A stretch of 64,000 nucleotides of DNA from Squalus acanthias (Eukaryota): NCBI GenBank assembly GCA_030390025.1, contig CM059431.1, positions 127,970,001 to 128,034,000 on the forward strand. The letters run 5' to 3'. The notes under the pieces are model-generated. The model had not been told where the DNA came from. It was given only the letters and a program-made list of their open reading frames with translations, and did no database searches. Of this stretch, positions 1-64,000 are shown piece by piece (positions within the stretch are counted from its first letter, which is position 1; every line of letters begins with the position of its first letter). The position numbers were made by a program, and so were the translations under genes.

Positions 1-1039
1 ATATAGGTGGGTATATTCAAAAACTATACAAATGCACACCAGGGGCTACTGTTTGCCCTTGGCGTCCAGTGTTACTCTAGGCTGCGGAAGGAAGTATTAA
101 AGATTTAAAGGCACAAAAAAGCTGACGCAAAAAACTGACTGCCTGGGCTTAGGTGGAAATCTAAAATCTTTGATATTTCTTAAACAACATTAACCAGCAG
201 CTCAGAGGCTGCCGGCCATGTGACACTGCAGCAGGCCTCAAAAGCCTTCTGCAGCCAATCTCCAAAACTAAATTCTGGTGGTCTCCTCAGCGGAGGCCAA
301 AGAGCCCACTAACATGGTTCAAATGAACCTATGGCTGGGTGCTGTCTGTGGTACATCTTTGTGGCAGGAAGAAATCTTTCCACACCAAAGATCTGCCCAG
401 ATCTCACAGTAGGTCACAATGTATAACAAATAGAAGATCCACATGTCTGGAAAATAAAACACAAAACTTCCTTACTAAAGTACCCAAGCCAACTTCTAGT
501 ACCGCCAGTAACCTTTCTTACATAGGTCTTGACCTTGCCTTTTGCTCTATTCTTGAAGCTTTAATCCTTGAGCTGAGCATCCACTATAATATTTTTTAAA
601 AGCCCAACCTGGGTTCCAGACTACAATTCTTAAAAGTCAGTCAAAGGAAAAATTGCATGGAAATGAATGCAAGCAGTAGACATATTCTGTGAGGATCCAC
701 CTGTTTGATGTCAGTCAAGATTGCACAGCCACTGGAATTAAACATTACCTTCTAAGCTCTATAAAGGAATGATTCAATGAAAGATCGCTCTTTAAAGAAT
801 GCAGATTTTCAAAATCTAATGATCCACCACACATAATAATACTTACTTTGTAGCTCTCCGCATGGTCATGTTGGCAGAGAGTGCTAATGGTCGGAGATTA
901 ATTCTCCAGTTTAAAAAATATGTGTCCAATCCATCAAAGTGAATATTGTTTAACCAACTCAGACAGTGGCTGCTGCTTCACCTGGAGATAGGCATGATAA
1001 TTAGTGATACTGTTCGAGCATCCAACACTGAGAAAGGCT

Positions 1040-1781
1040 TTTTAAAATTCGTTTATGGGATGTGGGCGTCGCTGGAAAGGCCAGCATTTATTGCCCATCC
1101 CTAATTGCCCTTGAGAAGGTGGTGGTGAGCCGCTTTCTTGAACCGCTGCAGTCCGTGTGGTGAAGGTACTCCCACAGTGCTTAGGTAGGGAGTTCCAGGA
1201 ATTTGACCCAGCGACGATGAAGGATCAGCAATATATTTCCAAGTCAGGATGGTGTGTGACTTGGAGGGGAACTTGGAGGTGGTGGTGTTCCCATGCGCCT
1301 GCTGCCCTTGTCCTTCTAGGTGGTAGAGCTCATGGGTTTGGGAGGTGCTGTCGAAGAAGCCTTGCTGAATTGCTGCAGTGCATCTTGTAGATGGTACACA
1401 CTGCAGACATGGTGCGCTGGTGGTGGAGGGAGTGAATGCTTAAGGTGGTGGATGGAGTGCCAATCAAGCAGGCTGCTTTGTCCTGGATGGTGTTAAGCTT
1501 CTCGAGTGTTGTTGGAGCTGCACTCATCCAGACAAGTGGAGAGTATTCCATCACACTCCTTACTTGTGCCTTGTAGATGTTGGAAAGGCTTTGGAAAGGC
1601 TTTGAGGAGTCAGGAGGTGAGACACTCACCGCAGAATACCTAGCCTCTGACCTGCTCTTGTAGCCACAGTATTTATGTGGCTGGTCCAGTTAAGTTTCTG
1701 GTCAATGGTGACCTCCAGGATGTTGATGGTGGGGGATTCGGCGATGGTAATGCCGTTGAATGTCAAGGGGCGGTGGTTTGA
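1040..1781 (-). mobile_element. 5'-truncated copy of the tRNA-headed CR1-group (Zenon-like) LINE, RT C-terminus and 3' tail
   Basis: ORF 1330-1629 YKAQVRSVMEYSPLVWMSAAPTTL; colinear with 9078-9927 and 49482-50220. Confidence 0.85.
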
Positions 1782-2583
1782 CTTAGTAGCAGTGTTCAAC
1801 ATAGCTGTTTAGTTATGTTCAAAGAAATCTGTGTGTGGATCCATGTATACAGAATAAAAGTAACAAGCAGAAAATTTTAAGTACATATGGGGAACATCTT
1901 TATGATTTTTCTAAAAATACCAAGCAGAGGAAACTTCCATGAATCAATTTACAGTGACACTATAGTGACCAGAGCAATATTTATCTATCGGTAGGAAATT
2001 TAACAGAAATGGCCAAGTTGCAGCAAATTTTTGTTTTGAATATTGCTACACTGAATTGAAATTGGTACAACTTGTTAATATTGAGAGAAGGGAATAGGAA
2101 GGGTCTAGTGTGTGACTGCACTATTGGAGTCATTCAACTTTCCATTACCAGATTCTGCCACGTGCAATTATGTTTTTAGAACTGACAAATTTGAAAAGAA
2201 AACCGTCTACGGAGCTATTGCTAAATTAATCTAGGCAACTGACTCCAAATTCCCAGCATTTCTTTTAAAAAAGCTGAGTTGTTTCCTGTGCTATCTAAAC
2301 CAGCAGAAAAAAGTATAATAAATTAAAATAGAAAAAAGTCTACATATCATCAAGGCTTCTTAAAATAATCTTCTGACATATGAATGCTGATACATAAAGC
2401 TCAGCTTGAGACTGGCCAAGTAACCTTGGTGTATTAAGTCAAAGTGAAAACCATGGTCAAATATCTTTTTTGCTGAATAAAATAACAAAAGAGACATTTG
2501 ATATTTGTGCCTTGAAAAAATAATTAATATTGCATTGTTGGAGTGGATTTAAACATGATTCCAAATTTTTTTCTGGTTTCTAT

Positions 2584-4008
2584 GGGGGCGATTTTCTGAG
2601 GCCCTTGGCGGCAGAAAGGTGGGAAAATTGGAAAAAATGAGTGCGGGTTCAGAACCCGCCTCCAACGCGCCTCCACGGGATTTTGCCTGTGCCGGTTTTG
2701 CAGGGCAGGAAACAATCCCGCCTCAAGCTGGCCAGAGAGGTTGTTAAGAGGCTTAAATGCTCATTAAGGGCCTTTCTAAGCTTATTTTGAGAAGCCCTCG
2801 TTATTTTTCGACCACTTCGGCGTGTCCCACGACCCTCCTGAACCACGCCAGCTAAACCTGGCGGGTTGCCAAATGGATGGTCTCCTCACAGCTGCAGGTC
2901 CAACATTAAATCGAAGATTTCATCAGGGATTAGTTGCAGGCGGCAGAACTTTGCTTAAAAAGGTCTTTCCGCACTTTTAGCAGGCCTTCCAAAGTCGGAG
3001 GTGCTGCAGCTTTTATCTATCAACTGTGGGACCTCCTTGGAAGACCTTCTCCCCACTTGCAATGAACGCTTCCCCAACGGAGGCATCTGCAAGCAGCATG
3101 GGAACCATTCATTTTCTTTCACCATGGACCTCAGATTCGGATAAGGAGCAGCCACGGCAGCAGCAGAACCAGGCAGCTCAGCAGCAACAGCAGCAGGAGC
3201 CCAAACCTCCTGCTCAGCCACCTGATGGTGCACAGGGCAGAAGGCGCCAGCGCATCGAGGCAGCTCGCCGCAGGAGATACCCCGACAGAGGGTTTACAGA
3301 CAGAGGATGAGCTACCTCAACATGAGTGAGCAGCAGTGCCAAAGGAGGCTGAGACTTTCGCGAGAGGTTGTCCGAGAGATCTGCGGACTGCTGCAGCAAG
3401 ACCTGGTGCCCAGCGGAACGGGTGGACAACCCTTACCAGTGGCTGTCAAAGTCACCACTGCACTCAACTTCTTTGTCTCAGGCTCCTTCCAGAAATCATC
3501 AGCAGACATCAGTGACATCTCCCAGTCGGCCGCCCACAGTTGCATCACGCAGGTTACCGATGCCCTTTTTGCTAAGGCCCAGAATTACTTCCAGTTCTCA
3601 AGGGATCATGCAAGTATAGCCACGCGTTCGGTTGGCTTTGCAAATATGGCAGGCATGCCAATGGTGCAGGGCGTCATAGACTGCACACATGTGGCCCTTA
3701 GGGCACCCCATCACAACCCAGCTATCTTTGTCAACCGAAAGGGCTTCCACTTCCTCAACATACAGCTGGTGTGTAACCACAAGAAGGAGTTTTTGCACGT
3801 TTGCGCCAAGTTCTGTGGTAGTTGCCATGACTCTTTCATCCTGCGGCACTCTAGTGTTCCTCCGTTTTTCAATCCGCCAAACCAACTTAACAGATGTCTC
3901 CTTGGTGAAGAATTCGCTAATGACGCCAATCAGGAGGCCAGCTAATGAGGCTGAAGAACGCTACAATGCCAGCCACACTTCGACCAGGTCCATCATCGAG
4001 CAAACCAA
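2584..4008 (+). mobile_element. Truncated PIF/Harbinger transposon (left end plus transposase)
   Basis: Begins tat|GGGGGCGATTTT like other Harbinger ends here; no right end found. Confidence 0.8.
3062..4008 (+). pseudogene. HARBI1-like DDE transposase, frameshifted
   Basis: ORF 3307-3945 with [44 protein letters not shown] in a shifted frame. Confidence 0.9.
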
Positions 4009-4220
4009 TAAGTTTAGATTTAAATTATTTTGTATTTCACTTAGAAGCACGTGATTATATCTTTTTTTTCTCATGGCTGGTTTAATCTAAATATCCTACT
4101 TTAATTTTAAATATGGGTTAAGCGTTAGGCTGGGCAAACTGTCAGAATGCCTCCTAATTAGCTCCAAAAGCCAAATAATGCATTTCTAAACTGATCATAA
4201 GTCAATTAAACACATATATT

Positions 4221-4762
4221 GCCCCAATTTTAACTCCCAACAGATAAAATGGGGCCAGTCACTACCCCCTTTGATCCCACTATATACTGATCTTAACCTG
4301 CTCGCTTGACACTTGCAGAAAGGAAGCGGGATCCTTCTTTAAATATGCAGATCGGGTCCCAATTACATCATCGGGCGTCACTGTAATATTAGTAGGAGGC
4401 CTGAGAAGGGAAGCAGTGACAGCTTTCTGTCAGACCAGACCAGCCGGGAGCCAGACTGTGGGCAAGAAAAGGCCCAGTAAGTTAGTTACCTAACTTCATT
4501 TCAGGTTTCCTTGTGGGCCAGGAGGAGCAGGAGTGGTACTCCAGGTCTCACGAGGAAGCCTTGGGCCTCCCTCGCCCCGGGCTCCCGTTTCAGCCCCCCC
4601 CCCCCACCCCCCGATCATGGCCAGAGCCCCCGATTATGGCTAGAACCCCCCCTCCAATCATGTTTTTAAACCCCCACCCCTCAACTAATGCCCGGGAATT
4701 GCTCCCACGATTACCCGTCTACGGCCTCCTGCCACTGAATTTTCGCTTCCACCAGCCGTCCA
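4221..4762. mobile_element. Partial MITE-like repeat
   Basis: Starts GCCCCAATTTTAAC; shares CTTGTGGG.CAGGAGGAGCAGGAGT with 6067-6091. Confidence 0.45.
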
Positions 4763-5649
4763 CTAAGTTTAGATTTAAACGTTTGCTATTTCTAGGCTAG
4801 TCTAGCAGGCCAATCCTATATTTAAGTTCAACAGGCGAGTTTTGACATCACTAGATATCAATAAAAACAAAGCTCTTTGAGTTGTGATACAACAGAGTTA
4901 CTGCTTTGACTGCCATATTCGGCCGAGTTTGGGCGGGACTCCGTGAGAACTCATGCAAATTACGAATGGTCAACCCTCCACGTCCCCAGTCTCATGCACA
5001 CTGTACCCATTCCCTCCTTTAACACCAGGGCCAGAGTTATTACAATCAAGTTTGGATCTGAGTTAGAATGAGCCAGTCAATGTGCTTGTCAGGGGCTTTC
5101 AGTAGCACAGTGGGTTAACACAGCAAACTAGCCCACTCTTCCAATTTGTATATCTTGATGAATCTATGACTTGTTTTGCTTTAAACATTTTTTTTAGAAT
5201 TACAGTATGGTAAATTAAAAATGGCGAGAGGCATGACTTACAACTCAGGGAAAGCTGCTCTACATATATATCGATATTGTACGTGTACAGGTTGTCCTTC
5301 ACTGAGCTGTTAAGTACATGATTGGAAAAGTAACCAAGAAAGAGGGGATCGTATTATCTTTAACTTTTTATCATGTATGTATATTTTTCAGAATTATTTT
5401 GGAGGCTAGAAGTTTGGCAGCGCAGCATTCTGGAGCACTAACAAGCAATGACATGGAAAGGTTGCACTGGGTTCATTGTCCACATTGCCAAGCTCTTGAC
5501 CCCATCTGTGTTGTTCTGGGGAAGCAACAAACAAGTGCTTCACCACATTAGAAGAGAAAATTGGACAGGAATTCATTGTCAGGCAACACGCATTCATTTC
5601 CTAGCTGCTGGCTTAGAGTAGCATTTATAGAGAGCTAGAAGCAGCTCAC

Positions 5650-5683
5650 TCATCCGTTGCCATGGTTGCAGCTGAGGTATAAC
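5650..5683 (-). CDS. Candidate last coding exon of unidentified host gene ((R)LYLSCNHGNG*)
   Basis: Strong acceptor ctttccttttcctcatgtctccag|G; phase matches exon 35083-35189; non-repetitive context. Confidence 0.35.
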
Positions 5684-5852
5684 CTGGAGACATGAGGAAA
5701 AGGAAAGAAGCAATAAAGCAAAGAGCAAAAATACAAATGCAACTATTTGGCAGACAATGTACGACAGTGTCTGAAACTTAAACTACTTCTCCCCGTGCTC
5801 ATGAGCTATTCAGCTGCTTAGAGGTAAATGATGGCCAGTATCAGTAACATAA

Positions 5853-6350
5853 CGGGTGAATTTTAACTCCAAAAAACGGGTGGGTGGGGTCGGGTAAGAT
5901 TGGTGGGTTGGCCATTTAAATATTATAATGAGGCTGGGAGCATCGCATTTAAATTCCCTTACAGGTTTAACCCTGGCTGGCCGGGTTTCCCAGGCCTCGG
6001 GAAACCCAACAGCTCAAGGGTGGCGATGACTGCTTCGGGGAAAGGCTAAGTGCCTTTACAGCACTGCTTGTGGGACAGGAGGAGCAGGAGTTCTTCCCCC
6101 CAGCCCCCCAAGCTTACCTGCTTCGCTGGGATTGGACCCCCCCCCATCAGACACCCCACCATCCAAAGTCCTCCCCTCCCCAGGGTCGGGGATTGGACAC
6201 TCCCCGGGATCGGACACTCCCCGGGATCGGACCCCCGCTCCCCCCCACGCTCCCACTAGCAGCTGCAGGCTCCTTTCTTGGGGCTGTTACCCGCCCGACT
6301 GGAAGTCAAGCCTGTCAATCAGGCTGACTTTGGGCAGTAATCCTGTCACA
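5853..6350. mobile_element. Partial MITE, inverted relative of 7439-8337
   Basis: GGGTGAATTTTAAC end; GGGTTTCCCAGGCCTCGGGAAACCC hairpin shared with ~8083-8107. Confidence 0.55.
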
Positions 6351-6999
6351 ACAAATATACGCACGCTGTGGAGTGAAAACTTGCCCCACCAATATCAGGG
6401 CCAATGATCCTGTAATGTTTAATTCTTATCATTTTAAACACAATAGCGTGGGATCAAACAACCCAAGCTAGAACTATAGATCAGCTCTGTGTTAAGTAAT
6501 ATATTTTAATATAAGGGCTGAAATTGGCCTTTAGTTTATAAATTATCAACAACAACTTGCATTTATATAGCGCCTTTAACATAAAAAAATGCTGCAAGCT
6601 GATTCACAGAAGTGTCATCTAACCCTAACACTTGTCATTTTTTTTTTGGTGCGTTCTTGAGAAGCAGGAGGGCTCCTCCTGGGCACCCCAAAAAACCTCC
6701 GGCCTACTGTTAGCTCCTCCCCAGATCGCTTCCCAATCCCGAGCTCCACCCTGCTGGCCAGCTCATGGGGGAGCCTGCTGATTTCTCGCCCTTCCAGAAC
6801 TGACGAGCTGCAGCTCATGATTGAGCTGCAACATGCCTGTTTCAGGCACTACTTTAAAATCGCCCCCAAAGATTCCTCTAATATCCTCTGACCAATACAT
6901 CTTACATAATTTACAGATTTACCGCCACACTGTTTATCATTCTTATAGAATGTTGGCTGGGACATGGGGAGAGCTCCCTGCTCTACTTCAAATCGTGCC

Positions 7000-7158
7000 C
7001 AAGGATCTGTTTAAATGACAGAACAGGGACTTGACCTGACATCTCAGCTGAAGGACAGTACCTCCGTCTGTGTTGCACTGAACTATCAGTCTAGATATTG
7101 CTCATCTCACGGAGCAGCACTTTAACCCCTAATCTTCTGATGCAGAGGTGAGAGTACT
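7000..7158 (-). mobile_element. Degraded Deu-domain SINE fragment
   Basis: Similar to 5' half of SINEs at 10277 and 33892. Confidence 0.5.
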
Positions 7159-7438
7159 GCCAGCTGAGCCAAGCTGACAGAGAGCGAAGAGTGAACAAGA
7201 ACAACAATCATCCTCATTACAGCCCTTGCTATACGAAATAAAAATTATTAAAACAAAATAAAATAATAAATATAGTAAAAACAATTTTTTGGTGAGGGAT
7301 AATGTAATTAGGAATATAATCCACTGTCATTCATTTCAGAATCTGTCATTAAATTTATCAGACAAGCTCACTCATGGTGACACCCCTCTTTATGGTGTCC
7401 TAATTGGAATGTGGAGACTAATGCCATAGCAACATCAT

Positions 7439-8337
7439 GGCCTAGAAATTCGTCTCAGGCGGTGGCGCTAAGCGGGCGGTATCGGATCGAAGTTTAGCGG
7501 TCGGATAACCCGGAAATAGGGGTTTCCTCATGTCCTGCCGAATTTAATGCAGCACCTGATTACCATTTTAGGAATCCGTTTCCCAGCCGCAGCTAGCTTG
7601 ATTGAGAGGCTCACTGGCAGTTGGGTGGGTAGGCCTGTGACACCAGGCCACAGCCGGGGAGTGTAGAGGAGCGAAGGAGGGGGGTGGAGATCGGCGGTTG
7701 GGGGGGGACATCAGTGGAGGGGCGGAGACATCAGGGGTTGAAGAGACATCAGTGGGAGGGGAACGGAGAGATTGGGAGTTTGGGAGGAGATAGTAAGGGG
7801 ACGTGCAGGAGATCGGTGGTGGCGGGGGGCATCATGGAGGAGATTGGGGGACCGTGGAGGAGATCGCAGGCTGTGGAGGACATCGGGGGGCATCGGATCG
7901 CGGGGATGGGGGGCTCCAATTGCGGGAGGGTACCATCGCGGGGGATGTGCTCCCATCGATGAGGAGGCTAACATGCTAGCTTGGGGGACCGGGGGAAGCA
8001 CTCCGCTCCTCCGGGTCCACAAGCAGTGCTGGAGAGTCACTTATCTGTTTCATCAAGCAGTCCTCGCCTCTCTTCCGCTGTCGGGTTTCCCAAGGCCTGG
8101 GAAACCCAGCCGGAGAGTGTTAAAGCTGGAACACAGTTAAAACCTTGAACACACAGCCTCATTAAAATATTTAAATAAGGGGCCCGCCTCCTGAGAGCGA
8201 GTAGATCGCCCACCCCGGCTGCTGCCTCCATTAAAACTGGAAGTTCAAGGCAGCTTGGGTTCGGGTTTGAAATTTTTTATATTTTAACTTCCCACCCAAC
8301 CCAAACCCACCCATTTTGGGGGGTTAAGATTATTTCC
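7439..8337. mobile_element. Harbinger-type MITE
   Basis: GGCCTAGAAATT left end, degraded right end, GC-rich body. Confidence 0.55.
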
Positions 8338-9075
8338 ATTGTCTTTGACCTCTGCCACAAACTCCATAATCTTGTCACGAACTCCATCCCCTCCCATGTC
8401 ACTCTTTCAGGTTGAAGCTGACATCACATACTCAGCATCCTATTTGACCCTGAGGTGAAATTCCAACTGCATATTCTCTCCATAATAAAGATCACCTACT
8501 TCCCCCTCTTTAACATCCCCTGCCCCTGCCTCAGCCTTCTTCTGTTGAAGCCCTTATCCATGCCTATGACACCTACAGACTTGACTATTCCAATACTGTC
8601 CTTGGCAGCCTCCCATCCTCCATGCTCTGTAAACTTCAGCTCACCCAAAACTCTGCACCATCCCACTCACCCATCACTCCGTTGATCTATGTTGGCTCTT
8701 GGTCACCTAAGACCTCTCATTTAAGTTCTCATTCTGTTTAAATATTTGCATGGCCTTCCCCCTCCTCTAGCCCTACAAACCCTTCAGAACTCTCTGCTCA
8801 TTACATTCTGGCCTCTTGCGTATCCTCTCCTCCTTTCTCCCCTCCATTGGAAGCAGTGTCTAGGTCCCATGCTTTGGAATTCTCACCTTAAGCCCCTCCA
8901 TCTTGCCACCTCCCTCTCCTCCTTTAAGATCCTTTATAAAATCTACCTCTTTTACTATGCTTTTGATCATTTTGTCCTTCTTTAACCTGGTGTCCATGAT
9001 TGTCTGATTTCGCAGCGATGAAGCACATTGGAACATTTATCTACACTAAAGTCACTATATAAGTGCAATTGTTGT
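8338..9075 (+). mobile_element. Old L2 LINE 3' fragment
   Basis: CT-rich decayed RT C-terminus ending in cactatataagtgcaa tail shared with the SINE tails. Confidence 0.6.
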
Positions 9076-9077
9076 CT

Positions 9078-9927
9078 TTTTATTTATTTATTTATTCACG
9101 GGATGTGGGCATCACTGGGAAGGCCAGCATTTATCTCCCACCCCTAATTGCCCTTCAGAAGGTGATGGTGAGCCTCCTTCTGGAACCACTGCAGTCCGTG
9201 TGGTGAAGGTACTCCCACAGTGCTGTTAGATAGGGAGTTCCAGGATTTTGACCCAGCGACGATGAAGGAATGGTGATATATTTCCAAGTCAGGGTGGTAT
9301 GTGACTTGGAGGGGAACTTGGAGGTGGTGATGTTCCTATGCGCCTGCTGCCCTTGTCCTTCTAGTTGGTAGAGCTCATGGGTTTGGGAGGTGCTGCCGAA
9401 GAAGCCTTGCTGAGTTGCTGCAGTGCATCTTGCAGACATGGTGCGCCGGTGGTGGAGGGAGTGAATGTTTAAGGTGGTGGATGAAGTGCCAATCAAGCAG
9501 GCTGCTTTGTCCTGGATGGTGTTAAGCTTCTCGAGTATTGTTGGAGTTGCACTCATCCAGGCAAGTGGAGAGTATTCCATCATACTCCTTACTTGTGCCT
9601 TGTAGATGTTGGAAAGGCTTTGGAAAGGCTTTGAGGAGTCAGGAGGTGAGACACTCACCGCAGAATACCTAGCCTCTGACCTGCTCTTGTTGCCACAGTA
9701 TTTATGTGGCTGGTCCAGTTAAGTTTCTTGTCAATGGTGACCCCCAGGATGTTGATGGTGGGCGATTTGGCGATGGTAATGCCGTTGAATGTCAAGGGGC
9801 GGTGGTTAGACTCTCGCTTGTTGGAGATAGTCATTGCCTGGCACTTCTGTGGCGCGAATGTTACCTGCCACTTATCAGCCCAAGCCTGAACGTCATCCAG
9901 GTCTTGTTGTATGCGGGCATGAAACTG
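9078..9927 (-). mobile_element. 5'-truncated copy of the tRNA-headed CR1-group LINE
   Basis: ORFs 9155-9658 and 9655-9933 (WADKWQVTFAPQKC, LGVTIDKKLNWTSH). Confidence 0.85.
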
Positions 9928-10276
9928 TAACAATGCATTAAACTTGTTAAAAGTGCATAGATATCAATAAAAAAAAGCTTAGGTTATTTAACGTTCATAG
10001 GTTGACACATAATGAAATAAAGTGCCTTTGCAGGCTGAGAAGTACAAGCAGAGGCAGAAGTGGCAAATTTATGACTGCTAGTGGCCTGTGTGGCTAAAAT
10101 TTACCTGCCAATCTCATGCAGGCCAGTGCCTTGTATGGACATTCTCCAGCCACTCCAGAAAGTACTGATGCTAGTGAACTAGTGTAGCTATTTGTGATTT
10201 TAAAACAGCTCCAGCTGCTGTAGAAACCAGTGCTCGATAGAAATGGAGCAATTTCTTTAGTAGTATCAGCTGATAA

Positions 10277-10683
10277 AGAAAAACTTGCATTTCACATAGC
10301 GCCTTTCACGACCTCAGGACATCCCAAAGTGCTTTACAGCAAATAAAGTACCTTTGAAGTGTAGTCACTGTTGTAATGTAGGAAATGTGGCAGCCAATTT
10401 GCGCACAGCAAGCTCCCACAAACAGCCGTGTGATAATGACCAGATAATCTGTTTTAATGATAAATATTGGCCAGGACGCCGGGGATAATTCCCCTGCTCT
10501 TTTTCGAAAAAGTGCTATGGGATCCTGAGAGAGCAGATCTCAGTTTAACATTTCATCTGAAAGACGTCACCTCCAGCACTCCCTCAATACTGCACTCGAG
10601 TGTCAGCCTAGATTTTTGTGCTCTTGAACCCACAATCTTCTGACTCAGAAGCAAGAGTGCTACCAACTGAGCCACAGTTGACA
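10277..10683 (-). mobile_element. tRNA-derived Deu-domain SINE (SacSINE1-like)
   Basis: tRNA head GGCTCAGTTGGTAGCA, Deu-like core, L2-type tail; homologous to 33892-34358. Confidence 0.75.
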
Positions 10684-11495
10684 CATCTGATATCCGATAA
10701 AAATACAGCAATGCCAGACTGTTTACACAGCATGGAATCCAAGCTAAATCATTTTGATGATGGAAGCGACAGAGAAACAGTAGGGTGAGATGACATTGCA
10801 TCAGGAGTTTTTTTGGTCTGAAATGCTCTGCTGCTGCATGGCATCCCACTAATGTATCTCACTCGAGAGATGGTGATTTCTAGTGTTAGTCGCAGAGACC
10901 TTATAACGGCAGATAAATGTCTTAATGCTTTAAGGAGGCAGTTAGGATGATGTAGAAGCAGCTGTCAGTGGAGCAGCAAGTTGTGGTAGGTGCAAAGGTA
11001 CCTACGAGCATTAGTTTTATAAATCATTATTTTATAATTGGATATCAATCTGTTTCACGCCCACTTCATTCACAGAATATGGATTTATCCTGGTGAAGAC
11101 ATTTTTAAAAAGCAACGGTCATATTTTTTTGAGAAAACATGTTTTAGTTTTAATGATTTTTGAAAAGTAACCTAAATATCAGTAACATATATGAACTGTA
11201 TGGAGTACGATGTTGTTAAAGGTTGTTGGGGAAAATCTTAATAGTTGTTCTAATAAAAACTGGTTACTTATTTCCTTGACTAGCAAATTAGTCCAATTAA
11301 TTATAGCTATGGATTCAACAGCAACAAAGACTTATATTTATATACTGCCTTTGACATAGTAAACATGCCCCAAAGTGCTTCACAGAGGCAAAGAAGGACA
11401 TATTAAGACTGATGACCAAAAGCTGGGGCGAAGTAGTGGGTTTTAAAACCCGTCTAATGGAAGGAGAGGGAGGTTAAGAGATGGAAGGACCTATG

Positions 11496-13492
11496 CATAG
11501 AATCATAGAATCATAGAAAGTTACAGCACGGAAGGAAGCCATTTCGGCCCATTGTGTCCGCGCCGGCCAACAAAGAGCTATCCAGCCTAATCCCACTTCC
11601 CAGCTCTTGGTCCGTTGCCCTGCAGGTTACAGCATCCCAAGTGCACATCTAAGTATTTTTAAATGTGGATAGGGTTTCTGCCTCTACCACCCTTTCAGGC
11701 AGTGAGTTCCAGACCCCCACAACCTGCTGGGTGAAGAAATTTCCCCTCAAATCCCCTCTAAACCTTCCACCAATTACTTTAAATCTTTGCCCCCTGGTTT
11801 TTGACCCCACTGCTAAGGGAAATAGATCCTTTCTATCCACTTTATCTAGGCCCCTCATAATTTTATACACCTCAATAAGGTCTCCCATCAGCCTCCTCTA
11901 TTCCAAGGAAAACAAACCCAGCCTAACCAGTCTTTCCTCATAGCTAAGAATCTCTACTCCCGGCAACATCCTTGTAAATCTCCTCTGTATCCTCTCTAGT
12001 GCAATCACATCTTTCCTGTAATGTGGTGACCAGAACTGCACGCAGTACTCTAGCTGAGGCCTAACTAGTGTTTTATACAGTTGAAGCATAACCCCCCTGC
12101 TCTTGTATTCTATGCCACGGCAAATAAAGGCAAGCATTCCGTATGCCTTCTTAACCATCTTATCTACCTGGCTTGCTACCTTCAGGGATCTGTGGACATG
12201 CACTCCAAGGTCCCTTTGTTCCTCTACGCTAGTCAGTGTCCTACCATTTAATGTGTATTCCCTTTCCTTGCTAGCCCTCCCCAAATGCATTACCTCACAC
12301 TTCTCCAGATTGAATTCCATTTGCCACTGTTCTGCCCACCTGACCAATTTATTGATATCTTCCTGCAGTCTACAGCTTCCTTCTTCAGTATCAACCACAC
12401 AGCTGATTTTAGTATCATCTGCAAACTTCTTAATCATACCCCCTATATTCAAGTCTAGATCATTGTTATATACCACAAAAAGCAAGGGAACTAGTAGTGA
12501 GCCCTGCGGAACCCCACTGGAAACAGCCTTCCAGTCACAAAAACGCCCATTAACCATTACCCTCTGCTTCCTGCCTCTGAGCCAGTTTTTAATCCAACTT
12601 GATACTTTGCCCTGGATCCCATGGGCTTCTAACTTTGTGACCAGTCTGCCATGTGGAACATTATCAAAAGCCTTGCTAAAGTCCATATACACTACACCAA
12701 ATGCACTATCCTCATCTACTCTCCTTGTTACCTCCTCACAAAAATTCAATCAAGTTTGTCAGACATTACCTCCCCTTAACAAATTCGTGCTGACTATCCT
12801 TGATTAATCTGTGTCTTTCTAAATGAAGATTTATCCTGTCCTTCAGAATTATTTCCAATAATGTTCCCACCACCGAGGTTAGGCTGACTGGCCTGTAATT
12901 ACTCGGTCTATCCTTTGCTCCCTTTTTAAACAAGGGTACCACATTAGCAGTCCTCCAGTCCTCCGACACCACACCTGAAGCCAGAGAGGATTGGAAAATG
13001 ATGGTCAGGGCCTGTGTTATTTCCTCTTTTGCTTTGCTTAACAGCCTGGGATACATTTCATCCGGGCCAGGGGATTTATCCACTTTTAAAGCTGCTAAAC
13101 CCCTTAATACTTCCTCTCTCACTATGTTTATTTCATCTAATATTTCCCACTCCTCCTCCCTGATAGTAATGTCTGCTTCGCCCCTCTCCTTTGTGAAAAC
13201 AGACACAAAGTATTCATTAAGAACCCTACCGACGTCTCCCGCCTCCATACACAGATTTCCCTCATGATCTCTAATAGGTCCTACCCTTTCTTTAGTTATC
13301 GTCTTACTCTTAATATATTTATAAAACATCTTTGGGTTTTCCTTGATTTTACTTGCCAAGAATTTTTCATGCTCTCTCTTTGCTTTCCTAATATCATTTT
13401 TAATTGCACCCCTCCACTTTCTGTACTCCTTCAAATATTCTGGAGTATTTAGCCCTCGGTATCTGTCATACACCTCCCTTTTTTTCTTTATC
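11496..13492 (-). mobile_element. CR1 LINE, 5'-truncated
   Basis: RT motifs [26 protein letters not shown]; (ATTCTATG)n tail. Confidence 0.95.
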
Positions 13493-13504
13493 CTACCAGT
13501 GGAT

Positions 13505-13790
13505 TCCTATGCAGTGAATTTAAGGTAGCTGAAATCACGGCCACCAATGGTAGGGTGAAGAGAGGGGAAGATGCACAAAAGGCCTGTCAGAGGAAGGAGA
13601 ATTTGGTGGGCGGGGTTGGGGGGGAGCATTATTGTAGGGCTGGAGGAGATTAGAAGATAGGGAAGGCTAAGACCATCGAGTGATTTAAACACAGGAATAA
13701 GAATTTTAAATTGGATGTGCTGGGGACTAGGAAATGACATAGGTCAGCAAGGATGGGCTCATAATTGAGCAGGACTTGGTGCAGGATAGG
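13505..13790 (-). mobile_element. L2 LINE fragment
   Basis: IQFKIL..FKSL.GL..PYL and IGGRDFS motifs. Confidence 0.6.
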
Positions 13791-14736
13791 ACTGTAGGAT
13801 TCAGCTATATAATTAAGGGGCTCTTGAGTGTGATTGTTTATGTAGCAGCCATTTTTATGCATATGATGAATCCAGATATCAATGATCGTAATTAGGATTT
13901 TTCAGGGCTTAGTCACATCATTGACCCTACCTAAGTCAAAAAATAATCAGCATTCAGGATACTGCAAAGCAGCTGTAAAAATTGCTGGGAAGTCAAAATC
14001 ATGGGCTTTGAAAGGGCAGCTGTACAAAATGTCATTTGTTCTAAAAGCTTGCAGTGCCGATATTGCTCTTTTTTCACAGCGAATAAAAAAAAAATTTTGA
14101 TGCTGTAATATATTGTCTTTATACCAACAGTACATAATGGTCAGTTCTCACTTGTAGTTATGCATTTACATTATTTTGAACTAACACCCTATGCATTTTT
14201 AGCGTGATGGCCAGGAATTTCCTGTGAACTTGTTCCTGAAGACATGTGCAATTGAGGCATAAAGCCAATTCCCGGCGTAAAGGAACAAGAACATAAGAAC
14301 AGAAGAATTAGGAGCAGGAGTAGGCCATACGACTACTCGAGCCTGCTCCACCATTCAATAAGATCATGATGCGGAGATGCCGGTGTTGGACTGGGGTGGA
14401 CAAAAATGAGAAGTCGCACAACACCAGGTTATAGTCCAACAGATTTATTTAAAATTACAAGCTTTCGGAGCTGTCGCCCCTTCGTCAGGTAAAGGTACAA
14501 TGAGTGAATCTACAATATTACACAGTATATAAACACAGAAACTGCAGAGATACAATCTTTCAGGGAAGGTGTCCTTACATCAAAGACACACCAGAGCACA
14601 GCCAAGACAATGAGATGTGTCACAGGGGGTCCAACGTGTCAAATCCTGCTGTCTGCAGTTGAGCTTTCTTTTTTTTGGGGGTTTGTTTTTTTTGTGCTTT
14701 TTTTTAAAAACTGGAAAGACAGACAACGATGTCGAG

Positions 14737-15330
14737 TCACGTTCTGTAGCGTGACATGAACCCGATATCCCTATTGAGGCCGTCCTCATGGGTGCGGAAC
14801 TTGGCTATCAGTTTCTGCTCGATGATTTTGCGTTGTCGTGTGTCTCGAAGGCCGCCTTGGAGAACGCTTACCCGCAGATCCGAGGCTGAATGTCCTTGAC
14901 TGCTGAAGTGTTCCCCGACTGGGAGGTAACAATCCTGCCTGGCGATTGTTGCGCGGTGTCCGTTCATACGTTGTCTCAGTGTCTGCATGGTCTCGCCGAT
15001 GTACCATGCTCTGGGGCATCCTTTCCTGCAACGTATCAGGTAGACAATGTTGGCCGAGTCACATGAGTATGTACCATGTACCTGGTGGGTAGTGTCCTCA
15101 CGTGTGATGACGGTATCTGTGTTGATGATCTGGCATGTCTTGCAGAGGTTGCCGTGGCAGGGTTGTGTGGTGTCGTGGTCACTGTTCTCCTGACAGCTGG
15201 GTAATTTGTTGCGAACGATGGTACTTTTGAGGTTAGGCGGCTGCTTGAAGGCGAGTAGTGGAGGCATGGGGATGGCCTTAGCAAGGTGTTCGTCATCATC
15301 GATGACATGTTGAAGGCTGCGAAGAACATG
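14737..15330 (-). CDS. Penelope GIY-YIG endonuclease C-terminal part (5'-truncated)
   Basis: NIVYLIRC..WYIGET..LRQRMNGHR..VGEHF..EQKLI..GLN; upstream C-x-x-C linker. Confidence 0.9.
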   Translation of the reverse strand, partial: HVLRSLQHVIDDDEHLAKAIPMPPLLAFKQPPNLKSTIVRNKLPSCQENSDHDTTQPCHGNLCKTCQIINTDTVITREDTTHQVHGTYSCDSANIVYLIRCRKGCPRAWYIGETMQTLRQRMNGHRATIARQDCYLPVGEHFSSQGHSASDLRVSVLQGGLRDTRQRKIIEQKLIAKFRTHEDGLNRDIGFMSRYRT

Positions 15331-15769
15331 CTGAAGTGTTCCCAGTCGGGGAACACTTCAGCAGTCAAGGACATTCAGCCTCGGATCTGCGGGTTAGCGT
15401 TCTCCAAGGCGGCCTTCGAGACACATGACAACGCAAAATCATCGAGCAGAAACTGATAGCCAAGTTCCGCACCCATGAGGACGGCCTCAATAGGGATATC
15501 GGGTTCATGTCACGCTACAGAACGTGACTCGACATCGTTGTCTGTCTTTCCAGTTTTTAAAAAAAAGCACAAAAACAACCAAACCCCCCAAAAAAAGAAA
15601 GCTCAACTACAGACAGCAGGATTTGACACGTTGGACCCCCTGTGACACATCTCATTGTCTTGGCTGTGCTCTGGTGTGTCTTTGATGTAAGGACACCTTC
15701 CCTGAAAGATTGTATCTCTGCAGTTTCTGTGTTTATATACTGTGTAATATTGTAGATTCACTCATTGTA

Positions 15770-15812
15770 CCTTTACCTGACGAAGGGGCGACAGCTCCGA
15801 AAGCTTGTAATT
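15770..15812 (+). ncRNA. Minimal hammerhead ribozyme motif in Penelope terminal repeat (mirror copy at 14455-14495, minus)
   Basis: CTGACGA-A-GGGGC-GACA-GCTCC-GAAA-GCTTGTA. Confidence 0.75.
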
Positions 15813-17526
15813 TTAAATAAATCTGTTGGACTATAACCTGGTGTTGTGCGACTTCTCAATAAGATCATGACTGATCTTTGACCTCAACTCCACTTTCCCG
15901 CCCGATCAACATATCCCTTGATTCCCCTGGAGTCCAAAAATCTATCAATCTCAGCTTTGAATATACTCAACAACTCAGCAGCTACTGCCCTTTCGGGTAG
16001 AGAATTCCAAAGATTCACAACCCTCTGAGTGAATAAATTCCTCCTCATCTCAGTCTTAAATGGCCGACCCCTTATCCTGAGACTATGCCCCTAGTTCTAG
16101 ACACTCCAGCTAGGGGAAACAACCTCTCAGCATCTACCCTGTCAATCCCCCTCATTATCTTATATGTTTCAATAAGATCACCTCTCATTCTTCTAAACTC
16201 CAGAGAGTATAGGCACAATCTACTCAATTTCTCCTCATAGGATAACCCTCTCATCGCAGGGATCAATCTAGTGAGCCTTTGTTGCACCGCCTCTAAGGCA
16301 TGTATATCCTTCTCAGATAAGGAGACCAAAACTGTGCATAGTAATCCATGTGTAGTCTCACCACAACCCTGTACAATTGTAACAGGACTTCCTTACTCTT
16401 GTACTCCAACCCCCTTGCAATAAAGGCCAACATGTAATTTGCATTCCTAATTGCTTACTGTACCTGCATCCTAACTTTCTGAGTTTCCTGTACGAGGGCA
16501 CTTAAATCTCTCTGAACACCAACATTTAATGGTTTCTCACCATTTAAAAAATATTCTGTTTTTCTATTCTTCCTACCAAAGTGGGGAAATAACCTCACAT
16601 TTGCTCACATTATACTCCATCTGCCACCTTATTGCCCACTCATTTAACCTGTCTATATCCCTTTGCAGGCTCTTTGTGTACTCCTCACGGCTTACTTTCC
16701 CACCTAGCTTTGTATCATCAGCAAACTTGGATACATTGCACACGGTCCCTTCATCTAAGTCATTAATATAGATTGTAAATAGGTGAGGCCTATTTACTCT
16801 CTGTTTTCTGACCATTAACCAATCCTCTATCCATGCTAATATATTACCCCCAATCCCATGAGCCCTTATCTTGCGTAGCAACCTTTTATGTGGCACCTTA
16901 TCGAAAGCCTTTTGGAAATCCAAATATACTGCATCCGCTGGTTCCCCTGTATCTACCCTGCTAGTTACATCCTCAAATAACTCTACTAAATTTGTTAAAC
17001 ATGATTTCCCTTTCTTAGAACCATGTTGACTCTGCCTAATCATATTATGATTTTCTAAGTGCCCTGTTACCACTTCCTTCCTTAATAATGGATACAAGGA
17101 AGCTCGAGTGTAAGTGAGTTATGCACAACTTTAGTTTACTCCCGAATTGCCTCGGTATTTTCTGCCCGTTTATTGACCCCTGCGCCCGGATGCATCGTGG
17201 CTCACCCACCCAGGCTAACAAGTGGTACATACACATTTCCTGCTCGTTCAAAGCAGCTTTAAAGTTACACCCAGAATTTTGGCCGCAGCAGGAAACAAAA
17301 TCATATTTCTTGCATTTTATAGCAAATTTTTAAAAATCTATTCTCACTGAGACCTTTCTCCTTTGCTTCTTTTCTTGTTTCTTTGATTTCATTTTTATGG
17401 CATCGATAAATCACGTTATAATTTGAAAAGCTGCCACCATGGTAGGTTTTTAAACTTTAACCACTATGGGCCAGATTTTGCTGAAAACACTACGGCATCT
17501 AAACGATGCATAGCATTATGAAAGTG

Positions 17527-17980
17527 AAAAAAAAGATTTGCATTTATATAGCGCCTTTCACGACCACCGGATGTCTCAAAGCGACAAAGAAGTACTTTTT
17601 GAAGTGTAGTCACTTTTGTAATGTGGGAAACACAGCAGCCAATGTGCACACAGCAAGCTCCCACAAACAGCAATGTAATAAGGACCAAATAATCTGTTTT
17701 AGTGATGTGGATTCAGGGATAAACATTGGCCAGGACACGGGAGATAATTCCCCTGCTCTTCTTCGAAATAGGAGCTTTTACGTCTACTTGAGAGAGCAGA
17801 CAGGACCTCAGTTTAACGTCTCATCCAGAAGATAGCACCTCCGACAATGCAGCACTCCCTCAGTACTGCACGAGAATGTCAGCCTAGATTTGTGTGCTCA
17901 AGTCTCTAGCGTGGGACTCTAAACACACAGCCTTCCAACTCAGAGGCGAGGATGCTACAAACTGAGCCATGGGTGACACC
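17527..17980 (-). mobile_element. Deu-domain SINE (SacSINE1-like)
   Basis: Full-length homology to 33892-34358. Confidence 0.8.
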
Positions 17981-18410
17981 TGAAAATCTGTCAGCAACTT
18001 GTGGTGAGGAAGAGATACCCTGTGAATTACAAATCGGCACAAGTTGCTGGCCGTTTGCACCACACTGTTAGCTTCGTGAAAACGATATCTTCCGCTTAAC
18101 CTTCCGCGATTTTCATGAAGTTGTTGCATTAGGACGTTTATTGTCCATTAAACTTGCCACAGAAAGTTAAGTTCAGTAATTAAAAAACAAAAGTACCCTA
18201 TTAATGAAGTAATAATTATTAATGACTCCAATCGACCTCTCTTGCCCAGAAAGTGAACAATTACAATTGTGGAGTCTCATTCCTTCAGGAGGTGAATTGT
18301 TTTAGGAGATTTTAAAAAGGTCAAATTTAAATTTAAGACATTTTTTCTTACTTTTTCTATTTGTCTCCTTTTTCTCACTCTTTTAGTCCAAACTTTATTT
18401 CCTGCTCTTT

Positions 18411-20117
18411 GGGCTGGATTTCCCTGCAGAGGCGGGATGGCGGCGGGAGAGCTAATTGGCAGTTTCCAGTCTCGCTCTCATCTGCAGCCGCTCTCTAAAA
18501 AAGATTTTCTGTAGATTGGCCTTGTTAAGCCCGCCCTGCGGGGTTCCCGGCTAATTAACAGGAAGCGGGTCTGATGACGTCATTTGATGATGCGTCATCA
18601 GCCGGTTTCCTTAAAGGGACCATGGCCACATTGATTTTGACAGTTCTACTGTCAGTGTTCTACAGCATTGAGGTGCTGCAAACACTGACAAGTACTGCAG
18701 AAAGGTGCACATCTGCACCCAGGCTCTCCCATGACTCCCTCCATATGCTTATGGAGGGAGTGACAGCATGCAGGGAGATTCTCTTCCCTTCCCATGGGCG
18801 GAAGAGACCTCCCCAGGAGATCAACACAGTCTGGTTGCACATTACACAGGAGTGCACAAGCAGGGATGTCGTCAGGAGTGTCTGGCTGCAGTGGCACAAA
18901 CCTTTCAATGATCCCCATCACTCTGCCTTCCTTACCCTACTCCTGCACATCCTTACTCACACCAACTTACCTTGCACCTCCACCCATCCCTCTCTATCTA
19001 CATTATCACTTCCCCATCTCACTAGCCACCCCTTACACTCACCCTCATCCTACTGCAAGCATACCAACTAACAACACACAAGGGTAGGCACTTGAGTGGT
19101 TTAGCCAATGTTCATGTGAAGTTTCTGGTAATGTGTTGTCAAAACATTGAAATCTTTATTTTCAACACTTCACCTTATTGAACAGATCTGTGCGCACCTT
19201 GAGAAGCGTCTTACTGAGTTCTAGTAAATGTTGAAACATAAATTCCACCACCCCCCTCCCCCCACTATAGTGATGAATGTGAATGGAATGGCTTGGACAT
19301 TATAGGGTTGATTTACGGTGCTGGTGTGGGGTGGTGTCAACTTGACGCATCATGTGGCAGCCAGGGTGTACAGCGTCAAGTGAAGTAAATTTGGCCATGG
19401 TGATGCCAGCACTGGCCTCCCGGGCAGCAATGTTGTCAGGGGCTGATGCCCTGTGCAGCATCAGGTGATGGCGGAGAAGGTTGGTGATGTCATTGGTGAT
19501 GTTGGTGTTGGGGCTGATCGTGGAAGGATTCAGAGGACCAAGGTGAGATTTTTTCAAGGGCACCGATGTTGCTGGAATAGATGGCAGCTGCAGTTGAGAT
19601 GACAGAAGCGATCTGTCAATGGTGAGAGAGGTTGTTCCAATGAGGTGCCACTGGATAGAGAGTTGGCTCTAAACACTTGCAAGCTAAAGAAATCTCTATA
19701 TGTCTCACAAATGCAGTAACCAACAGTTTCTGAGCTCTGAAACTGAACAGCTGCAACATGGTATCCTTTATACCACTTCTGCAGCTGTCAGGTTATCAGA
19801 TAAATCAAAGCAGACTCAACTCACGACAGGGTGAGCTGGCGTGTTCCCTGAGCAGTGGGTAACCCGCGGGGGAGCACGTAGATTTACCAGGTAGGCTCAA
19901 AATAGCATTAAATTGGCTGTTAACAAGCCATTTAATTATATAAATTGTCTCCCCCACCGCTTGGCGTCGGGTCAGTTCTGCGCAGACAGACCCAACACCT
20001 GGAAGACTCGCGTGGAGGCGGGTTGACAGCGGGTTTCCTACCCACTGTCAATCTTTGCTATTTTGACAGCGGGCCTGCCTCCAAACCCGCACTCTGAGCG
20101 CCGGCAAAATCCATCAC
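18411..20117 (+). mobile_element. Harbinger deletion derivative with Myb/SANT exon remnant
   Basis: GGGCTGGATTTT ... AAAATCCATCAC ends; ORF 18574-19071 has APRLSHDSL..L.EGV...REILFP...W..I....W...FND. Confidence 0.7.
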
Positions 20118-20967
20118 ATTATTCCTCTTTCTGTACCTGGTTTGACATTGAATTCATCCCCTTTAATTCACCTTCATTCTTGGTTCTTCCCCTTTTTATT
20201 TATCAATCCTTAAATATCACTGGCTATTGAGATACACTTTTGGTCCCATTGTTCACCAAGGTCCCAGATGCCCTGTCACCCTCGCTGCGCCATTATCAGC
20301 TCACATTTCCAGCAACTTAGTGGGCAAAAATGTTTACAACCAAACGTGCACAAACAAATCTAACTAACGGAGCACGCCGCGAGATGTCCCGCTCCAACAC
20401 AGTCGAGCCCTGTGTAATTGACACACTGAAAATACATGAGTAGATTTCCCACCCCGCCCCCCCCCACCCCCCCATCATCTTTACATACCTTAATTGAGGC
20501 ACGCGAGGGCCGCGTACTTTACAATGAAAAGTCACAGCCCACTGACGGTATTGATACCATGACGGATCTCAACCTCCAGATTTGGGATGCTCACTTGGGG
20601 CCAAGCCCGACTGCTGAACCATGGCGGGAACTTTGGCATCTCCCCACCACGCCTTTGAAACGAGCTTCACATAAAGCTTGACTGGAATGGACATTCCATC
20701 CAAACCCACCATTCCCACCCCCATGGTGTAAATGTTAGTTGGGAGCCCATGCATTGCATTGATTTATTTCCTGTTTGAATGTTGAAAATTTATATGCTCT
20801 TTTTTAATGACTAAACCGATTTGTGCATATAATGCTCTTAATACCAAAATCTATAAATGTTTTACTGACTTGTCATTGTGTATTTGCTGTAGTCTAATCA
20901 ATTAAACAGCTGACATAGTTGCTTTTAATAGATACAGGAATGAACAAAACAGTTTATAAAGCATTAA

Positions 20968-21165
20968 AGGTCCTAAGCTCTGGAACTCCCTCCCTAAACC
21001 TCTCCGCCTCTCCACCTCTCTTTCCTCCTTTAAGATGCTCTTTAAAACCTACCTCTTTGACCACCAGTCCTGATATCTCCTCATGTGGCTCGGTGTCAAA
21101 TTTTGCTTTATAACGCTCCTGTGTAGCACCTTGGGACATCTTACTACATTAGAGGCACTATATAA
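20968..21165 (+). mobile_element. L2 3' end
   Basis: LWNSLP-type segment and aggcactatataaat tail. Confidence 0.6.
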
Positions 21166-21285
21166 ATAGTGCCTCTAATGTAGAGACCTGGGATATATGT
21201 GCACAAATCGTTGAAGGTGGCAGGGCAGGTTGAGAAAGCAGTTAAAAAAGCATAGAGGATACTGGGCTTCATAAATAGAGGCTAT

Positions 21286-22097
21286 GGGCTGGATTTTACC
21301 AACTCTGAGGAGGTGGGTTTGGAGGCGGGACTGCTGGGAAAGTCAAAAAGAATGGGAGCGGGTCCCGAACCCGCTCCCAACCCGCCTCCAAACAATCTTC
21401 CCGGGAGTCAGATCCCTGATTCCTAGCGGCGGGAGGAGGATTACAGCCAATTAACTGCCTGAGGCTTTTTCCAATTTTTAGACTTCTGCTGCGGGCTTGC
21501 CAACATCGGGGAACCCCGCCAGGGTAAGTGAGGCATGCTGTGGGTCTGTTGTTATGTTGGTATATAGAAGACAACTGCAGAAGTGGTGTGAAGGATGCAA
21601 TGGGACACTGGTGAGTATCAGAGGTAAGGAAATGTTGGGAAAGTCATTTTTAATGTGTTTAGATATTTCTGGAGGTGACAAGCTTTGAAGTGTTTGTGTG
21701 GCCTCACCTCAATGGGAAAAGTGACAGATCGCTTCTGTACCCTCACCTGCAGCTGCCATCTGTTTCATCCTAAGGAGAGAGTCATAGAGAGCCTGGGTGG
21801 AAGGGCTCACCTGTGTACAGTGATTGTCAGTGTTTGACAGCACCTCAATGCTGTCAAATCATTTTTCAAAAATTTATGGTTCATGTGTCTTTAAGAAAGC
21901 CAGCAGATGAAGTATCATCAACTGACGTCACCTGACACTAGCTTTCCCTTAATTGGCCAGCAAGCCCGCAGGGCAGGCTTAACAAGGCCAATCAGGGGAA
22001 AATAGCGTCTGTGCGCCGGACGTCACTGGGGGCGGGACTAGAACCCGGAAGGCAGCAGGCCTGCCCCCAACGCATCTCGGTGAGTAAAATCCAGCCC
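21286..22097. mobile_element. Harbinger-type MITE
   Basis: Perfect 14-bp TIR GGGCTGGATTTTAC / GTAAAATCCAGCCC. Confidence 0.85.
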
Positions 22098-22125
22098 ATA
22101 GAGTACAAATGCAAGGAAGTTATGA

Positions 22126-24010
22126 GGAAACATAGAAGATAGGAGCAGGAGTAGGCCATTCGGCCCCTCGAGCCTGCTCCGCCATTTAATGAGATCATGG
22201 CTGATCATTTAAATTCAGTACCCTGTCCCTGCTTTCTCCCCATATCCCTTGATCCCTTTAGCCTTAAGAAATATATCTAACTCCTTCTTGAATATATTTA
22301 ATGAATTGGCCTCAACTGCCTTTTGTGGTAGAGAATTCCACAGGTTCACCACTCTCTGGGTGAAGAAATTCCTCCTCATCTCTGTCCTAAATGGCTTACC
22401 CCTTATCTTTAGACTGTGACCCCTGGTTCTGGACTCCTCCGCCATCGGGAACATCCTTCCTGCATCTAGTCTGTCTAGTCCTGTTAGAATTTTATAAGTT
22501 TCAGTGAGATCCCCTCTCATTCTTCTAAACTCCAGCGAATATAAGCCTAATCGACCCAATCTCTCCTCATACGTCATTCTTGCCATCCCAGGTATCAGTC
22601 TGGTGAATCTTCACTGCACTCCCTCCATGGCAAGAACATCCTTCCTCAGGTAAGGTGACCAAAACTGCACAAAATACTCAAGGTGTGGTCTCACCAAAGC
22701 CCTGTACAACTGTAGCAAGACATCCTTGCTCCTGTACTCGAATCCTCTCGCTATGAAGGCCAACATACCATTTGCCTTCTTAACCGCCTGCTGCACCTGC
22801 ATGCTTACCTTCAGCGACTGGTGCACAAGGACACCCAGGTCTCGTTGCACTTCCCCTTCTACCAATCTATTGCTGTTCAGATAATAATCTGCCTTCCTGT
22901 TTTTGCCACCAAAGTGGATAACCTCGCATTTATCCACATTATACTGCATCTGCCATGCATCTGCCCAATCACCCAACCTGTCCAAATCATACTGGAGTTT
23001 CTCGGCATCCTCCTCACTGCACACACGCCCACCCAGTTTGTGTCGTCTGCAAACTTGGAGATATTACATTTAGTTCCCTCATCTAGATCATTAATATATA
23101 TTGTGAATAACTGGGGTCCTGGCACCGATCCCTGCGGGACCCCACTAGTCACTGCCTGCCACTCGGAAAAAGACCCGTTTATTCCAACTCTTTGCTTCCT
23201 GTCTGCCAACCAGTTCTCTATCCAAGTCTGTACCTTACCCCCAACCCCATGTGCTTTAACTTTACACGCTAATCTCTTATGCGGGACCTTATCGAAAGCC
23301 TTCTGAAAGTCCAAATACACCACATCCACTGGTTCTCCCTTATCTATTCTACCAGTTACATCCTCAAAAAATTCCAGTAGATTAGTCAAGCACGATTTAC
23401 CTTTTGTAAATCCATGTTGACTTTGTCCGATCCTGTCACTGTTTTCCAAGTGCTCTGCTATTACATCTTTTATAATGGACTCTTGCATTTTCCCGACTAC
23501 CGATGTCAGGCTTACCGGTCTATAATTCCCCGTTTTCTCTCTACCACCTTTTTTAAATAGTGGGGTTACATTAGCTACCCTCCAATCCATGGGAACTGTG
23601 CCAGAATCTATAGAATTTTGGAAGATGATCAGCAATGCATCTACTATTTTTCGGGCCACTTCCTTAAGTACCCTCGGATGTAGATTATCAGGCCCTGGGG
23701 ATTTATCGGCCTTCAGTCCCGTCAATTTCCCTAGCACCATTTCCTTACAAATACTGATTTCATTCAGTTCCTCCCTCTCATTAGACCCTATGTTCCCCGA
23801 CATCTCTGGGGGGTTATTTTTGACCTCCTTTGTGAAGACAGAACCAAAGTTTGTATTTAATTGGTCAGCCATTTCTTTGTTCCCCATTATAAATTCCCCT
23901 GATTCTGACTGCAAGGGACCTACGCTTGACTTCACCGATCTTTTTCTCTTCATATATCTATAGAAGCTTTTACAGTCAGTTTTTATGTTCCCTGAAAGCT
24001 TACTCTCATA
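22126..24010 (-). mobile_element. CR1 LINE, 5'-truncated
   Basis: ORFs 22877-23953, 22611-23024, 22215-22586 with RT motifs. Confidence 0.95.
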
Positions 24011-25042
24011 CCTTTATAAAAAAGATTTACAAGAATGGTTCCAGTGATGAGGGACTTCAGTTATGTGGATAGACTGGAGAAGCTGGGTTTGTTCTCCTTA
24101 GAGCACAGAAGGTTGAGAGGAGATTTGATGGAGGTGTTCAAAATCATGAGGGGTCTAGACAGAGTAGATAGAGAGAAACTGTTCCCATTGGCGGAAGGGT
24201 CGAGAACCAGAGGACACAGATTTAATGTGATTGGCAGAGGAACCAAAGGCAACATGAGGAAAAACTTTTTTACGCAGTGACTAGTTAGGATCTGGGATGC
24301 ACTGCCTGAGAGGGTGGTGGAGGCAGATTCAATCGTGGCTTTTGAAAGGGAATTGGATAAGTACCTGAAGGAAAAAAATTTGCAGGGCTACGGGGAAAGG
24401 GCGGGGAGTGGAACTAGCTGAAGTGCTCTTGCAGAGACCCAGCACGGGCTCGACGGGCTGAATGGCCTCCTTCAGTGCTGTAACCATTCTATGATTCTAT
24501 ATTAGGAAATGTTGCTTTGTCAGAGGTGCTATCTTTTAGATAAGAGATTAAATTGAATTCTGCTCCTATGGTTCAACTGAACATTAAAGATCCCATTGCA
24601 CTATTCAAAGAAGTGCCCTCGTCAACATTCCTCCCTCACTCAGTGCAAACTGTTCAATTATTTTATCAATTTGCAGAATTTTGGTGGGCACAAATTAGCT
24701 GATACATTTGCCTAAATAACAACAGTCACTGCACTTGAAAGTAATGTATTGTGATGAAAATTGTTGAGACATTTCTGAGATACATAATAAGACACTATAT
24801 AAAGGCAAAGATTTCCTTTCTTCCATCCTTCCTTCCTCTCTAGCTTCAGTTTTTTTTAACAGGCAGAATGCACTCTTCAAATCGCCATTTAGTTTTTACC
24901 TGCTGAGGGAATTCACCTCATTTAATCATCAACTCTTGACGAGAAAACAAATTAAATGTCTCAAATCCTCCCTTAAAATAATGGACAAAGGAAATTCGTA
25001 CAAATGTTTTAAGTATTCATATACTAATATTCAAACATCTTA

Positions 25043-25670
25043 GTCCCGATTTTAACTCAAGATGCAAGCACTGTGTGGGAGGCCTGACACATTTCAACCC
25101 CTGGGCCTCATTACAATATCCGAGGACTGACTCCCACCTGAACCAGATGGGAATGACATGGAGGCCGGCAGGCAGAAGGGTAAATCATGTGCAAGCAGGC
25201 CACCGCTGGAGACCCAAGGAAATGGTTCGCAGTAGTCAGGTAAATATGTTGGGAGGGAAAGGGGGGCAATTGCGGTCAAGGTCGGGGGGTGGGGGGCAAA
25301 GCCCGAGCAGGGAGACCCAAGTTTTCCTTGTGGGGCCTGGCCTGAAACCAAATTTAAAAAAATTAAATTGACTTACCTTCTCGGCCTTCTCTGTGCCTCC
25401 TCCTGCATGGCACCAGTTGTCTTTGGTGAGATCAACACCGGGCGCCGACTGCGCGACTGCACGTCAAAATCTCATTGTGGTCTGAATGACATCATCAGAC
25501 CATGACATTTTGCATTTCAATGAGGCTCTCACCTGCCTGGGGCAAGGGCCTTGCATGCTGGCCAAAACGTGCCTGTAAAAATCATGTGTGGCGTGAAGTG
25601 AACATAGATCTGGTGAGCAGGACACTGCTTCGATTTTAACCCCCAAAAGCAGGGGATTAAAATTGGGCTC
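25043..25670. mobile_element. MITE
   Basis: CCCGATTTTAA / TTAAAATTGGG terminal inverted repeats. Confidence 0.55.
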
Positions 25671-26464
25671 AGTTTTTCAAGGTAGTAGAATCTTGGCCTC
25701 ATGGATTTTGAGGCAAGTGATTACCATTATGTTAATTAACAATTACACTTGATTCAAACTCATTTATTAGTTCACAAGGCTCTGCACATTAGTCATAAGA
25801 CCTCCATAAGCCGCCAAATCACCTCATAACTGCCAGCTATTGAAAAGTGAACATGGTTTAATAACGTTTGCCTAGCTTGCACAGAAAGAATTGTTACTGC
25901 AGAAACTTAATTAACTCCAAGCTAAAGGAGATGCCAGTATGTTCAGACTAAAGTCTGTAGAGGGTTTCTGATCATATTTGAGAGAACTATTTACTATTTG
26001 AAGACTTTAAACTGGGGTAACCTAATACAATGCAACTACTCATTTATAGCTAGTCCTAAGAGAAAAGGACACTGCAACAGTTTATTGGGTGAATATTTTC
26101 CAAGGCACCAGGCTTTCAACAAATCCTTATGATTATTGCATTGTCTGCCAGATCAAGATATCAAATGTCTCAGCTGAAGACAGTGCAGCATCTCCTAAAA
26201 AGCCACAGAAATATTGAAACAAAACAACAGACCATTCATCAAATGGCTTGCAAACTAGCTATTTGCTCCAAAGGTTAAGATCTCTGCCAACTGACTATTT
26301 GATAATTAATAAATAATATTGCTGTGCCTTTTAAAGATTATTTACAACTAAGCTATCATCCCATGCAATATTTTCACTTTTTTAAGTTTTATCTGCTATA
26401 ATAGTTGCCCCTCTTTTTTTAAAGAAAGCTCCTTGTTCAGTTGCTAAGGCTGGGTAGTGTAGAC

Positions 26465-27326
26465 CAATGTTTCTCAAACTGGGGTCCACGGACCCCCGAG
26501 GGTCCAGAGAGACGTTCCAGGGGACCGTGAAATGATTGGAAGATTAAGAGTAAGATTCAGAGATATCCACAGTAAACACCTCCAAAGAATAATCATCTGG
26601 GAGGCAGTCCTGAATATCCACCTCCTTCAAATCAAAGGGCCAAACTGGATCTGTAGATTCCACCACAATCCGGTAGTAAGTCTTTTCGGTGTATCAAGGA
26701 AATCAGCTTACCAGCTTTTATCTAGCTAGACCAATGAATGACCACAGGAAGTGGTCTAGAGTAAGCCAATGAGTGGGCTTGGTGCAAGACGGGAGCGGAG
26801 TGTGGCAGCCACATGTGCTGCGCAGAGTGGGCGCGCTTGAAGGAGCACCGAGTGTGCATGAGGGTCAACAGATAGATACAATCAAACAATCAGCCCGTTC
26901 AACTCACAGCAACGTTTAATGAAGATAGAAAACTCTAAAAACCGCATATGGACATCACTAACCTTATCACATTTAATGTTTGAATTTTCAACTCATTACA
27001 CTTAATTCTATTTTTTGATTAGTAATTTTGGCCCCTATTACTGGCCAATTAGCACCAAACCCAGGAAAATCAAACTCTTTCACCATCAAATAGTCAAGCG
27101 AAGATCAATCCACATACATCCTTAAAAAAGTTGAGTGTTGAGTAAATTAATTTAAAATGGATAAGTATTTGAAGTACCTGTGTTCTTAAAAGCATTATTA
27201 AAACACTCTTTCAATGCAGCACTTTAGTATTATGTAGTATTATAATTACATTTTTAGATGGAGTCTCCTTGATTACTAATCCATTTGAAAAGGGGTCCTT
27301 CAACCAAAAAAGTTTGAGAACCACTG
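26465..27326. mobile_element. Non-autonomous hAT (Charlie-like) element
   Basis: TIRs CAATGTTTCTCAAACT / AGTTTGAGAACCACTG; perfect 8-bp TSD GTGTAGAC. Confidence 0.92.
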
Positions 27327-27727
27327 GTGTAGACTCTGGTCTTCCCAACAACTCCCATAAAAGCTGTTGTACTTCTATGTTTAAACTGAAGGGTGTGCAT
27401 TGTTGGATGGGGGAGGGGGAGGGTTTGCTGGATTGACTCAATAAATTATATGAGCGAAAAATGTAATTGGATTATCACATCATGAATTATCCTCAGTGCA
27501 GAACCATGGCTTACATCATTATATACACATTAGGTGCCAGACCAACATTTCACATTACATTATACTCTCTCAGAGAAACTGCACAATTTAAATTTGCATA
27601 AAATAAATTACAAGTAAACAACTGTACTAAATAGCACAATTAACATTTTTATAGCTATATATAAATAAACTGATTTTAATTGTTCTATTATATGTTCACT
27701 GAAACAAAGTTCATCAGATAAAACAGT

Positions 27728-28370
27728 CAAGAGAGCGATGGACATTTGTTCACTATAGTTATAGTGCTGTGTTCCCTTATCTCCCGCTCAAATCTTGATG
27801 TTTGTCCTTTGTGTAATACTGGTGCACAAAACTCCCAGCATGGGGCGATTCTTTCCTTTAATGGGTTTCGGTAGCACCTTAAACTGGCCAACTATCCGGT
27901 AATGTTTTCCCCATTGTCGAACCGGCTAGGAGTCTCCCTGACTGGTTTTGGGGCCTCCTCGAATACTGACTTAATCACCCGAGAATGGCTCTCTCATTGT
28001 AGAGCCGTGGGGGAATTTGCGTATTGATGTATCTGGATGGGCCTTCGATTGCCCAGTACAATGGTCCTTACTTGTGCATGGAAAATGATTCCAGCACTTA
28101 TATCTTTGCTATTGTGTCGAATGCAGACAGGTTGCATCCTGTCTTTATCAGTGTTTGCTGCGTATTAACCAATCTTATACTGAAATGTTTATTCGAACGC
28201 CATCTTGTCTGCCCACTGAAAATTCTGGATGCTTCTGCCACGAGGCGCGGCGGCCATTTTACAGGCTTCTGTGTCCTGTTTAATCATGACAGCATTTCGT
28301 TGAAATAAAACTGATGAAACGAATCTCCTTTATCTCGTTATTTCGAATCACGATAATTGCGAATTTTACA
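27728..28370 (-). mobile_element. Partial LTR (U3 portion) of the ERV family at 60928-64000
   Basis: Colinear with 61989-62631; homology stops at the same ...TTTACA boundary. Confidence 0.85.
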
Positions 28371-28665
28371 TCCCCCAGTCCTAGAATCCCCAACCAGCGG
28401 AAATAGTTTCTCTCTAACTACCCTATCTGTTCCCTTTAATATCTTGAAAACTTCGATCAGATCACCCCTTAACCTTCTAAATTCTAGGGAATACAACCCT
28501 AATTTGTGTAATCTCTCCTCGTAACTTAACCCTTGGAGTCCAGGTATCATTTTGGTAAACCTACGCTGCACTAATGTGTGGTGCCCAGAATTGCTCACAG
28601 TACTCCAGATGTGGTCTCACCAGGGCTTTATATAGCTGCAGCATGACTTATACTACTTGTATTCT
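28371..28665 (-). mobile_element. CR1 fragment
   Basis: LGLYSLEFRRLRGDLIEVFKI. Confidence 0.85.
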
Positions 28666-28679
28666 AAAGGCAAAATTGT

Positions 28680-28879
28680 AGGACGGCAAATTTCCTTCCC
28701 TACAGGACATTAGTGAACCAGATGGGTTTTTACAATAATCAGGTAGTTAGTTATATGGTCACCATTACTGATGCTAGCTTTTTAAAAACCAGATTTATTT
28801 TACTGAATTTAAATCCATGGTGGGATTTGAACTACTTGTCTTTGGATTACTAGTCCAGTAACATTACCACTATGCTACC
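28680..28879 (-). mobile_element. tRNA-derived head and body homologous to the 5' end of the 49482-52732 LINE
   Basis: A box TAGCATAGTGG, B box GTTCAAATC; body matches 52520-52732. Confidence 0.75.
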
Positions 28880-29329
28880 ATTCCCATCATCTCAAACTAA
28901 ACTAAATGAAAAAACAGAAAGCTTGTATATTCCTTTTATCCATGGAGATTCACCACTAACAACTTTGAAAATTTTCTGCAAAGGCAATAGACATGTGAGG
29001 CGTGAAATTGGGTATCGCCCCTTTTGGGGCGCTAAATTTTGAAATATTGAAAATTTAGCGCCAGGCGCTAAGGATTCTGAACTTCTAGTAAATTGGGTGT
29101 GAGCGCCCCAGGAAAGAAGTGGGGAGCTAAATCAAGCTCTAATGACCTCAGTGGGGCGCTACAGGGGCGTTAGCCGCTGAGCGCTAATGAATTTCAGGCG
29201 CAATGCATTCAGCTATGATCCTTCACATTGGTTCCTTCCAGCTCTTAAAGGGGAGGTTGCATCATTGTGCAGATGCTCATTTTCATCATTGCTGGCTTTG
29301 AGGTGACCTGCGAGCAAGTGAATTCCCTG

Positions 29330-31224
29330 ATGGCTATGGCTGTTCCCTCTCCCAGGGAGAAAGTTCGTCGGTTCACAGATGTGGCATTGGAGGCATTGGT
29401 GGCAGGAGTGGAGCGAAGGAGGCCAATGCTGTTCCCGGCCACTGGAAGGAGGCCATCGCCTCAGGTGTTCAGGGCAATGTGGAGGGAAGTGGCCCAGGAG
29501 GTCTCGGCCAGTAGTGTGGTGGAACGCAGCCTGACACAGTGTCGCAAGAAATTCAACGACTTCAGTCGGGTGGTCAGGGTGAGTACATGCCTCAACAGCT
29601 CCTACATACCAGCATCTGAACCTCAGTCTGTGCACACTGCACAAACAACCACACCCCCACCACTCACCCACCAAATATCTTCACCTACTCAAACTCACAT
29701 CCACATCTCATGCCTTGCCTACAATCACAGCTATTCAGTGACAGCAGGCATATCTCCCAAACACATAGCTGGACTCTGACTCAAACACATTTGTTTCTCT
29801 TGCAGGCCAAGATGGCCCACAATAGGAGGGAGCAGCAGAGAACAGGCGGGGGTGATGCACAGCTCCAGCAGCTCTCAGACCTTGAGGACGAGTGCAGTGA
29901 TTCATTGGGCAATCAGGTGGTGGACGCCGTGGCTGTCAGTGACGTCGACCCCCTTGGGAGCAACAAGGGTATGTTCATCCCCTCTCCTCTCATCCCACTT
30001 CCCCCTCTCACCACAAACCTTTCTCACTTTCCACCGCCTGAGAACGTCTGCATTCCTTGCTCCATTCCTGCCCCCCTGCCTTAACGTGACTCTTGTGCCT
30101 TTATGCTTTCAGATAATGAGCAACCAGATGACCAGCCTATCCCTGAGACCCCCACTGAGAGTAAGGAAGGAGAAGAGGAGGAGGAGCAAAGCACCATGTC
30201 ACTGCATGTCTCACCTGCAGGCACCACCTCAGATACTGGCACTACGCGATCTTTAGAGGCAAGTTTAGGAGAGGGGTCTGCACTGGTTTATGCACCGGGG
30301 ACGAGCGGGTTGCAGCAAGGAGAGGAGGAAAGGGCAGCTCGGGAGCCAGCTCCCCAGAGGGCGAGTTCGCACGTGGGTTCTGCTGCACAGGACTCAGATG
30401 AGGACCCAATGGGGAGGCGTTCACAAGAAGGGTGATGGCCATGCACACTGAGATGATAGGTGAAATGGCAAGGGTGCCTGAGAGCCTCTCAGCAATGGTA
30501 AGGAACATGGAGGAGTCTGCCTCCAATATTGCACAGAGCTCTGCGCACACCATGGAGCCCATCATTTACACTGTGCAGAGGATAGTGGACTCCCAGAGAG
30601 ACCGTGCGGATCCAGACCTCATGACGCGTGTCATGGGCGACGTGGCAGCTTCCATTGCAGCACAGGTGGAAGCGATGCAATGTCTTTGTGCTGTAATGCA
30701 GTCAATGGTTGCTGCCATCGAGTCTCAGACTGCTCTCATGCAGTCTCAGCTTGATGTCACAAAAGATCTGTCTGCTGCTATTGTTACTGGGTCCACCACA
30801 GTCCACCAGGGATCTCAAGGTGTCGCAGCAGGCCAGCAATCTGTGCTCCAGCAGATTGGGTAGGGATGCTGAGGTTCTGCCCTGGGGGAGTGGGTTAGTG
30901 GAGCAGGAACCTGCTGTCCTCTCTCAGGATGACAGCATTCCTGATCCCACCACTGCCACTCTGCCATTGCCCTTGTTGCTGCCTGTCATCCAGCCAGCCC
31001 AGACTGCTGCCGCCCAGCCTGAGGTGGTGCAGTCTACAGCCGGGCCTTCCAGGCACAGAGCTGGTCGAGGGCGTCCTGCAAGGCCATCTGTAGTCTCTGG
31101 CACCGACACTCAGCAGCCTTTCACCAGCCTTGCTGCAGCCTCTGGGGAGACACTACGTAGGAGCACTAGATTAGGAAAGGGGACTATAAAGAGGGCAAGT
31201 AAGGGTTTGCACAAAGGTGATTAG
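29330..31224 (+). pseudogene. Myb/SANT-like DNA-binding protein, 3 exons (29330-29578, 29806-29968, 30113-31224)
   Basis: RRFTDVALEALVAGVERRRPMLFP..W.EVA..V....RSLTQCRKKFND; GT-AG introns conserved in copies B and C. Confidence 0.85.
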
Positions 31225-31386
31225 TCAATATTGTTGTATATATGTGGTTAATGGTTTTTGATAAATTTATTACTGGAATGTTGCAGATTTGGTGCTGTAT
31301 CTCATTTCAGTTCTGGGGTGTGGTGTGGAATCACAAAGTGATGGAATGATGGCGATGTGCTCAGCAACCGGAAAGAGGACTCGAAG

Positions 31387-33063
31387 TCACTGGAAACAAC
31401 GTCTGATGAGGCGATCATGGACCGACCTTGCAGAATGCCGATTGAGTGGCTGCCTCCTCCGTCACTGCTGTTCGTTCTCCTGTTCCTCTTGCTCCTCGGC
31501 CTCCTCCTCCTGAGGTGGTGGAGTTATGCCTGGTGGCAATGGCTGCGCCCTCATAATGGCCAAGTTGTGCAGCATGCAGCAGACGACGACGAAAAGGGAC
31601 ACCCACTCAGCCGAGCACTGGAGGGCTCCTCCCGAGAGGTCAAGGCAGCAGAACCATTGCTTGAGCACCCCGATGATCTGCTCGATGATGTTCCTGGTGG
31701 CAGCATGGCTGTCATTATATGAGTGCTGGCTAGGAGTGTTGGGGTTGCAGAGGGGAGTCATGAGCCAGGTGGAGAACAGATAGCCCTTGTCTCCCAGTAG
31801 CCAACTGCAAGCTTGGTGTGGTGGCTGGAACAGAGCTGGTACACCGGTCTGGCACAGGATGAAGGCATCATGGCTGCTGCCAGGATAGCGAGCATTGACG
31901 TTCAGGATTCACTGTGTGTGGTCGCACACCAACTGCACATTAAGTGAGTGGTAGCCTTTGCGGTTATGGAATACCTCAGGATTGTTATGAGGTGCCCGCA
32001 AAGTGATGTGGGTGCAGTCAATGGCACCCTGCATCCTGGCAAAGCCACATGCACGCTGGCGTTGCTCTCTCTGGTCATGGGAAAAGAAATGTAGTCCCTT
32101 CTCCTTCTGTACAGAGCATCTGTGACCTCGCGGATGGAGCAATGGATGGCAAACTGGGAGATGTTGGAGATGTCTCCTGTCGCACAATAGAATGATCCTT
32201 GTGCATGAAACACAAAAAGTTAGCATGCAGGTACAGCAAGTAATCAAAAAGGCAATTGGAATGTTGGCCTTTATTTCAATGGGGTTGGAGTATAAAAACA
32301 GGGAAATCCTGCTACAACTGTACAGGGTATTGGTGAGACCACACCTTGAGTACTGTGTACAGTTTTGGTCTCCTAATTTAAGGAAGGATATACTTGCATT
32401 GGAGGCAGTTCAGAGACGATTCAGTAGGTTAATTCCAGAGATGAGGGGGTTGACTTATGAGGAAGGTTTGAGCAGGCTGGGCCTATACTCATTGGAATTT
32501 AGAAGAATGAGAGGTGATCTTATTGAAACACATAAGATACTGAGGGGGCTCGACAAGGTAGATGCAGAGAGGATGTTTCCCCTCGTGGGGAAATCTGGAA
32601 CGCGGGGGAACAGTTTTAGAATAAAGGGTCGCCCTTTTAGAACTGAGATGAGGAGGAATTTCTTCTCTCAGAGGGTCGTAAATCTGTGGAATTCTCTGCC
32701 CCAGAGAGCTGTGGAGGCTGGGTCATTAAATACATTTAAGGTGGAGATAGACAGATAATTGCAAGATAAGGGAGTGAAGGGTTATGGGGAGCGGGCGGGA
32801 AGTGGCTTTGAGCCCAAGATCAGCCATGTTCTTATGTTCTTATGATCCACTGGCATAGAAATTGAGGGTGACGGTGACCTTGACTGCCACTGAGAGAGCC
32901 GTGGTTGTCCTGATCTGAGGCTCGAAGTCTTGTTGCAGGAGGTGACAGAGTTCTGTGACCATGTCCTTGCTGAAGCGGAGCCTTCTAACACACAGTGAAA
33001 TTCATGTAGGAGATCTGCTGCCGGAATACCGAGGGTGAGGTCCAGTTCCAGTACAGCCCCCAT
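31387..33063 (-). pseudogene. Harbinger DDE transposase interrupted by CR1
   Basis: MGAVL start; GAIDCTH, NRKGYHSLNVQLVCD, TRNIIEQIIGVLK, CCMLHNL. Confidence 0.9.
32199..32841 (+). mobile_element. CR1 3' fragment
   Basis: ORF 32192-32758; TSD ATGATCC at 32192-32198 and 32842-32848. Confidence 0.92.
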
Positions 33064-33724
33064 GAAAGGTTCCAAATATTGCACTTTCAAAACTCTCCTC
33101 AATGAAACGGAAGAATCTTTATGCGCCAGAACACACATAAAAATACAAAACGCTGCAATCGTTCAAAAGGCCTCTTTGCCTAGGTGAAACTGACAAGGCA
33201 GCATTGTTGGCTGACGAAAACTAAACTGGATGTGGATGCCTTTAAATAGCGCTCCTCCAGGGGACATCCGACTGAAAGCCGCCTCCTCTACCTGTCGTTG
33301 TTAATGGCAGGCGCACAAGCAGGGGGGCGAGAAGGAATCTTTCATCTGGGGCGCTATCGGGGGTGTTGCGCACGGCAATGACATCACGATCTCCGGGCGC
33401 AGGAGATCGGGGCGCAACGTCTCACTACCGCCGCAAAACTCCCGCCGAATTTAGCAGGAGGCGTTGATATCACCGCGCCCGGTCACAAACCCATTTGTTA
33501 GTGACCCCTGAGGCGCTAACGGAAGGTGCAAAGGAGCCCAATTTCTAGCCTGTGGAAAATGATTGATGTGGTCAGTACAAATGGGTTCAAGATTTAATCA
33601 GACATATATTTGAAGAGAGAAGGAATTAAGGGCTATGAGTCTGGAATTTATTCTGAGTATGAATGTTAGCACACTTATATCAAATTCATCTCTCCAGTAA
33701 TTTGAATAGGCTAACACCTCTATT

Positions 33725-34835
33725 AAAATAGTGGAGAGAGAAATTGGATGCAAGTGTACCACCCCACCAGCCTCCACAGCCAACGGATCGTCCTCTGCCA
33801 GTTGCACCACCTCCAGTGTGATGCCATCACCAAACACATCTTCCCCTCCCCTCCCCTTTCAGTATCTGAAGGGACCGTTTCCTTCAATTACTGTCAGCCA
33901 TGACTCAGTTGGTAGCACCCTCGCCTCTGAGTCAGATAGGTCATGGGTTCAAGTGCCACTCCGAAGACTTGAGCACATAAAGCTAAGCTGACACTCCCAT
34001 GCAGTACTGAGGGAATGCTGCACTGTTGGAGGTGCCGTCTTTTGGATGATTTGTTAAACTGAGGCCTGTCTGCTCTCTCAGGTGGACGTAAAAGATCCTA
34101 CGGCACTATTTCAAAGAAGAGCAGGGGAGTTATCCCCGGTGTCCTGGCCAATATTTATCCCTCAATCAACATCAATAAATCCGATTATCTGGTCATTATC
34201 ACATTGCTGCTTGTGGGAGCTTGCTGTGCACAGATTGGTTGCTGCATTTCCCATATTACAACAGTGACTACACTTCAAAAAGTACCTCATTGGCAGTAAA
34301 GTGCTTTGGGATGTCCGGTGGTCGTGAAAGGCGCTATATAAATGCAAGTCTTTCTTTTTCCTGCACTGTTCTAATGAAGCTCAACGGAAGCTCGAGGAAC
34401 AGCACCTCATCTTTCGATTAGGCACTTCACATCCTTCCAGACTCAACATTGGGTTCAACAATTTCAGATCATAACTACTGCTCCCATTTTTTCGGACAGC
34501 AGGTGTTGGTTGTGGTTCTGCTGTTGCCATTTTCAGCTCCTCCAGAAACATCTTTTCTTTCTTTACTTGTCCCAGTACCACCCCCTTTCGCCTTGCACGA
34601 TCATCCCCTTTTGTCACTCAATCTCTCCTGCCTTCCACCCTATCACAGACCTTCCCTTTTGTTCTTTCCTCCCCTCCCCCTTTTCCCTGCCTCTGTACTC
34701 GCTTAAAACCTGTTTCATCTCTAACTTTTGCCGATTCTGACAAAAGGTCTTCAACCTGAAAGGTTAACTTTGTTTCTCACTGCACAGATCCTGCCTGACC
34801 TGCTGAATATTTCCAGCATTTTCTGTTTTTATTTC
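33725..34835 (+). mobile_element. Older Penelope-like element 3' part, split by a SINE
   Basis: RKLEEQHLIFRLGT..P..LN C-terminus; degenerate hammerhead CTGACAA..GAAA at 34737-34768. Confidence 0.65.
33892..34358 (+). mobile_element. Deu-domain SINE (SacSINE1-like)
   Basis: A box TGACTCAGTTGG, B box GGTTCAAGT, Deu core (AAGATCC..GGCACTATTT..CCCCGGTGTCCTGGCCAA), L2 tail. Confidence 0.85.
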
Positions 34836-35082
34836 TCTGGTATACATATTGTATCACAAAGATTTAGCAATTTTGAAACTCAGTGATTAACTTTCTATCA
34901 CACAAAGAATTGTGTTTTCAACTACAACAGGCTGGTCGTGCCTAACTTAATCACTCTTGGATCCTCAACAGACTAATGTATTCATTACTTTACAGACCTT
35001 TGTGCCCTGAAGGAACTAGTTCAGTGTGACAAAGTAGGGCTGTCCACTTAATCAACTATCAATTGATTTGTTTTGACCATAC

Positions 35083-35189
35083 CTCAGAGTTGATGCATTG
35101 CTGCAGTGGGTTGGTATTGTCAGCTGGTGGTTGAATACTAACCATCTGTTTTTGTTCACTGGTATTGATTCAATGGTGCAATAGCTTTC
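35083..35189 (-). CDS. Candidate host exon (ESYCTIESIPVNKNRWLVFNHQLTIPTHCSNASTL)
   Basis: ctttccag| ... AG|gtatgg; 107 nt, only one open frame (phase 0 to 2); unique sequence. Confidence 0.45.
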
Positions 35190-36079
35190 CTGGAAAGTCT
35201 AGACCAATCGTCAGGTACATTGAAAGACCAGTGTTATCTAAAAAACTATATCATGGTCTGAACAAATGTAGCATGTTTGTACCAATAATAGGAAATCTTT
35301 CAACAAATTTAAATCCTTGGGTTCGGCATGAAATTAGTTTAAGCACTTTCAAACCATTATCACATTGGTGTGGACTGACAGCAGAAATCTGCCCTAATAT
35401 GGCATGAATTAAATTAAGTCATTAGCTTGAGAGAAGCCACAGAGATGGTTCACTTACAAAATAGAAATATTACACTTATATAGGATATTTTCTCCTGAGT
35501 TCAAGGCTAAGGTATATTATTAGGGAGCTGTGCTGTGCTGATGCAGTGAAGCAATTTCTTAAAATAATATAACATTGTCATAATTGTGTCATATTTTATC
35601 AGCTTGTAAAGAACTGTTAATAGTATATTTAGTAAAATCAAAAATTGCATTAGTAGATGGCATAGTCTGTGGGCAAAATATTATTTAAGGACAATAGATT
35701 AAGAAGTCAATAAAATAGTCAGGTGAATGTGAAAGCCTATGAGGGAACTGATACTTATGCACAGTTTATTTTTAATATTTACAAAGGATTTTCTTTTACA
35801 GTATTCAGGCATGGTTAACCATATAACTTTCAATTTCTGCATTTTTGCAGTTCTCAGTTGCTAAAAGCAAATTGGAGGTACTTCAAGTAGATACTTGAAG
35901 CAACACCGGAAGAGTTGCCATTGAACTGATGCCCCATTGTTTATCATCACAAACTACATGATATAGTTAGCAATCAGCTCAAAAAAGACATTGCCATCCA
36001 TATTATATATGCAATAAGGGGTTAAACTGACCAGTGTTCAGAGCACCTTTGGAGTATAAATCTTTCTGACATACACATG

Positions 36080-36426
36080 ACATGACGGGTTTGGAAAAGG
36101 TAGACAGAGAAAGCTTGTTCCCATTAGTTGATGGTACAAGGACTAGGGGACACAGATTTAAGGTTTTGGGCAAGAGATACAAGGGGGATGTGAAGAAGAA
36201 CTTTTTATGCAGTGAGTGGTGATGACCTGGAAGTCGCTGCCAACGCAGGTGGTGGAAGCGGAGAAGACCAATGATTTCAAAAGGAAATTGGATAGGCACT
36301 TGAAGGAAATAAACTTGCAGGGCTACAGGGATAGAGCGGGGGAATGGGACTGACTGGATTGCTCTACAGAGAGCCGGCATGGACTCGATTGGGCGAGTGG
36401 CCTCCTTCTGTGCGTAATGACTCTAT
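36080..36426 (+). mobile_element. CR1 3' fragment whose tail is the target of Harbinger copy B
   Basis: Tail atgactctat continues as tatgactgtatg after 43778. Confidence 0.85.
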
Positions 36427-37014
36427 GGGGGAAAAATTCGGTTGGTTAGTGCCTCCTGTTAGCGCCTCCGGGGGGCGCTAACGGGGCGCTAACGACTTAC
36501 CGCTCGAGTGAGGCGATTTTAGCGCCGCCTGCGAAATTGACCTGCCGGTTTGCGGTGGTGCTAAACACTACCACCATGAACTCCTGCGCCCGGAGATCGT
36601 GACGTCCTGCTTTTTCCTGTCGGCAAAATATTCTGCATACACAGGTTAAGAGAGGGAGAGAGGCATCTGGAGACATTTAACGCTATCCTACAAGGAGTTT
36701 TGTTCCTCAGCAAGACTTTTCAGGTTCCTATTTCTGTCAGCTTTATTACTACCATAATTAGAAGATTAAATGGGGGCTGTACTAGCACAGGGCCTCGTCC
36801 TCCAGCTTCACCGTCGGAGGCAGCGGAGAGAGAGAGTGGAAAACGTGGCCAGAGGGAAGAGGGCCATGAGGGCTCTGCACAGGAGACCTTACCCTCCCAG
36901 GGTATTTCGGGAGCAATTCTCATATATCCATCTGTCTGAGGAGCAGTGTATTAAAAGGCTCCGCTTCACCAAGGAGGAGGTCACAGAGATCTGCCACCTA
37001 CTGCAACCAGAGCT

Positions 37015-37290
37015 CGATCTTGAATATACCCAATGACTGAGCCTCCACAGCCCTCTGGGGTAGAGAATTCCAAAGATTCACCACCCTCTGTGTGAAGAAA
37101 TTTCTTCTCATCTCAGTCCTAAATGGCCGACCCCTTATTCTGAGACTGTGACCCCTGGTTCTAGACTCCCCAGCCAGGGGAAACATCCTCCCTGCATCTA
37201 CCCTGTCAAGCCCTGTAAGAATTTTGTATGTTTCAATGAGATCACCTCTCATTCTTCTAAACTCTAGAGAATATAGGCCTAGTCTACTCT
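37015..37290 (-). mobile_element. Tail-less internal CR1 fragment
   Basis: Near-identical to ~37760-38035. Confidence 0.85.
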
Positions 37291-37599
37291 AGCTCAGCTC
37301 AAGACCAGGACGTCTCTGTCGGTGGCAGTGAAGGTGACAGTAGCTCTTCATTTCTGCGCCAGCGGTTCCTTCCAGGCTTCCACAGGGGATATTGCAAACA
37401 TCTCCCAGTTCGCCGTCCATTGTTGCATCCGGGAGGTCACAAATGCTCTATACCAAAGGAGAAGGGAGTACATCTCATTCCCTATGACCCGGGACAAACA
37501 GAGTGAACGCGTATGTGGCTTCGCTAGAAAAGCGGGCTTCCCCATGGTTCAGGATGCCATTGATTGCACGCACGTGGCATTGCGGGCACCTCATGATAC

Positions 37600-39822
37600 A
37601 TAAGAACATAAGAAATAGGAGCAGGAGTTGGCCTTTTGGCCCTTTGAGCCTGCTCTGCCATTCAATAAAATCATGGCTCATCTTCTACCTCATCTCCACT
37701 TTCCTGCACTATCCCCATATCCCTTGATTACTTTAATATTCAAAAATCTATCAATCTCTATCTTGAATATACTCAACGACTGAGCCTCCACAGTCCTTTG
37801 GGGTAGAGAATTCCAAAGATTCACCCCCCTCTGAGTGAAGAAATTTCTTCTCATCTCAGTCCTAAATGGCCGACCGCTTATTCTGAGACTGTGACCCCTG
37901 GTTCTAGACTCCCCAGCCAGGGGAAACATCCTCCCTGCATCTACCCTGTCAAGCCCTGTAAGAATTTTGTATGTTTCAATGAGATCACCTCTCATTCTTC
38001 TAAACTCTAGAGAATATAGGCCCAGTCTACTCAATCTCTCCTCATAGGACAATCCCCCATCCCAGGAACCAGTCTGGTGAACCTTTGTTGCACTCCCTCT
38101 ATGGCAAGTATATCCTTCCTTAGGTAAGGAGACCAAAACTGTACACAATATTCCAGGTGTGGTCTCACCAGGGCCCTTATAATTGCAGTAAGAAGTCTTT
38201 ACTCTTATTCTCAAATCCTCTTGTAATAAAGGCCAACATACCATTTGCTTTCCTAATTGCTTGCTGTACCTGCATGTTAACTTTCAATGATTTGTGTACA
38301 AGGACACTCAGGTCCCTCTGAACATCAACATTTCCCAATCTCTCACCATTTAAAAAATACTCTGCTTTTCTAGTTTTCCTACCAAAGTGGATATCTTCAC
38401 ATTTCTCCACATTATATTCCATTTGCCATGTTCTTGCCCACTCACTTAGCCTGTCTATATCCCCTTGAAGCCTCCTTGCATCCTCCTCACAACTTACATT
38501 CCAACCCAGCTTTGTATCATCAGCAAACTTGGATATAATACATTTGATCCCCTCATCCAAATCATTGATGTAGATTGTGAATAGCTGAGGCCCAAGCACT
38601 GATCCTTGCGGTACCCCACTTGTTACAGCCTGCCAACCCGAAAAGGACCCATTTATTCCTACTCTCTGTTTTCTGTCCGTTAACCAATCCTCAATCCATG
38701 CTAGTATAATACCCCCAACCCATGAGCCCTAATTTTGTTTAATAACCTCTTGTATGGCACCTTATCGAATGCCTTCTGAAAATCCAAATACACCACATCT
38801 ACTGGTTCCCTCTTATCTATTCTACTAGTTACAACCTCAAAAAATTATAACAGATTTGTCAAGCACGATTTCCCTTTCATAAATCCGTGTTGACTCTGTC
38901 CAATCCTATTATTATTTTCTAAGTGCCCTGTTACCACGTCCTTAATTTTCCCTACTACTGATGTCAGGCTAACTGGTCTGTAGTTCCCCGTTTTCTCTCT
39001 CCCTCCTTTCTTAAATAGTGGGGTTACATTTGCTCCCTTCCAATCCACAAGAACATTTTGGAAAATGACAACCAATGCATCCACTGTCTCTATAGCCAAC
39101 TCTTTCAAAACCCTAGGATGTAGTCCATCAGGTTCAGGGGATTTATTGGCTTTCAGTCCCATTAATTTCTCCAGTACTACTTTTTTACTAATACTAATTT
39201 CTTTCAGTTCCTCATTCTCGCTAGACCCTTGGAACCTCACTATTTCCGGGAAGTCTTTTGCATCTTCTTCCGTGAAGACAGACTCAAAGTATTTGTTTAA
39301 TTTCTCAGCCATTTCCTTATTCCCCATTATAAGTTCTCCTGTCTCAGCCTGTAAGGGACCCACATTTACTTTCACTAATCTTTTCCTTTTTACATAGCTA
39401 TAGAAGCTTTTACATTCTGTTTTTATGTCTCTCGCTAGTTTACTCTCATATTTTATTCTCCCTTTCTTTATCAATTTCTTGGTCCTCCTTTGCTGAATTC
39501 TAAAATCCTCCCAATCCTCAGGCTTACTACTCTTTTAGGCAGCATGATAAGCCTCTTCCTTTGATGTAATACTATCTTTAACTTCTCTTGTTAGCCACGG
39601 TTGGACCACTTTTCCAGTGGGGTTTTTGTGCCTTAAAGGAATGTATATTTGTTGTAAATTATGTATTAATTCTTTAAATGCTCACCATTGCTCGTCCACT
39701 CTCATACCTTTTAATGTAGTTTCCCAATCTACCTTAGCCAACTCACCCCTCATACCTACGTAGTTTGCATTGTTTAGATTTAAGACCCTAGTTTCGGATT
39801 TAACTAAATCACTTTCAAACTC
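37600..39822 (-). mobile_element. CR1 LINE, 5'-truncated
   Basis: RT ORFs 38177-38599, 38845-39474; (CTTATGTT)n tail. Confidence 0.95.
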
Positions 39823-40735
39823 AAAATGCAGAGGTTTTCCTCAATCGCAAAGGCTTCCACTCTCTCAACATCCAGTTGGTTTGCGACCATAGACAGCGCA
39901 TCCTCGCCGTGAATGCCCGCTATCCTGGCAGCTGCCACGATGCATTCATCCTGCGCCAGACTGGTGTCCCAGCAATTTTCCAACCACCGCATCAAGCTCG
40001 CGACTGGCTCCTCGGGGACAAGGGTTATCCACTCTGCACCTGACTGATGACACTGCTCTGTAACCCCAACACTCCTGATGAGCTCGCATACAATGAGAGC
40101 CATAGTGCCACTAGGAACCTCATTGAACAGCGTGCTGAAGCAACGGTTCCAGTATCTTGACCACTCTGGAGGAGCCCTGCAGTACTCCCCCGATCGAGTA
40201 TTGGTTTTCATTGTTGTGTGCTGCATGCTGCACAACCTCCCCATTCTGAGGACCCAGCCATTGCCACCAGGGATTGGTGGACCACATCAGGAGGAGGAAG
40301 AGGGAGAGGAGGAGGAGAAGGATAAAGAGGAGGATGAAGAGGAGGATGAGCAGCAACAATGTGGGAGGGAGGTGCTCAATGTTGCTTCTGCACTGGCCGT
40401 TCGTGAATGCCCGATAAGACACCGCTTCTGATGAATGACAGATAAACTAGCTTTTGGGATGAACAAGCACATCATTACAGTCATCCCACAGCCCCAATTA
40501 CCGGGCAAAGCTCCAATGAGTAAAATGAGCAAAGTTGTAACATTTCAATAAAAAAATGTACTTTTTGTGAACAACTGTGTCTTATTAAGCACAACGAATA
40601 ACAAACAAATACAACAATTCATTAACAAATACAACGGGTTCTTATCACATCGAGATAAGTCTTAACAAAGTGAACAATATATTGACATACACATCCAATT
40701 TTGGGACAAACATTCCCCCATTTGTTAGAGCAGTT

Positions 40736-43060
40736 TTAGTTATTCGCCCTTCGAGAATGATCTCCCTCCCCTTCGCACTTCCCCCCTTCCCACCCTACTG
40801 CTCCTCCATAATGTGGCCCCAGTGGCTGCAGCAAGGCTGGCGGAAGGCTGCTGAATGTCAGATCCAGAGACTGCAGATGGCCTTGCAGGACGCCCTCGAC
40901 CAGCTCTGGACCTGGAGGGCTCGGCTGCAGACTGCACCAACTCTGCATGGGCGGCAGCAGTCTGGGCTGGCTGGGTTACAGGCTGCAGCAAGTGCAATGG
41001 CGGAGTGGCAATGGTGGGAGCAGGAATGCTGTCATCATGAGAGAGTTGAGAGGTCGCACAACACCAGGTTATAGTCCAACAGTTTTATTTTAAATCACAA
41101 GCTTTCGGAGTTAAAACTCCTTCGTCGGGTGAAGTGAGGAGATACAGAATCGTCAAAGCATATATAGATAGAGAACAAAGCATGTGTAACTTACAATTGC
41201 AGACAACTGAATTCAATCATCCTGACTGTTTATCTGCCGAGGTGTGATAAAGTTAATCAGGTCAGCCAGGAAGGTACCACATCAAAGACATGCTTTGTTC
41301 TCTATCTATATATGCTTTGACGATTCTGTATCTCCTCACTTCACCCGACGAAGGAGTTTTAACTCCGAAAGCTTGTGATTTAAAATAAAACTGTTGGACT
41401 ATAACCTGGTGTTGTGCGACCTCTCAATTTTGTCCACCCCAGTCCAACACCGGCATCTCCGCATCATGAGAGAGGGCAGCACCTTCCTGCTCGACCGACA
41501 CACTGCTGCTCCCCCGGGGCAGTACCTCAGCATCCGGAGCAGATTGCTGGCCTGCTGCGGCACTGTGAGATCCCTGGTAGATTGTGGGCGACCCAGCGAG
41601 GATGGTAGCAGTCAGTGCTTGCGTGACATCAATCTGAGACTGCATGCGAGCAGCCTGAGACTGGATGGCACCAGCCAATGACTCAATTCCAGCACTAAGC
41701 CATTGCGTTGCCTTGGCCTGTGCTGCAATAGATGCTGCTACCTCACCCATTACACGCGGCATGGGGTCTGGGTCCCCACGGTCTCTCTGCAATTCAACCA
41801 TCCTCTGCAATGAGGCAAGGATGGGTTCAAGGGTTTGCGCACAGATGATAGCTGTGCTGGCGGTGGACTCCTCCATGCTCCTAGCCAGTGCATCCATGCT
41901 GTCGGTCACCCTAACCATTGCACCCCTGAGTTCGGTATGCATGCTCATCGCCTGAGTATTCATCGCCACAATATCGAGGTCCTCATCCGAGTCCTGTGCA
42001 GCAGAACTTGTGCGCGCACTCACTCTCTGGGGAGATGGCCGCTGAGCTTCCCTTTCCCCATGGCGTTGCTGCAGCCCGCTGGGTCCCGCAGCTTCACCCA
42101 CATCAGATCCAAATTTCCTGCTCCCCTCCAGTGACCGCATGGCCCCAGTATCGGATGTCTCACCCTTGGGAGACACAAGCAGTGAGTCTCCGGCTTGGTG
42201 TTCCTCCTCCTCACCCGCATCGCTTCCACTGGGTGGCTGAGGGACAGGCTGGTCAGATGGTGTCTCATTATCTGAAAGCAAGAAGGTACAAGATTGGCTT
42301 TAACGTGAGGGCAGGGGGGCAGGAAGGGAGTAAGGAATGGAGAGAGTATAGTTAGATGGTATGTGGGAAAGACTGGTGTTGTGAGGGGGAGGTGGTATGA
42401 GAGAGGAGATAAAGATGATGAACATACCGTTGCTGTCCCCAAGGGGGTCGACCTCTCCAAGTACCACAGCGCCCATGACATGACTGGCGATGAGTCTGTG
42501 AACTCACTCCTCCAGCTGTGTGAGGGGGTGCAGCTCCGCCTGACCTCCTCCCGTGCATTGTTGCTCCCTCCGATTATGTGAAAGCTTGGCCTGCAAGAAA
42601 AAGAACAGCATGTGAGTGTGCAGCCATATTTTTTGGCAGATGTGCCTACCATAGCTGAATAGCCGTTCATGTCTGCAAGGTATGGGACGTGGATGTGACT
42701 TTTATTAGATGGGCATAGTTGTTGGATGAGTGTTTGGGATTTGGGAATTTACACCGTCTGTGCACAGAGTGAGGTTGAGATGGTGGGATGTAGAGGGATT
42801 TCAAGCATCTACTCACCCTGACCACCCGAGTGAGGTCGTTGAGCTTCTTGCGGCACTGCATGTAACGTCCTTTGGACCAGGCTCCTGGATGAAACATGCT
42901 GGGCAACCTCCCTCCACACCCTTGTAAACTCCCCGGGCAATGGCCTCCTACCAGTGTCTGGAAACAGCACTGCCCGTCGACGTTCCACAGCACCAATCAG
43001 AGCCACCAATGCCTGGTCGCTAAACTGACGAGCTCTCTTCTTGGGCCTCTGAGTAGCCAT
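40736..43060 (-). pseudogene. Three-exon Myb/SANT-like gene of copy B
   Basis: MATQRPKKRARQFSDQALVALIGAVERRRAVLFP..WREVA..QCRKKLND; exon 3 homologous to copy A. Confidence 0.85.
41046..41467 (+). mobile_element. Young ORF-less Penelope terminal-repeat insertion with inverted arms
   Basis: ~140-bp perfect inverted repeat; 3' tail ..GCATCAT; CATCATGAGAGAG duplicated at 41033-41045 and 41462-41474. Confidence 0.9.
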
Positions 43061-44240
43061 GATAATCTTGACTGCAGATTTACACCTCCTTGTAGGCGAG
43101 GTCAAATGCAGCAATGAGCAGGGTGAGGCTGTGCAGCATGATGGACCCTCCCTTTAAGAACTGGAAGGCGCCAGTCTGTCTGAGTACCAAGTAATTGACA
43201 TCGCCTCAGCTTGTGTAGTGCTCTGAGGTAGCGCCCCGTTCCCCGATGTTAGCGCCCTAAGACAGGTGTGTGGTGCTTGATTTAGCACTCAAATCAACTC
43301 TAGGGGCGTTGGAGATTAATTTCCCGGTCACCGCCGATAATTTGTGCCGGGCGCTAAATTTTACGCCCGTCCGATATTAGCGTCCCAAAATGGGCAATAC
43401 CGAATTTCACTGGAAGCGCCCCAAGAAGAAGGCAGGGCGCTGCTGGAAGTGCCCCGCCTCCCTCTTGGGGCGCTGCGAGTGAATATCACGGCGTTGCGGC
43501 ACATCGCGCCGCGGTACTGCAGGCCTTCCTCCCCTTATTAAAGGGGAGGGGCCTAGCGCAGCGTGACCCGGGGACCAGCTGAGCCGCCAGGGATTGGAGT
43601 GCCGGCAAAAGAGCCCGGCACTCAAGAGAAGTGCCGGGCTCACGGAGCACAGCCAGCACTGCTCTGAATTTTGCGGGAGGCGTTAGCAGTGCCGTGCCCG
43701 GGTGCTAGTTGCTTTGCACCCCGTTAGTGCCCTCTTTGGGCGCTAACGGGAGGCACAAATCAACCAAATTTTTCCCCCTATGACTGTATGGCACCAAGTT
43801 TTTGGTACAAATATTTTCTTTCAATAACCTATAGAACCTTCCAAAAAGCTTTCAACACACCAGGACAAAGGTCTAGTAGTTTCCAAGATAAGCCATTTTT
43901 GCCTGGTGTACTCCAATTCCTTGTCTTTCTCACAAACTCTTGCTGAGCTCACTTGAGTTCTGTTGGATGCACGCCACTCATCCAATTATATTTACCCCAT
44001 TCACTAGAACAAAAAGATGTGTAGTTTACATCTTACGCAGTTCTTCACCCATTCTGTTCGACTGTTATGTTACCAATATAATGCTGCACAGACATGAATC
44101 TGGCACAGCACCAAAATGGTGCTATATTAAATGCTCATCCAATTTTAAGAGATTGTATTTGCCAAATCCTAGTGAAACAGGCATCTGAATCTGTATTCAG
44201 ATTGTATGGACCCTCCCATAACACCCAAAGCTGACACAAT

Positions 44241-44984
44241 GGCCCAGAAATTGATCCCGCGACGCGAGAGTACGCACTGCGTACTCTCGCGTATTCCCAC
44301 TCCAATTGTCGGTTTTCTGCATGCCCTGCGCATGCGCTGAAAACCGGCAATTGCTCTTTTGAAAAGGGGACGGTTCCTCGGTGCATCGCGTGCGCGCTAC
44401 AGGCTGCGCGCACGCTGTGCACTTCATGCTTTGGACGTGCAGGTAAGTACGGAAGATTTTAGAAATGGAAAAAGGAGGAGTAAGACCCACTTTTAAGAAG
44501 GTAAGTAGTGAATTAAGTATTTTTTTGAATTTTTTTTAACAGGTATATCTTTTTTAGAGACTTTAAAGACAGGTAAGTTTATTTTTATAACTTTTTAAAA
44601 GATTTTAAATTTTTTCAAAAATTTAATTTTTAATTTAAAATGGTTAATTTAATTAACTATACTTATTTTATTAATGTGATGGTTTTTTTTTTAAATTTAA
44701 TTGAGGTTTAGCTGTTATTTTGGGGGGGTGTAAGATTCATAGATTTCACAGCACGTATGTGAAACTTATGAATGGAAGATGGTGTGCTGCCATTGGCTCT
44801 AACTGAGTCACGTGATCCCACAGCTCGCACGAATTCACTACGCCGCTGGGATACGCAAGCACTGCCCAGCTGATGTCTGGAACATCAAGTTCGTGCGAGC
44901 TGGATCTGAAAAAGCACAAGCGGAGTGAGAGATCGCGGGGAAGCCTTACCCCCGCGGGAACAGAGCGAGATCAATTTCTGGGCC
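44241..44984. mobile_element. Harbinger-type MITE
   Basis: TIR GGCCCAGAAATTGATC / GATCAATTTCTGGGCC; TSD AAT. Confidence 0.9.
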
Positions 44985-45049
44985 AATATGAATGAACTTT
45001 GGTCAATCTTGATAAGAGTATGCGTTCTCACCCTTCCTGACAGACTCAC

Positions 45050-45106
45050 ATTATTAACTGGATTGAAAGTGTGCAAGTGCTTGAAGCAAACTTTACACAC
45101 TGAGCC
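45050..45106 (-). CDS. Candidate host exon (GSVCKVCFKHLHTFNPVNN)
   Basis: tttcag| ... |gtgagt; 57 nt, joins exon 35083-35189 in frame. Confidence 0.4.
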
Positions 45107-45384
45107 CTGAAATTTTGAGTGAAATTTGGAGCGCCAGACTGAGTTTAGTTTAATGTTACCTCACTCACACAGTGTCAGGATGATAATATACTGCTGTAAT
45201 AATGGGCTTGGTGTGAGTGAAGAAGCCCTGTTAATGCCACTTTACTTACATGGGAACAAATGGACAGACTGGCTGGTCCATGAAGCTTGTCCCAAACAAT
45301 CACTACGCAACAAAGCATCATGTTCCCTCCCACTAGTCCCGCCTGCTTTCTGTATACAGGGATATTAGCCACAGAGAGAAACTC

Positions 45385-45745
45385 GTCCTGTTCCTTTTTT
45401 GAACTGTTGCTGAAAACATACTCATTACTCGAGCTGGAAACTTGTTCCAGGCGTTGACAACCCTCTGCATGAAGAAAACCCTCCTGATATCTAGCCGAGT
45501 AGTTTATAGGCATGATCCCTTATTTTCCCTAACCTACCTAGCTCAAGTAGTCTATCCATACAGATGCAGCCCAGTCCCTTCAACATTTTAAATACTTCAA
45601 TTAAATCTCCATGATGTCTATGCTTTTCTAGAGTAAAAAAAACCTCGCTAAGCCTATCATGATAACTTAGGCTTTTAAGATAGGGATCATTCTCGTAGAC
45701 CTCTTTGTACCTTTTCCAGGGCCTCAATATCACCCACCATTGTAC
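45385..45745 (-). mobile_element. Old CR1 3' fragment
   Basis: LSYHDRL..FTLEK.R..GDLIEVFKML. Confidence 0.7.
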
Positions 45746-46824
45746 CTGCATTATAACACTGACGTTATTAATTTCTAGATCTGGCACAGCACTGTTTATT
45801 AAATCTTACTATGATATTTCACCAATTCTGAGCTCCTGGTGGAGAACGTCGCTCAAAGGGAGAACGGGTCTGAGAATTGGTGCCGCAGCATTGTCGCACT
45901 CTCTCTGATCTGCATTCCCTTCAAGCCCAGCTTCTCACTGGGAGCATAGAATTGGTAAATTTTCCCTCAATTTTTTGCCTTCTCTTCTCATACTTTTGTT
46001 GTGTTTTATATTTTCCAACATACTGTACTGCTGACTTACTGAGTGCCAAGTCTGGATTGACCTTACACTTTTTATAATTCCAGTTACCCGTCTCAATCCC
46101 CTGGGCTACGGATGGGAAAATCAAGCTGGGTGCCTGCTGGGAAGTGTTGCAAGTGTAGACACTCAGTAAGATGTGAATTGAGCTAAGCTGTAATTCCCTC
46201 ATGAAGAATAGCTGTTTACACAAGATCACTAATGTAGAATAGTCACTTCTCAAAAGAACCAGTGGGTGGCTGAAACTCATGGGGCCATAATTTAATAGGT
46301 GCCTTTGAAAGATGAGGGGACAAAATTGATGGGAAAAAAGAAAAGGGATTTTTTTTTTTGATCTCACACATCTCCCCTTCAAAGCTCTGCAGTAACCTTG
46401 TACCTTCCCTGTAGTTGTGCTTTAACTGGGTTCTACTGCCTGATGCTTTCTATCACATTGCTGACCATTCATCCTTAAATAGGGATGGAAAAGGACTTCT
46501 AGAGCACAACTCTTCAATCATAATTAAATTTCTGTCATGTGTGATGTAGAGGGCAGTATTAAATCAATCAGCTTATGGCACTTGAGGCAAATACAATTCC
46601 TATAGGAGAGAAGAGGTACAACATAATGACATTCGAGTTGTGTATGAGTGATAGATTGAATATGAATACTGGAAGTAAGACAGGATATGAATGGTAATGA
46701 ATTAGACGGTTCCTTTCAAGCTCAAGATACACAGTCCTACATGCTCTTCCTCTTCTCTCCATCCTGACTGTGTCACAATCAAGATTTGTTGCACCGGCTC
46801 ATTCTCTCCAAGGATGACGACAAT

Positions 46825-47175
46825 GACAACAACAACAAGTTGCATTTACCTAGCGTCTTTAACATAGCAAAACGTCTCAAGGCGCTTCACAGGAATGTAA
46901 TCAACCAAAAATTGACACAGAGCCACAAAGAAGAAGATATTAGGAGGAATGACTAAAAGCTTGGTCAATGAGGTAAGTTTTAAGGAACATCTTAAAGGAG
47001 GAGAGAGAGGTGGAGAGGCGGAGAGGCTCAAGCAAGGAATTCCAGAGCTTCAGGCCTAGATGGCTGAAGGCATAGCCTCCAATGGCGAATAAGTGGAGGA
47101 GGCACAAAAGACCAGAATTGGAGGAACGCAGAGTTCTTTGAGGGTTGTAGGGCTGGAGGAGGTTACAGAGATAGG
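46825..47175 (-). mobile_element. L2 3' end
   Basis: Reverse homolog of 20968-21165; (GTT)n tail. Confidence 0.7.
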
Positions 47176-47198
47176 GACCACAAAACCTAGAACTCCTT

Positions 47199-48066
47199 GG
47201 GGTAAAAATTCACTTGGTTGCGACTCCCGTTAGCGCCTTAAGAGGGCGCTAATGGGGCGCAAAGCCGCTAACGCCCGGGCGCAGCGATGTTTGCGCCGCT
47301 CGAGAACTTAACTTGAGATTGTGCGGCGGCGCTAAAACTTACCGCTGCGACCACCTGCGCGCGCAGATTGTGACGTCATTCCATGGTGCAACGCCCTTGT
47401 GGCGCCCCGTAGCGGAAATTGAGTGGCGCCCCCTGCCTTACCGCCTGGCGCTTCCAACGACCAGAAGACTGGAACGCTATCAATCGCTGTGGGGCTGGGG
47501 GGGGGGGCGCTATTTAAAGGGGGCCTCTTCCTGTCTTTTATTGTTGGTGGCATTTTTGAACTACGCATTCTGAGAGAGAGAGGGAGAGACTTCTGGAGAG
47601 ATTCAACATTGTGTGAAGGAGTTTTGGGTACTGAGCAGCACTTTGCAGGTTCATTTTGATTTGCCATTCCTTGTATCGATTTAGCAGAGACTGTGGGAGC
47701 TGCACTCTGAGCTCTTTGCCTGGTACTCTCCATTGTTCTTTCCAGCACATTTGATGTGCAAGTCTCTCCAGGCCGAGATTCAAGGCAGCAATGAACAGGA
47801 TGTGGATGGAAAGCAAGATTAACCATCCCCTTTAAGAACTGGCCCGTGCCATTGTGTGTGTGTTCCATTGCTGACTGACATTACATGAGCTTCGCCAGTG
47901 CTCCGAGTTAGCGCCTCACTGCTCGGCCTTTGCGCCTTAAGAGAGGTGTGCAGTGCCTGCTTTAGCGCTCCACTCACCTCCCGGGGCGGTAAAAGTGAAG
48001 TTTCCTGTCAGTGCCGATAATTAGCGCCAGGCGCTAATATTTGCGTCCGGACGATATTTGCGCCCC
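47199..48066. mobile_element. Non-autonomous Harbinger derivative
   Basis: Both ends match subterminal regions of copies A/B; many GGCGCTAA motifs. Confidence 0.7.
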
Positions 48067-49481
48067 TTATCTTCCTTTGTTTTTCTATTTTCCTATAATC
48101 TTCAGACCAAGCCAAAGCTGTCAGCATCTAATCCTGATTTACCCCATCTTCTACCATACACTTTTCAAACTTGATGGTTCCCTGCACTATAGACATAGAA
48201 AACATAGGAACATAGGAACAGGAGCAGGCCATTTAGCCCCTCGAGGGTGTCCCACCATTCAATGAGATCATGGCTGATCTGCATCCTAACTCCATACATC
48301 CGCCTTTGTCCCATGTCCCTTAATACCTTTAGTTAACAAAAAGCTATGAATCTCAGATTTAAAATGAACAATTGATCGAAAATCAACTGCTGTTTGCGGG
48401 AGAGAGTTCCAAACTTCTACCAGCCTTTGTGTGTAGAAGTGTTTCCTAATATCACTCCTGAAAGATCTGGCTCTAATTTTTAGACTATGTCCCCTAGTCC
48501 TAGAACCCCAATCCAGCGGAAATCGTTTCTCTCTAACTACCCTATCTGTTCCCCTTAATATCTTGAAAACTTCCATCAAATCACCCCCTTAACCTTCTAA
48601 ATTCCAAGGAATACAACCATAATTTGTGTAATCTCTCCTTGTAATTTAACCCTTGGAGTCAAGGGCAAGAAATTGGGCTCGCTAGCACCCATTTTTTGGG
48701 TGCTACAAATGTCTTAGAGCTGCAAAATGGTGTCCGCAGCACATGCGCACACTTATGATGTGAAGCGCGCTGGACGCTATCTTGGTGCAGGCATTAGCTT
48801 GCACGCTGGAAGTATACAGAGCAGGCAGATCATGACTTCAAGCAGCGTGCAACGCTGGTTGACGCCAGCACTGCTATTTTGGAGCTCAATGTTCCAGCTG
48901 ATGCCCTCTCTTAAGCTGACAAAGCTGAACACACGTTAAGCAGCAGGAAGGACCCCCACCAGCGCTATTTAAAGGGATCATCAACTACTGACAGGCTAGT
49001 TGCTGATTGATTTCTTCTGGCTGTTGCCACAATTCTACACATTTTTGGTGCATTTCATACTTGTTTCAAGTATCAAATGTCTACAGAGAATGGTGTGGCA
49101 AGTGCTTAAGTCCATTTTGCTGACTTCAATGCTTCTGCACAAATCAGTTTCTCCCAGACATCGGTGTATCAGTAGGCCTTCCTCTTAGAGCATGTCTAGG
49201 AGAATGAGCAGAGGTCACGCAGATTAGGACAAGCTTCTAGAAGAGGGAGGAGGAGAAGAGGGAGAAGGGCTCTCAACAGGAGGTCATATCCACCCAGGGT
49301 CTTCAGGGAGTTATTCTCCGACTGGAGCCTCAGCGAGGAACAGTGTGTGAGACATCTGCACTTCACTAAGGAGGGTCTCAATGAAATCTACCAACTGCTG
49401 CAGCTACAACTGCAACCTCAGAGGAGGGCAAGGACCGCATTGCCAGTGACTGTGAAGGTGACAGTGGTGAGTAACTTTTAT

Positions 49482-52400
49482 TTTTTTTTATATTAGTTCA
49501 TGGGATGTGGGCATCACTGGCAAGGCCATGCATTTATTGCCCATCCCTAATTGCCCTTGAGAAGGTGGTGGTGAGCTGCCTTCTTGAACCGCTGCAGTCC
49601 GTGTGGTGAAGGTACTCCCACAGTGCTGTTAGGGAGGGAGTTCCAAGATTTTGACCCAGCGACGATGAAGGAACGCCGATATACTTCCAAGTCAGAATGG
49701 TGTGTGACTTGTAGGTTAACTTGGAGGTGCTGGTGTTCCCATGCGCCTGCTGCCCTTGTCCTTCTAGGTGGAAGAGGTCGCAGGTTTGGGAGGTGCTGCT
49801 GAAGAAGCCTTGGCAAGTTGCTGCAGTGCATCTTGTAGATGGTACACACTGCAGCAACGGTACGCCGGTGGTGGAGGGAGTGAATGTTTAAGGTGGTGGA
49901 TGGGGTGCCAATCAAGCGGCCTGCTTGGTTCTGGATGTTGTCGAGCTACTTGAGTGTTGTTGGAGCTGCACTCATCCAGGCAAGTGGAGAGTATTCCATC
50001 ACACTCCTGACTTGTGCCTTTTTGATGGTGGAAAGGCTTTGGGGAGTCAGGAGGTGAGACACTCGCCACAGAATACCCAGCCGCTAACCTGCTCTTGTTG
50101 CCACAATATTTATGTGGCTGGTCCAGTTACGTTTCTGGTCAATGGTGACCCCCAGGATGTTGATGGTGGGGGATTCGGCAATGGTAATGCCGTTGAATGT
50201 CAAGGGGCGGTGGTTAGACTCTCGCTTGTTGGAGATAGTCATTGCCTGACACGTGTGTGGTGCAAATGTTACCTGCCACTTACCTGAACATTGTCCAGGT
50301 CTTGGTGCATGCAGGCACGGACGGCTTCATTATCAGAGGAGTTGTGAATGGCACTGAACACTGTGCAGTCATCAGCGAACATCCACATTTCTGACCTTAT
50401 GTTGGAGGGAAGGTCATTGATGAAGCAGCTGAAGATGGTTGGGCCTAGGACACTGCCCTGAGAAACTACTGCAGCGATGTCCTGGGGCTGTGATGATTCA
50501 CCTTCAACCACCACAACCATCTTCCTTTGTGCTAGGTATGACTCCAGCCAGTGAAGAGTTTTCTCCCCCTGATTCCCATTGACTTCAGTTTTACTGGGGC
50601 TCCTTGATGCCACACCTGGTCAAATGCTGTCTTGATGTCAAGGGCAGTCATTCTCACCTCACCTCTGGAATTCAGCTCCTTTGTCCATGTTTGGACCAAG
50701 GCTGTAATGAGGTCGGGAGCCAAGTGGTCTTGGCGGAACCTAAACTGGGCATCAGTGAGCAGGTTATTGGTGAATAAGTGCCACTTGATAGCACTGTCGA
50801 TGGCACCTTCCATCACTTTGCCGATGATTGAGAGTAGTCTGATGGGTCGGTAATTGGCCGGATTGGATTTGTCCTGCTTTTTGTGGACTGGACATACCTG
50901 GGTAGTTTTCCACTTTGTTAGATAGATGCCAATGTTGTAGCTGTATTGGAACAGCTTGGCTAGATGCACGGCTAGTTCTGGAGCACAAGTCTTTAGCACA
51001 ACAGCCGGAATGTTGTCGGGGCCAATAGCCTTTGCTGTATCCAGTGCGCTCAGCCATTTCTTGATATCTCATGGAGTGAATCAAATTGGCTGAAGATTGG
51101 CTTCTGTGATGGTAGGAACCACAGGAGTAGGCCGATATGGATCATCTACTCGGCACTTCTGGCTGAAGATGGTTGCAAACGCTTCAGTCTTGTCTTTTGC
51201 ACTCATGTGCTGGGCTCCACCATCATTGAGGATGGGAATATTCATGGAGCCTCCTCCTCCCGTTAGTTGTTTAATGTTCCACCACCATTCACGACTGGAT
51301 GTGGCAGGACTTCAGAGCTTTGATCTGATCCGTTGATTGTGGGATCGCTCAGCCCTGTCTATATCATGCTGCTTCCGCTTTTTAGCATGCATGTTGTCCT
51401 GTGTTGCAGCTTCCCCAGGTTGGCACCTCATTTTTAGGTATGCCTGGTGCTGCTCCTGGCATGCTCTTCTACACACCTTATTGAACCAGGGTTGGTCCCG
51501 TGGCTTGATGGTAAAGGTAGAATGAGGGATATGCCAGGCCATGAGGTTACAGATTGTGGTGGAATACAATTCTGCTGCTGCTGATGGCCCACAGCGCCTC
51601 ATGGATGCCCAGTTTTGAGCTGCTAGATCTGTTCTGAATCTATCCCATTGCCACACAACATGATCGATGGTGTCCTCAGTGTGAAGACGGGACTTCGTCC
51701 CCACAATGACTGTGCGGTGGTCATGGACAGATGCATCATCGACAGGTAGATTGGTGAGGACGAGGTCAAATAGGTTTTGCCCTTGTGTTGGTTCTCTCAC
51801 CACCTGTCGCAGGCCCAGCTTGGCAGCTATGTCCTTCAGGACTCGGCCAGCTCAGTCAGTAGTGCTGCTACTGAGCCACTCTTGGTGATGGACATTGAAG
51901 TCCCCCACCCAGAGAACATTCTGTGCCCTTTGCTACTCTCAGTGCTTCTTCCAAGTGGTGTTCAACATGGAGGAGTACTGATTCAGCAGCTGAGCGAGGG
52001 CGGTAGGTGGTAATCAGCAGGAGGTTTCCTTGCCCATGCTTGACCTGAAGCCATGAGACTTCATGGGGTCCGGAGTCAATGTTGATGACTCCCAGGGCCA
52101 CTCCTTCCCGACTGTATACCACTGTGCCGCCACCCCTGTTGGGTTTGTCCTGCTGGTGGGACAGGACATACCCAGGGATGGTGATGGAGGAGTTTGGGAC
52201 ATTGGCTGAAAGGTATGATCCTATGAGTATGACTATGTCAGGCTGTTGCTTGATTAGTCTGTGGGACAGCTCTCCCAATTTTGGCACAAGTCCCCAGATG
52301 TTGGTGAGGAGGACTGTGCAGGATCGACTGGGTTGGGTGTGCCATTGTTGTGTCCGTAGCCAGTGCCGAGGTCGATGCCGGGTGATCCGTCCAGTTTTAT

Positions 52401-52732
52401 TCTTATTATCGTGTTTCGTAGCGGTTTGTTACAACTGAGTGGCTTGCTAGGCCATTTCAGAGGGAAGTTAAGAGTCAACCACTTTGCTGTGGGTCTGGAG
52501 TCACATATAGACCAGGTAAGGATGGCAGATTTCCTTCCCTGAAGGACATTAGTGAACCAGAACGATAATCTGATTATTTCATGGTTACCATTACTGAACT
52601 AGCTTTTTATTCCAGATTTATTTAATTAACTGAATTTAAATTCCCCAGCTGCCGTGGTGGGATTTGAACTCACGTCTCTGGATCATTAATCCAGGCCTCT
52701 AGATTACTAGTCCAGTAGCATTACCACTACGC
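49482..52732 (-). mobile_element. Essentially full-length single-ORF LINE (APE+RT, CR1-group/Zenon-like) with tRNA-derived 5' head
   Basis: APE (LLTNIWGL, PDIVIL, RGGGTVVY, DLVLTN), RT (NYRPI, DIKTAFD, QGSVLGP, FADD), A-rich tail; TTAT on both flanks. Confidence 0.9.
52649..52732 (-). promoter_or_regulatory. tRNA-like type 2 Pol III internal promoter
   Basis: GCGTAGTGG (A box, 5'-clipped), GAGTTCAAATCC (B box), CACGGCA acceptor-like end. Confidence 0.75.
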
Positions 52733-52971
52733 TTATGTGTCTGGCTCCTTATTGAAGATATTAGCAAAATCTCACAGTTTGCCATCTACTGTTGCACAAG
52801 GGAGGTCACTGAGTCTCTCTATTCAAAGGGAGCTAACATAATTTCATTCTCTCTTGCTAGAGACAATCAGGTAGAAGTGAGCCAAGGGTTTGCTAGGATT
52901 GCATGCTTCCCCATGGTGCAGGGAGCCATTGACTGCACATACATTGCCAACTCTGCAATGTACCGGAACTG

Positions 52972-53374
52972 AAAGAAAGAAAGAATTACATTTATATAGC
53001 GCCTTTCACGACCACTGGATGTGCCAAAGCGCTTTAAAGCCAATGAAGTACTTTTTTTTTGGAGTGTAGTCACTGTTGTAATGTAGGAAACACGGCAGCC
53101 AATTTACGCACAGCAAGCTCCCACAAACAGCAATGTGATAATGACCAGATAATCAGTTTTAGCAATGTTCATTGAGGGATAAATATTGGCTCGGACACCG
53201 GGGAGAACTCCTCTGCTCTTCTTCTAAATAGTGCCATAGGATCTTTTACGTCCACCCGAGAGAGCAGACGTGACCTCGGTTTAACGTCTCATCTGAAAGA
53301 TGGCACCTCCGACAGTGCAGCACTTGCTCAGCACTGCACTGGAGTATCTGCCTAGATTTTTGTGCTCAAGTCCC
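52972..53374 (-). mobile_element. Deu-domain SINE, 5'-truncated
   Basis: Homologous to 33892-34358; interrupts the transposase just before KGFHSL. Confidence 0.85.
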
Positions 53375-56012
53375 TAAAGGGATTCCATTCCCTCAAGGTG
53401 CAGCTGGTGTGTGACCATAGGCAGTGTACCATGTAGGTCAATGCCCGGTTTCCTAACAACAGTCATGATGCCCTCATTCTGCGGGTGTCCGCTGTGCCAG
53501 CTGCATTTGAGCCACGACAGCAAACCAAAGGGTGGCTACTGGGTGACGAGGGCTATCCACTGACGACATGGCTCGTGACTTTGCCTGTCCCAGTGCTCCT
53601 ACACAATGCTATCCCAGTGGATACAGCATGCCCAGTGGAAGGCTGCTGACTTTCAGTGGAGGAGACTGTAGATGGCCTTGGAGAACGACCTCGAGCAGCT
53701 CTGGGCATAGAAGGCCCGGTTTCAGACTGCACAACTCAGCATAGGTGGCAGCAGTCTGGGCTGGCTGGCTGACAGGCAACAGCAAGGGCACTGGCGGAGT
53801 GGCAGGGGTGGGACGATGACTGCTGTCATCCTGAGAAGGGACAGCAGGCTTGTGCTCCATTGAACCAATGCCACTCCCACAGGGCAGCGCCTCAGCAATC
53901 CTAGTAAAATGTTGGAGGAAAGGTTGCTGGACTGCTGCGACACCCTGCAAGCACCTCTGAACACTGGTATCCACAGCCATGATGGCAGCATGTCTGAACT
54001 TCCAGTGCAAGCTGCTTGCTCTGTAATGGAAGCTGAGACATCGGCCATCAGACGTTGCATCATGGGTGGCTCCACAAGTATGCTAATGGATTCGGGCACC
54101 ACTTCCGTGCTGGAAAGGATGGGCTCCAAGCTCTGCGCAAAGCCCTGTGCCAAGTTAGTGCCGAACTCTTTCATGATCCATGACATTGAACGTAGGCTTT
54201 CTGGCAGGCTTCCCAATGCACTAAACATTTTATTGTGTATACCCACCAGTATTCTTCTGTATCCTGCCCCACCAAAATCCTCATCTGAGTCCTCTGCAGC
54301 AGAACTCGTGTGCGACCACACCCTCTGGTAAGCTGGCACCTGCGCTATCTTTGCCCCATCCCCTGATTGCAGCGCACTTGTGTCCGGTGCCTCACCACAT
54401 GCAGATCCCGCCTCTAATCTATCCTCCAAGATACGTGGAGCGTCAGTATCTGAGCTGGTGGCTGCAAGTGTGAAATCAGATGACTTCATCGTCATTCTCT
54501 TCTTGGTGTTCCTCTAATACAAGGCCAGGTTGCCTTCTTCGGTATCTGAAAGGAAAAAGGCACGATGGTAAGGTTGTGCTGAATGGAGGGGGGAATGTAA
54601 GAGGTGCATGCTTACAGCATCTGCAGCTTGTGAGTCAGAAGATATTGTGGGATGAGGAGGAAGTTGGATGCAAGAAGGAGGATTAGGTATGAGGTCACCA
54701 TCATCTACAATGGTCTCAGCACCGCGGCTGGCCATGGCCCTAGCAATGGTCCTTCCGATAATGGTCAGCACCATCTTCTCCATGGAGGTTAGATCATGCA
54801 GGTGCATCTCTCCTCCTCCGGTTAGTTCCTGCTGCCTTCCATTGGGTTCCACCTTCTCCTGCAAGAGAGAGGGAAGTGTGTCAGTGAGTGTCATGCAATA
54901 TGTTTGGGTGATGTGGCTGTTGTGGTTGAATAGTTGACAGTGTGTGCAAGCAGTGAGATGTGGGTGTGAGGCTTGCAATAGTGCTAAGTGTATGAGGGTG
55001 AGGTGAAGCACATGCATGTTAGGGATGAGTCCTGATTGATAGACATTGCTGGTAGGTGAGTGATGGGGGTTTGGTGATTTGAGCAGTGGCTGAGGCTAGT
55101 GGTGCAGTTGGTAGGATATGACATTTGAAGATGCATTCACTGACCTTGACCACTCGTATGAAGTCATAAAACCTCTGGCAGCACTGCATCGAGGTCCTCA
55201 GGGCTTGACTCCTGCAGCTATCTGCTCCCATTGCCTTTTCACCGTGTGTCTGGAGGGCCTCCTCACCCCCAGTGGATACAGAATGTTTCTCCTCCTTTCC
55301 AACTCCTCCACCAAGACCTCCAGTGCAGCATTGGAAGACCTGGGTGCCTGCTGTCTCCCATGTTCAGCCATTCTTCTGTCATTCCCAGCTCAAATTCAGT
55401 TCACACAGGACTCCCAGCACCTGCTCCTGCCATAATTTAGCTCTCCTTTAAGAGGTGGAGGCTAGCTTTAATTAGTGCTAGCAAGTATCAATTTTGGGCC
55501 CCCTGTTGATTGGCATGCAGCCAATCAACAAAGTGTTTAGCGCTGGATGCATGCCGAAATCATGTAAATGAGCAGGCAGCAGGAAGGTGGCGTGCTGCCT
55601 ACATTACATCCAACGGGCGCGGGTTAATGACGCATCGCAATCCTCGCGCCCATTTTGGGGGGTTATCCAATTTAGCGCCCTATGTATCCTTCTGGTAAAT
55701 CTACGCTGCACTCCCTCCAAGGCCAATATATCCTTCCTAATGTGTGGTGCCCAGAACTGAACACAGTACTCTAAGTATGGTCGAACCAGGGCTTTTTATA
55801 TCTGTATTCCCCCTTGTATTCTAGTCCTCTAGATATAAAGACCAGCATACCATTAGCCTTTTAGATTATTTTCTGTACCTGTCCATCACATTTTAATGAT
55901 CGATGTACATGGACCCCTAAGTCTCTTTGGATCTCCACTGTTTCTAGCTTTTCAAAATTTAATAAGTACTCTGATCAATAGTAGCGTTCAAAAGGGAATT
56001 GGATAAATACTT

Positions 56013-59000
56013 TGTAATGAACTAGGCATCTACAGTATCTATTCCACTAGCGACAACGCTAGTAGTCGTGAGAAAGGCTTCTGTACAAAACTTTTGATCA
56101 ACAAGCAATATATTGATATGTGTATCGATACGGCGGACTGCTCTATATGAGTAAGGACACATATGAGAGTAAGTTTAATCAAGTACCACTTACAAAGAGC
56201 TAGAGTTAAAAACCTACTCCAGAGAAATCCTAGAGACATGTGGACAAATGGAATGTACAGTTCAACACAATGGCCAGTCAGTAAAGCTGCCTATTATTGT
56301 AGTGAGCTACAACAACAGGCCAACTCTCATGGGCAAAGACTGGTTGAGAAAGTTACAACTCGACTGGTAAACATCTTCAGTGTAGATGCTTCAAAGAAGC
56401 GACTCGACACAATGCTGAACAAGTATGAAAGCATGTTCACAGACAGTTATGAGAGCATCACTGGGTATGACTCGCATATCTGCATCAAGTCCAGCGCGAA
56501 GACTGTCTATTGTAAGGCAAGGCCGGTCCCCTATGCGTTGAAAAGTCAGGTGGAGGAAGAGCTAGCGAAGCTCAGAGAGAATGGAGTGCTAGTAAAAACT
56601 GACAAAAGAGAATGGGCTACCCTGATTGTGGTAGTGCCCAAAGCAGACAAAACTGTACGCTTGTGCGGTGACTACAAAGTTACTACCAACCAAGCAGTTG
56701 AAAATAAGCAATACCCATTGCTTACATCATAAGATTTGTATGCAGCATTCTCTGGGTCAAAGGTTTTCTCCAAGCTTGACCTGTTGCACGCTTATGCTCA
56801 GCGTGACAAAGAGTGTCAACAGTATCTCACCATCAACACATACAAGAGTCTGTACTCATACACCAAGCTACCGTATGATGTAAAGTCCTCCCTCAAAATC
56901 TTCCAGGCTACGATGGATAAGATTTTGCAAGGAGTTCCAAATTGCTTATGCAATCAAGATGATGTGCTGATCGCAACAAGCAGCGAGGCAGAAAATCTAG
57001 AAGTGTTAGATTTAGTGCTTCAAAGGTTGAATTCCCACAATGTCAAATTGAAAAGGAGCAAAGGTGCTTTTGTGCAGCCCGAGGTTTTGTACCTTGGTCT
57101 GAAAGTTGGTGCAAATGGCTTGTAACCAGTGAAGGAAAAGGTTGATGCTATCATCAATGTTCCAAAGCCACAGAATGTGTCTGAGTTAAGATCTTTCCTT
57201 GGAATGGTCCAGTACTATGCACGTTTTCTTACCTGAGTTAGCGACCAAGTTTGCTCCATTGCACGAGCTCCTCAAGAAGGATGTCCAGTGGAAGTGGACG
57301 AAAGCGCAACAGGAAGCTTACGACGCTTGTAAGAGAAGTCTCTCTAGTGATGCTCTACTTGTGCACTACGACACAAAGCGTGAGCTTAAGTTAGCGTGTG
57401 ATGCTTCCAGCTATGGTGTGGGAGCTGTCATAAGCCTCGTAATGGATGATGGCCAAGACAATCAAATCGCGTTCGCATTTTGTTTGGAATCAATAAATTC
57501 CAACAGTTCCTGATCAGCAGAAAATTTACCCTGATAACCAATCACAAACCACTCCTAGCAATATTGGGGCCCAAATCTGCCATCCTTGCAATGTCCGCAT
57601 CAAGAATGCAACATTGGACAGTGTTGTTGTCACAATATGGCTACACGATTGAATATCACACTACAAAGAGAAACGCAATCGCAGATGTCTTGTCAAGATT
57701 GCCACATGAAGACTCGTGTGTTGGGAGTGAAGGTGCGATTTTCATGCTAGGTGCAGTTGACAAAGACTTTCCCGTGAATGCAACTGAGATTGAAGATGAG
57801 ACTCAAAAGGACTCAGTACTGAAGAGAGTGTATGAAAACACTTTGAGTAGATGGACTGATCAGTGTATGGACACAGAATTGAAACCATTCCATAACTGTT
57901 GTACTGAATTGTCTTGTGAGCAAGGTTGTATCAAATGGGGAAACAGAGTGGTGGTACCTACTTCTTTGAGAGATAGAATTCTGGCCGAACTTCATACTGA
58001 ACATCCAGGGATCGTCAGTATGAAATCAATTGCAAGAAGTTTTGTTTACTGGCTTGGATTGGACAGTGATCTTGACTCACCTGTCAGCAAATGCAGCGTT
58101 TGCCAAAATTGCAGAAACAAACCACCCAAAACTCCACTACAACCCTGGTCATGGCCAAGTAGACCTTTTCAGAGAGTACATGAATACTTCTGTGAGAAAG
58201 CAAATGATTATTTCCTGGTACTTGTAGATAGTCACTCAAAGTGGATTGAAGTGAAACACATGGGTTCAAATCTACAACTAAACGTACCATAGATGAGTTG
58301 AGGTCAATCTTTGCATGTCATGGCTTACCTGAAGAGCTTGTTTCTGACAATGGCCCTCAGTTCCATTCTGTTCTGTTCCAATAATTCATGAAACGGAACA
58401 GTATCAAACACACTCTCGCTCCACCATATCATCTAGCTTCAAACGGAGCAGCCAAAAGGTTAGTCATAATAGTGAAAGAAGCTCTCAAAAAGCAAGTTTT
58501 ACAGGGTTGTTCGGAACTCAGCATGAAGCAACGTTTGGCAAATTTCTTGCTGAAGTACAGAACTACTCCGCACATTACAACTGGACATACCCCAGCAGAG
58601 CTCTTGATGAAGTGGAGATTGAGAACATGATTGAGTCTTGTTCAACTGAATTTGGCCTCAAAACATGAACAGAAACAGTTGAGTCAGAAACGTTATTATG
58701 ACACCAATCAGAAAGAACGCAGTTTCAAACAAAATGAGTGTGTTCGTGTTCTCAGTCCCCCTGGCAAGTCGAGTTCACACAAGTGGGATGTAGGAACCAT
58801 AGTAGAGGTGGAACCAAGAGATATTTGTTTGAAATTGGTGACAAAATCCAAAGGGCTGGATTTTGATACTGGGGCAGGGCTTGGGTCGTTATCCACTTTT
58901 CGTGTTATCCACCCGACTGCAATTGGATGTGGGAGATTGATGCGATTTTCAACTAACTGGGCAATTGAGTTCCAGCATGTGGGAACCCATGACCCAATTA

Positions 59001-59684
59001 GTGTTTTCAGTCTAAAAGTCACCTCTGATGATGTCAGCATTGCTGCTGCATTGAAGGTGTGCAAAGATTGCCTGGCCTTTGCTGTGCCGCCACCACCACC
59101 ACCACGTCAGCTATCGAAATGTGCTCCCGCCAGGTTTCACATTCGTGATTCAGAACAGGCGTGCTTCACGTAGAAAAAGGGTTAAAATCACAAAGGCCTT
59201 TCAAAATGGCATTATAGAGGCAATTTAGTGCTTGTTAAGGGCCTTAACAGCCTATCCCGCCTCTTAGAGGCAGGACGGAGTCGGGATCAGCAGACACGAT
59301 TTAATGAAAATTGCGTGGAGGTGGGATGGAGGCGGGCTCGTGCCCGCCTGCCAGTTTTTGCAATTTTAACCCCCCACACGCCTCCAAACCTGCCTCCACG
59401 GGTCAATGAAAATTCTGCCCGAAGTGTTCATGTAGATCAATTGATCTCTGCTAGAGATGAACCAAGACATGATCGTGAACCACTTGATCATGAACACATA
59501 CATGAGTTTGACTCAGTTCATACTTCAGTAACTAAAGTACCAGATTCAAACAAGTCTGAGATAGAAACAGGATCATCTTTGAGTTTGGAATCAAAACAAA
59601 ACAGCCTGAAAATTGGTACAGCACCAAAACCTTCTGTAAGGAGATCAGGAAGTTTCCGCAAACCTGCTATTAAACAGGATTTAG
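56013..59684 (+). mobile_element. Decayed Ty3/Gypsy LTR retrotransposon (gag apparently deleted; PR-RT-RNaseH-IN)
   Basis: KARPVPYAL, VRLCGDYK, FSKLDL, QDDVLI, LACDASSYGVGAV, HPGI..C..C, LVSDNGPQF, SNGAA. Confidence 0.9.
58853..59420. mobile_element. Harbinger-type MITE in Gypsy integrase
   Basis: GGGCTGGATTTT / AAAATTCTGCCC; flanks AAA/GAA. Confidence 0.8.
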
Positions 59685-60874
59685 AACATAAGAACATAAG
59701 AAACAGGAGCAGGAGTAGGCTAATCGGCCTCTCGAGCCTGCTCCGCCATTCAATAAGATCATGGCTGATCCAATCTTGTCCTCAACACCACTTTCCTGCT
59801 CTCTCCCCATACCCCTTGACTCCCTTGTAGTTCAAATGACTGTCAATCTCCGCCTTGAATATATTCAGTGACTCCGCTTCCACAGCTCTCCGGAGTAGAG
59901 AATTCCAAAGATTCACGTCCCTCTGAGAGAAGAAATTCCTTATCATCTCTGTCTTAAATGGGCGACCCCTTATTCTGAACCTATGCCCCCTAGTTCTAGA
60001 TACCCCCACGAGGGGAAACATCCTCTCAGCATCTATCCTGTCAATCCCCCTCAGAAGCTTATATGTTTCAATAAGATCACTTCTCATTCTTCTAAACTCC
60101 AATGAGTATAGGCCCAACCTGCTCAACCTTTCATCATACGTCAACCCCTTCATCCCAGGAATCAACCTAGTGAACCTTCTCTGTACTGCCTCCAATGCAA
60201 GTATATCCTTCCTTAAATATAGAGACCACAACTGTATGCAGTACTCCAGGTGCGGTCGTCACCAGCGCCCTGTAAAGTTGCATCAAAACCTACCTAGTTT
60301 TATACTTCATACCCCTTGCAATAAAGGCCAACATTCCATTAGCCTTCCTAATTACTTGCTGTACCTGCATGCTAAGGTTTTGTGTTTCATGTACTAGGAT
60401 CCCAGATCCCTTTGTACCGCAGCATTTTGTAGTCTCACTCCATTTAAATAATAATTTGCTTTTTCATTCTTCCTTCCAAAGTGGATAACCTCACATTTTC
60501 CCACATTATACCCCATCTGCCAATTTTTGCCCACTCACTTAACCTATCTATATCCCTTTGCAGACTCTTTGTGTCCTCCTCACAACTTGCTAACCCACCT
60601 ATCTTTGTATCATCAGCAAATTTGGCTACAGTACACTCGGTCCCTTCATCCAAGTCATTAATATAGATTGTAAATAGTTGAGGCCCCAGCGCTGATCCCT
60701 GTGGCACCCCACTAGTTACTGGTTGCCAACCGGAAAATGACCCATTTATCCCGACTCTCTGTTTTCTGTTAGTTAGCCAATCCCCTATCCATGCCAAAAT
60801 ATTACCCCCAACCCCATGCGCTCTTATCTTGTGCAGTAACCTTTTATGTGGCGCCTTATCGAATGCCTTCTGGA
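59685..60874 (-). mobile_element. CR1 LINE, 5'-truncated
   Basis: RT ORFs 59782-60231, 60444-60797; possible TSD ATTTAGAA. Confidence 0.92.
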
Positions 60875-60927
60875 ATGCCTCTGTAGTTCATTTAGAAGAA
60901 AAAATGCCAGGAGTTTTTGTTATGTGG

Positions 60928-62631
60928 TGTAAGGGTTTTCGGCGTGCTTGTATCACAGACGGTGCTGGTGCGCGGTTAGGCCTTCGTTGCCTAATACTAT
61001 TGCTTGCTCTGGTCTCCGGCCAGCCTTGTTGCAATAAGCACCTGTGAGTGGTTCGACCCACTCGCCCTTACGGTTCTAACAATGGACTTAGGTGCGAGAG
61101 CAGTAATGCAGAGAAAAACTCAAATAGACCCGGTTGAATAGTACAAAATGGAAATCTTTATTGCATAGCGTCCAAAATCATGAAGTACATGTCATAGGCG
61201 CAAATTAACGAGAGTACAAGTATACATACATTCATAAAGCTTGGTCTATGGTAATGAAGAACGCACGGCACATCGTAAAAAGGGGAACACATTATACTTT
61301 ATCCTTAATAAAACCACCCTCCCCTATCAATACCTACACTACATCTAGATTTGTAGGATCGGGAAACATGCTCACCACTCATGATACTTCGGAGAATTTT
61401 AAAGTGAGGCACTCGGCTCGTTTCGCTGCAGCGCCTGACTGTCACGTGTTTGGAGGGGTCTCTGTACCCCACTTGTTTATCTTCGCTGCTGCGACAAGCA
61501 GGCCGGGCTCCCCGTTGTCATGAAGAACTCGACAGAACTCAGGCCCGGCTGTAGAACTCAAAGAAAAGTCTTCCTGTACCGACACCAGTTGTCGGTAGAA
61601 TTCAAAGAAGATTCTTTGACCGGTTCGTGCAATAACCTGTAGAGTTCAAGAAGTGGGTCTTATATATTCGGCCGCGGTCGGGGTTTACTGACCGCGGCGG
61701 CACGTGGATTCTTCTTCTTTTCTTGTTATTTCGTCTTGTCTTGTTGGGCCTTCGGGTCCAGACACCGTTTACCGACTCTCGGGATGGTGCACCCGGTCAC
61801 TTGCCTTCGTCGAGGCGGCTCGTTCCGATTGAGCTCCACCCAACATTCGAATAACCATCCAGTGCGGCTAAAAGTTCAGAGTCAACAGAGTCCAGAGAAA
61901 CACAGCAGACTGCTCGTCCAGCAGAGCGATACCCGAGGATCAGAATAGGAGAATAAGAGTTCAGCCCGAGTCAAGAGTCAGCAGAGATAAGAGAGCGATG
62001 GACATTTGTTCACTATAGTTATAGTGCCGTGTTCCCTTATCTCCCGCCCAAATCTTAATGTTTGTCCTTTGTGAAATATTGGTGCTCAAAACTCCCAGCA
62101 TGGGGCGATTCTTGTTTTTAACGGGTTTCGGTAGCACCTGAAACTGGCCAACTACCCGTTAATGTTTTCTCCATTGTTGAACCGGCTGGGAGCCTCCCTG
62201 GCTGGGTTTTGGGGGCCCCCGAATACTTGTTTAATCACCTGAGAATGGCTCTCTCAGTGTAGAGCCGTGGGGGTATTTGTGTATTGATGTGTCTGGATGG
62301 GCCTTCAATTGCCCAGTACAATGGTCCTTACTTGTGCATGGAAAACGATTCCAGCACTCATATCTTTTGCTATTGTCACAAATGCAAACAGGTTGCATCC
62401 AGTCTTTATCAGTGCTTATCGAGCATGATCCCGTCTTATATTGAAATGTTTATTCGAACGCCATCTTGTCTGCCCACTGTAATTCTGGAAGCTTCTGCCA
62501 CGATGCGCGGCGGCCATTTTACAGGCTTCTGTGTCCTTTTTAATCATGACAGCATTTCGTTTAAATAAACTGATCAAACGAATCTGCTTCTCTCTTGTTA
62601 TTTTGAATCGCGACAATTGCAAAACTTTACA
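60928..62631 (-). mobile_element. 1704-bp 3' LTR of an endogenous retrovirus
   Basis: TGTAA..TTACA inverted ends; upstream purine tract AACAGGAGGGAC; TATATAA at ~61660-61666; AATAAA at ~61157-61162. Confidence 0.8.
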
Positions 62632-63025
62632 GTCCCTCCTGTTGATGCGAATAACTCTGCTGATCGTATCAATTAAATGTGGTGGTGAGCAAAATTATCC
62701 CGATTCTCCACATCCAAACACTCCCTTAACTTACTATCTATGGTCTCCATGCCGTCCTCATTTCCCAGGGAAATTACATTGTTTAGACTTGGACAAACCG
62801 TAGGCAGTATTGCCTTTAAACTTACATTGCGTATACGCCATCCTGGTGCAACAGGCCGATGCCTCTCGCACCACCTGTATATGCATGTTTTTATTATACA
62901 AGGAAAAATAATCAAGACAACTCTTTTAAAATTACAAAGTTCCAAACTTAGTTACACATATTCATTACTAACAATCAATTACGAAAACACACATGGTAAA
63001 AATGGAACGGCGTCATCCTGGCCGT

Positions 63026-63726
63026 TTACGCACCACTTTCTTCGTTCACGCGCATGTAGCGTTCTCTCCATTCCCCTGTGTTCTCCTGCTTTGTGAGGCG
63101 TTTGCCTCTTTTGCAGTGCACGACCAATAGGTACACTACAATTATAACTTGGCACACTACCAAAATGTGGGAGGCTATCCTGATCCATGAAGGAACTTCA
63201 ATATTAATGAACAGATCCCACCACGGTGGGATTACTATGTCCAAAGTTTCTGTCCCTATCTCGACAGTCTTTTGTTCCAGGGTGTAAAAATGTTTTTGTG
63301 ATACCGCGACGGCTTTCAAAAGCTTGGTGAGGTGTTCAGGGAGAGGGGGAATGATGTATCCGAAATGCGCGACGAATCGCTGCAAGTCGGTGAAATTCTC
63401 TTTTACTGTTAGATGAACAGTGGATGGTTCAGGGATCGGGACAATTCGCTGCTGTGCCACTTCAACTTCAGCCCTGGGTGTAAAACAGAAACTGCTGTCA
63501 CTCACCGGACACCGGCTGTGGTTTGCATGCTGGTAGTTTTGCGCTGCAGTGGTAACACAATATGTTCCACCCCCTATGTAGGCCACCTGCGGAGGCACAT
63601 GATCTTGTGTCATTGCTTCCATGGTGCAATTCATGGGCTTTGCGCCAGCCGTTCTGAACCCGCATTGTGGTGTTAAAAAGGCATTCAAGTGCTGGGGACA
63701 CAGTATGATGTGTGCTGCCCGGCCAC
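63026..63726 (-). CDS. env: C-terminal part of retroviral Env (foamy/loki-like, F-type fusion protein)
   Basis: Uninterrupted ~232 codons: Cys-rich ectodomain, N-glyc sequons NCT/NHS/NFT, heptad, WW region, TM helix, basic tail; precedes PPT+LTR. Confidence 0.75.
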
Positions 63727-64000
63727 TGTAGAATTCGCAATTATCGCGATTTGATTAATAAGGAGAAAACACAAAGTTTCGTTCAAACAGCTTTTTATTT
63801 CAGCAGAATGCTGTCAGGTTTAAATTGGACACAAGCAGCCTGTAAAATGGCCGCCGCACCTCGTGACAGAACATTCTAGACTTTTCAACAGGCAGACAAG
63901 ATGGCGTTCCATTAAACATTCTTGCAAGATCGATGACGATTCAGCACAGTGAAGATAATACACGAGACATTATGGGTTCACAGTATAAACATCGATACTG
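63727..64000 (+). mobile_element. Start of a related LTR inserted antisense into env
   Basis: TGTAGAATTCGCAATTATCGCG.. is the reverse-complement homolog of LTR starts at 62631 and 28370. Confidence 0.85.

Follow-up and report, generated by a model that had tools for sequence, protein, structure and literature searches.

The element at positions 49482-52732 (minus strand) of the window, the whole 64,000-nt stretch of Squalus acanthias DNA that was analysed, is a decayed member of a non-LTR retrotransposon family of about 3.3 kb that is real and was formerly very successful. The 5' UTR of this family is a complete tRNA-derived SINE module, with an A/B-box head at the first nucleotides and a body of ~240 nt, which is followed by an endonuclease-reverse transcriptase (RT) ORF and a hairpin tail; we regard this structural part as practically certain. 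Because a tRNA-type promoter head is combined with a near-absence of terminator-like T-runs from the coding strand, the element may be a coding retrotransposon that RNA polymerase III (Pol III) transcribes. Judged from its sequence features, transcription by Pol III is the most economical reading, and we give it an even chance.

The window copy diverges by 5.1% from the majority sequence of 25 copies, and its 5' end is short by 10 nt. All of its parts lie on the minus strand. The tRNA-derived head (52645-52732) opens with the A box remnant GCGTAGTGG (52732-52724), which is short by two bases because GGGAACGGTA, the 10 nt with which the family starts, is missing from this copy. The head also contains the B box GAGTTCAAATCC (52671-52660), a 22-nt insert in the variable region and an anticodon-arm-like hairpin with the anticodon read as AGT. 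The non-coding leader (52429-52644) is the same as the body of the partner SINEs and closes with TAA (52431-52429) just ahead of the long frame; it may resemble the Deu domain of shark Deu-type SINEs, e.g. SacSINE1. The remnant of the single endonuclease-RT ORF (49547-52428), which includes the endonuclease (~51670-52300) and the RT (~50200-50875), carries frameshifts and stops and is split into at least eight frame pieces. An ATG at ~52344 was rejected as the start codon, being out of frame and a product of CpG-to-TpG decay, and by eye no -1 slippery site was seen that could link an upstream ORF of 49 codons with the main frame. In the 3' UTR (49491-49546) a long hairpin (GGGATGGGC ... GCCCACATCCC) is arranged around AATAAA (49538-49533), and the terminal T(n)A(n) tail (49482-49490) reads T1 then A9 in this copy.

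The initial annotation described this locus as one insertion with a tRNA-like head and without ORF1, and both points are borne out. A target-site duplication TTAT is found on the plus strand on the element's 3' side (49478-49481) and 5' side (52733-52736), and the Harbinger-like host frame resumes (..VTVVSNFY / YVSGS..) across the copy. The A and B boxes are followed downstream by endonuclease (PF14529, PF03372) and RT (PF00078) domains, with no ORF1. ARAGORN called tRNAs neither in the window nor in 60 control loci, a result that is uninformative because the program also misses this head. Two further copies of the family in the window are 5'-truncated and lie on the minus strand, one at 1039-1783 (majority nt 2579-3314, 93% identity, with the tail GAATTTTAAAAA) and the other at 9077-9921 (majority nt 2470-3323, 90% identity).

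The size of the family is evident from motif counts in the genome. The endonuclease-start motif occurs in at least 12,419 places (none for the reversed-pattern control) and the ORF-start motif in 5,260 (19 for the control), and at 960 places or more a tRNA-type B box is joined to the LINE-specific start of the ORF (control, none). The 25-copy majority sequence has one open frame of 973 codons for endonuclease and RT, and Pfam recognizes the domains in two natural copies, L040 and L043 (PF14529, E = 4e-14; PF03372, E = 6e-4; PF00078, down to E = 1e-38). Insertions are dispersed, with 5' truncation, target-site duplications and a 3' tail, as in AP-endonuclease-type LINEs. All 49 best ORF matches are interrupted by stops, with 1-9 apiece, so the family may be extinct. 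The closest protein relatives, at 40-48% identity, are unnamed ORFs, 930-980 aa long and carried by 3.2-3.7-kb contigs; a separate homologue search for longer proteins gave distant relatives only (29-37% identity), and a protein-cluster search (Protein Atlas) gave generic RT clusters only. Metagenome relatives, 24-41% identical to the query and too distant for sister families, serve as a broad control set only.

Several observations place the 5' end of the family at the tRNA-derived head. The longest copies begin at GGGAACGGTAGCGTAGTGG. This start is position +1 of the tRNA, and the A box there is a consensus one, TAGCGTAGTGG, which occupies majority nt 9-19 and fits TRGCNNAGTGG perfectly, and the B box is the one found in the window copy. 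A search of the shark's own genome with head plus leader as the query gave 8605 first-look candidates, 40 of which were scored; all 39 non-self matches among these show 88-90% identity and begin within query nt 1-31. Among the 39 loci fetched by this head-based selection, 18 are full-length in a single piece and six in two pieces. The sequence GGGAACGGTA stands directly upstream of the window-equivalent start, with at most three mismatches, in 31 of these loci, and the next 10 nt further upstream are matched in none of them. When copies were selected by the ORF only (n=20), three reach nt 2, and 17 are truncated at differing leader positions with unrelated flanks. The check proposed in the initial annotation, whether full-length copies consistently start at the head, thus has a positive outcome, since the 10-nt start is common to 31/39 head-selected and 3/20 ORF-selected copies; extension past it was seen in none of the 59. 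A longer form with ORF1 was also considered and rejected, as it was found in none of the 20 ORF-selected copies; the family has no ORF1. In three full-length copies searched with Rfam at E<=1, tRNA was the sole match and no ribozyme was found. Positions 7-64 of the tRNA model match the head of sister copy L047 at 22.3 bits, which falls short of the gathering score of 29 bits, and minimum-energy folds of the head (z = -1.05 and -0.77) contain neither a cloverleaf nor an acceptor stem. In five control elements with few T4+ runs, Rfam gave no tRNA head.

The abundant partner SINEs are almost certainly internal-deletion derivatives of the tRNA-headed LINE that kept both of its ends, as judged from their collinearity. 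Exact joints of leader to tail number 1,883 in the genome, and ten fetched SINE copies fall into six junction types, being collinear with majority nt 2-326/343 plus 3171/3241 to the end. In matching short contigs from four runs (X1, X3, X9 and X18, none of them on record as RNA), the depth profile is the same, high over the leader shared with the SINEs and elsewhere increasing 3'-ward; as short contigs, they are uninformative on expression, starts and ends.

The 3' ends follow the pattern GAAT(n)A(n). The T-run has a length of 1, 2, 3, 4 and 5 in 15, 6, 4, 3 and 3 of 30 tails; 24 of the 30 have 1-3 T and six have 4-5, and AATAAA lies ~47 nt upstream of the end. Internal T-runs differ in length in 1 of 2032 cells, whereas the 3' terminus varies, and the extreme 3' end, immediately ahead of the A tail, is the sole place of a recurrent T4+ in the family. 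The 3' hairpin fold has z = -3.5 in sister copy L046 and -1.4 in L035.

The initial annotation rested much of its argument on T-runs, and here its claims fared unevenly. The minus strand of 49482-52732 (3251 nt) is indeed free of T4+, with 15 A4+, 8 C4+ and 8 G4+ runs, and neighbouring LINEs are rich in T4+ as stated (8, 4 and 9 observed vs 4.4, 4.1 and 5.4 expected, i.e. at or above expectation). The truncated copy at 1039-1783, said to lack T4+, has one T4 at its extreme 3' end (plus-strand AAAA at 1044-1047). The rough expectation of 5-6 T4+ runs is approached by base composition (4.9) and falls to only 1.5 when dinucleotides are kept. In the majority sequence, sense-strand T-runs of length 1, 2, 3 and 4+ number 474, 76, 7 and 0 (A4+ 13, C4+ 11, G4+ 9), and T4+ is absent in 17 of 25 copies. 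The probability of zero T4+ is 0.02 under a mononucleotide model, 0.23 and 0.61 under first- and second-order Markov simulations, which are our dinucleotide-aware nulls, and 0.11-0.14 under codon shuffles. The absence of T4+ by itself is therefore weak evidence, being non-significant under the dinucleotide- or codon-aware nulls, and the comparison with codon-shuffled controls suggested in the annotation yields a majority count of zero that such controls also produce at that rate.

The ORF has an observed/expected ratio for T>=3 of 0.31, whereas 47 control LINE ORFs reach 0.60 at the lowest, with a median of 1.07, and no ORF in a set of 80 controls is without any T4+. Synonymous-codon shuffling gives 11.2 expected T>=3 runs vs 5 observed (P = 0.003-0.005), a codon-context P that is not unique, as P<=0.01 is also reached in 2 of 44 control ORFs. 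Phe content is 1.8%, below that of all relatives (n=97, minimum 2.1%), and the depletion of T-runs is specific for the sense strand. As to the proposal that selection purged Pol III terminators, T>=3 runs are scarcer here than in any of the 47 controls; for T4+, a count of zero is compatible with low T content and chance (0.11-0.61).

On the Pol III reading, the A and B boxes would be bound by TFIIIC and TFIIIB, and Pol III would start at GGGAACGG or 1-2 nt earlier and traverse the full 3.3 kb, which the lack of T4+ and the scarcity of T3 runs on the sense strand would allow. The RNA would end in flanking sequence or at a terminal T-run, with a short A tail added. Being uncapped, it would be translated without a cap-scanned AUG, possibly via an in-frame ACG at codon 4, and the encoded protein would copy its own RNA, or the deleted SINE RNA, through the common 3' hairpin. 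The joint reading, to which we give somewhat less than an even chance, is that of an autonomous coding retrotransposon with genomic and messenger RNA made by Pol III, purged T-runs, A-tailing like that of T+ SINEs and uncapped non-AUG translation, the SINEs being its deletions. Several facts count against transcription by Pol III. The terminal T-run of the majority sequence is only T1-T2 and not a terminator, and AATAAA with an A tail is equally expected of a Pol II mRNA. We know of no natural 3-kb Pol III transcript, and uncapped RNAs translate poorly. Kojima, in a passage of PMC10886601, also names weak Pol III processivity as limiting such elements. That a LINE mRNA can be uncapped and made outside Pol II has a precedent in R2 (PMC6765202).

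The same tail signals, with an A run in every tail and AATAAA in the 3' UTR, would suit a Pol II LINE with a captured SINE for a 5' UTR, a reading that we consider possible and less than probable. It supposes an internal Pol II promoter at nt 1, A and B boxes that are a relic or bind TFIIIC only, and T-poverty that stems from T-poor, C-rich codon usage. It agrees with the non-significance of T4+ absence when dinucleotides or codons are kept, and with the general view of LINEs as Pol II elements in the relevant passages of PMC10886601 and PMC5786205. However, it requires a second promoter that coincides with the tRNA-type start nucleotide, and it sits poorly with the perfect A box, the strand-specific T>=3 level below all 47 controls, the position of AATAAA ~47 nt from the end and inside the hairpin, and the lack of any in-frame AUG for cap scanning.

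The poor translation of uncapped RNA, together with the Pol III-type head and the T-run poverty, could also be accommodated by a division of labour, in which uncapped full-length and SINE RNAs made by Pol III serve as templates and rare Pol II or read-through transcripts as mRNA. We think this unlikely, as the second transcript class is without support, and LINE proteins usually favour their own coding RNA (the cis-preference of L1), so that the separate mRNA would be favoured. Still less credible is a role of the tRNA-like head in 5' processing, in which RNase P would cut it to release the element from read-through host transcripts, in analogy to R2 and RTE with their HDV-like ribozymes. The 5' ends exactly at tRNA +1 and the precedent of ribozyme-processed LINEs (in parts of PMC6765202 and PMC5786205) speak for it, but we reject it for want of an acceptor stem in the head; the Rfam match is limited to model positions 7-64, the folds contain no cloverleaf, and T-run depletion would be left unexplained. 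A chance chimera of a SINE next to a 5'-truncated LINE, confined to the window locus, is effectively ruled out by B-box-to-ORF-start linkages in those 960 or more places, by the identical junction in 24 of 24 sampled full-length copies and by the one TSD pair that encloses the entire unit.

Textbook as well as specialist accounts of retroposons divide them into coding LINEs made by Pol II and non-coding SINEs made by Pol III. Kojima (2018) states that protein coding is impossible for SINEs, and Kojima (2024) that Pol II is obligatory for autonomous partners. A SINE head joined to a LINE ORF in a family of thousands of copies blurs this division. Our search of published papers found no tRNA-headed or Pol III-driven autonomous LINE, and a search with three sequence motifs of the element gave no match. 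The family provides a concrete system in which a translatable 3-kb Pol III RNA can be tested in vertebrates. It also gives a direct view of how SINEs, conserved body included, can originate via deletion from a headed LINE and not by piecemeal assembly, and overlooked small-RNA heads in LINE consensus libraries are worth checking for.

Among known systems, tRNA-derived SINEs (SINE2) have in common with the element an A/B-box head from tRNA +1, a ~240-nt body and a 3' hairpin tail. They are short (about 100-700 bp) and non-coding, whereas here a 2.9-kb endonuclease-RT ORF lies between body and tail of a 3.3-kb unit, which makes the element autonomous. Single-ORF stringent-type LINEs of the L2/CR1 group, such as ZfL2-2, Maui and L2-2_CM, are alike in having one ~970-aa endonuclease-RT ORF, no ORF1 and a structured 3' tail also present in partner SINEs, a likeness of architecture; they differ from the present element, in which a Pol III-type tRNA module forms the 5' UTR and the sense strand is poor in T-runs. 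With R2, the element would have in common an uncapped, translated LINE RNA made outside a Pol II promoter of its own, which R2 translates by an IRES-like route (part of PMC6765202). In contrast, R2 is a Pol I co-transcript with an HDV-like ribozyme, rDNA site specificity and a restriction-like endonuclease, whereas here there is no Rfam ribozyme, insertions are dispersed and the endonuclease is of the AP type. Mammalian T+ SINEs (B2, Dip, Ves), the Pol III transcripts of which are polyadenylated (PMC8466645), resemble the element in the order of AATAAA, T-run and A tail at the 3' end; they are non-coding and mobilised by L1, whereas AATAAA in our family lies ~47 nt upstream and a T-run of 4 or longer is present in 6/30 tails. 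Bipartite non-autonomous LINEs (RIME/ingi, RTE and Vingi derivatives) resemble our SINEs as short derivatives with both ends of an autonomous element (part of PMC5786205), and the Pol III-promoter TRIMs Cassandra, Helenus and Ajax also place a small-RNA promoter within a retroelement (part of PMC10886601). For both of these groups a Pol II-driven autonomous partner is assumed, whereas here it is the autonomous element that bears the Pol III-type head.

The decayed LINE on the minus strand (49482-52732; 3251 nt) begins with a tRNA-like head retaining an A-box remnant GCGTAGTGG (52732-52724) and a B box GAGTTCAAATCC (52671-52660), both read from the sequence. These are followed by a non-coding leader ending at a TAA (52431-52429), an endonuclease-RT ORF remnant that frame analysis resolves into many pieces (52428-49547), a 3' UTR with AATAAA within a hairpin, and a T1A9 tail. 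Both ends are bordered by a duplicated TTAT, and the frame of a Harbinger-like transposase resumes past the copy (..VSNFY / YVSGS..), so that the unit represents a single insertion event, as the initial annotation had proposed. The host consists of Harbinger/PIF-type transposase remnants (49200-49481 and 52733-53000, plus). Other remnants of this type, matching PF13359, lie at 3226-3945 (plus) and 31462-32409 (minus), and at 56733-58292 (plus) lies what is left of an LTR-retrotransposon pol gene, its domains being RT, RNase H and integrase zinc-binding.

No tRNA was called by ARAGORN within the window, and the Rfam tRNA model matched a sister copy's head with a score of 22.3 bits, under the 29-bit threshold, the match spanning model positions 7-64 and containing an insert of 22 nt; sub-threshold scores are usual for SINE heads. 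Searching the 3.7-Gb assembly that contains the window with head and leader yielded 8605 candidates at first look. Scores were obtained for 40, and 39 of these were non-self matches (88-90% identity, starting within query nt 1-31), and 4.1 kb was fetched at each. Alignment to the window copy from head to tail was obtained in one piece at 18 of the 39 loci and in two pieces at 6, the remaining 15 being interrupted or reaching past the fetched span. The 10-mer GGGAACGGTA stands directly 5' of GCGTAGTGG with at most three mismatches in 31/39 loci (at most one in 24/39), and the further 10 nt upstream match in 0/39; column agreement is 26-31 of 31 within the 10-mer, dropping to 9-20 of 31 upstream. 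The family thus starts at tRNA position +1, with the complete consensus A box TAGCGTAGTGG at family nt 9-19, and the window copy is, on this comparison, 5'-truncated by 10 nt. Just upstream of GGGAACGG in these head-selected loci (L031-L069), A is found at -12 in 20 of 31 copies and C at -11 in 12 of 31, a bias that may reflect either an RNA start 1-2 nt 5' of GGG or biased insertion sites.

Head-selection bias was avoided by picking 20 copies solely on whole-ORF alignment to a distant protein, P0121, and fetching the upstream 600 nt of each. Three of them reach nt 2, and the other 17 are each truncated at a position of their own (nt 17-449). The flanks upstream are mutually unrelated, so that neither a longer form nor an ORF1 exists within the 600 nt; the lack of ORF1 agrees with the initial annotation. 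Genome-wide motif counts, all lower bounds, place the endonuclease-start motif in at least 12,419 places (reversed-pattern control 0), the LINE-specific ORF-start motif in at least 5,260 (control 19), and a B box with the ORF-start motif 225-295 nt on in at least 960 (control 0), a linkage that refutes a chance SINE-LINE chimera at one locus. Four sequencing runs labelled as different organisms (X1, X3, X9 and X18) also contain contigs that resemble the family at 90% or more; the same positions differ from the family copy L032 in all four, so that the family majority is common to those runs.

The majority-rule sequence built from 25 copies, which individually diverge from it by 2.8-6.7%, contains a single 973-codon open frame without a second long sense ORF, and Pfam matches to endonuclease and RT domains occur in natural copies. 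No intact copy was found among the 49 best genome ORF matches (1-9 stops each); the master elements were coding, but the family itself may by now be extinct. The closest proteins elsewhere (40-48% identical) are encoded by ORFs of 930-980 aa, all unnamed, that come from 3.2-3.7-kb contigs. No AUG is present in the 973-codon frame ahead of codon ~286. The N-terminal M-A-T-K of a relative lies opposite T-A-T-K of the family, where in-frame codon 4 is ACG in 17/25 copies, with ATG (4) and ACA (3) as decay forms, and a 49-codon upstream ORF, read in a different frame, overlaps the ORF start (52428-52400, minus; majority nt 331-345). The ATG of the window copy was rejected as a start, being an out-of-frame CpG-to-TpG product. 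Linked changes at majority nt ~317-335 define two subfamilies (AAGCCACTC...GTAACAAACC versus AAGTCACTC...GTAACTAACC), both lacking an AUG at the ORF start.

As initially annotated, the sense strand of the window copy has no run of four or more T (T4+), compared with 15 such runs of A, 8 of C and 8 of G. The majority contains 474, 76 and 7 T-runs of length 1, 2 and 3 and none longer, and its A4+ (13), C4+ (11) and G4+ (9) runs are near expectation, indicating a strand-specific depletion. The chance of zero T4+ varies by null: for the whole majority, 4.05 runs are expected from base composition (chance of zero 0.02), 1.5 under a first-order Markov model (0.23) and 0.49 under a second-order one (0.61), and for the ORF, 1.85 by synonymous-codon shuffling (0.11) and 5.1 under unbiased synonymous choice (0.002). 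By itself, a lack of T4+ thus decides little: it may be due to low T content plus chance or to the selective purging that was initially inferred. The striking feature is that T-runs are avoided in a graded way. The ORF has 5 runs of T≥3 versus 11.2 by synonymous-codon shuffling (P = 0.003-0.005), 0/18 Phe codons adjoin a T, and the Phe content of 1.8% is under that of all 97 relatives >800 aa (minimum 2.1%, median 3.4%). With 47 unrelated metagenomic LINE ORFs (from single-ORF elements, ≥800 aa) as controls, the family has the lowest observed/expected ratio for T≥3 (0.31; control minimum 0.60, median 1.07), and ORFs devoid of T4+ number 0/47, and 0/80 in the full control set; averaged over control ratios, the chance of zero T4+ is ~0.04. 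As a counter-calibration, P≤0.01 in the codon-context test was also reached by 2/44 controls, three N-containing ones having been dropped, and the observed/shuffled ratio is 0.44 for the family and <0.6 in 0/44 controls. Three T4+-poor controls, L098, L115 and L109, have 3, 2 and 2 runs versus 10.5, 7.6 and 6.2 expected, L098 being strongly depleted in the codon-context test too; neither ARAGORN nor Rfam finds a tRNA-like head in them. In the three LINEs that neighbour the copy in the window, T4+ runs are as frequent as expected or more so. Among the 25 copies, 17 lack T4+ and the other 8 hold 13 in total, 9 scattered internally and 4 at the 3' terminus.

Tails (n=30) end in ...CCCATAAACGAAT(n)A(about 4-14), with a terminal T-run of n = 1, 2, 3, 4 and 5 in 15, 6, 4, 3 and 3 tails, and internal T-runs ≥2 changed length without substitution in 1/2032 copy-by-run cells. 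A variable terminal run beside near-constant internal ones argues that the former is remade in each retrotransposition cycle. This variation would arise if Pol III termination left U-tracts of differing length to which A residues were then added, a course described for T+ SINEs in PMC8466645; the same pattern could come from RT slippage at initiation or from Pol II cleavage within the T-tract. The tail hairpin (z = -3.5 in family copy L046, -1.4 in a more mutated copy) fits a tail that the element's own RT recognises. The window holds 3'-end stretches at 49482-49492, 1039-1060 and 9077-9110, the tail at ~9100 being (AAAT)n and not T(n)A(n).

Leader and tail motifs occur joined, within 300 nt of each other, in 1,883 places (control 0), and ten fetched SINE examples have majority nt 2-326/343 fused to 3171, 3174, 3211, 3212, 3217 or 3241 to the end, starting at nt 2-3 in 7/10; the 22-nt insert of the LINE head is present in them as well. 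That several junction types have both termini in common, some with the first LINE-specific codons, points to a repeated origin of these SINEs from the headed LINE by internal deletion. At 28680-28885 (minus) lies an older fragment of a SINE-like head and leader, 75% identical to the family, with no 22-nt insert and a longer leader, and thus the SINE lineage may predate the head of the LINE. The leader may correspond to the Deu domain of shark SINEs.

With architecture, 5' and 3' termini, coding majority, T-run poverty and SINE derivation established, it can be asked which polymerase transcribes the LINE. Because the same head occurs in thousands of SINE insertions, it was presumably an active Pol III promoter, and a full-length copy would offer Pol III no sequence stop ahead of the tail. 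Pol III, as initially proposed, is the source of the template RNA that we favour, at roughly even chances; counting against it is the weak significance of T4+ absence alone, and we know of no 3-kb Pol III transcript. The tail features are also compatible with Pol II, and its transcription of the LINE, with a captured SINE as 5' UTR, is a rather less probable reading. Use of both polymerases seems unlikely, and RNase P-type processing at the head, from which the acceptor stem is missing, very improbable. In the cited parts of Kojima 2018 (PMC5786205) and Kojima 2024 (PMC10886601), transcription by Pol II is assigned to LINEs and by Pol III to SINEs. The search of papers turned up no autonomous LINE headed by a small RNA; in Repbase or Dfam the family consensus may already be catalogued without comment. 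A LINE RNA that comes from another polymerase and is translatable without a cap is described for R2 in the cited part of PMC6765202.

Follow-up and report, generated by a model that had tools for sequence, protein, structure and literature searches.

The window analysed here, a stretch of 64,000 nucleotides of Squalus acanthias DNA, carries near its end the 3' part of an element of the endogenous retrovirus (ERV) type, in which the end of an env gene, a polypurine tract and a TG...CA long terminal repeat (LTR) with candidate promoter and poly(A) signals are all present and in order (Table 1). The initial annotation had described an intact 3' half of env. The spacing on which that description was built, LCPQ..PQCG..NCTMEA..QVAYIGGGTYCV, is found in the minus-strand open frame 63754-63026, as are the heptad helix, the membrane anchor and the short tail, but the gene is cut at 63726 and just 232 codons (63724-63029) are left of it. 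The remnant amounts to about 30% of an Env of 720-780 aa and is without cleavage site, fusion peptide and first heptad. Homologs P0003, P0007, P0010 and P0014 have an R-x-x-R site followed by the fusion peptide and first heptad, the part that is cut off from the window.

Table 1. Features of the env-bearing element and of related LTR sequence in the window.
Feature	Position	Strand	Remarks
Separate 5' fragment of the LTR family	27729..28374	-	646 nt, 89% identical, adjoins LINE DNA; not part of the env provirus
3' LTR	60928..62631	-	1704 nt, TGTAA...TTACA; CpG observed/expected 0.88 vs 0.44 for the window
Candidate poly(A) signal AATAAA	61157..61162	-	LTR position 1470
Candidate TATA box TATATAA	61660..61666	-	LTR position 966
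3' untranslated stretch	62632..63025	-	394 nt, env stop to LTR start
Short polypurine tract and 2-nt spacer AC before the TG of the LTR	62632..62640	-	8 purines; boundary GGG-AC/TG
env 3' fragment with stop	63026..63726	-	C-terminal half of the fusion subunit of a predicted F-type class I Env; 5' side broken at 63726/63727
Predicted transmembrane helix	63122..63178	-	hydrophobic 19-mer, mean hydropathy 2.64; tail of about 30 residues after it
Predicted membrane-proximal heptad helix	63239..63337	-	long helix, model residues 130-162
Cys-rich beta domain	63413..63592	-	AY-x-G-x-G-x-YC and C..FCF-x-P motifs, both conserved
Start of nested related LTR	63727..64000	+	opposite orientation; cuts into env and continues past the window end; CpG observed/expected 1.11

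The open frame runs to 242 aa from stop to stop, and env homology begins at 63724. Its first nine residues are LTR sequence, because positions 63727-63920 repeat, in inverted orientation, the opening ~195 nt of a related LTR. This inverted LTR opens with TG at 63727 and is 76% identical to the env-linked LTR and 80% identical to the copy at 28 kb; beyond ~195 nt it is unlike them. Two contigs of run X12 diverge from the window at exactly 63726 and, read by eye, continue with env-like sequence. As env is cut by an inverted related LTR, the DNA past 64000 begins with a second element, in the opposite orientation, and not with the pol and PBS of the env element that had been expected beyond the window. 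The locus also records one family member integrated inside the env of another.

The untranslated stretch and the LTR came out at the sizes first annotated, about 390 nt and 1704 bp. The 5' end of the LTR agrees in register with the starts of two other copies (28374 and 63727), which fix it, so that the window holds three related LTR starts. The 3' end was placed solely from the terminal inverted repeat together with the poly(A) signal, as no second full copy was seen. LTR position 1336 has a TATAAT, which is the weaker TATA candidate. The annotated polypurine tract is present, but it is short and stops two bases before TG, a boundary known from one decayed copy. Neither the 3' untranslated stretch nor the LTR has a sense ATG open reading frame longer than 55 aa, a length reached by 73% of 500 shuffles, and six frames examined there gave no Pfam match above cut-off. 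A short accessory gene may have been lost by decay between env and LTR. No pol, gag, PBS or target-site duplication of the env element was seen, and there is no tRNA gene within the 64-kb window.

Searching with the env frame by phmmer returned 23 matches; since 20 of them are Env-like, the frame is not a chance one, and the other three (P0019, P0023 and P0026), being repeat proteins, were dropped. The homologs are found in Pristiophorus, Rhinoraja, Chiloscyllium, Heterodontus, Heptranchias, Rhincodon, Xenopus and Pelodytes, the closest in skate (77% over 121 aa) and sawshark (64%), in keeping with a cartilaginous fish as the likely host. Chimeric or short models (P0002, P0017 and P0022) were kept out of the alignments, and P0003 was used only in alignment A5 and, trimmed, in the tree. 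Among the runs listed, near-identical DNA occurs in at least 20, from seven labelled organisms and eight studies; none of these listed runs is an RNA run, X12 being RNA by guess only. Many variant contigs cover env and LTR in four of four runs, which indicates a dispersed multi-copy family. In the search for a linked pol, the viral and metagenome contig collections contained no related locus and no match to the LTR motif (0 in either), and no long fused Env-containing protein was present among 7470 candidates of 1295-3695 aa. We found no published description of this shark, skate and frog Env family in the literature searched.

The Env family is predicted to have the fold of paramyxovirus F, which would place it among the F-type class I fusion proteins. 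A model of homolog P0010 (pLDDT 54) matched paramyxovirus and pneumovirus F proteins in the PDB at E 1e-6 and the foamy Env 8rm0 at 1.8e-4, with VIA Z scores of 6-8 and 8rm0 tying for the top at 7.7. Within the viral structure library the Envs of WDSV (1.2e-6) and WEHV1 (2.3e-6) stood above that of feline foamy virus (1.1e-3), and WEHV1 Env was also the top structural match of the window fragment itself (E 2.7e-3, prob 0.99). The likeness to class I fusion proteins claimed at the outset is borne out by P0010, which matches both F and foamy Env, and by P0007 through its Atlas neighbours, but only weakly by the fragment alone, for which Foldseek gave no match below E 1e-3. The beta domain of the fragment superposes on residues 800-851 of the foamy post-fusion chain 8rm1_D over 51 residues with an rmsd of 2.0 A, at a middling Z of 5.1 and rank 31. 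All of these fold matches come from low-confidence models and have TM scores of 0.1-0.2 by query; the fragment is joined to its F-type homologs by sequence, and weakly by its own fold. The nearest Atlas neighbours of the fragment, rhabdovirus and chuvirus glycoproteins, were set aside for their low recognition score and because the longer homolog P0007 did not repeat them, and a wide VIA search with the fragment returned coiled coils throughout. Paramyxovirus and pneumovirus F (PF00523; 1ZTM, 8TVE, 7LZE) are the best PDB fold matches for the full-length homolog, yet identity is 8-15%, neither the fragment nor its homologs match PF00523 by hmmscan, and this env sits in an LTR element. That the Env is not gamma-type, as first annotated, holds: CX6CC is not found in the env open frame, and gamma and delta Envs match the family profile at the anchor helix and nowhere beyond it.

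Other F proteins also appear among these matches. The Atlas neighbours of P0007 carry PF00523 and include arthropod Baculo_F clusters (0.92; TM 0.58), P0017 has a weak Baculo_F match (E 0.0011), and baculovirus F proteins are among the Foldseek matches. These would suit a Gypsy (Metaviridae) or BEL retrotransposon with a captured F-type fusion gene, as in errantiviruses, and a Gypsy-type pol does lie 2 kb away, at 56151-58700. This pol is, however, on the other strand, is separated from env by LINE DNA and is far more depleted in CpG (0.43 vs 0.88), and it was rejected as the partner of env. Among named Envs, those nearest by sequence profile are retroviral, and in one survey no intact vertebrate ERV was homologous to invertebrate errantiviruses (10.1101/2023.10.26.564294). 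We therefore regard a captured gene of this kind as very unlikely.

Judged by sequence profiles, the family appears to match foamy Env and walleye epsilonretrovirus-type Env about equally. An hmmsearch with the broad family profile ranked foamy Env at the top (27.4 bits, E 1.7e-8; WDSV-like Env 7.5-12.9 bits), and in this distant match (27 bits) the foamy TM motif named in the initial annotation falls into register with the profile of the family. By hhalign, WDSV-like Env reached 91.5% vs 5-79% for five foamy Envs, reversed controls staying at or below 0.6%, and in the reverse search a profile of 17 foamy Envs gave the family no more than 5.0 bits. It is the broad profiles that reach viral Envs; the close-relative profile A3 and single sequences reach none, and Pfam and PDB sequence searches with the fragment, P0007 and alignment A2 returned nothing relevant. 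The SnRV-like Env scored 0.7% against the family profile by hhalign, which is not significant, and a three-sequence Ig-segment profile did not match its head. The Env tree leaves the WDSV-like and SnRV-like rows on long branches without resolved placement, and it groups the foamy Envs on a separate long branch (3.05) outside the family.

Could the element be a foamy-like ERV (FLERV) of a shark and frog clade whose bel-type accessory genes were lost or never present? Foamy Env as best hmmsearch match, aligned over the exact motif named at first, and its shared top Z among the structures would fit, as would an LTR of 1.7 kb; the hosts of the homologs, namely sharks, a skate and frogs, resemble the range of CmiFLERV and XtrFLERV (PMC5512871), and ERV-Spuma.0-Sca has been reported in catshark (PMC10699275). 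The boundary between polypurine tract and LTR argues the other way. GGG/TG, said to be common to all foamy viruses and fish FLERVs (PMC5210030), is present in 17 of 17 foamy-type records and absent at the tract boundary of this element. The 2-nt spacer seen there precedes TG in all 12 LTR-to-LTR non-foamy records and in the SnRV-like record; it is common to all orthoretroviruses examined and does not pick a genus. In the WDSV-like record the tract boundary could not be fixed. At 1704 nt the LTR falls within the foamy range of 1061-1760 nt (15 records) and outside the 482-763 nt of 12 others, although LTRs above 1 kb are not exclusive to the foamy group. The lack of an accessory frame between env and LTR, of any PF03408 match by hmmscan in fragment or homologs, of more than marginal scores with the foamy profile and of a place for the family on the foamy branch likewise count against a FLERV, so that membership of the foamy viruses is doubtful, and we consider this reading unlikely. 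What is alike in comparison with foamy viruses and their Env gp130 (PF03408; 8RM0/8RM1; PMC11468914) is the F-type core, the Cys spacing of the fusion subunit with G-x-Y in register, and the long LTR; the N-terminal subunit of the homologs is shorter, and the window element has no tas/bel2 region.

The likeness to Env of the walleye epsilonretroviruses (WDSV/WEHV) extends to C..CF-x-P, to the layout of heptad, W and anchor, and to the lack of CX6CC/ISD. Their Envs are, however, 1160-1320 aa long vs 720-780 aa, with about 20% identity at best. WDSV/WEHV-type viruses have accessory genes after env. Record L075/L076, which from its gene layout we take to be snakehead retrovirus, has the same 2-nt tract spacer and a weak in-register Env alignment, but differs from the window element in its 1134-aa env frame, an ORF after env and a much shorter LTR. 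Snakehead retrovirus and clade Huo ERVs (PMC4422223, PMC6001957) are among the known systems closest to it, and epsilon-like (clade Mu) and SnRV-like (clade Huo) ERVs have been reported in elephant shark (PMC4422223).

The absence of an accessory gene had initially been taken to favour a loki-like or new lineage. There is indeed no accessory frame, the longest sense ATG frame being 55 aa. A lokiretrovirus would here be the first of a cartilaginous fish. Lokiretroviruses have an F-like Env after pol in simple gag-pol-env genomes (PMC7947760), and, by eye, their Env and our homologs have the C..CP..CG..C spacing in common, as well as the first strand of the fusion core. Five loki Envs (Bsp, Lch, Pma, Xla and Xtr) are by eye without G-x-G-x-YC or the Cys pair that follows it, and their N-terminal subunit is about 110-120 residues long vs about 270-320 in the shark, skate and frog family. 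Four motif searches in the supplement gave 0 matches; line breaks and a truncated file may hide some. PF00523 is not matched by hmmscan, and none of the six chondrichthyan genomes screened in PMC7947760 contained lokiretroviruses. We therefore hold a lokiretrovirus to be very improbable.

Taken as a description of Env, the initial call of a foamy/loki-type element was sound in that this is an ERV-type 3' end with an F-type, non-gamma Env. As a lineage call it is not supported: WDSV-type Env matches as well or better, GGG/TG is absent, and loki Envs, read by eye, lack two motifs of this family. Nor can Env fix the backbone, because Env is often swapped between retroviral lineages (10.1101/2021.11.23.469661). 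On balance we think it moderately probable that the locus is the 3' end of a multi-copy ERV-type element with a predicted F-type class I Env, cut at 63726 by a related inverted LTR, and that the element probably has an orthoretroviral backbone, of epsilon or snakehead type, and not that of a foamy virus or a lokiretrovirus.

From the homologs and from the biology of F and foamy Envs, we infer that the full protein of about 720-780 aa would have been cleaved at the R-x-x-R site. Binding to the cell would fall to the N-terminal subunit, which may have an Ig-like head, and the C-terminal subunit would insert its fusion peptide and fold into a six-helix bundle; of this subunit the window would retain the beta domain, the last heptad, the anchor and the tail. 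The virus would have entered the germ line and then multiplied, and the copy in the window probably lost its function afterwards, through integration of a younger, related family's element within env. Severed from its signal peptide, cleavage site and fusion peptide, the remaining env probably yields no fusion protein at present. The open frame had been read as a sign of a young insertion, which our simulation does not bear out: a frame of 232 codons stayed free of stops in 59% of runs at 2% substitution and in 29% at 5%, with substitutions only in the model. The open frame is thus poor evidence of youth, and the low CpG loss suggests a moderate age. An env piece kept open by host selection could also account for 232 codons without a stop, and gene models in other sharks (P0002, P0017) do have host transcripts with such pieces spliced in. 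However, there is no start or signal peptide, env is cut by an LTR, open frames this long are common at 2-5% decay and the family is multi-copy, so that we give co-option hardly any weight.

The single locus, with its cut env fragment and no pol in the window, adds little alone. We tentatively suggest, at somewhat less than even chance, that the shark, skate and frog Envs are a distinct undescribed clade with an F-type core and a possible Ig-like head, standing between foamy and walleye epsilonretrovirus Env and carried on orthoretroviral backbones. F-like envelopes have already been published for foamy viruses and for lokiretroviruses; the shark, skate and frog family shows that an F-type Env is no marker of either lineage. 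If our suggestion is true, the F-type fusogen would be the ancestral retroviral envelope, kept in the foamy, loki, epsilon and shark/skate/frog lineages, and the gamma/beta-type Env would be a later replacement. Wang and Han (PMC7947760) left undecided whether F-like retroviral Env is ancestral or was acquired later. A widespread Env family of sharks, skates and frogs that appears to match foamy and epsilonretrovirus Env about equally would bring new sequences to this question.

We find that the minus-strand env frame, UTR, purine tract and LTR are genuine: they make up a broken 3' end that comes from an ERV-type element whose Env is F-type. The initial annotation was right about the cysteine spacing in env, which is accompanied by a long helix, a hydrophobic 19-mer and a short tail, about the absence of a CX6CC motif from the env frame, and about a 1704-nt LTR preceded by a UTR of about 390 nt. 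The 3' half of env, however, is not intact as was claimed but cut, because homology begins only at 63724 and a related LTR inserted in the opposite orientation begins at 63727, leaving about 30% of an Env whose length is inferred from homologs to be 720-780 aa. In run X12, one of four sequencing runs whose contigs were compared with the window, two contigs depart from the window at exactly 63726 and then, by eye, run on into env-like sequence; other copies are therefore uninterrupted there.

Features of the element and other repeats in the window
Feature	Position or size	Strand	Remarks
Open frame	63754-63026	-	242 aa stop to stop
env remnant	232 codons	-	homologs align from 63724 downwards
UTR	394 nt	-	between env frame and LTR
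Purine tract	short, before LTR	-	GGG-AC then TG
3' LTR	62631..60928, 1704 nt	-	ends TGTAA and TTACA
TATATAA	LTR position 966	-	motif in 3' LTR
AATAAA	LTR position 1470	-	motif in 3' LTR
LTR fragment, 5' part	27729-28374, 646 nt	-	89% identical, same LTR family
Nested LTR, related subfamily, start	63727-64000	+	interrupts env, 274 nt in window
Decayed Gypsy-type pol (RT, RNase H, H2C2 integrase)	56151-58700	+	stops, frameshifts
DDE_Tnp_4 transposase and Myb/SANT pieces	3226-3942, 29249-32409, 40051-43153		
LINE-type RT fragments, many	11901-13506, 16576-17118, 22880-24013, 38180-39534, 50272-51068, 60447-60887		

The 5' end of the LTR also begins two other stretches of the window, at 28374 and 63727, and no second copy of its 3' end was in view within the window. 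The nested LTR is identical to the first bases of the 3' LTR at 149 of 197 columns and to the 28-kb copy at 155 of 194, and resembles neither beyond about 63920. Its family may be the more abundant: in the four runs, summed contig depth over 63808-63918 is about 3-4.5 times as high as over the corresponding 3' LTR segment. The 28-kb fragment is truncated on its 3' side and adjoins LINE DNA, and 52 nt of other sequence separate the 3' side of the 3' LTR from a LINE, which is cut at 60875. Many skips among contigs mark 61400-62300 as a length-variable LTR region. Should TATATAA and AATAAA be the functional signals, they would imply an R of about 500 nt, well above the 150-220 nt that separates such signals in foamy records. 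With a weaker TATAAT, at LTR position 1336, R would have the usual length. The DDE_Tnp_4 and Myb/SANT pieces are the gene pair of PIF/Harbinger transposons. The Gypsy-type pol was considered as a partner of the env element and rejected as unrelated.

Relatives of the Env were sought by three indexed searches and one exhaustive phmmer search. In the first indexed search 2 out of 471 candidates were relatives, in the second 4 out of 166, and phmmer returned 23 proteins at E <= 0.001, 20 of them Env-like. Named sources include sharks (Pristiophorus, Chiloscyllium, Heterodontus, Heptranchias, Rhincodon) and frogs (Xenopus, Pelodytes), and the closest relative is a protein of the skate Rhinoraja (77% over 121 aa), which groups with the window copy (100/98) inside a clade of seven in a tree of 23 rows. 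Full-length members carry an R-x-x-R site, a fusion-peptide-like stretch and heptads. UniRef names one member 'Ig-like domain-containing', and a second shows a weak likeness to antibody heavy chains (best E 0.005). The Pristiophorus and Heterodontus gene models (P0002, P0017) fuse an env piece to a cadherin-related gene and to fbxo15, which is either exonisation or annotation error. Among the runs listed, 20 contain near-identical DNA; they span 8 studies and 7 labelled organisms. In all four runs examined, env and LTR are covered by many variant contigs. From these relatives the host is likely a cartilaginous fish, either a shark or a skate.

The proposed comparison of predicted folds with foamy Env and F proteins gave matches to both for the homolog P0010, modelled by AlphaFold from 21 sequences at pLDDT 54. 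It had 35 PDB matches at E <= 0.001, and those listed comprise paramyxo- and pneumovirus F and foamy Env (8rm0, 8rm1), at low TM scores of 0.1-0.2; VIA Z scores were 6-8, 8rm0 sharing the top rank. In the viral library, feline foamy Env (1.1e-3) came behind WDSV Env (1.2e-6), WEHV1 Env (2.3e-6) and F-type proteins from baculoviruses and a wide range of RNA viruses. The window fragment alone (pLDDT 71) had no Foldseek match under E 1e-3; its best match was WEHV1 Env (2.7e-3), with WDSV fourth and foamy fragments eleventh and thirteenth. Its beta domain can be superposed on foamy 8rm1_D (51 residues, 2.0 A, Z 5.1), a match that stands in a list full of coiled-coil noise. Atlas neighbours were PF00523 and Baculo_F clusters for the homolog P0007, and rhabdo/chuvirus glycoproteins, at a low recognition score, for the fragment.

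For profile comparisons, retrovirus records were retrieved from viral_contigs by motif (76 loci in all, of which many matched by chance and are unrelated); PF03408 was confirmed for five of the ~990-aa Envs, the remaining foamy-type records being assigned by gene layout. Against 236 ORFs from the first 41 loci, broad family profiles in hmmsearch scored foamy Env at up to 27.4 bits (E 1.7e-8) and WDSV-like Env at 7.5-12.9 bits, with reversed-target controls reaching 5.4 bits, and the likeness to a foamy motif pointed out in the initial annotation held, the two motifs being in register in the profile alignment. With hhalign the order was opposite: WDSV-like Env reached 91.5% and five foamy Envs 5-79%, as against 0.7% for SnRV-like, 0.3% for delta, at most 0.6% for reversed controls, and 5.8% for gamma Env over 20 columns of anchor. 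A profile of 17 foamy Envs scored the family at no more than 5.0 bits. In the tree, foamy Envs form one long branch, and long branches without a resolved position carry the WDSV-like and SnRV-like rows. These results indicate that the Env is F-type and roughly equidistant from foamy Env and epsilon Env. The start of the SnRV-like env frame (viral record L075:6131-6500) shows, by eye, an Ig-like pattern (V-x-V-x-x-G-x-x-V-x-L-x-C...W...Y-x-C); this Env head was not significantly matched by a profile of 3 sequences.

No linked pol was found for the element, and its backbone is somewhat more probably that of an epsilon- or SnRV-like orthoretrovirus than anything else. A foamy-like backbone, for which we would allow a minor chance, agrees with the LTR length, which falls in the foamy range, and with the shark and frog hosts, which match the CmiFLERV/XtrFLERV clade in PMC5512871. 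GGGTG at the tract-LTR border is, according to PMC5210030, common to all foamy viruses and fish foamy-like ERVs studied there; it was present in 17 of 17 foamy-type records, whereas a different sequence precedes TG in 12 of 12 LTR-to-LTR non-foamy records and in the SnRV-like one. The window reads GGG-AC|TG, which argues against foamy, although a border read from a single copy whose tract is short is suggestive, not conclusive. Also against it, the longest sense ATG ORF between env and the LTR end is 55 aa, a length reached in 73% of 500 shuffles, in keeping with the earlier view that no convincing accessory gene lies there. A loki backbone is very improbable: by eye, five published Envs in the PMC7947760 supplement lack G-x-G-x-YC as well as the later Cys pair, and their N-terminal subunit is short; the same source reports loki in 0 of 6 chondrichthyan genomes. 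Of the 'foamy/loki-type' assignment, the F-type Env stands and the foamy or loki lineage is not supported. We give a Gypsy/BEL backbone similarly little credence.

The open frame had been taken to suggest a young insertion, but a 232-codon frame stays open in 59% of 2000 simulations at 2% random substitution and in 29% at 5%, so youth cannot be read from it. Observed/expected CpG ratios are 1.11 for the nested LTR (over 274 nt only), 0.88 for the LTR and 0.66 for env, compared with 0.39-0.44 for the window as a whole, the Gypsy pol and the flanking LINE. The element likely postdates the repeats around it and predates the nested insert. Among the contig pieces listed over env, 6-15% of sites differ from the window copy, which is family diversity mixed with decay.

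Wang, Chen and Cui reportedly described a cartilaginous-fish foamy ERV in 2023. Published F-like Envs already exist for loki and for foamy viruses. From cartilaginous fish, PMC4422223, PMC10699275 and PMC6001957 report ERVs of epsilon-like, SnRV-like and foamy-like kinds, and epsilon Env is left unclassified in 10.1101/2021.11.05.467493. In the literature we found no paper stating an F-like fold for epsilonretrovirus Env; the walleye epsilonretrovirus Envs (L033:5962-9648; BFVD A4GTG3, Q9WHI8) match F-type models and the family profile. Likewise, no paper on the present Env family was found, and supplements may already contain the Env; this family of sharks, skate and frogs is little described. 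By analogy with F and foamy Env biology (PMC11468914), its N-terminal subunit would serve attachment, and its C-terminal subunit, after cleavage, would insert a fusion peptide and then refold into six helices. Of all this the locus retains the last beta domain, the heptad, the anchor and the tail and nothing more, so that it likely yields no working protein.
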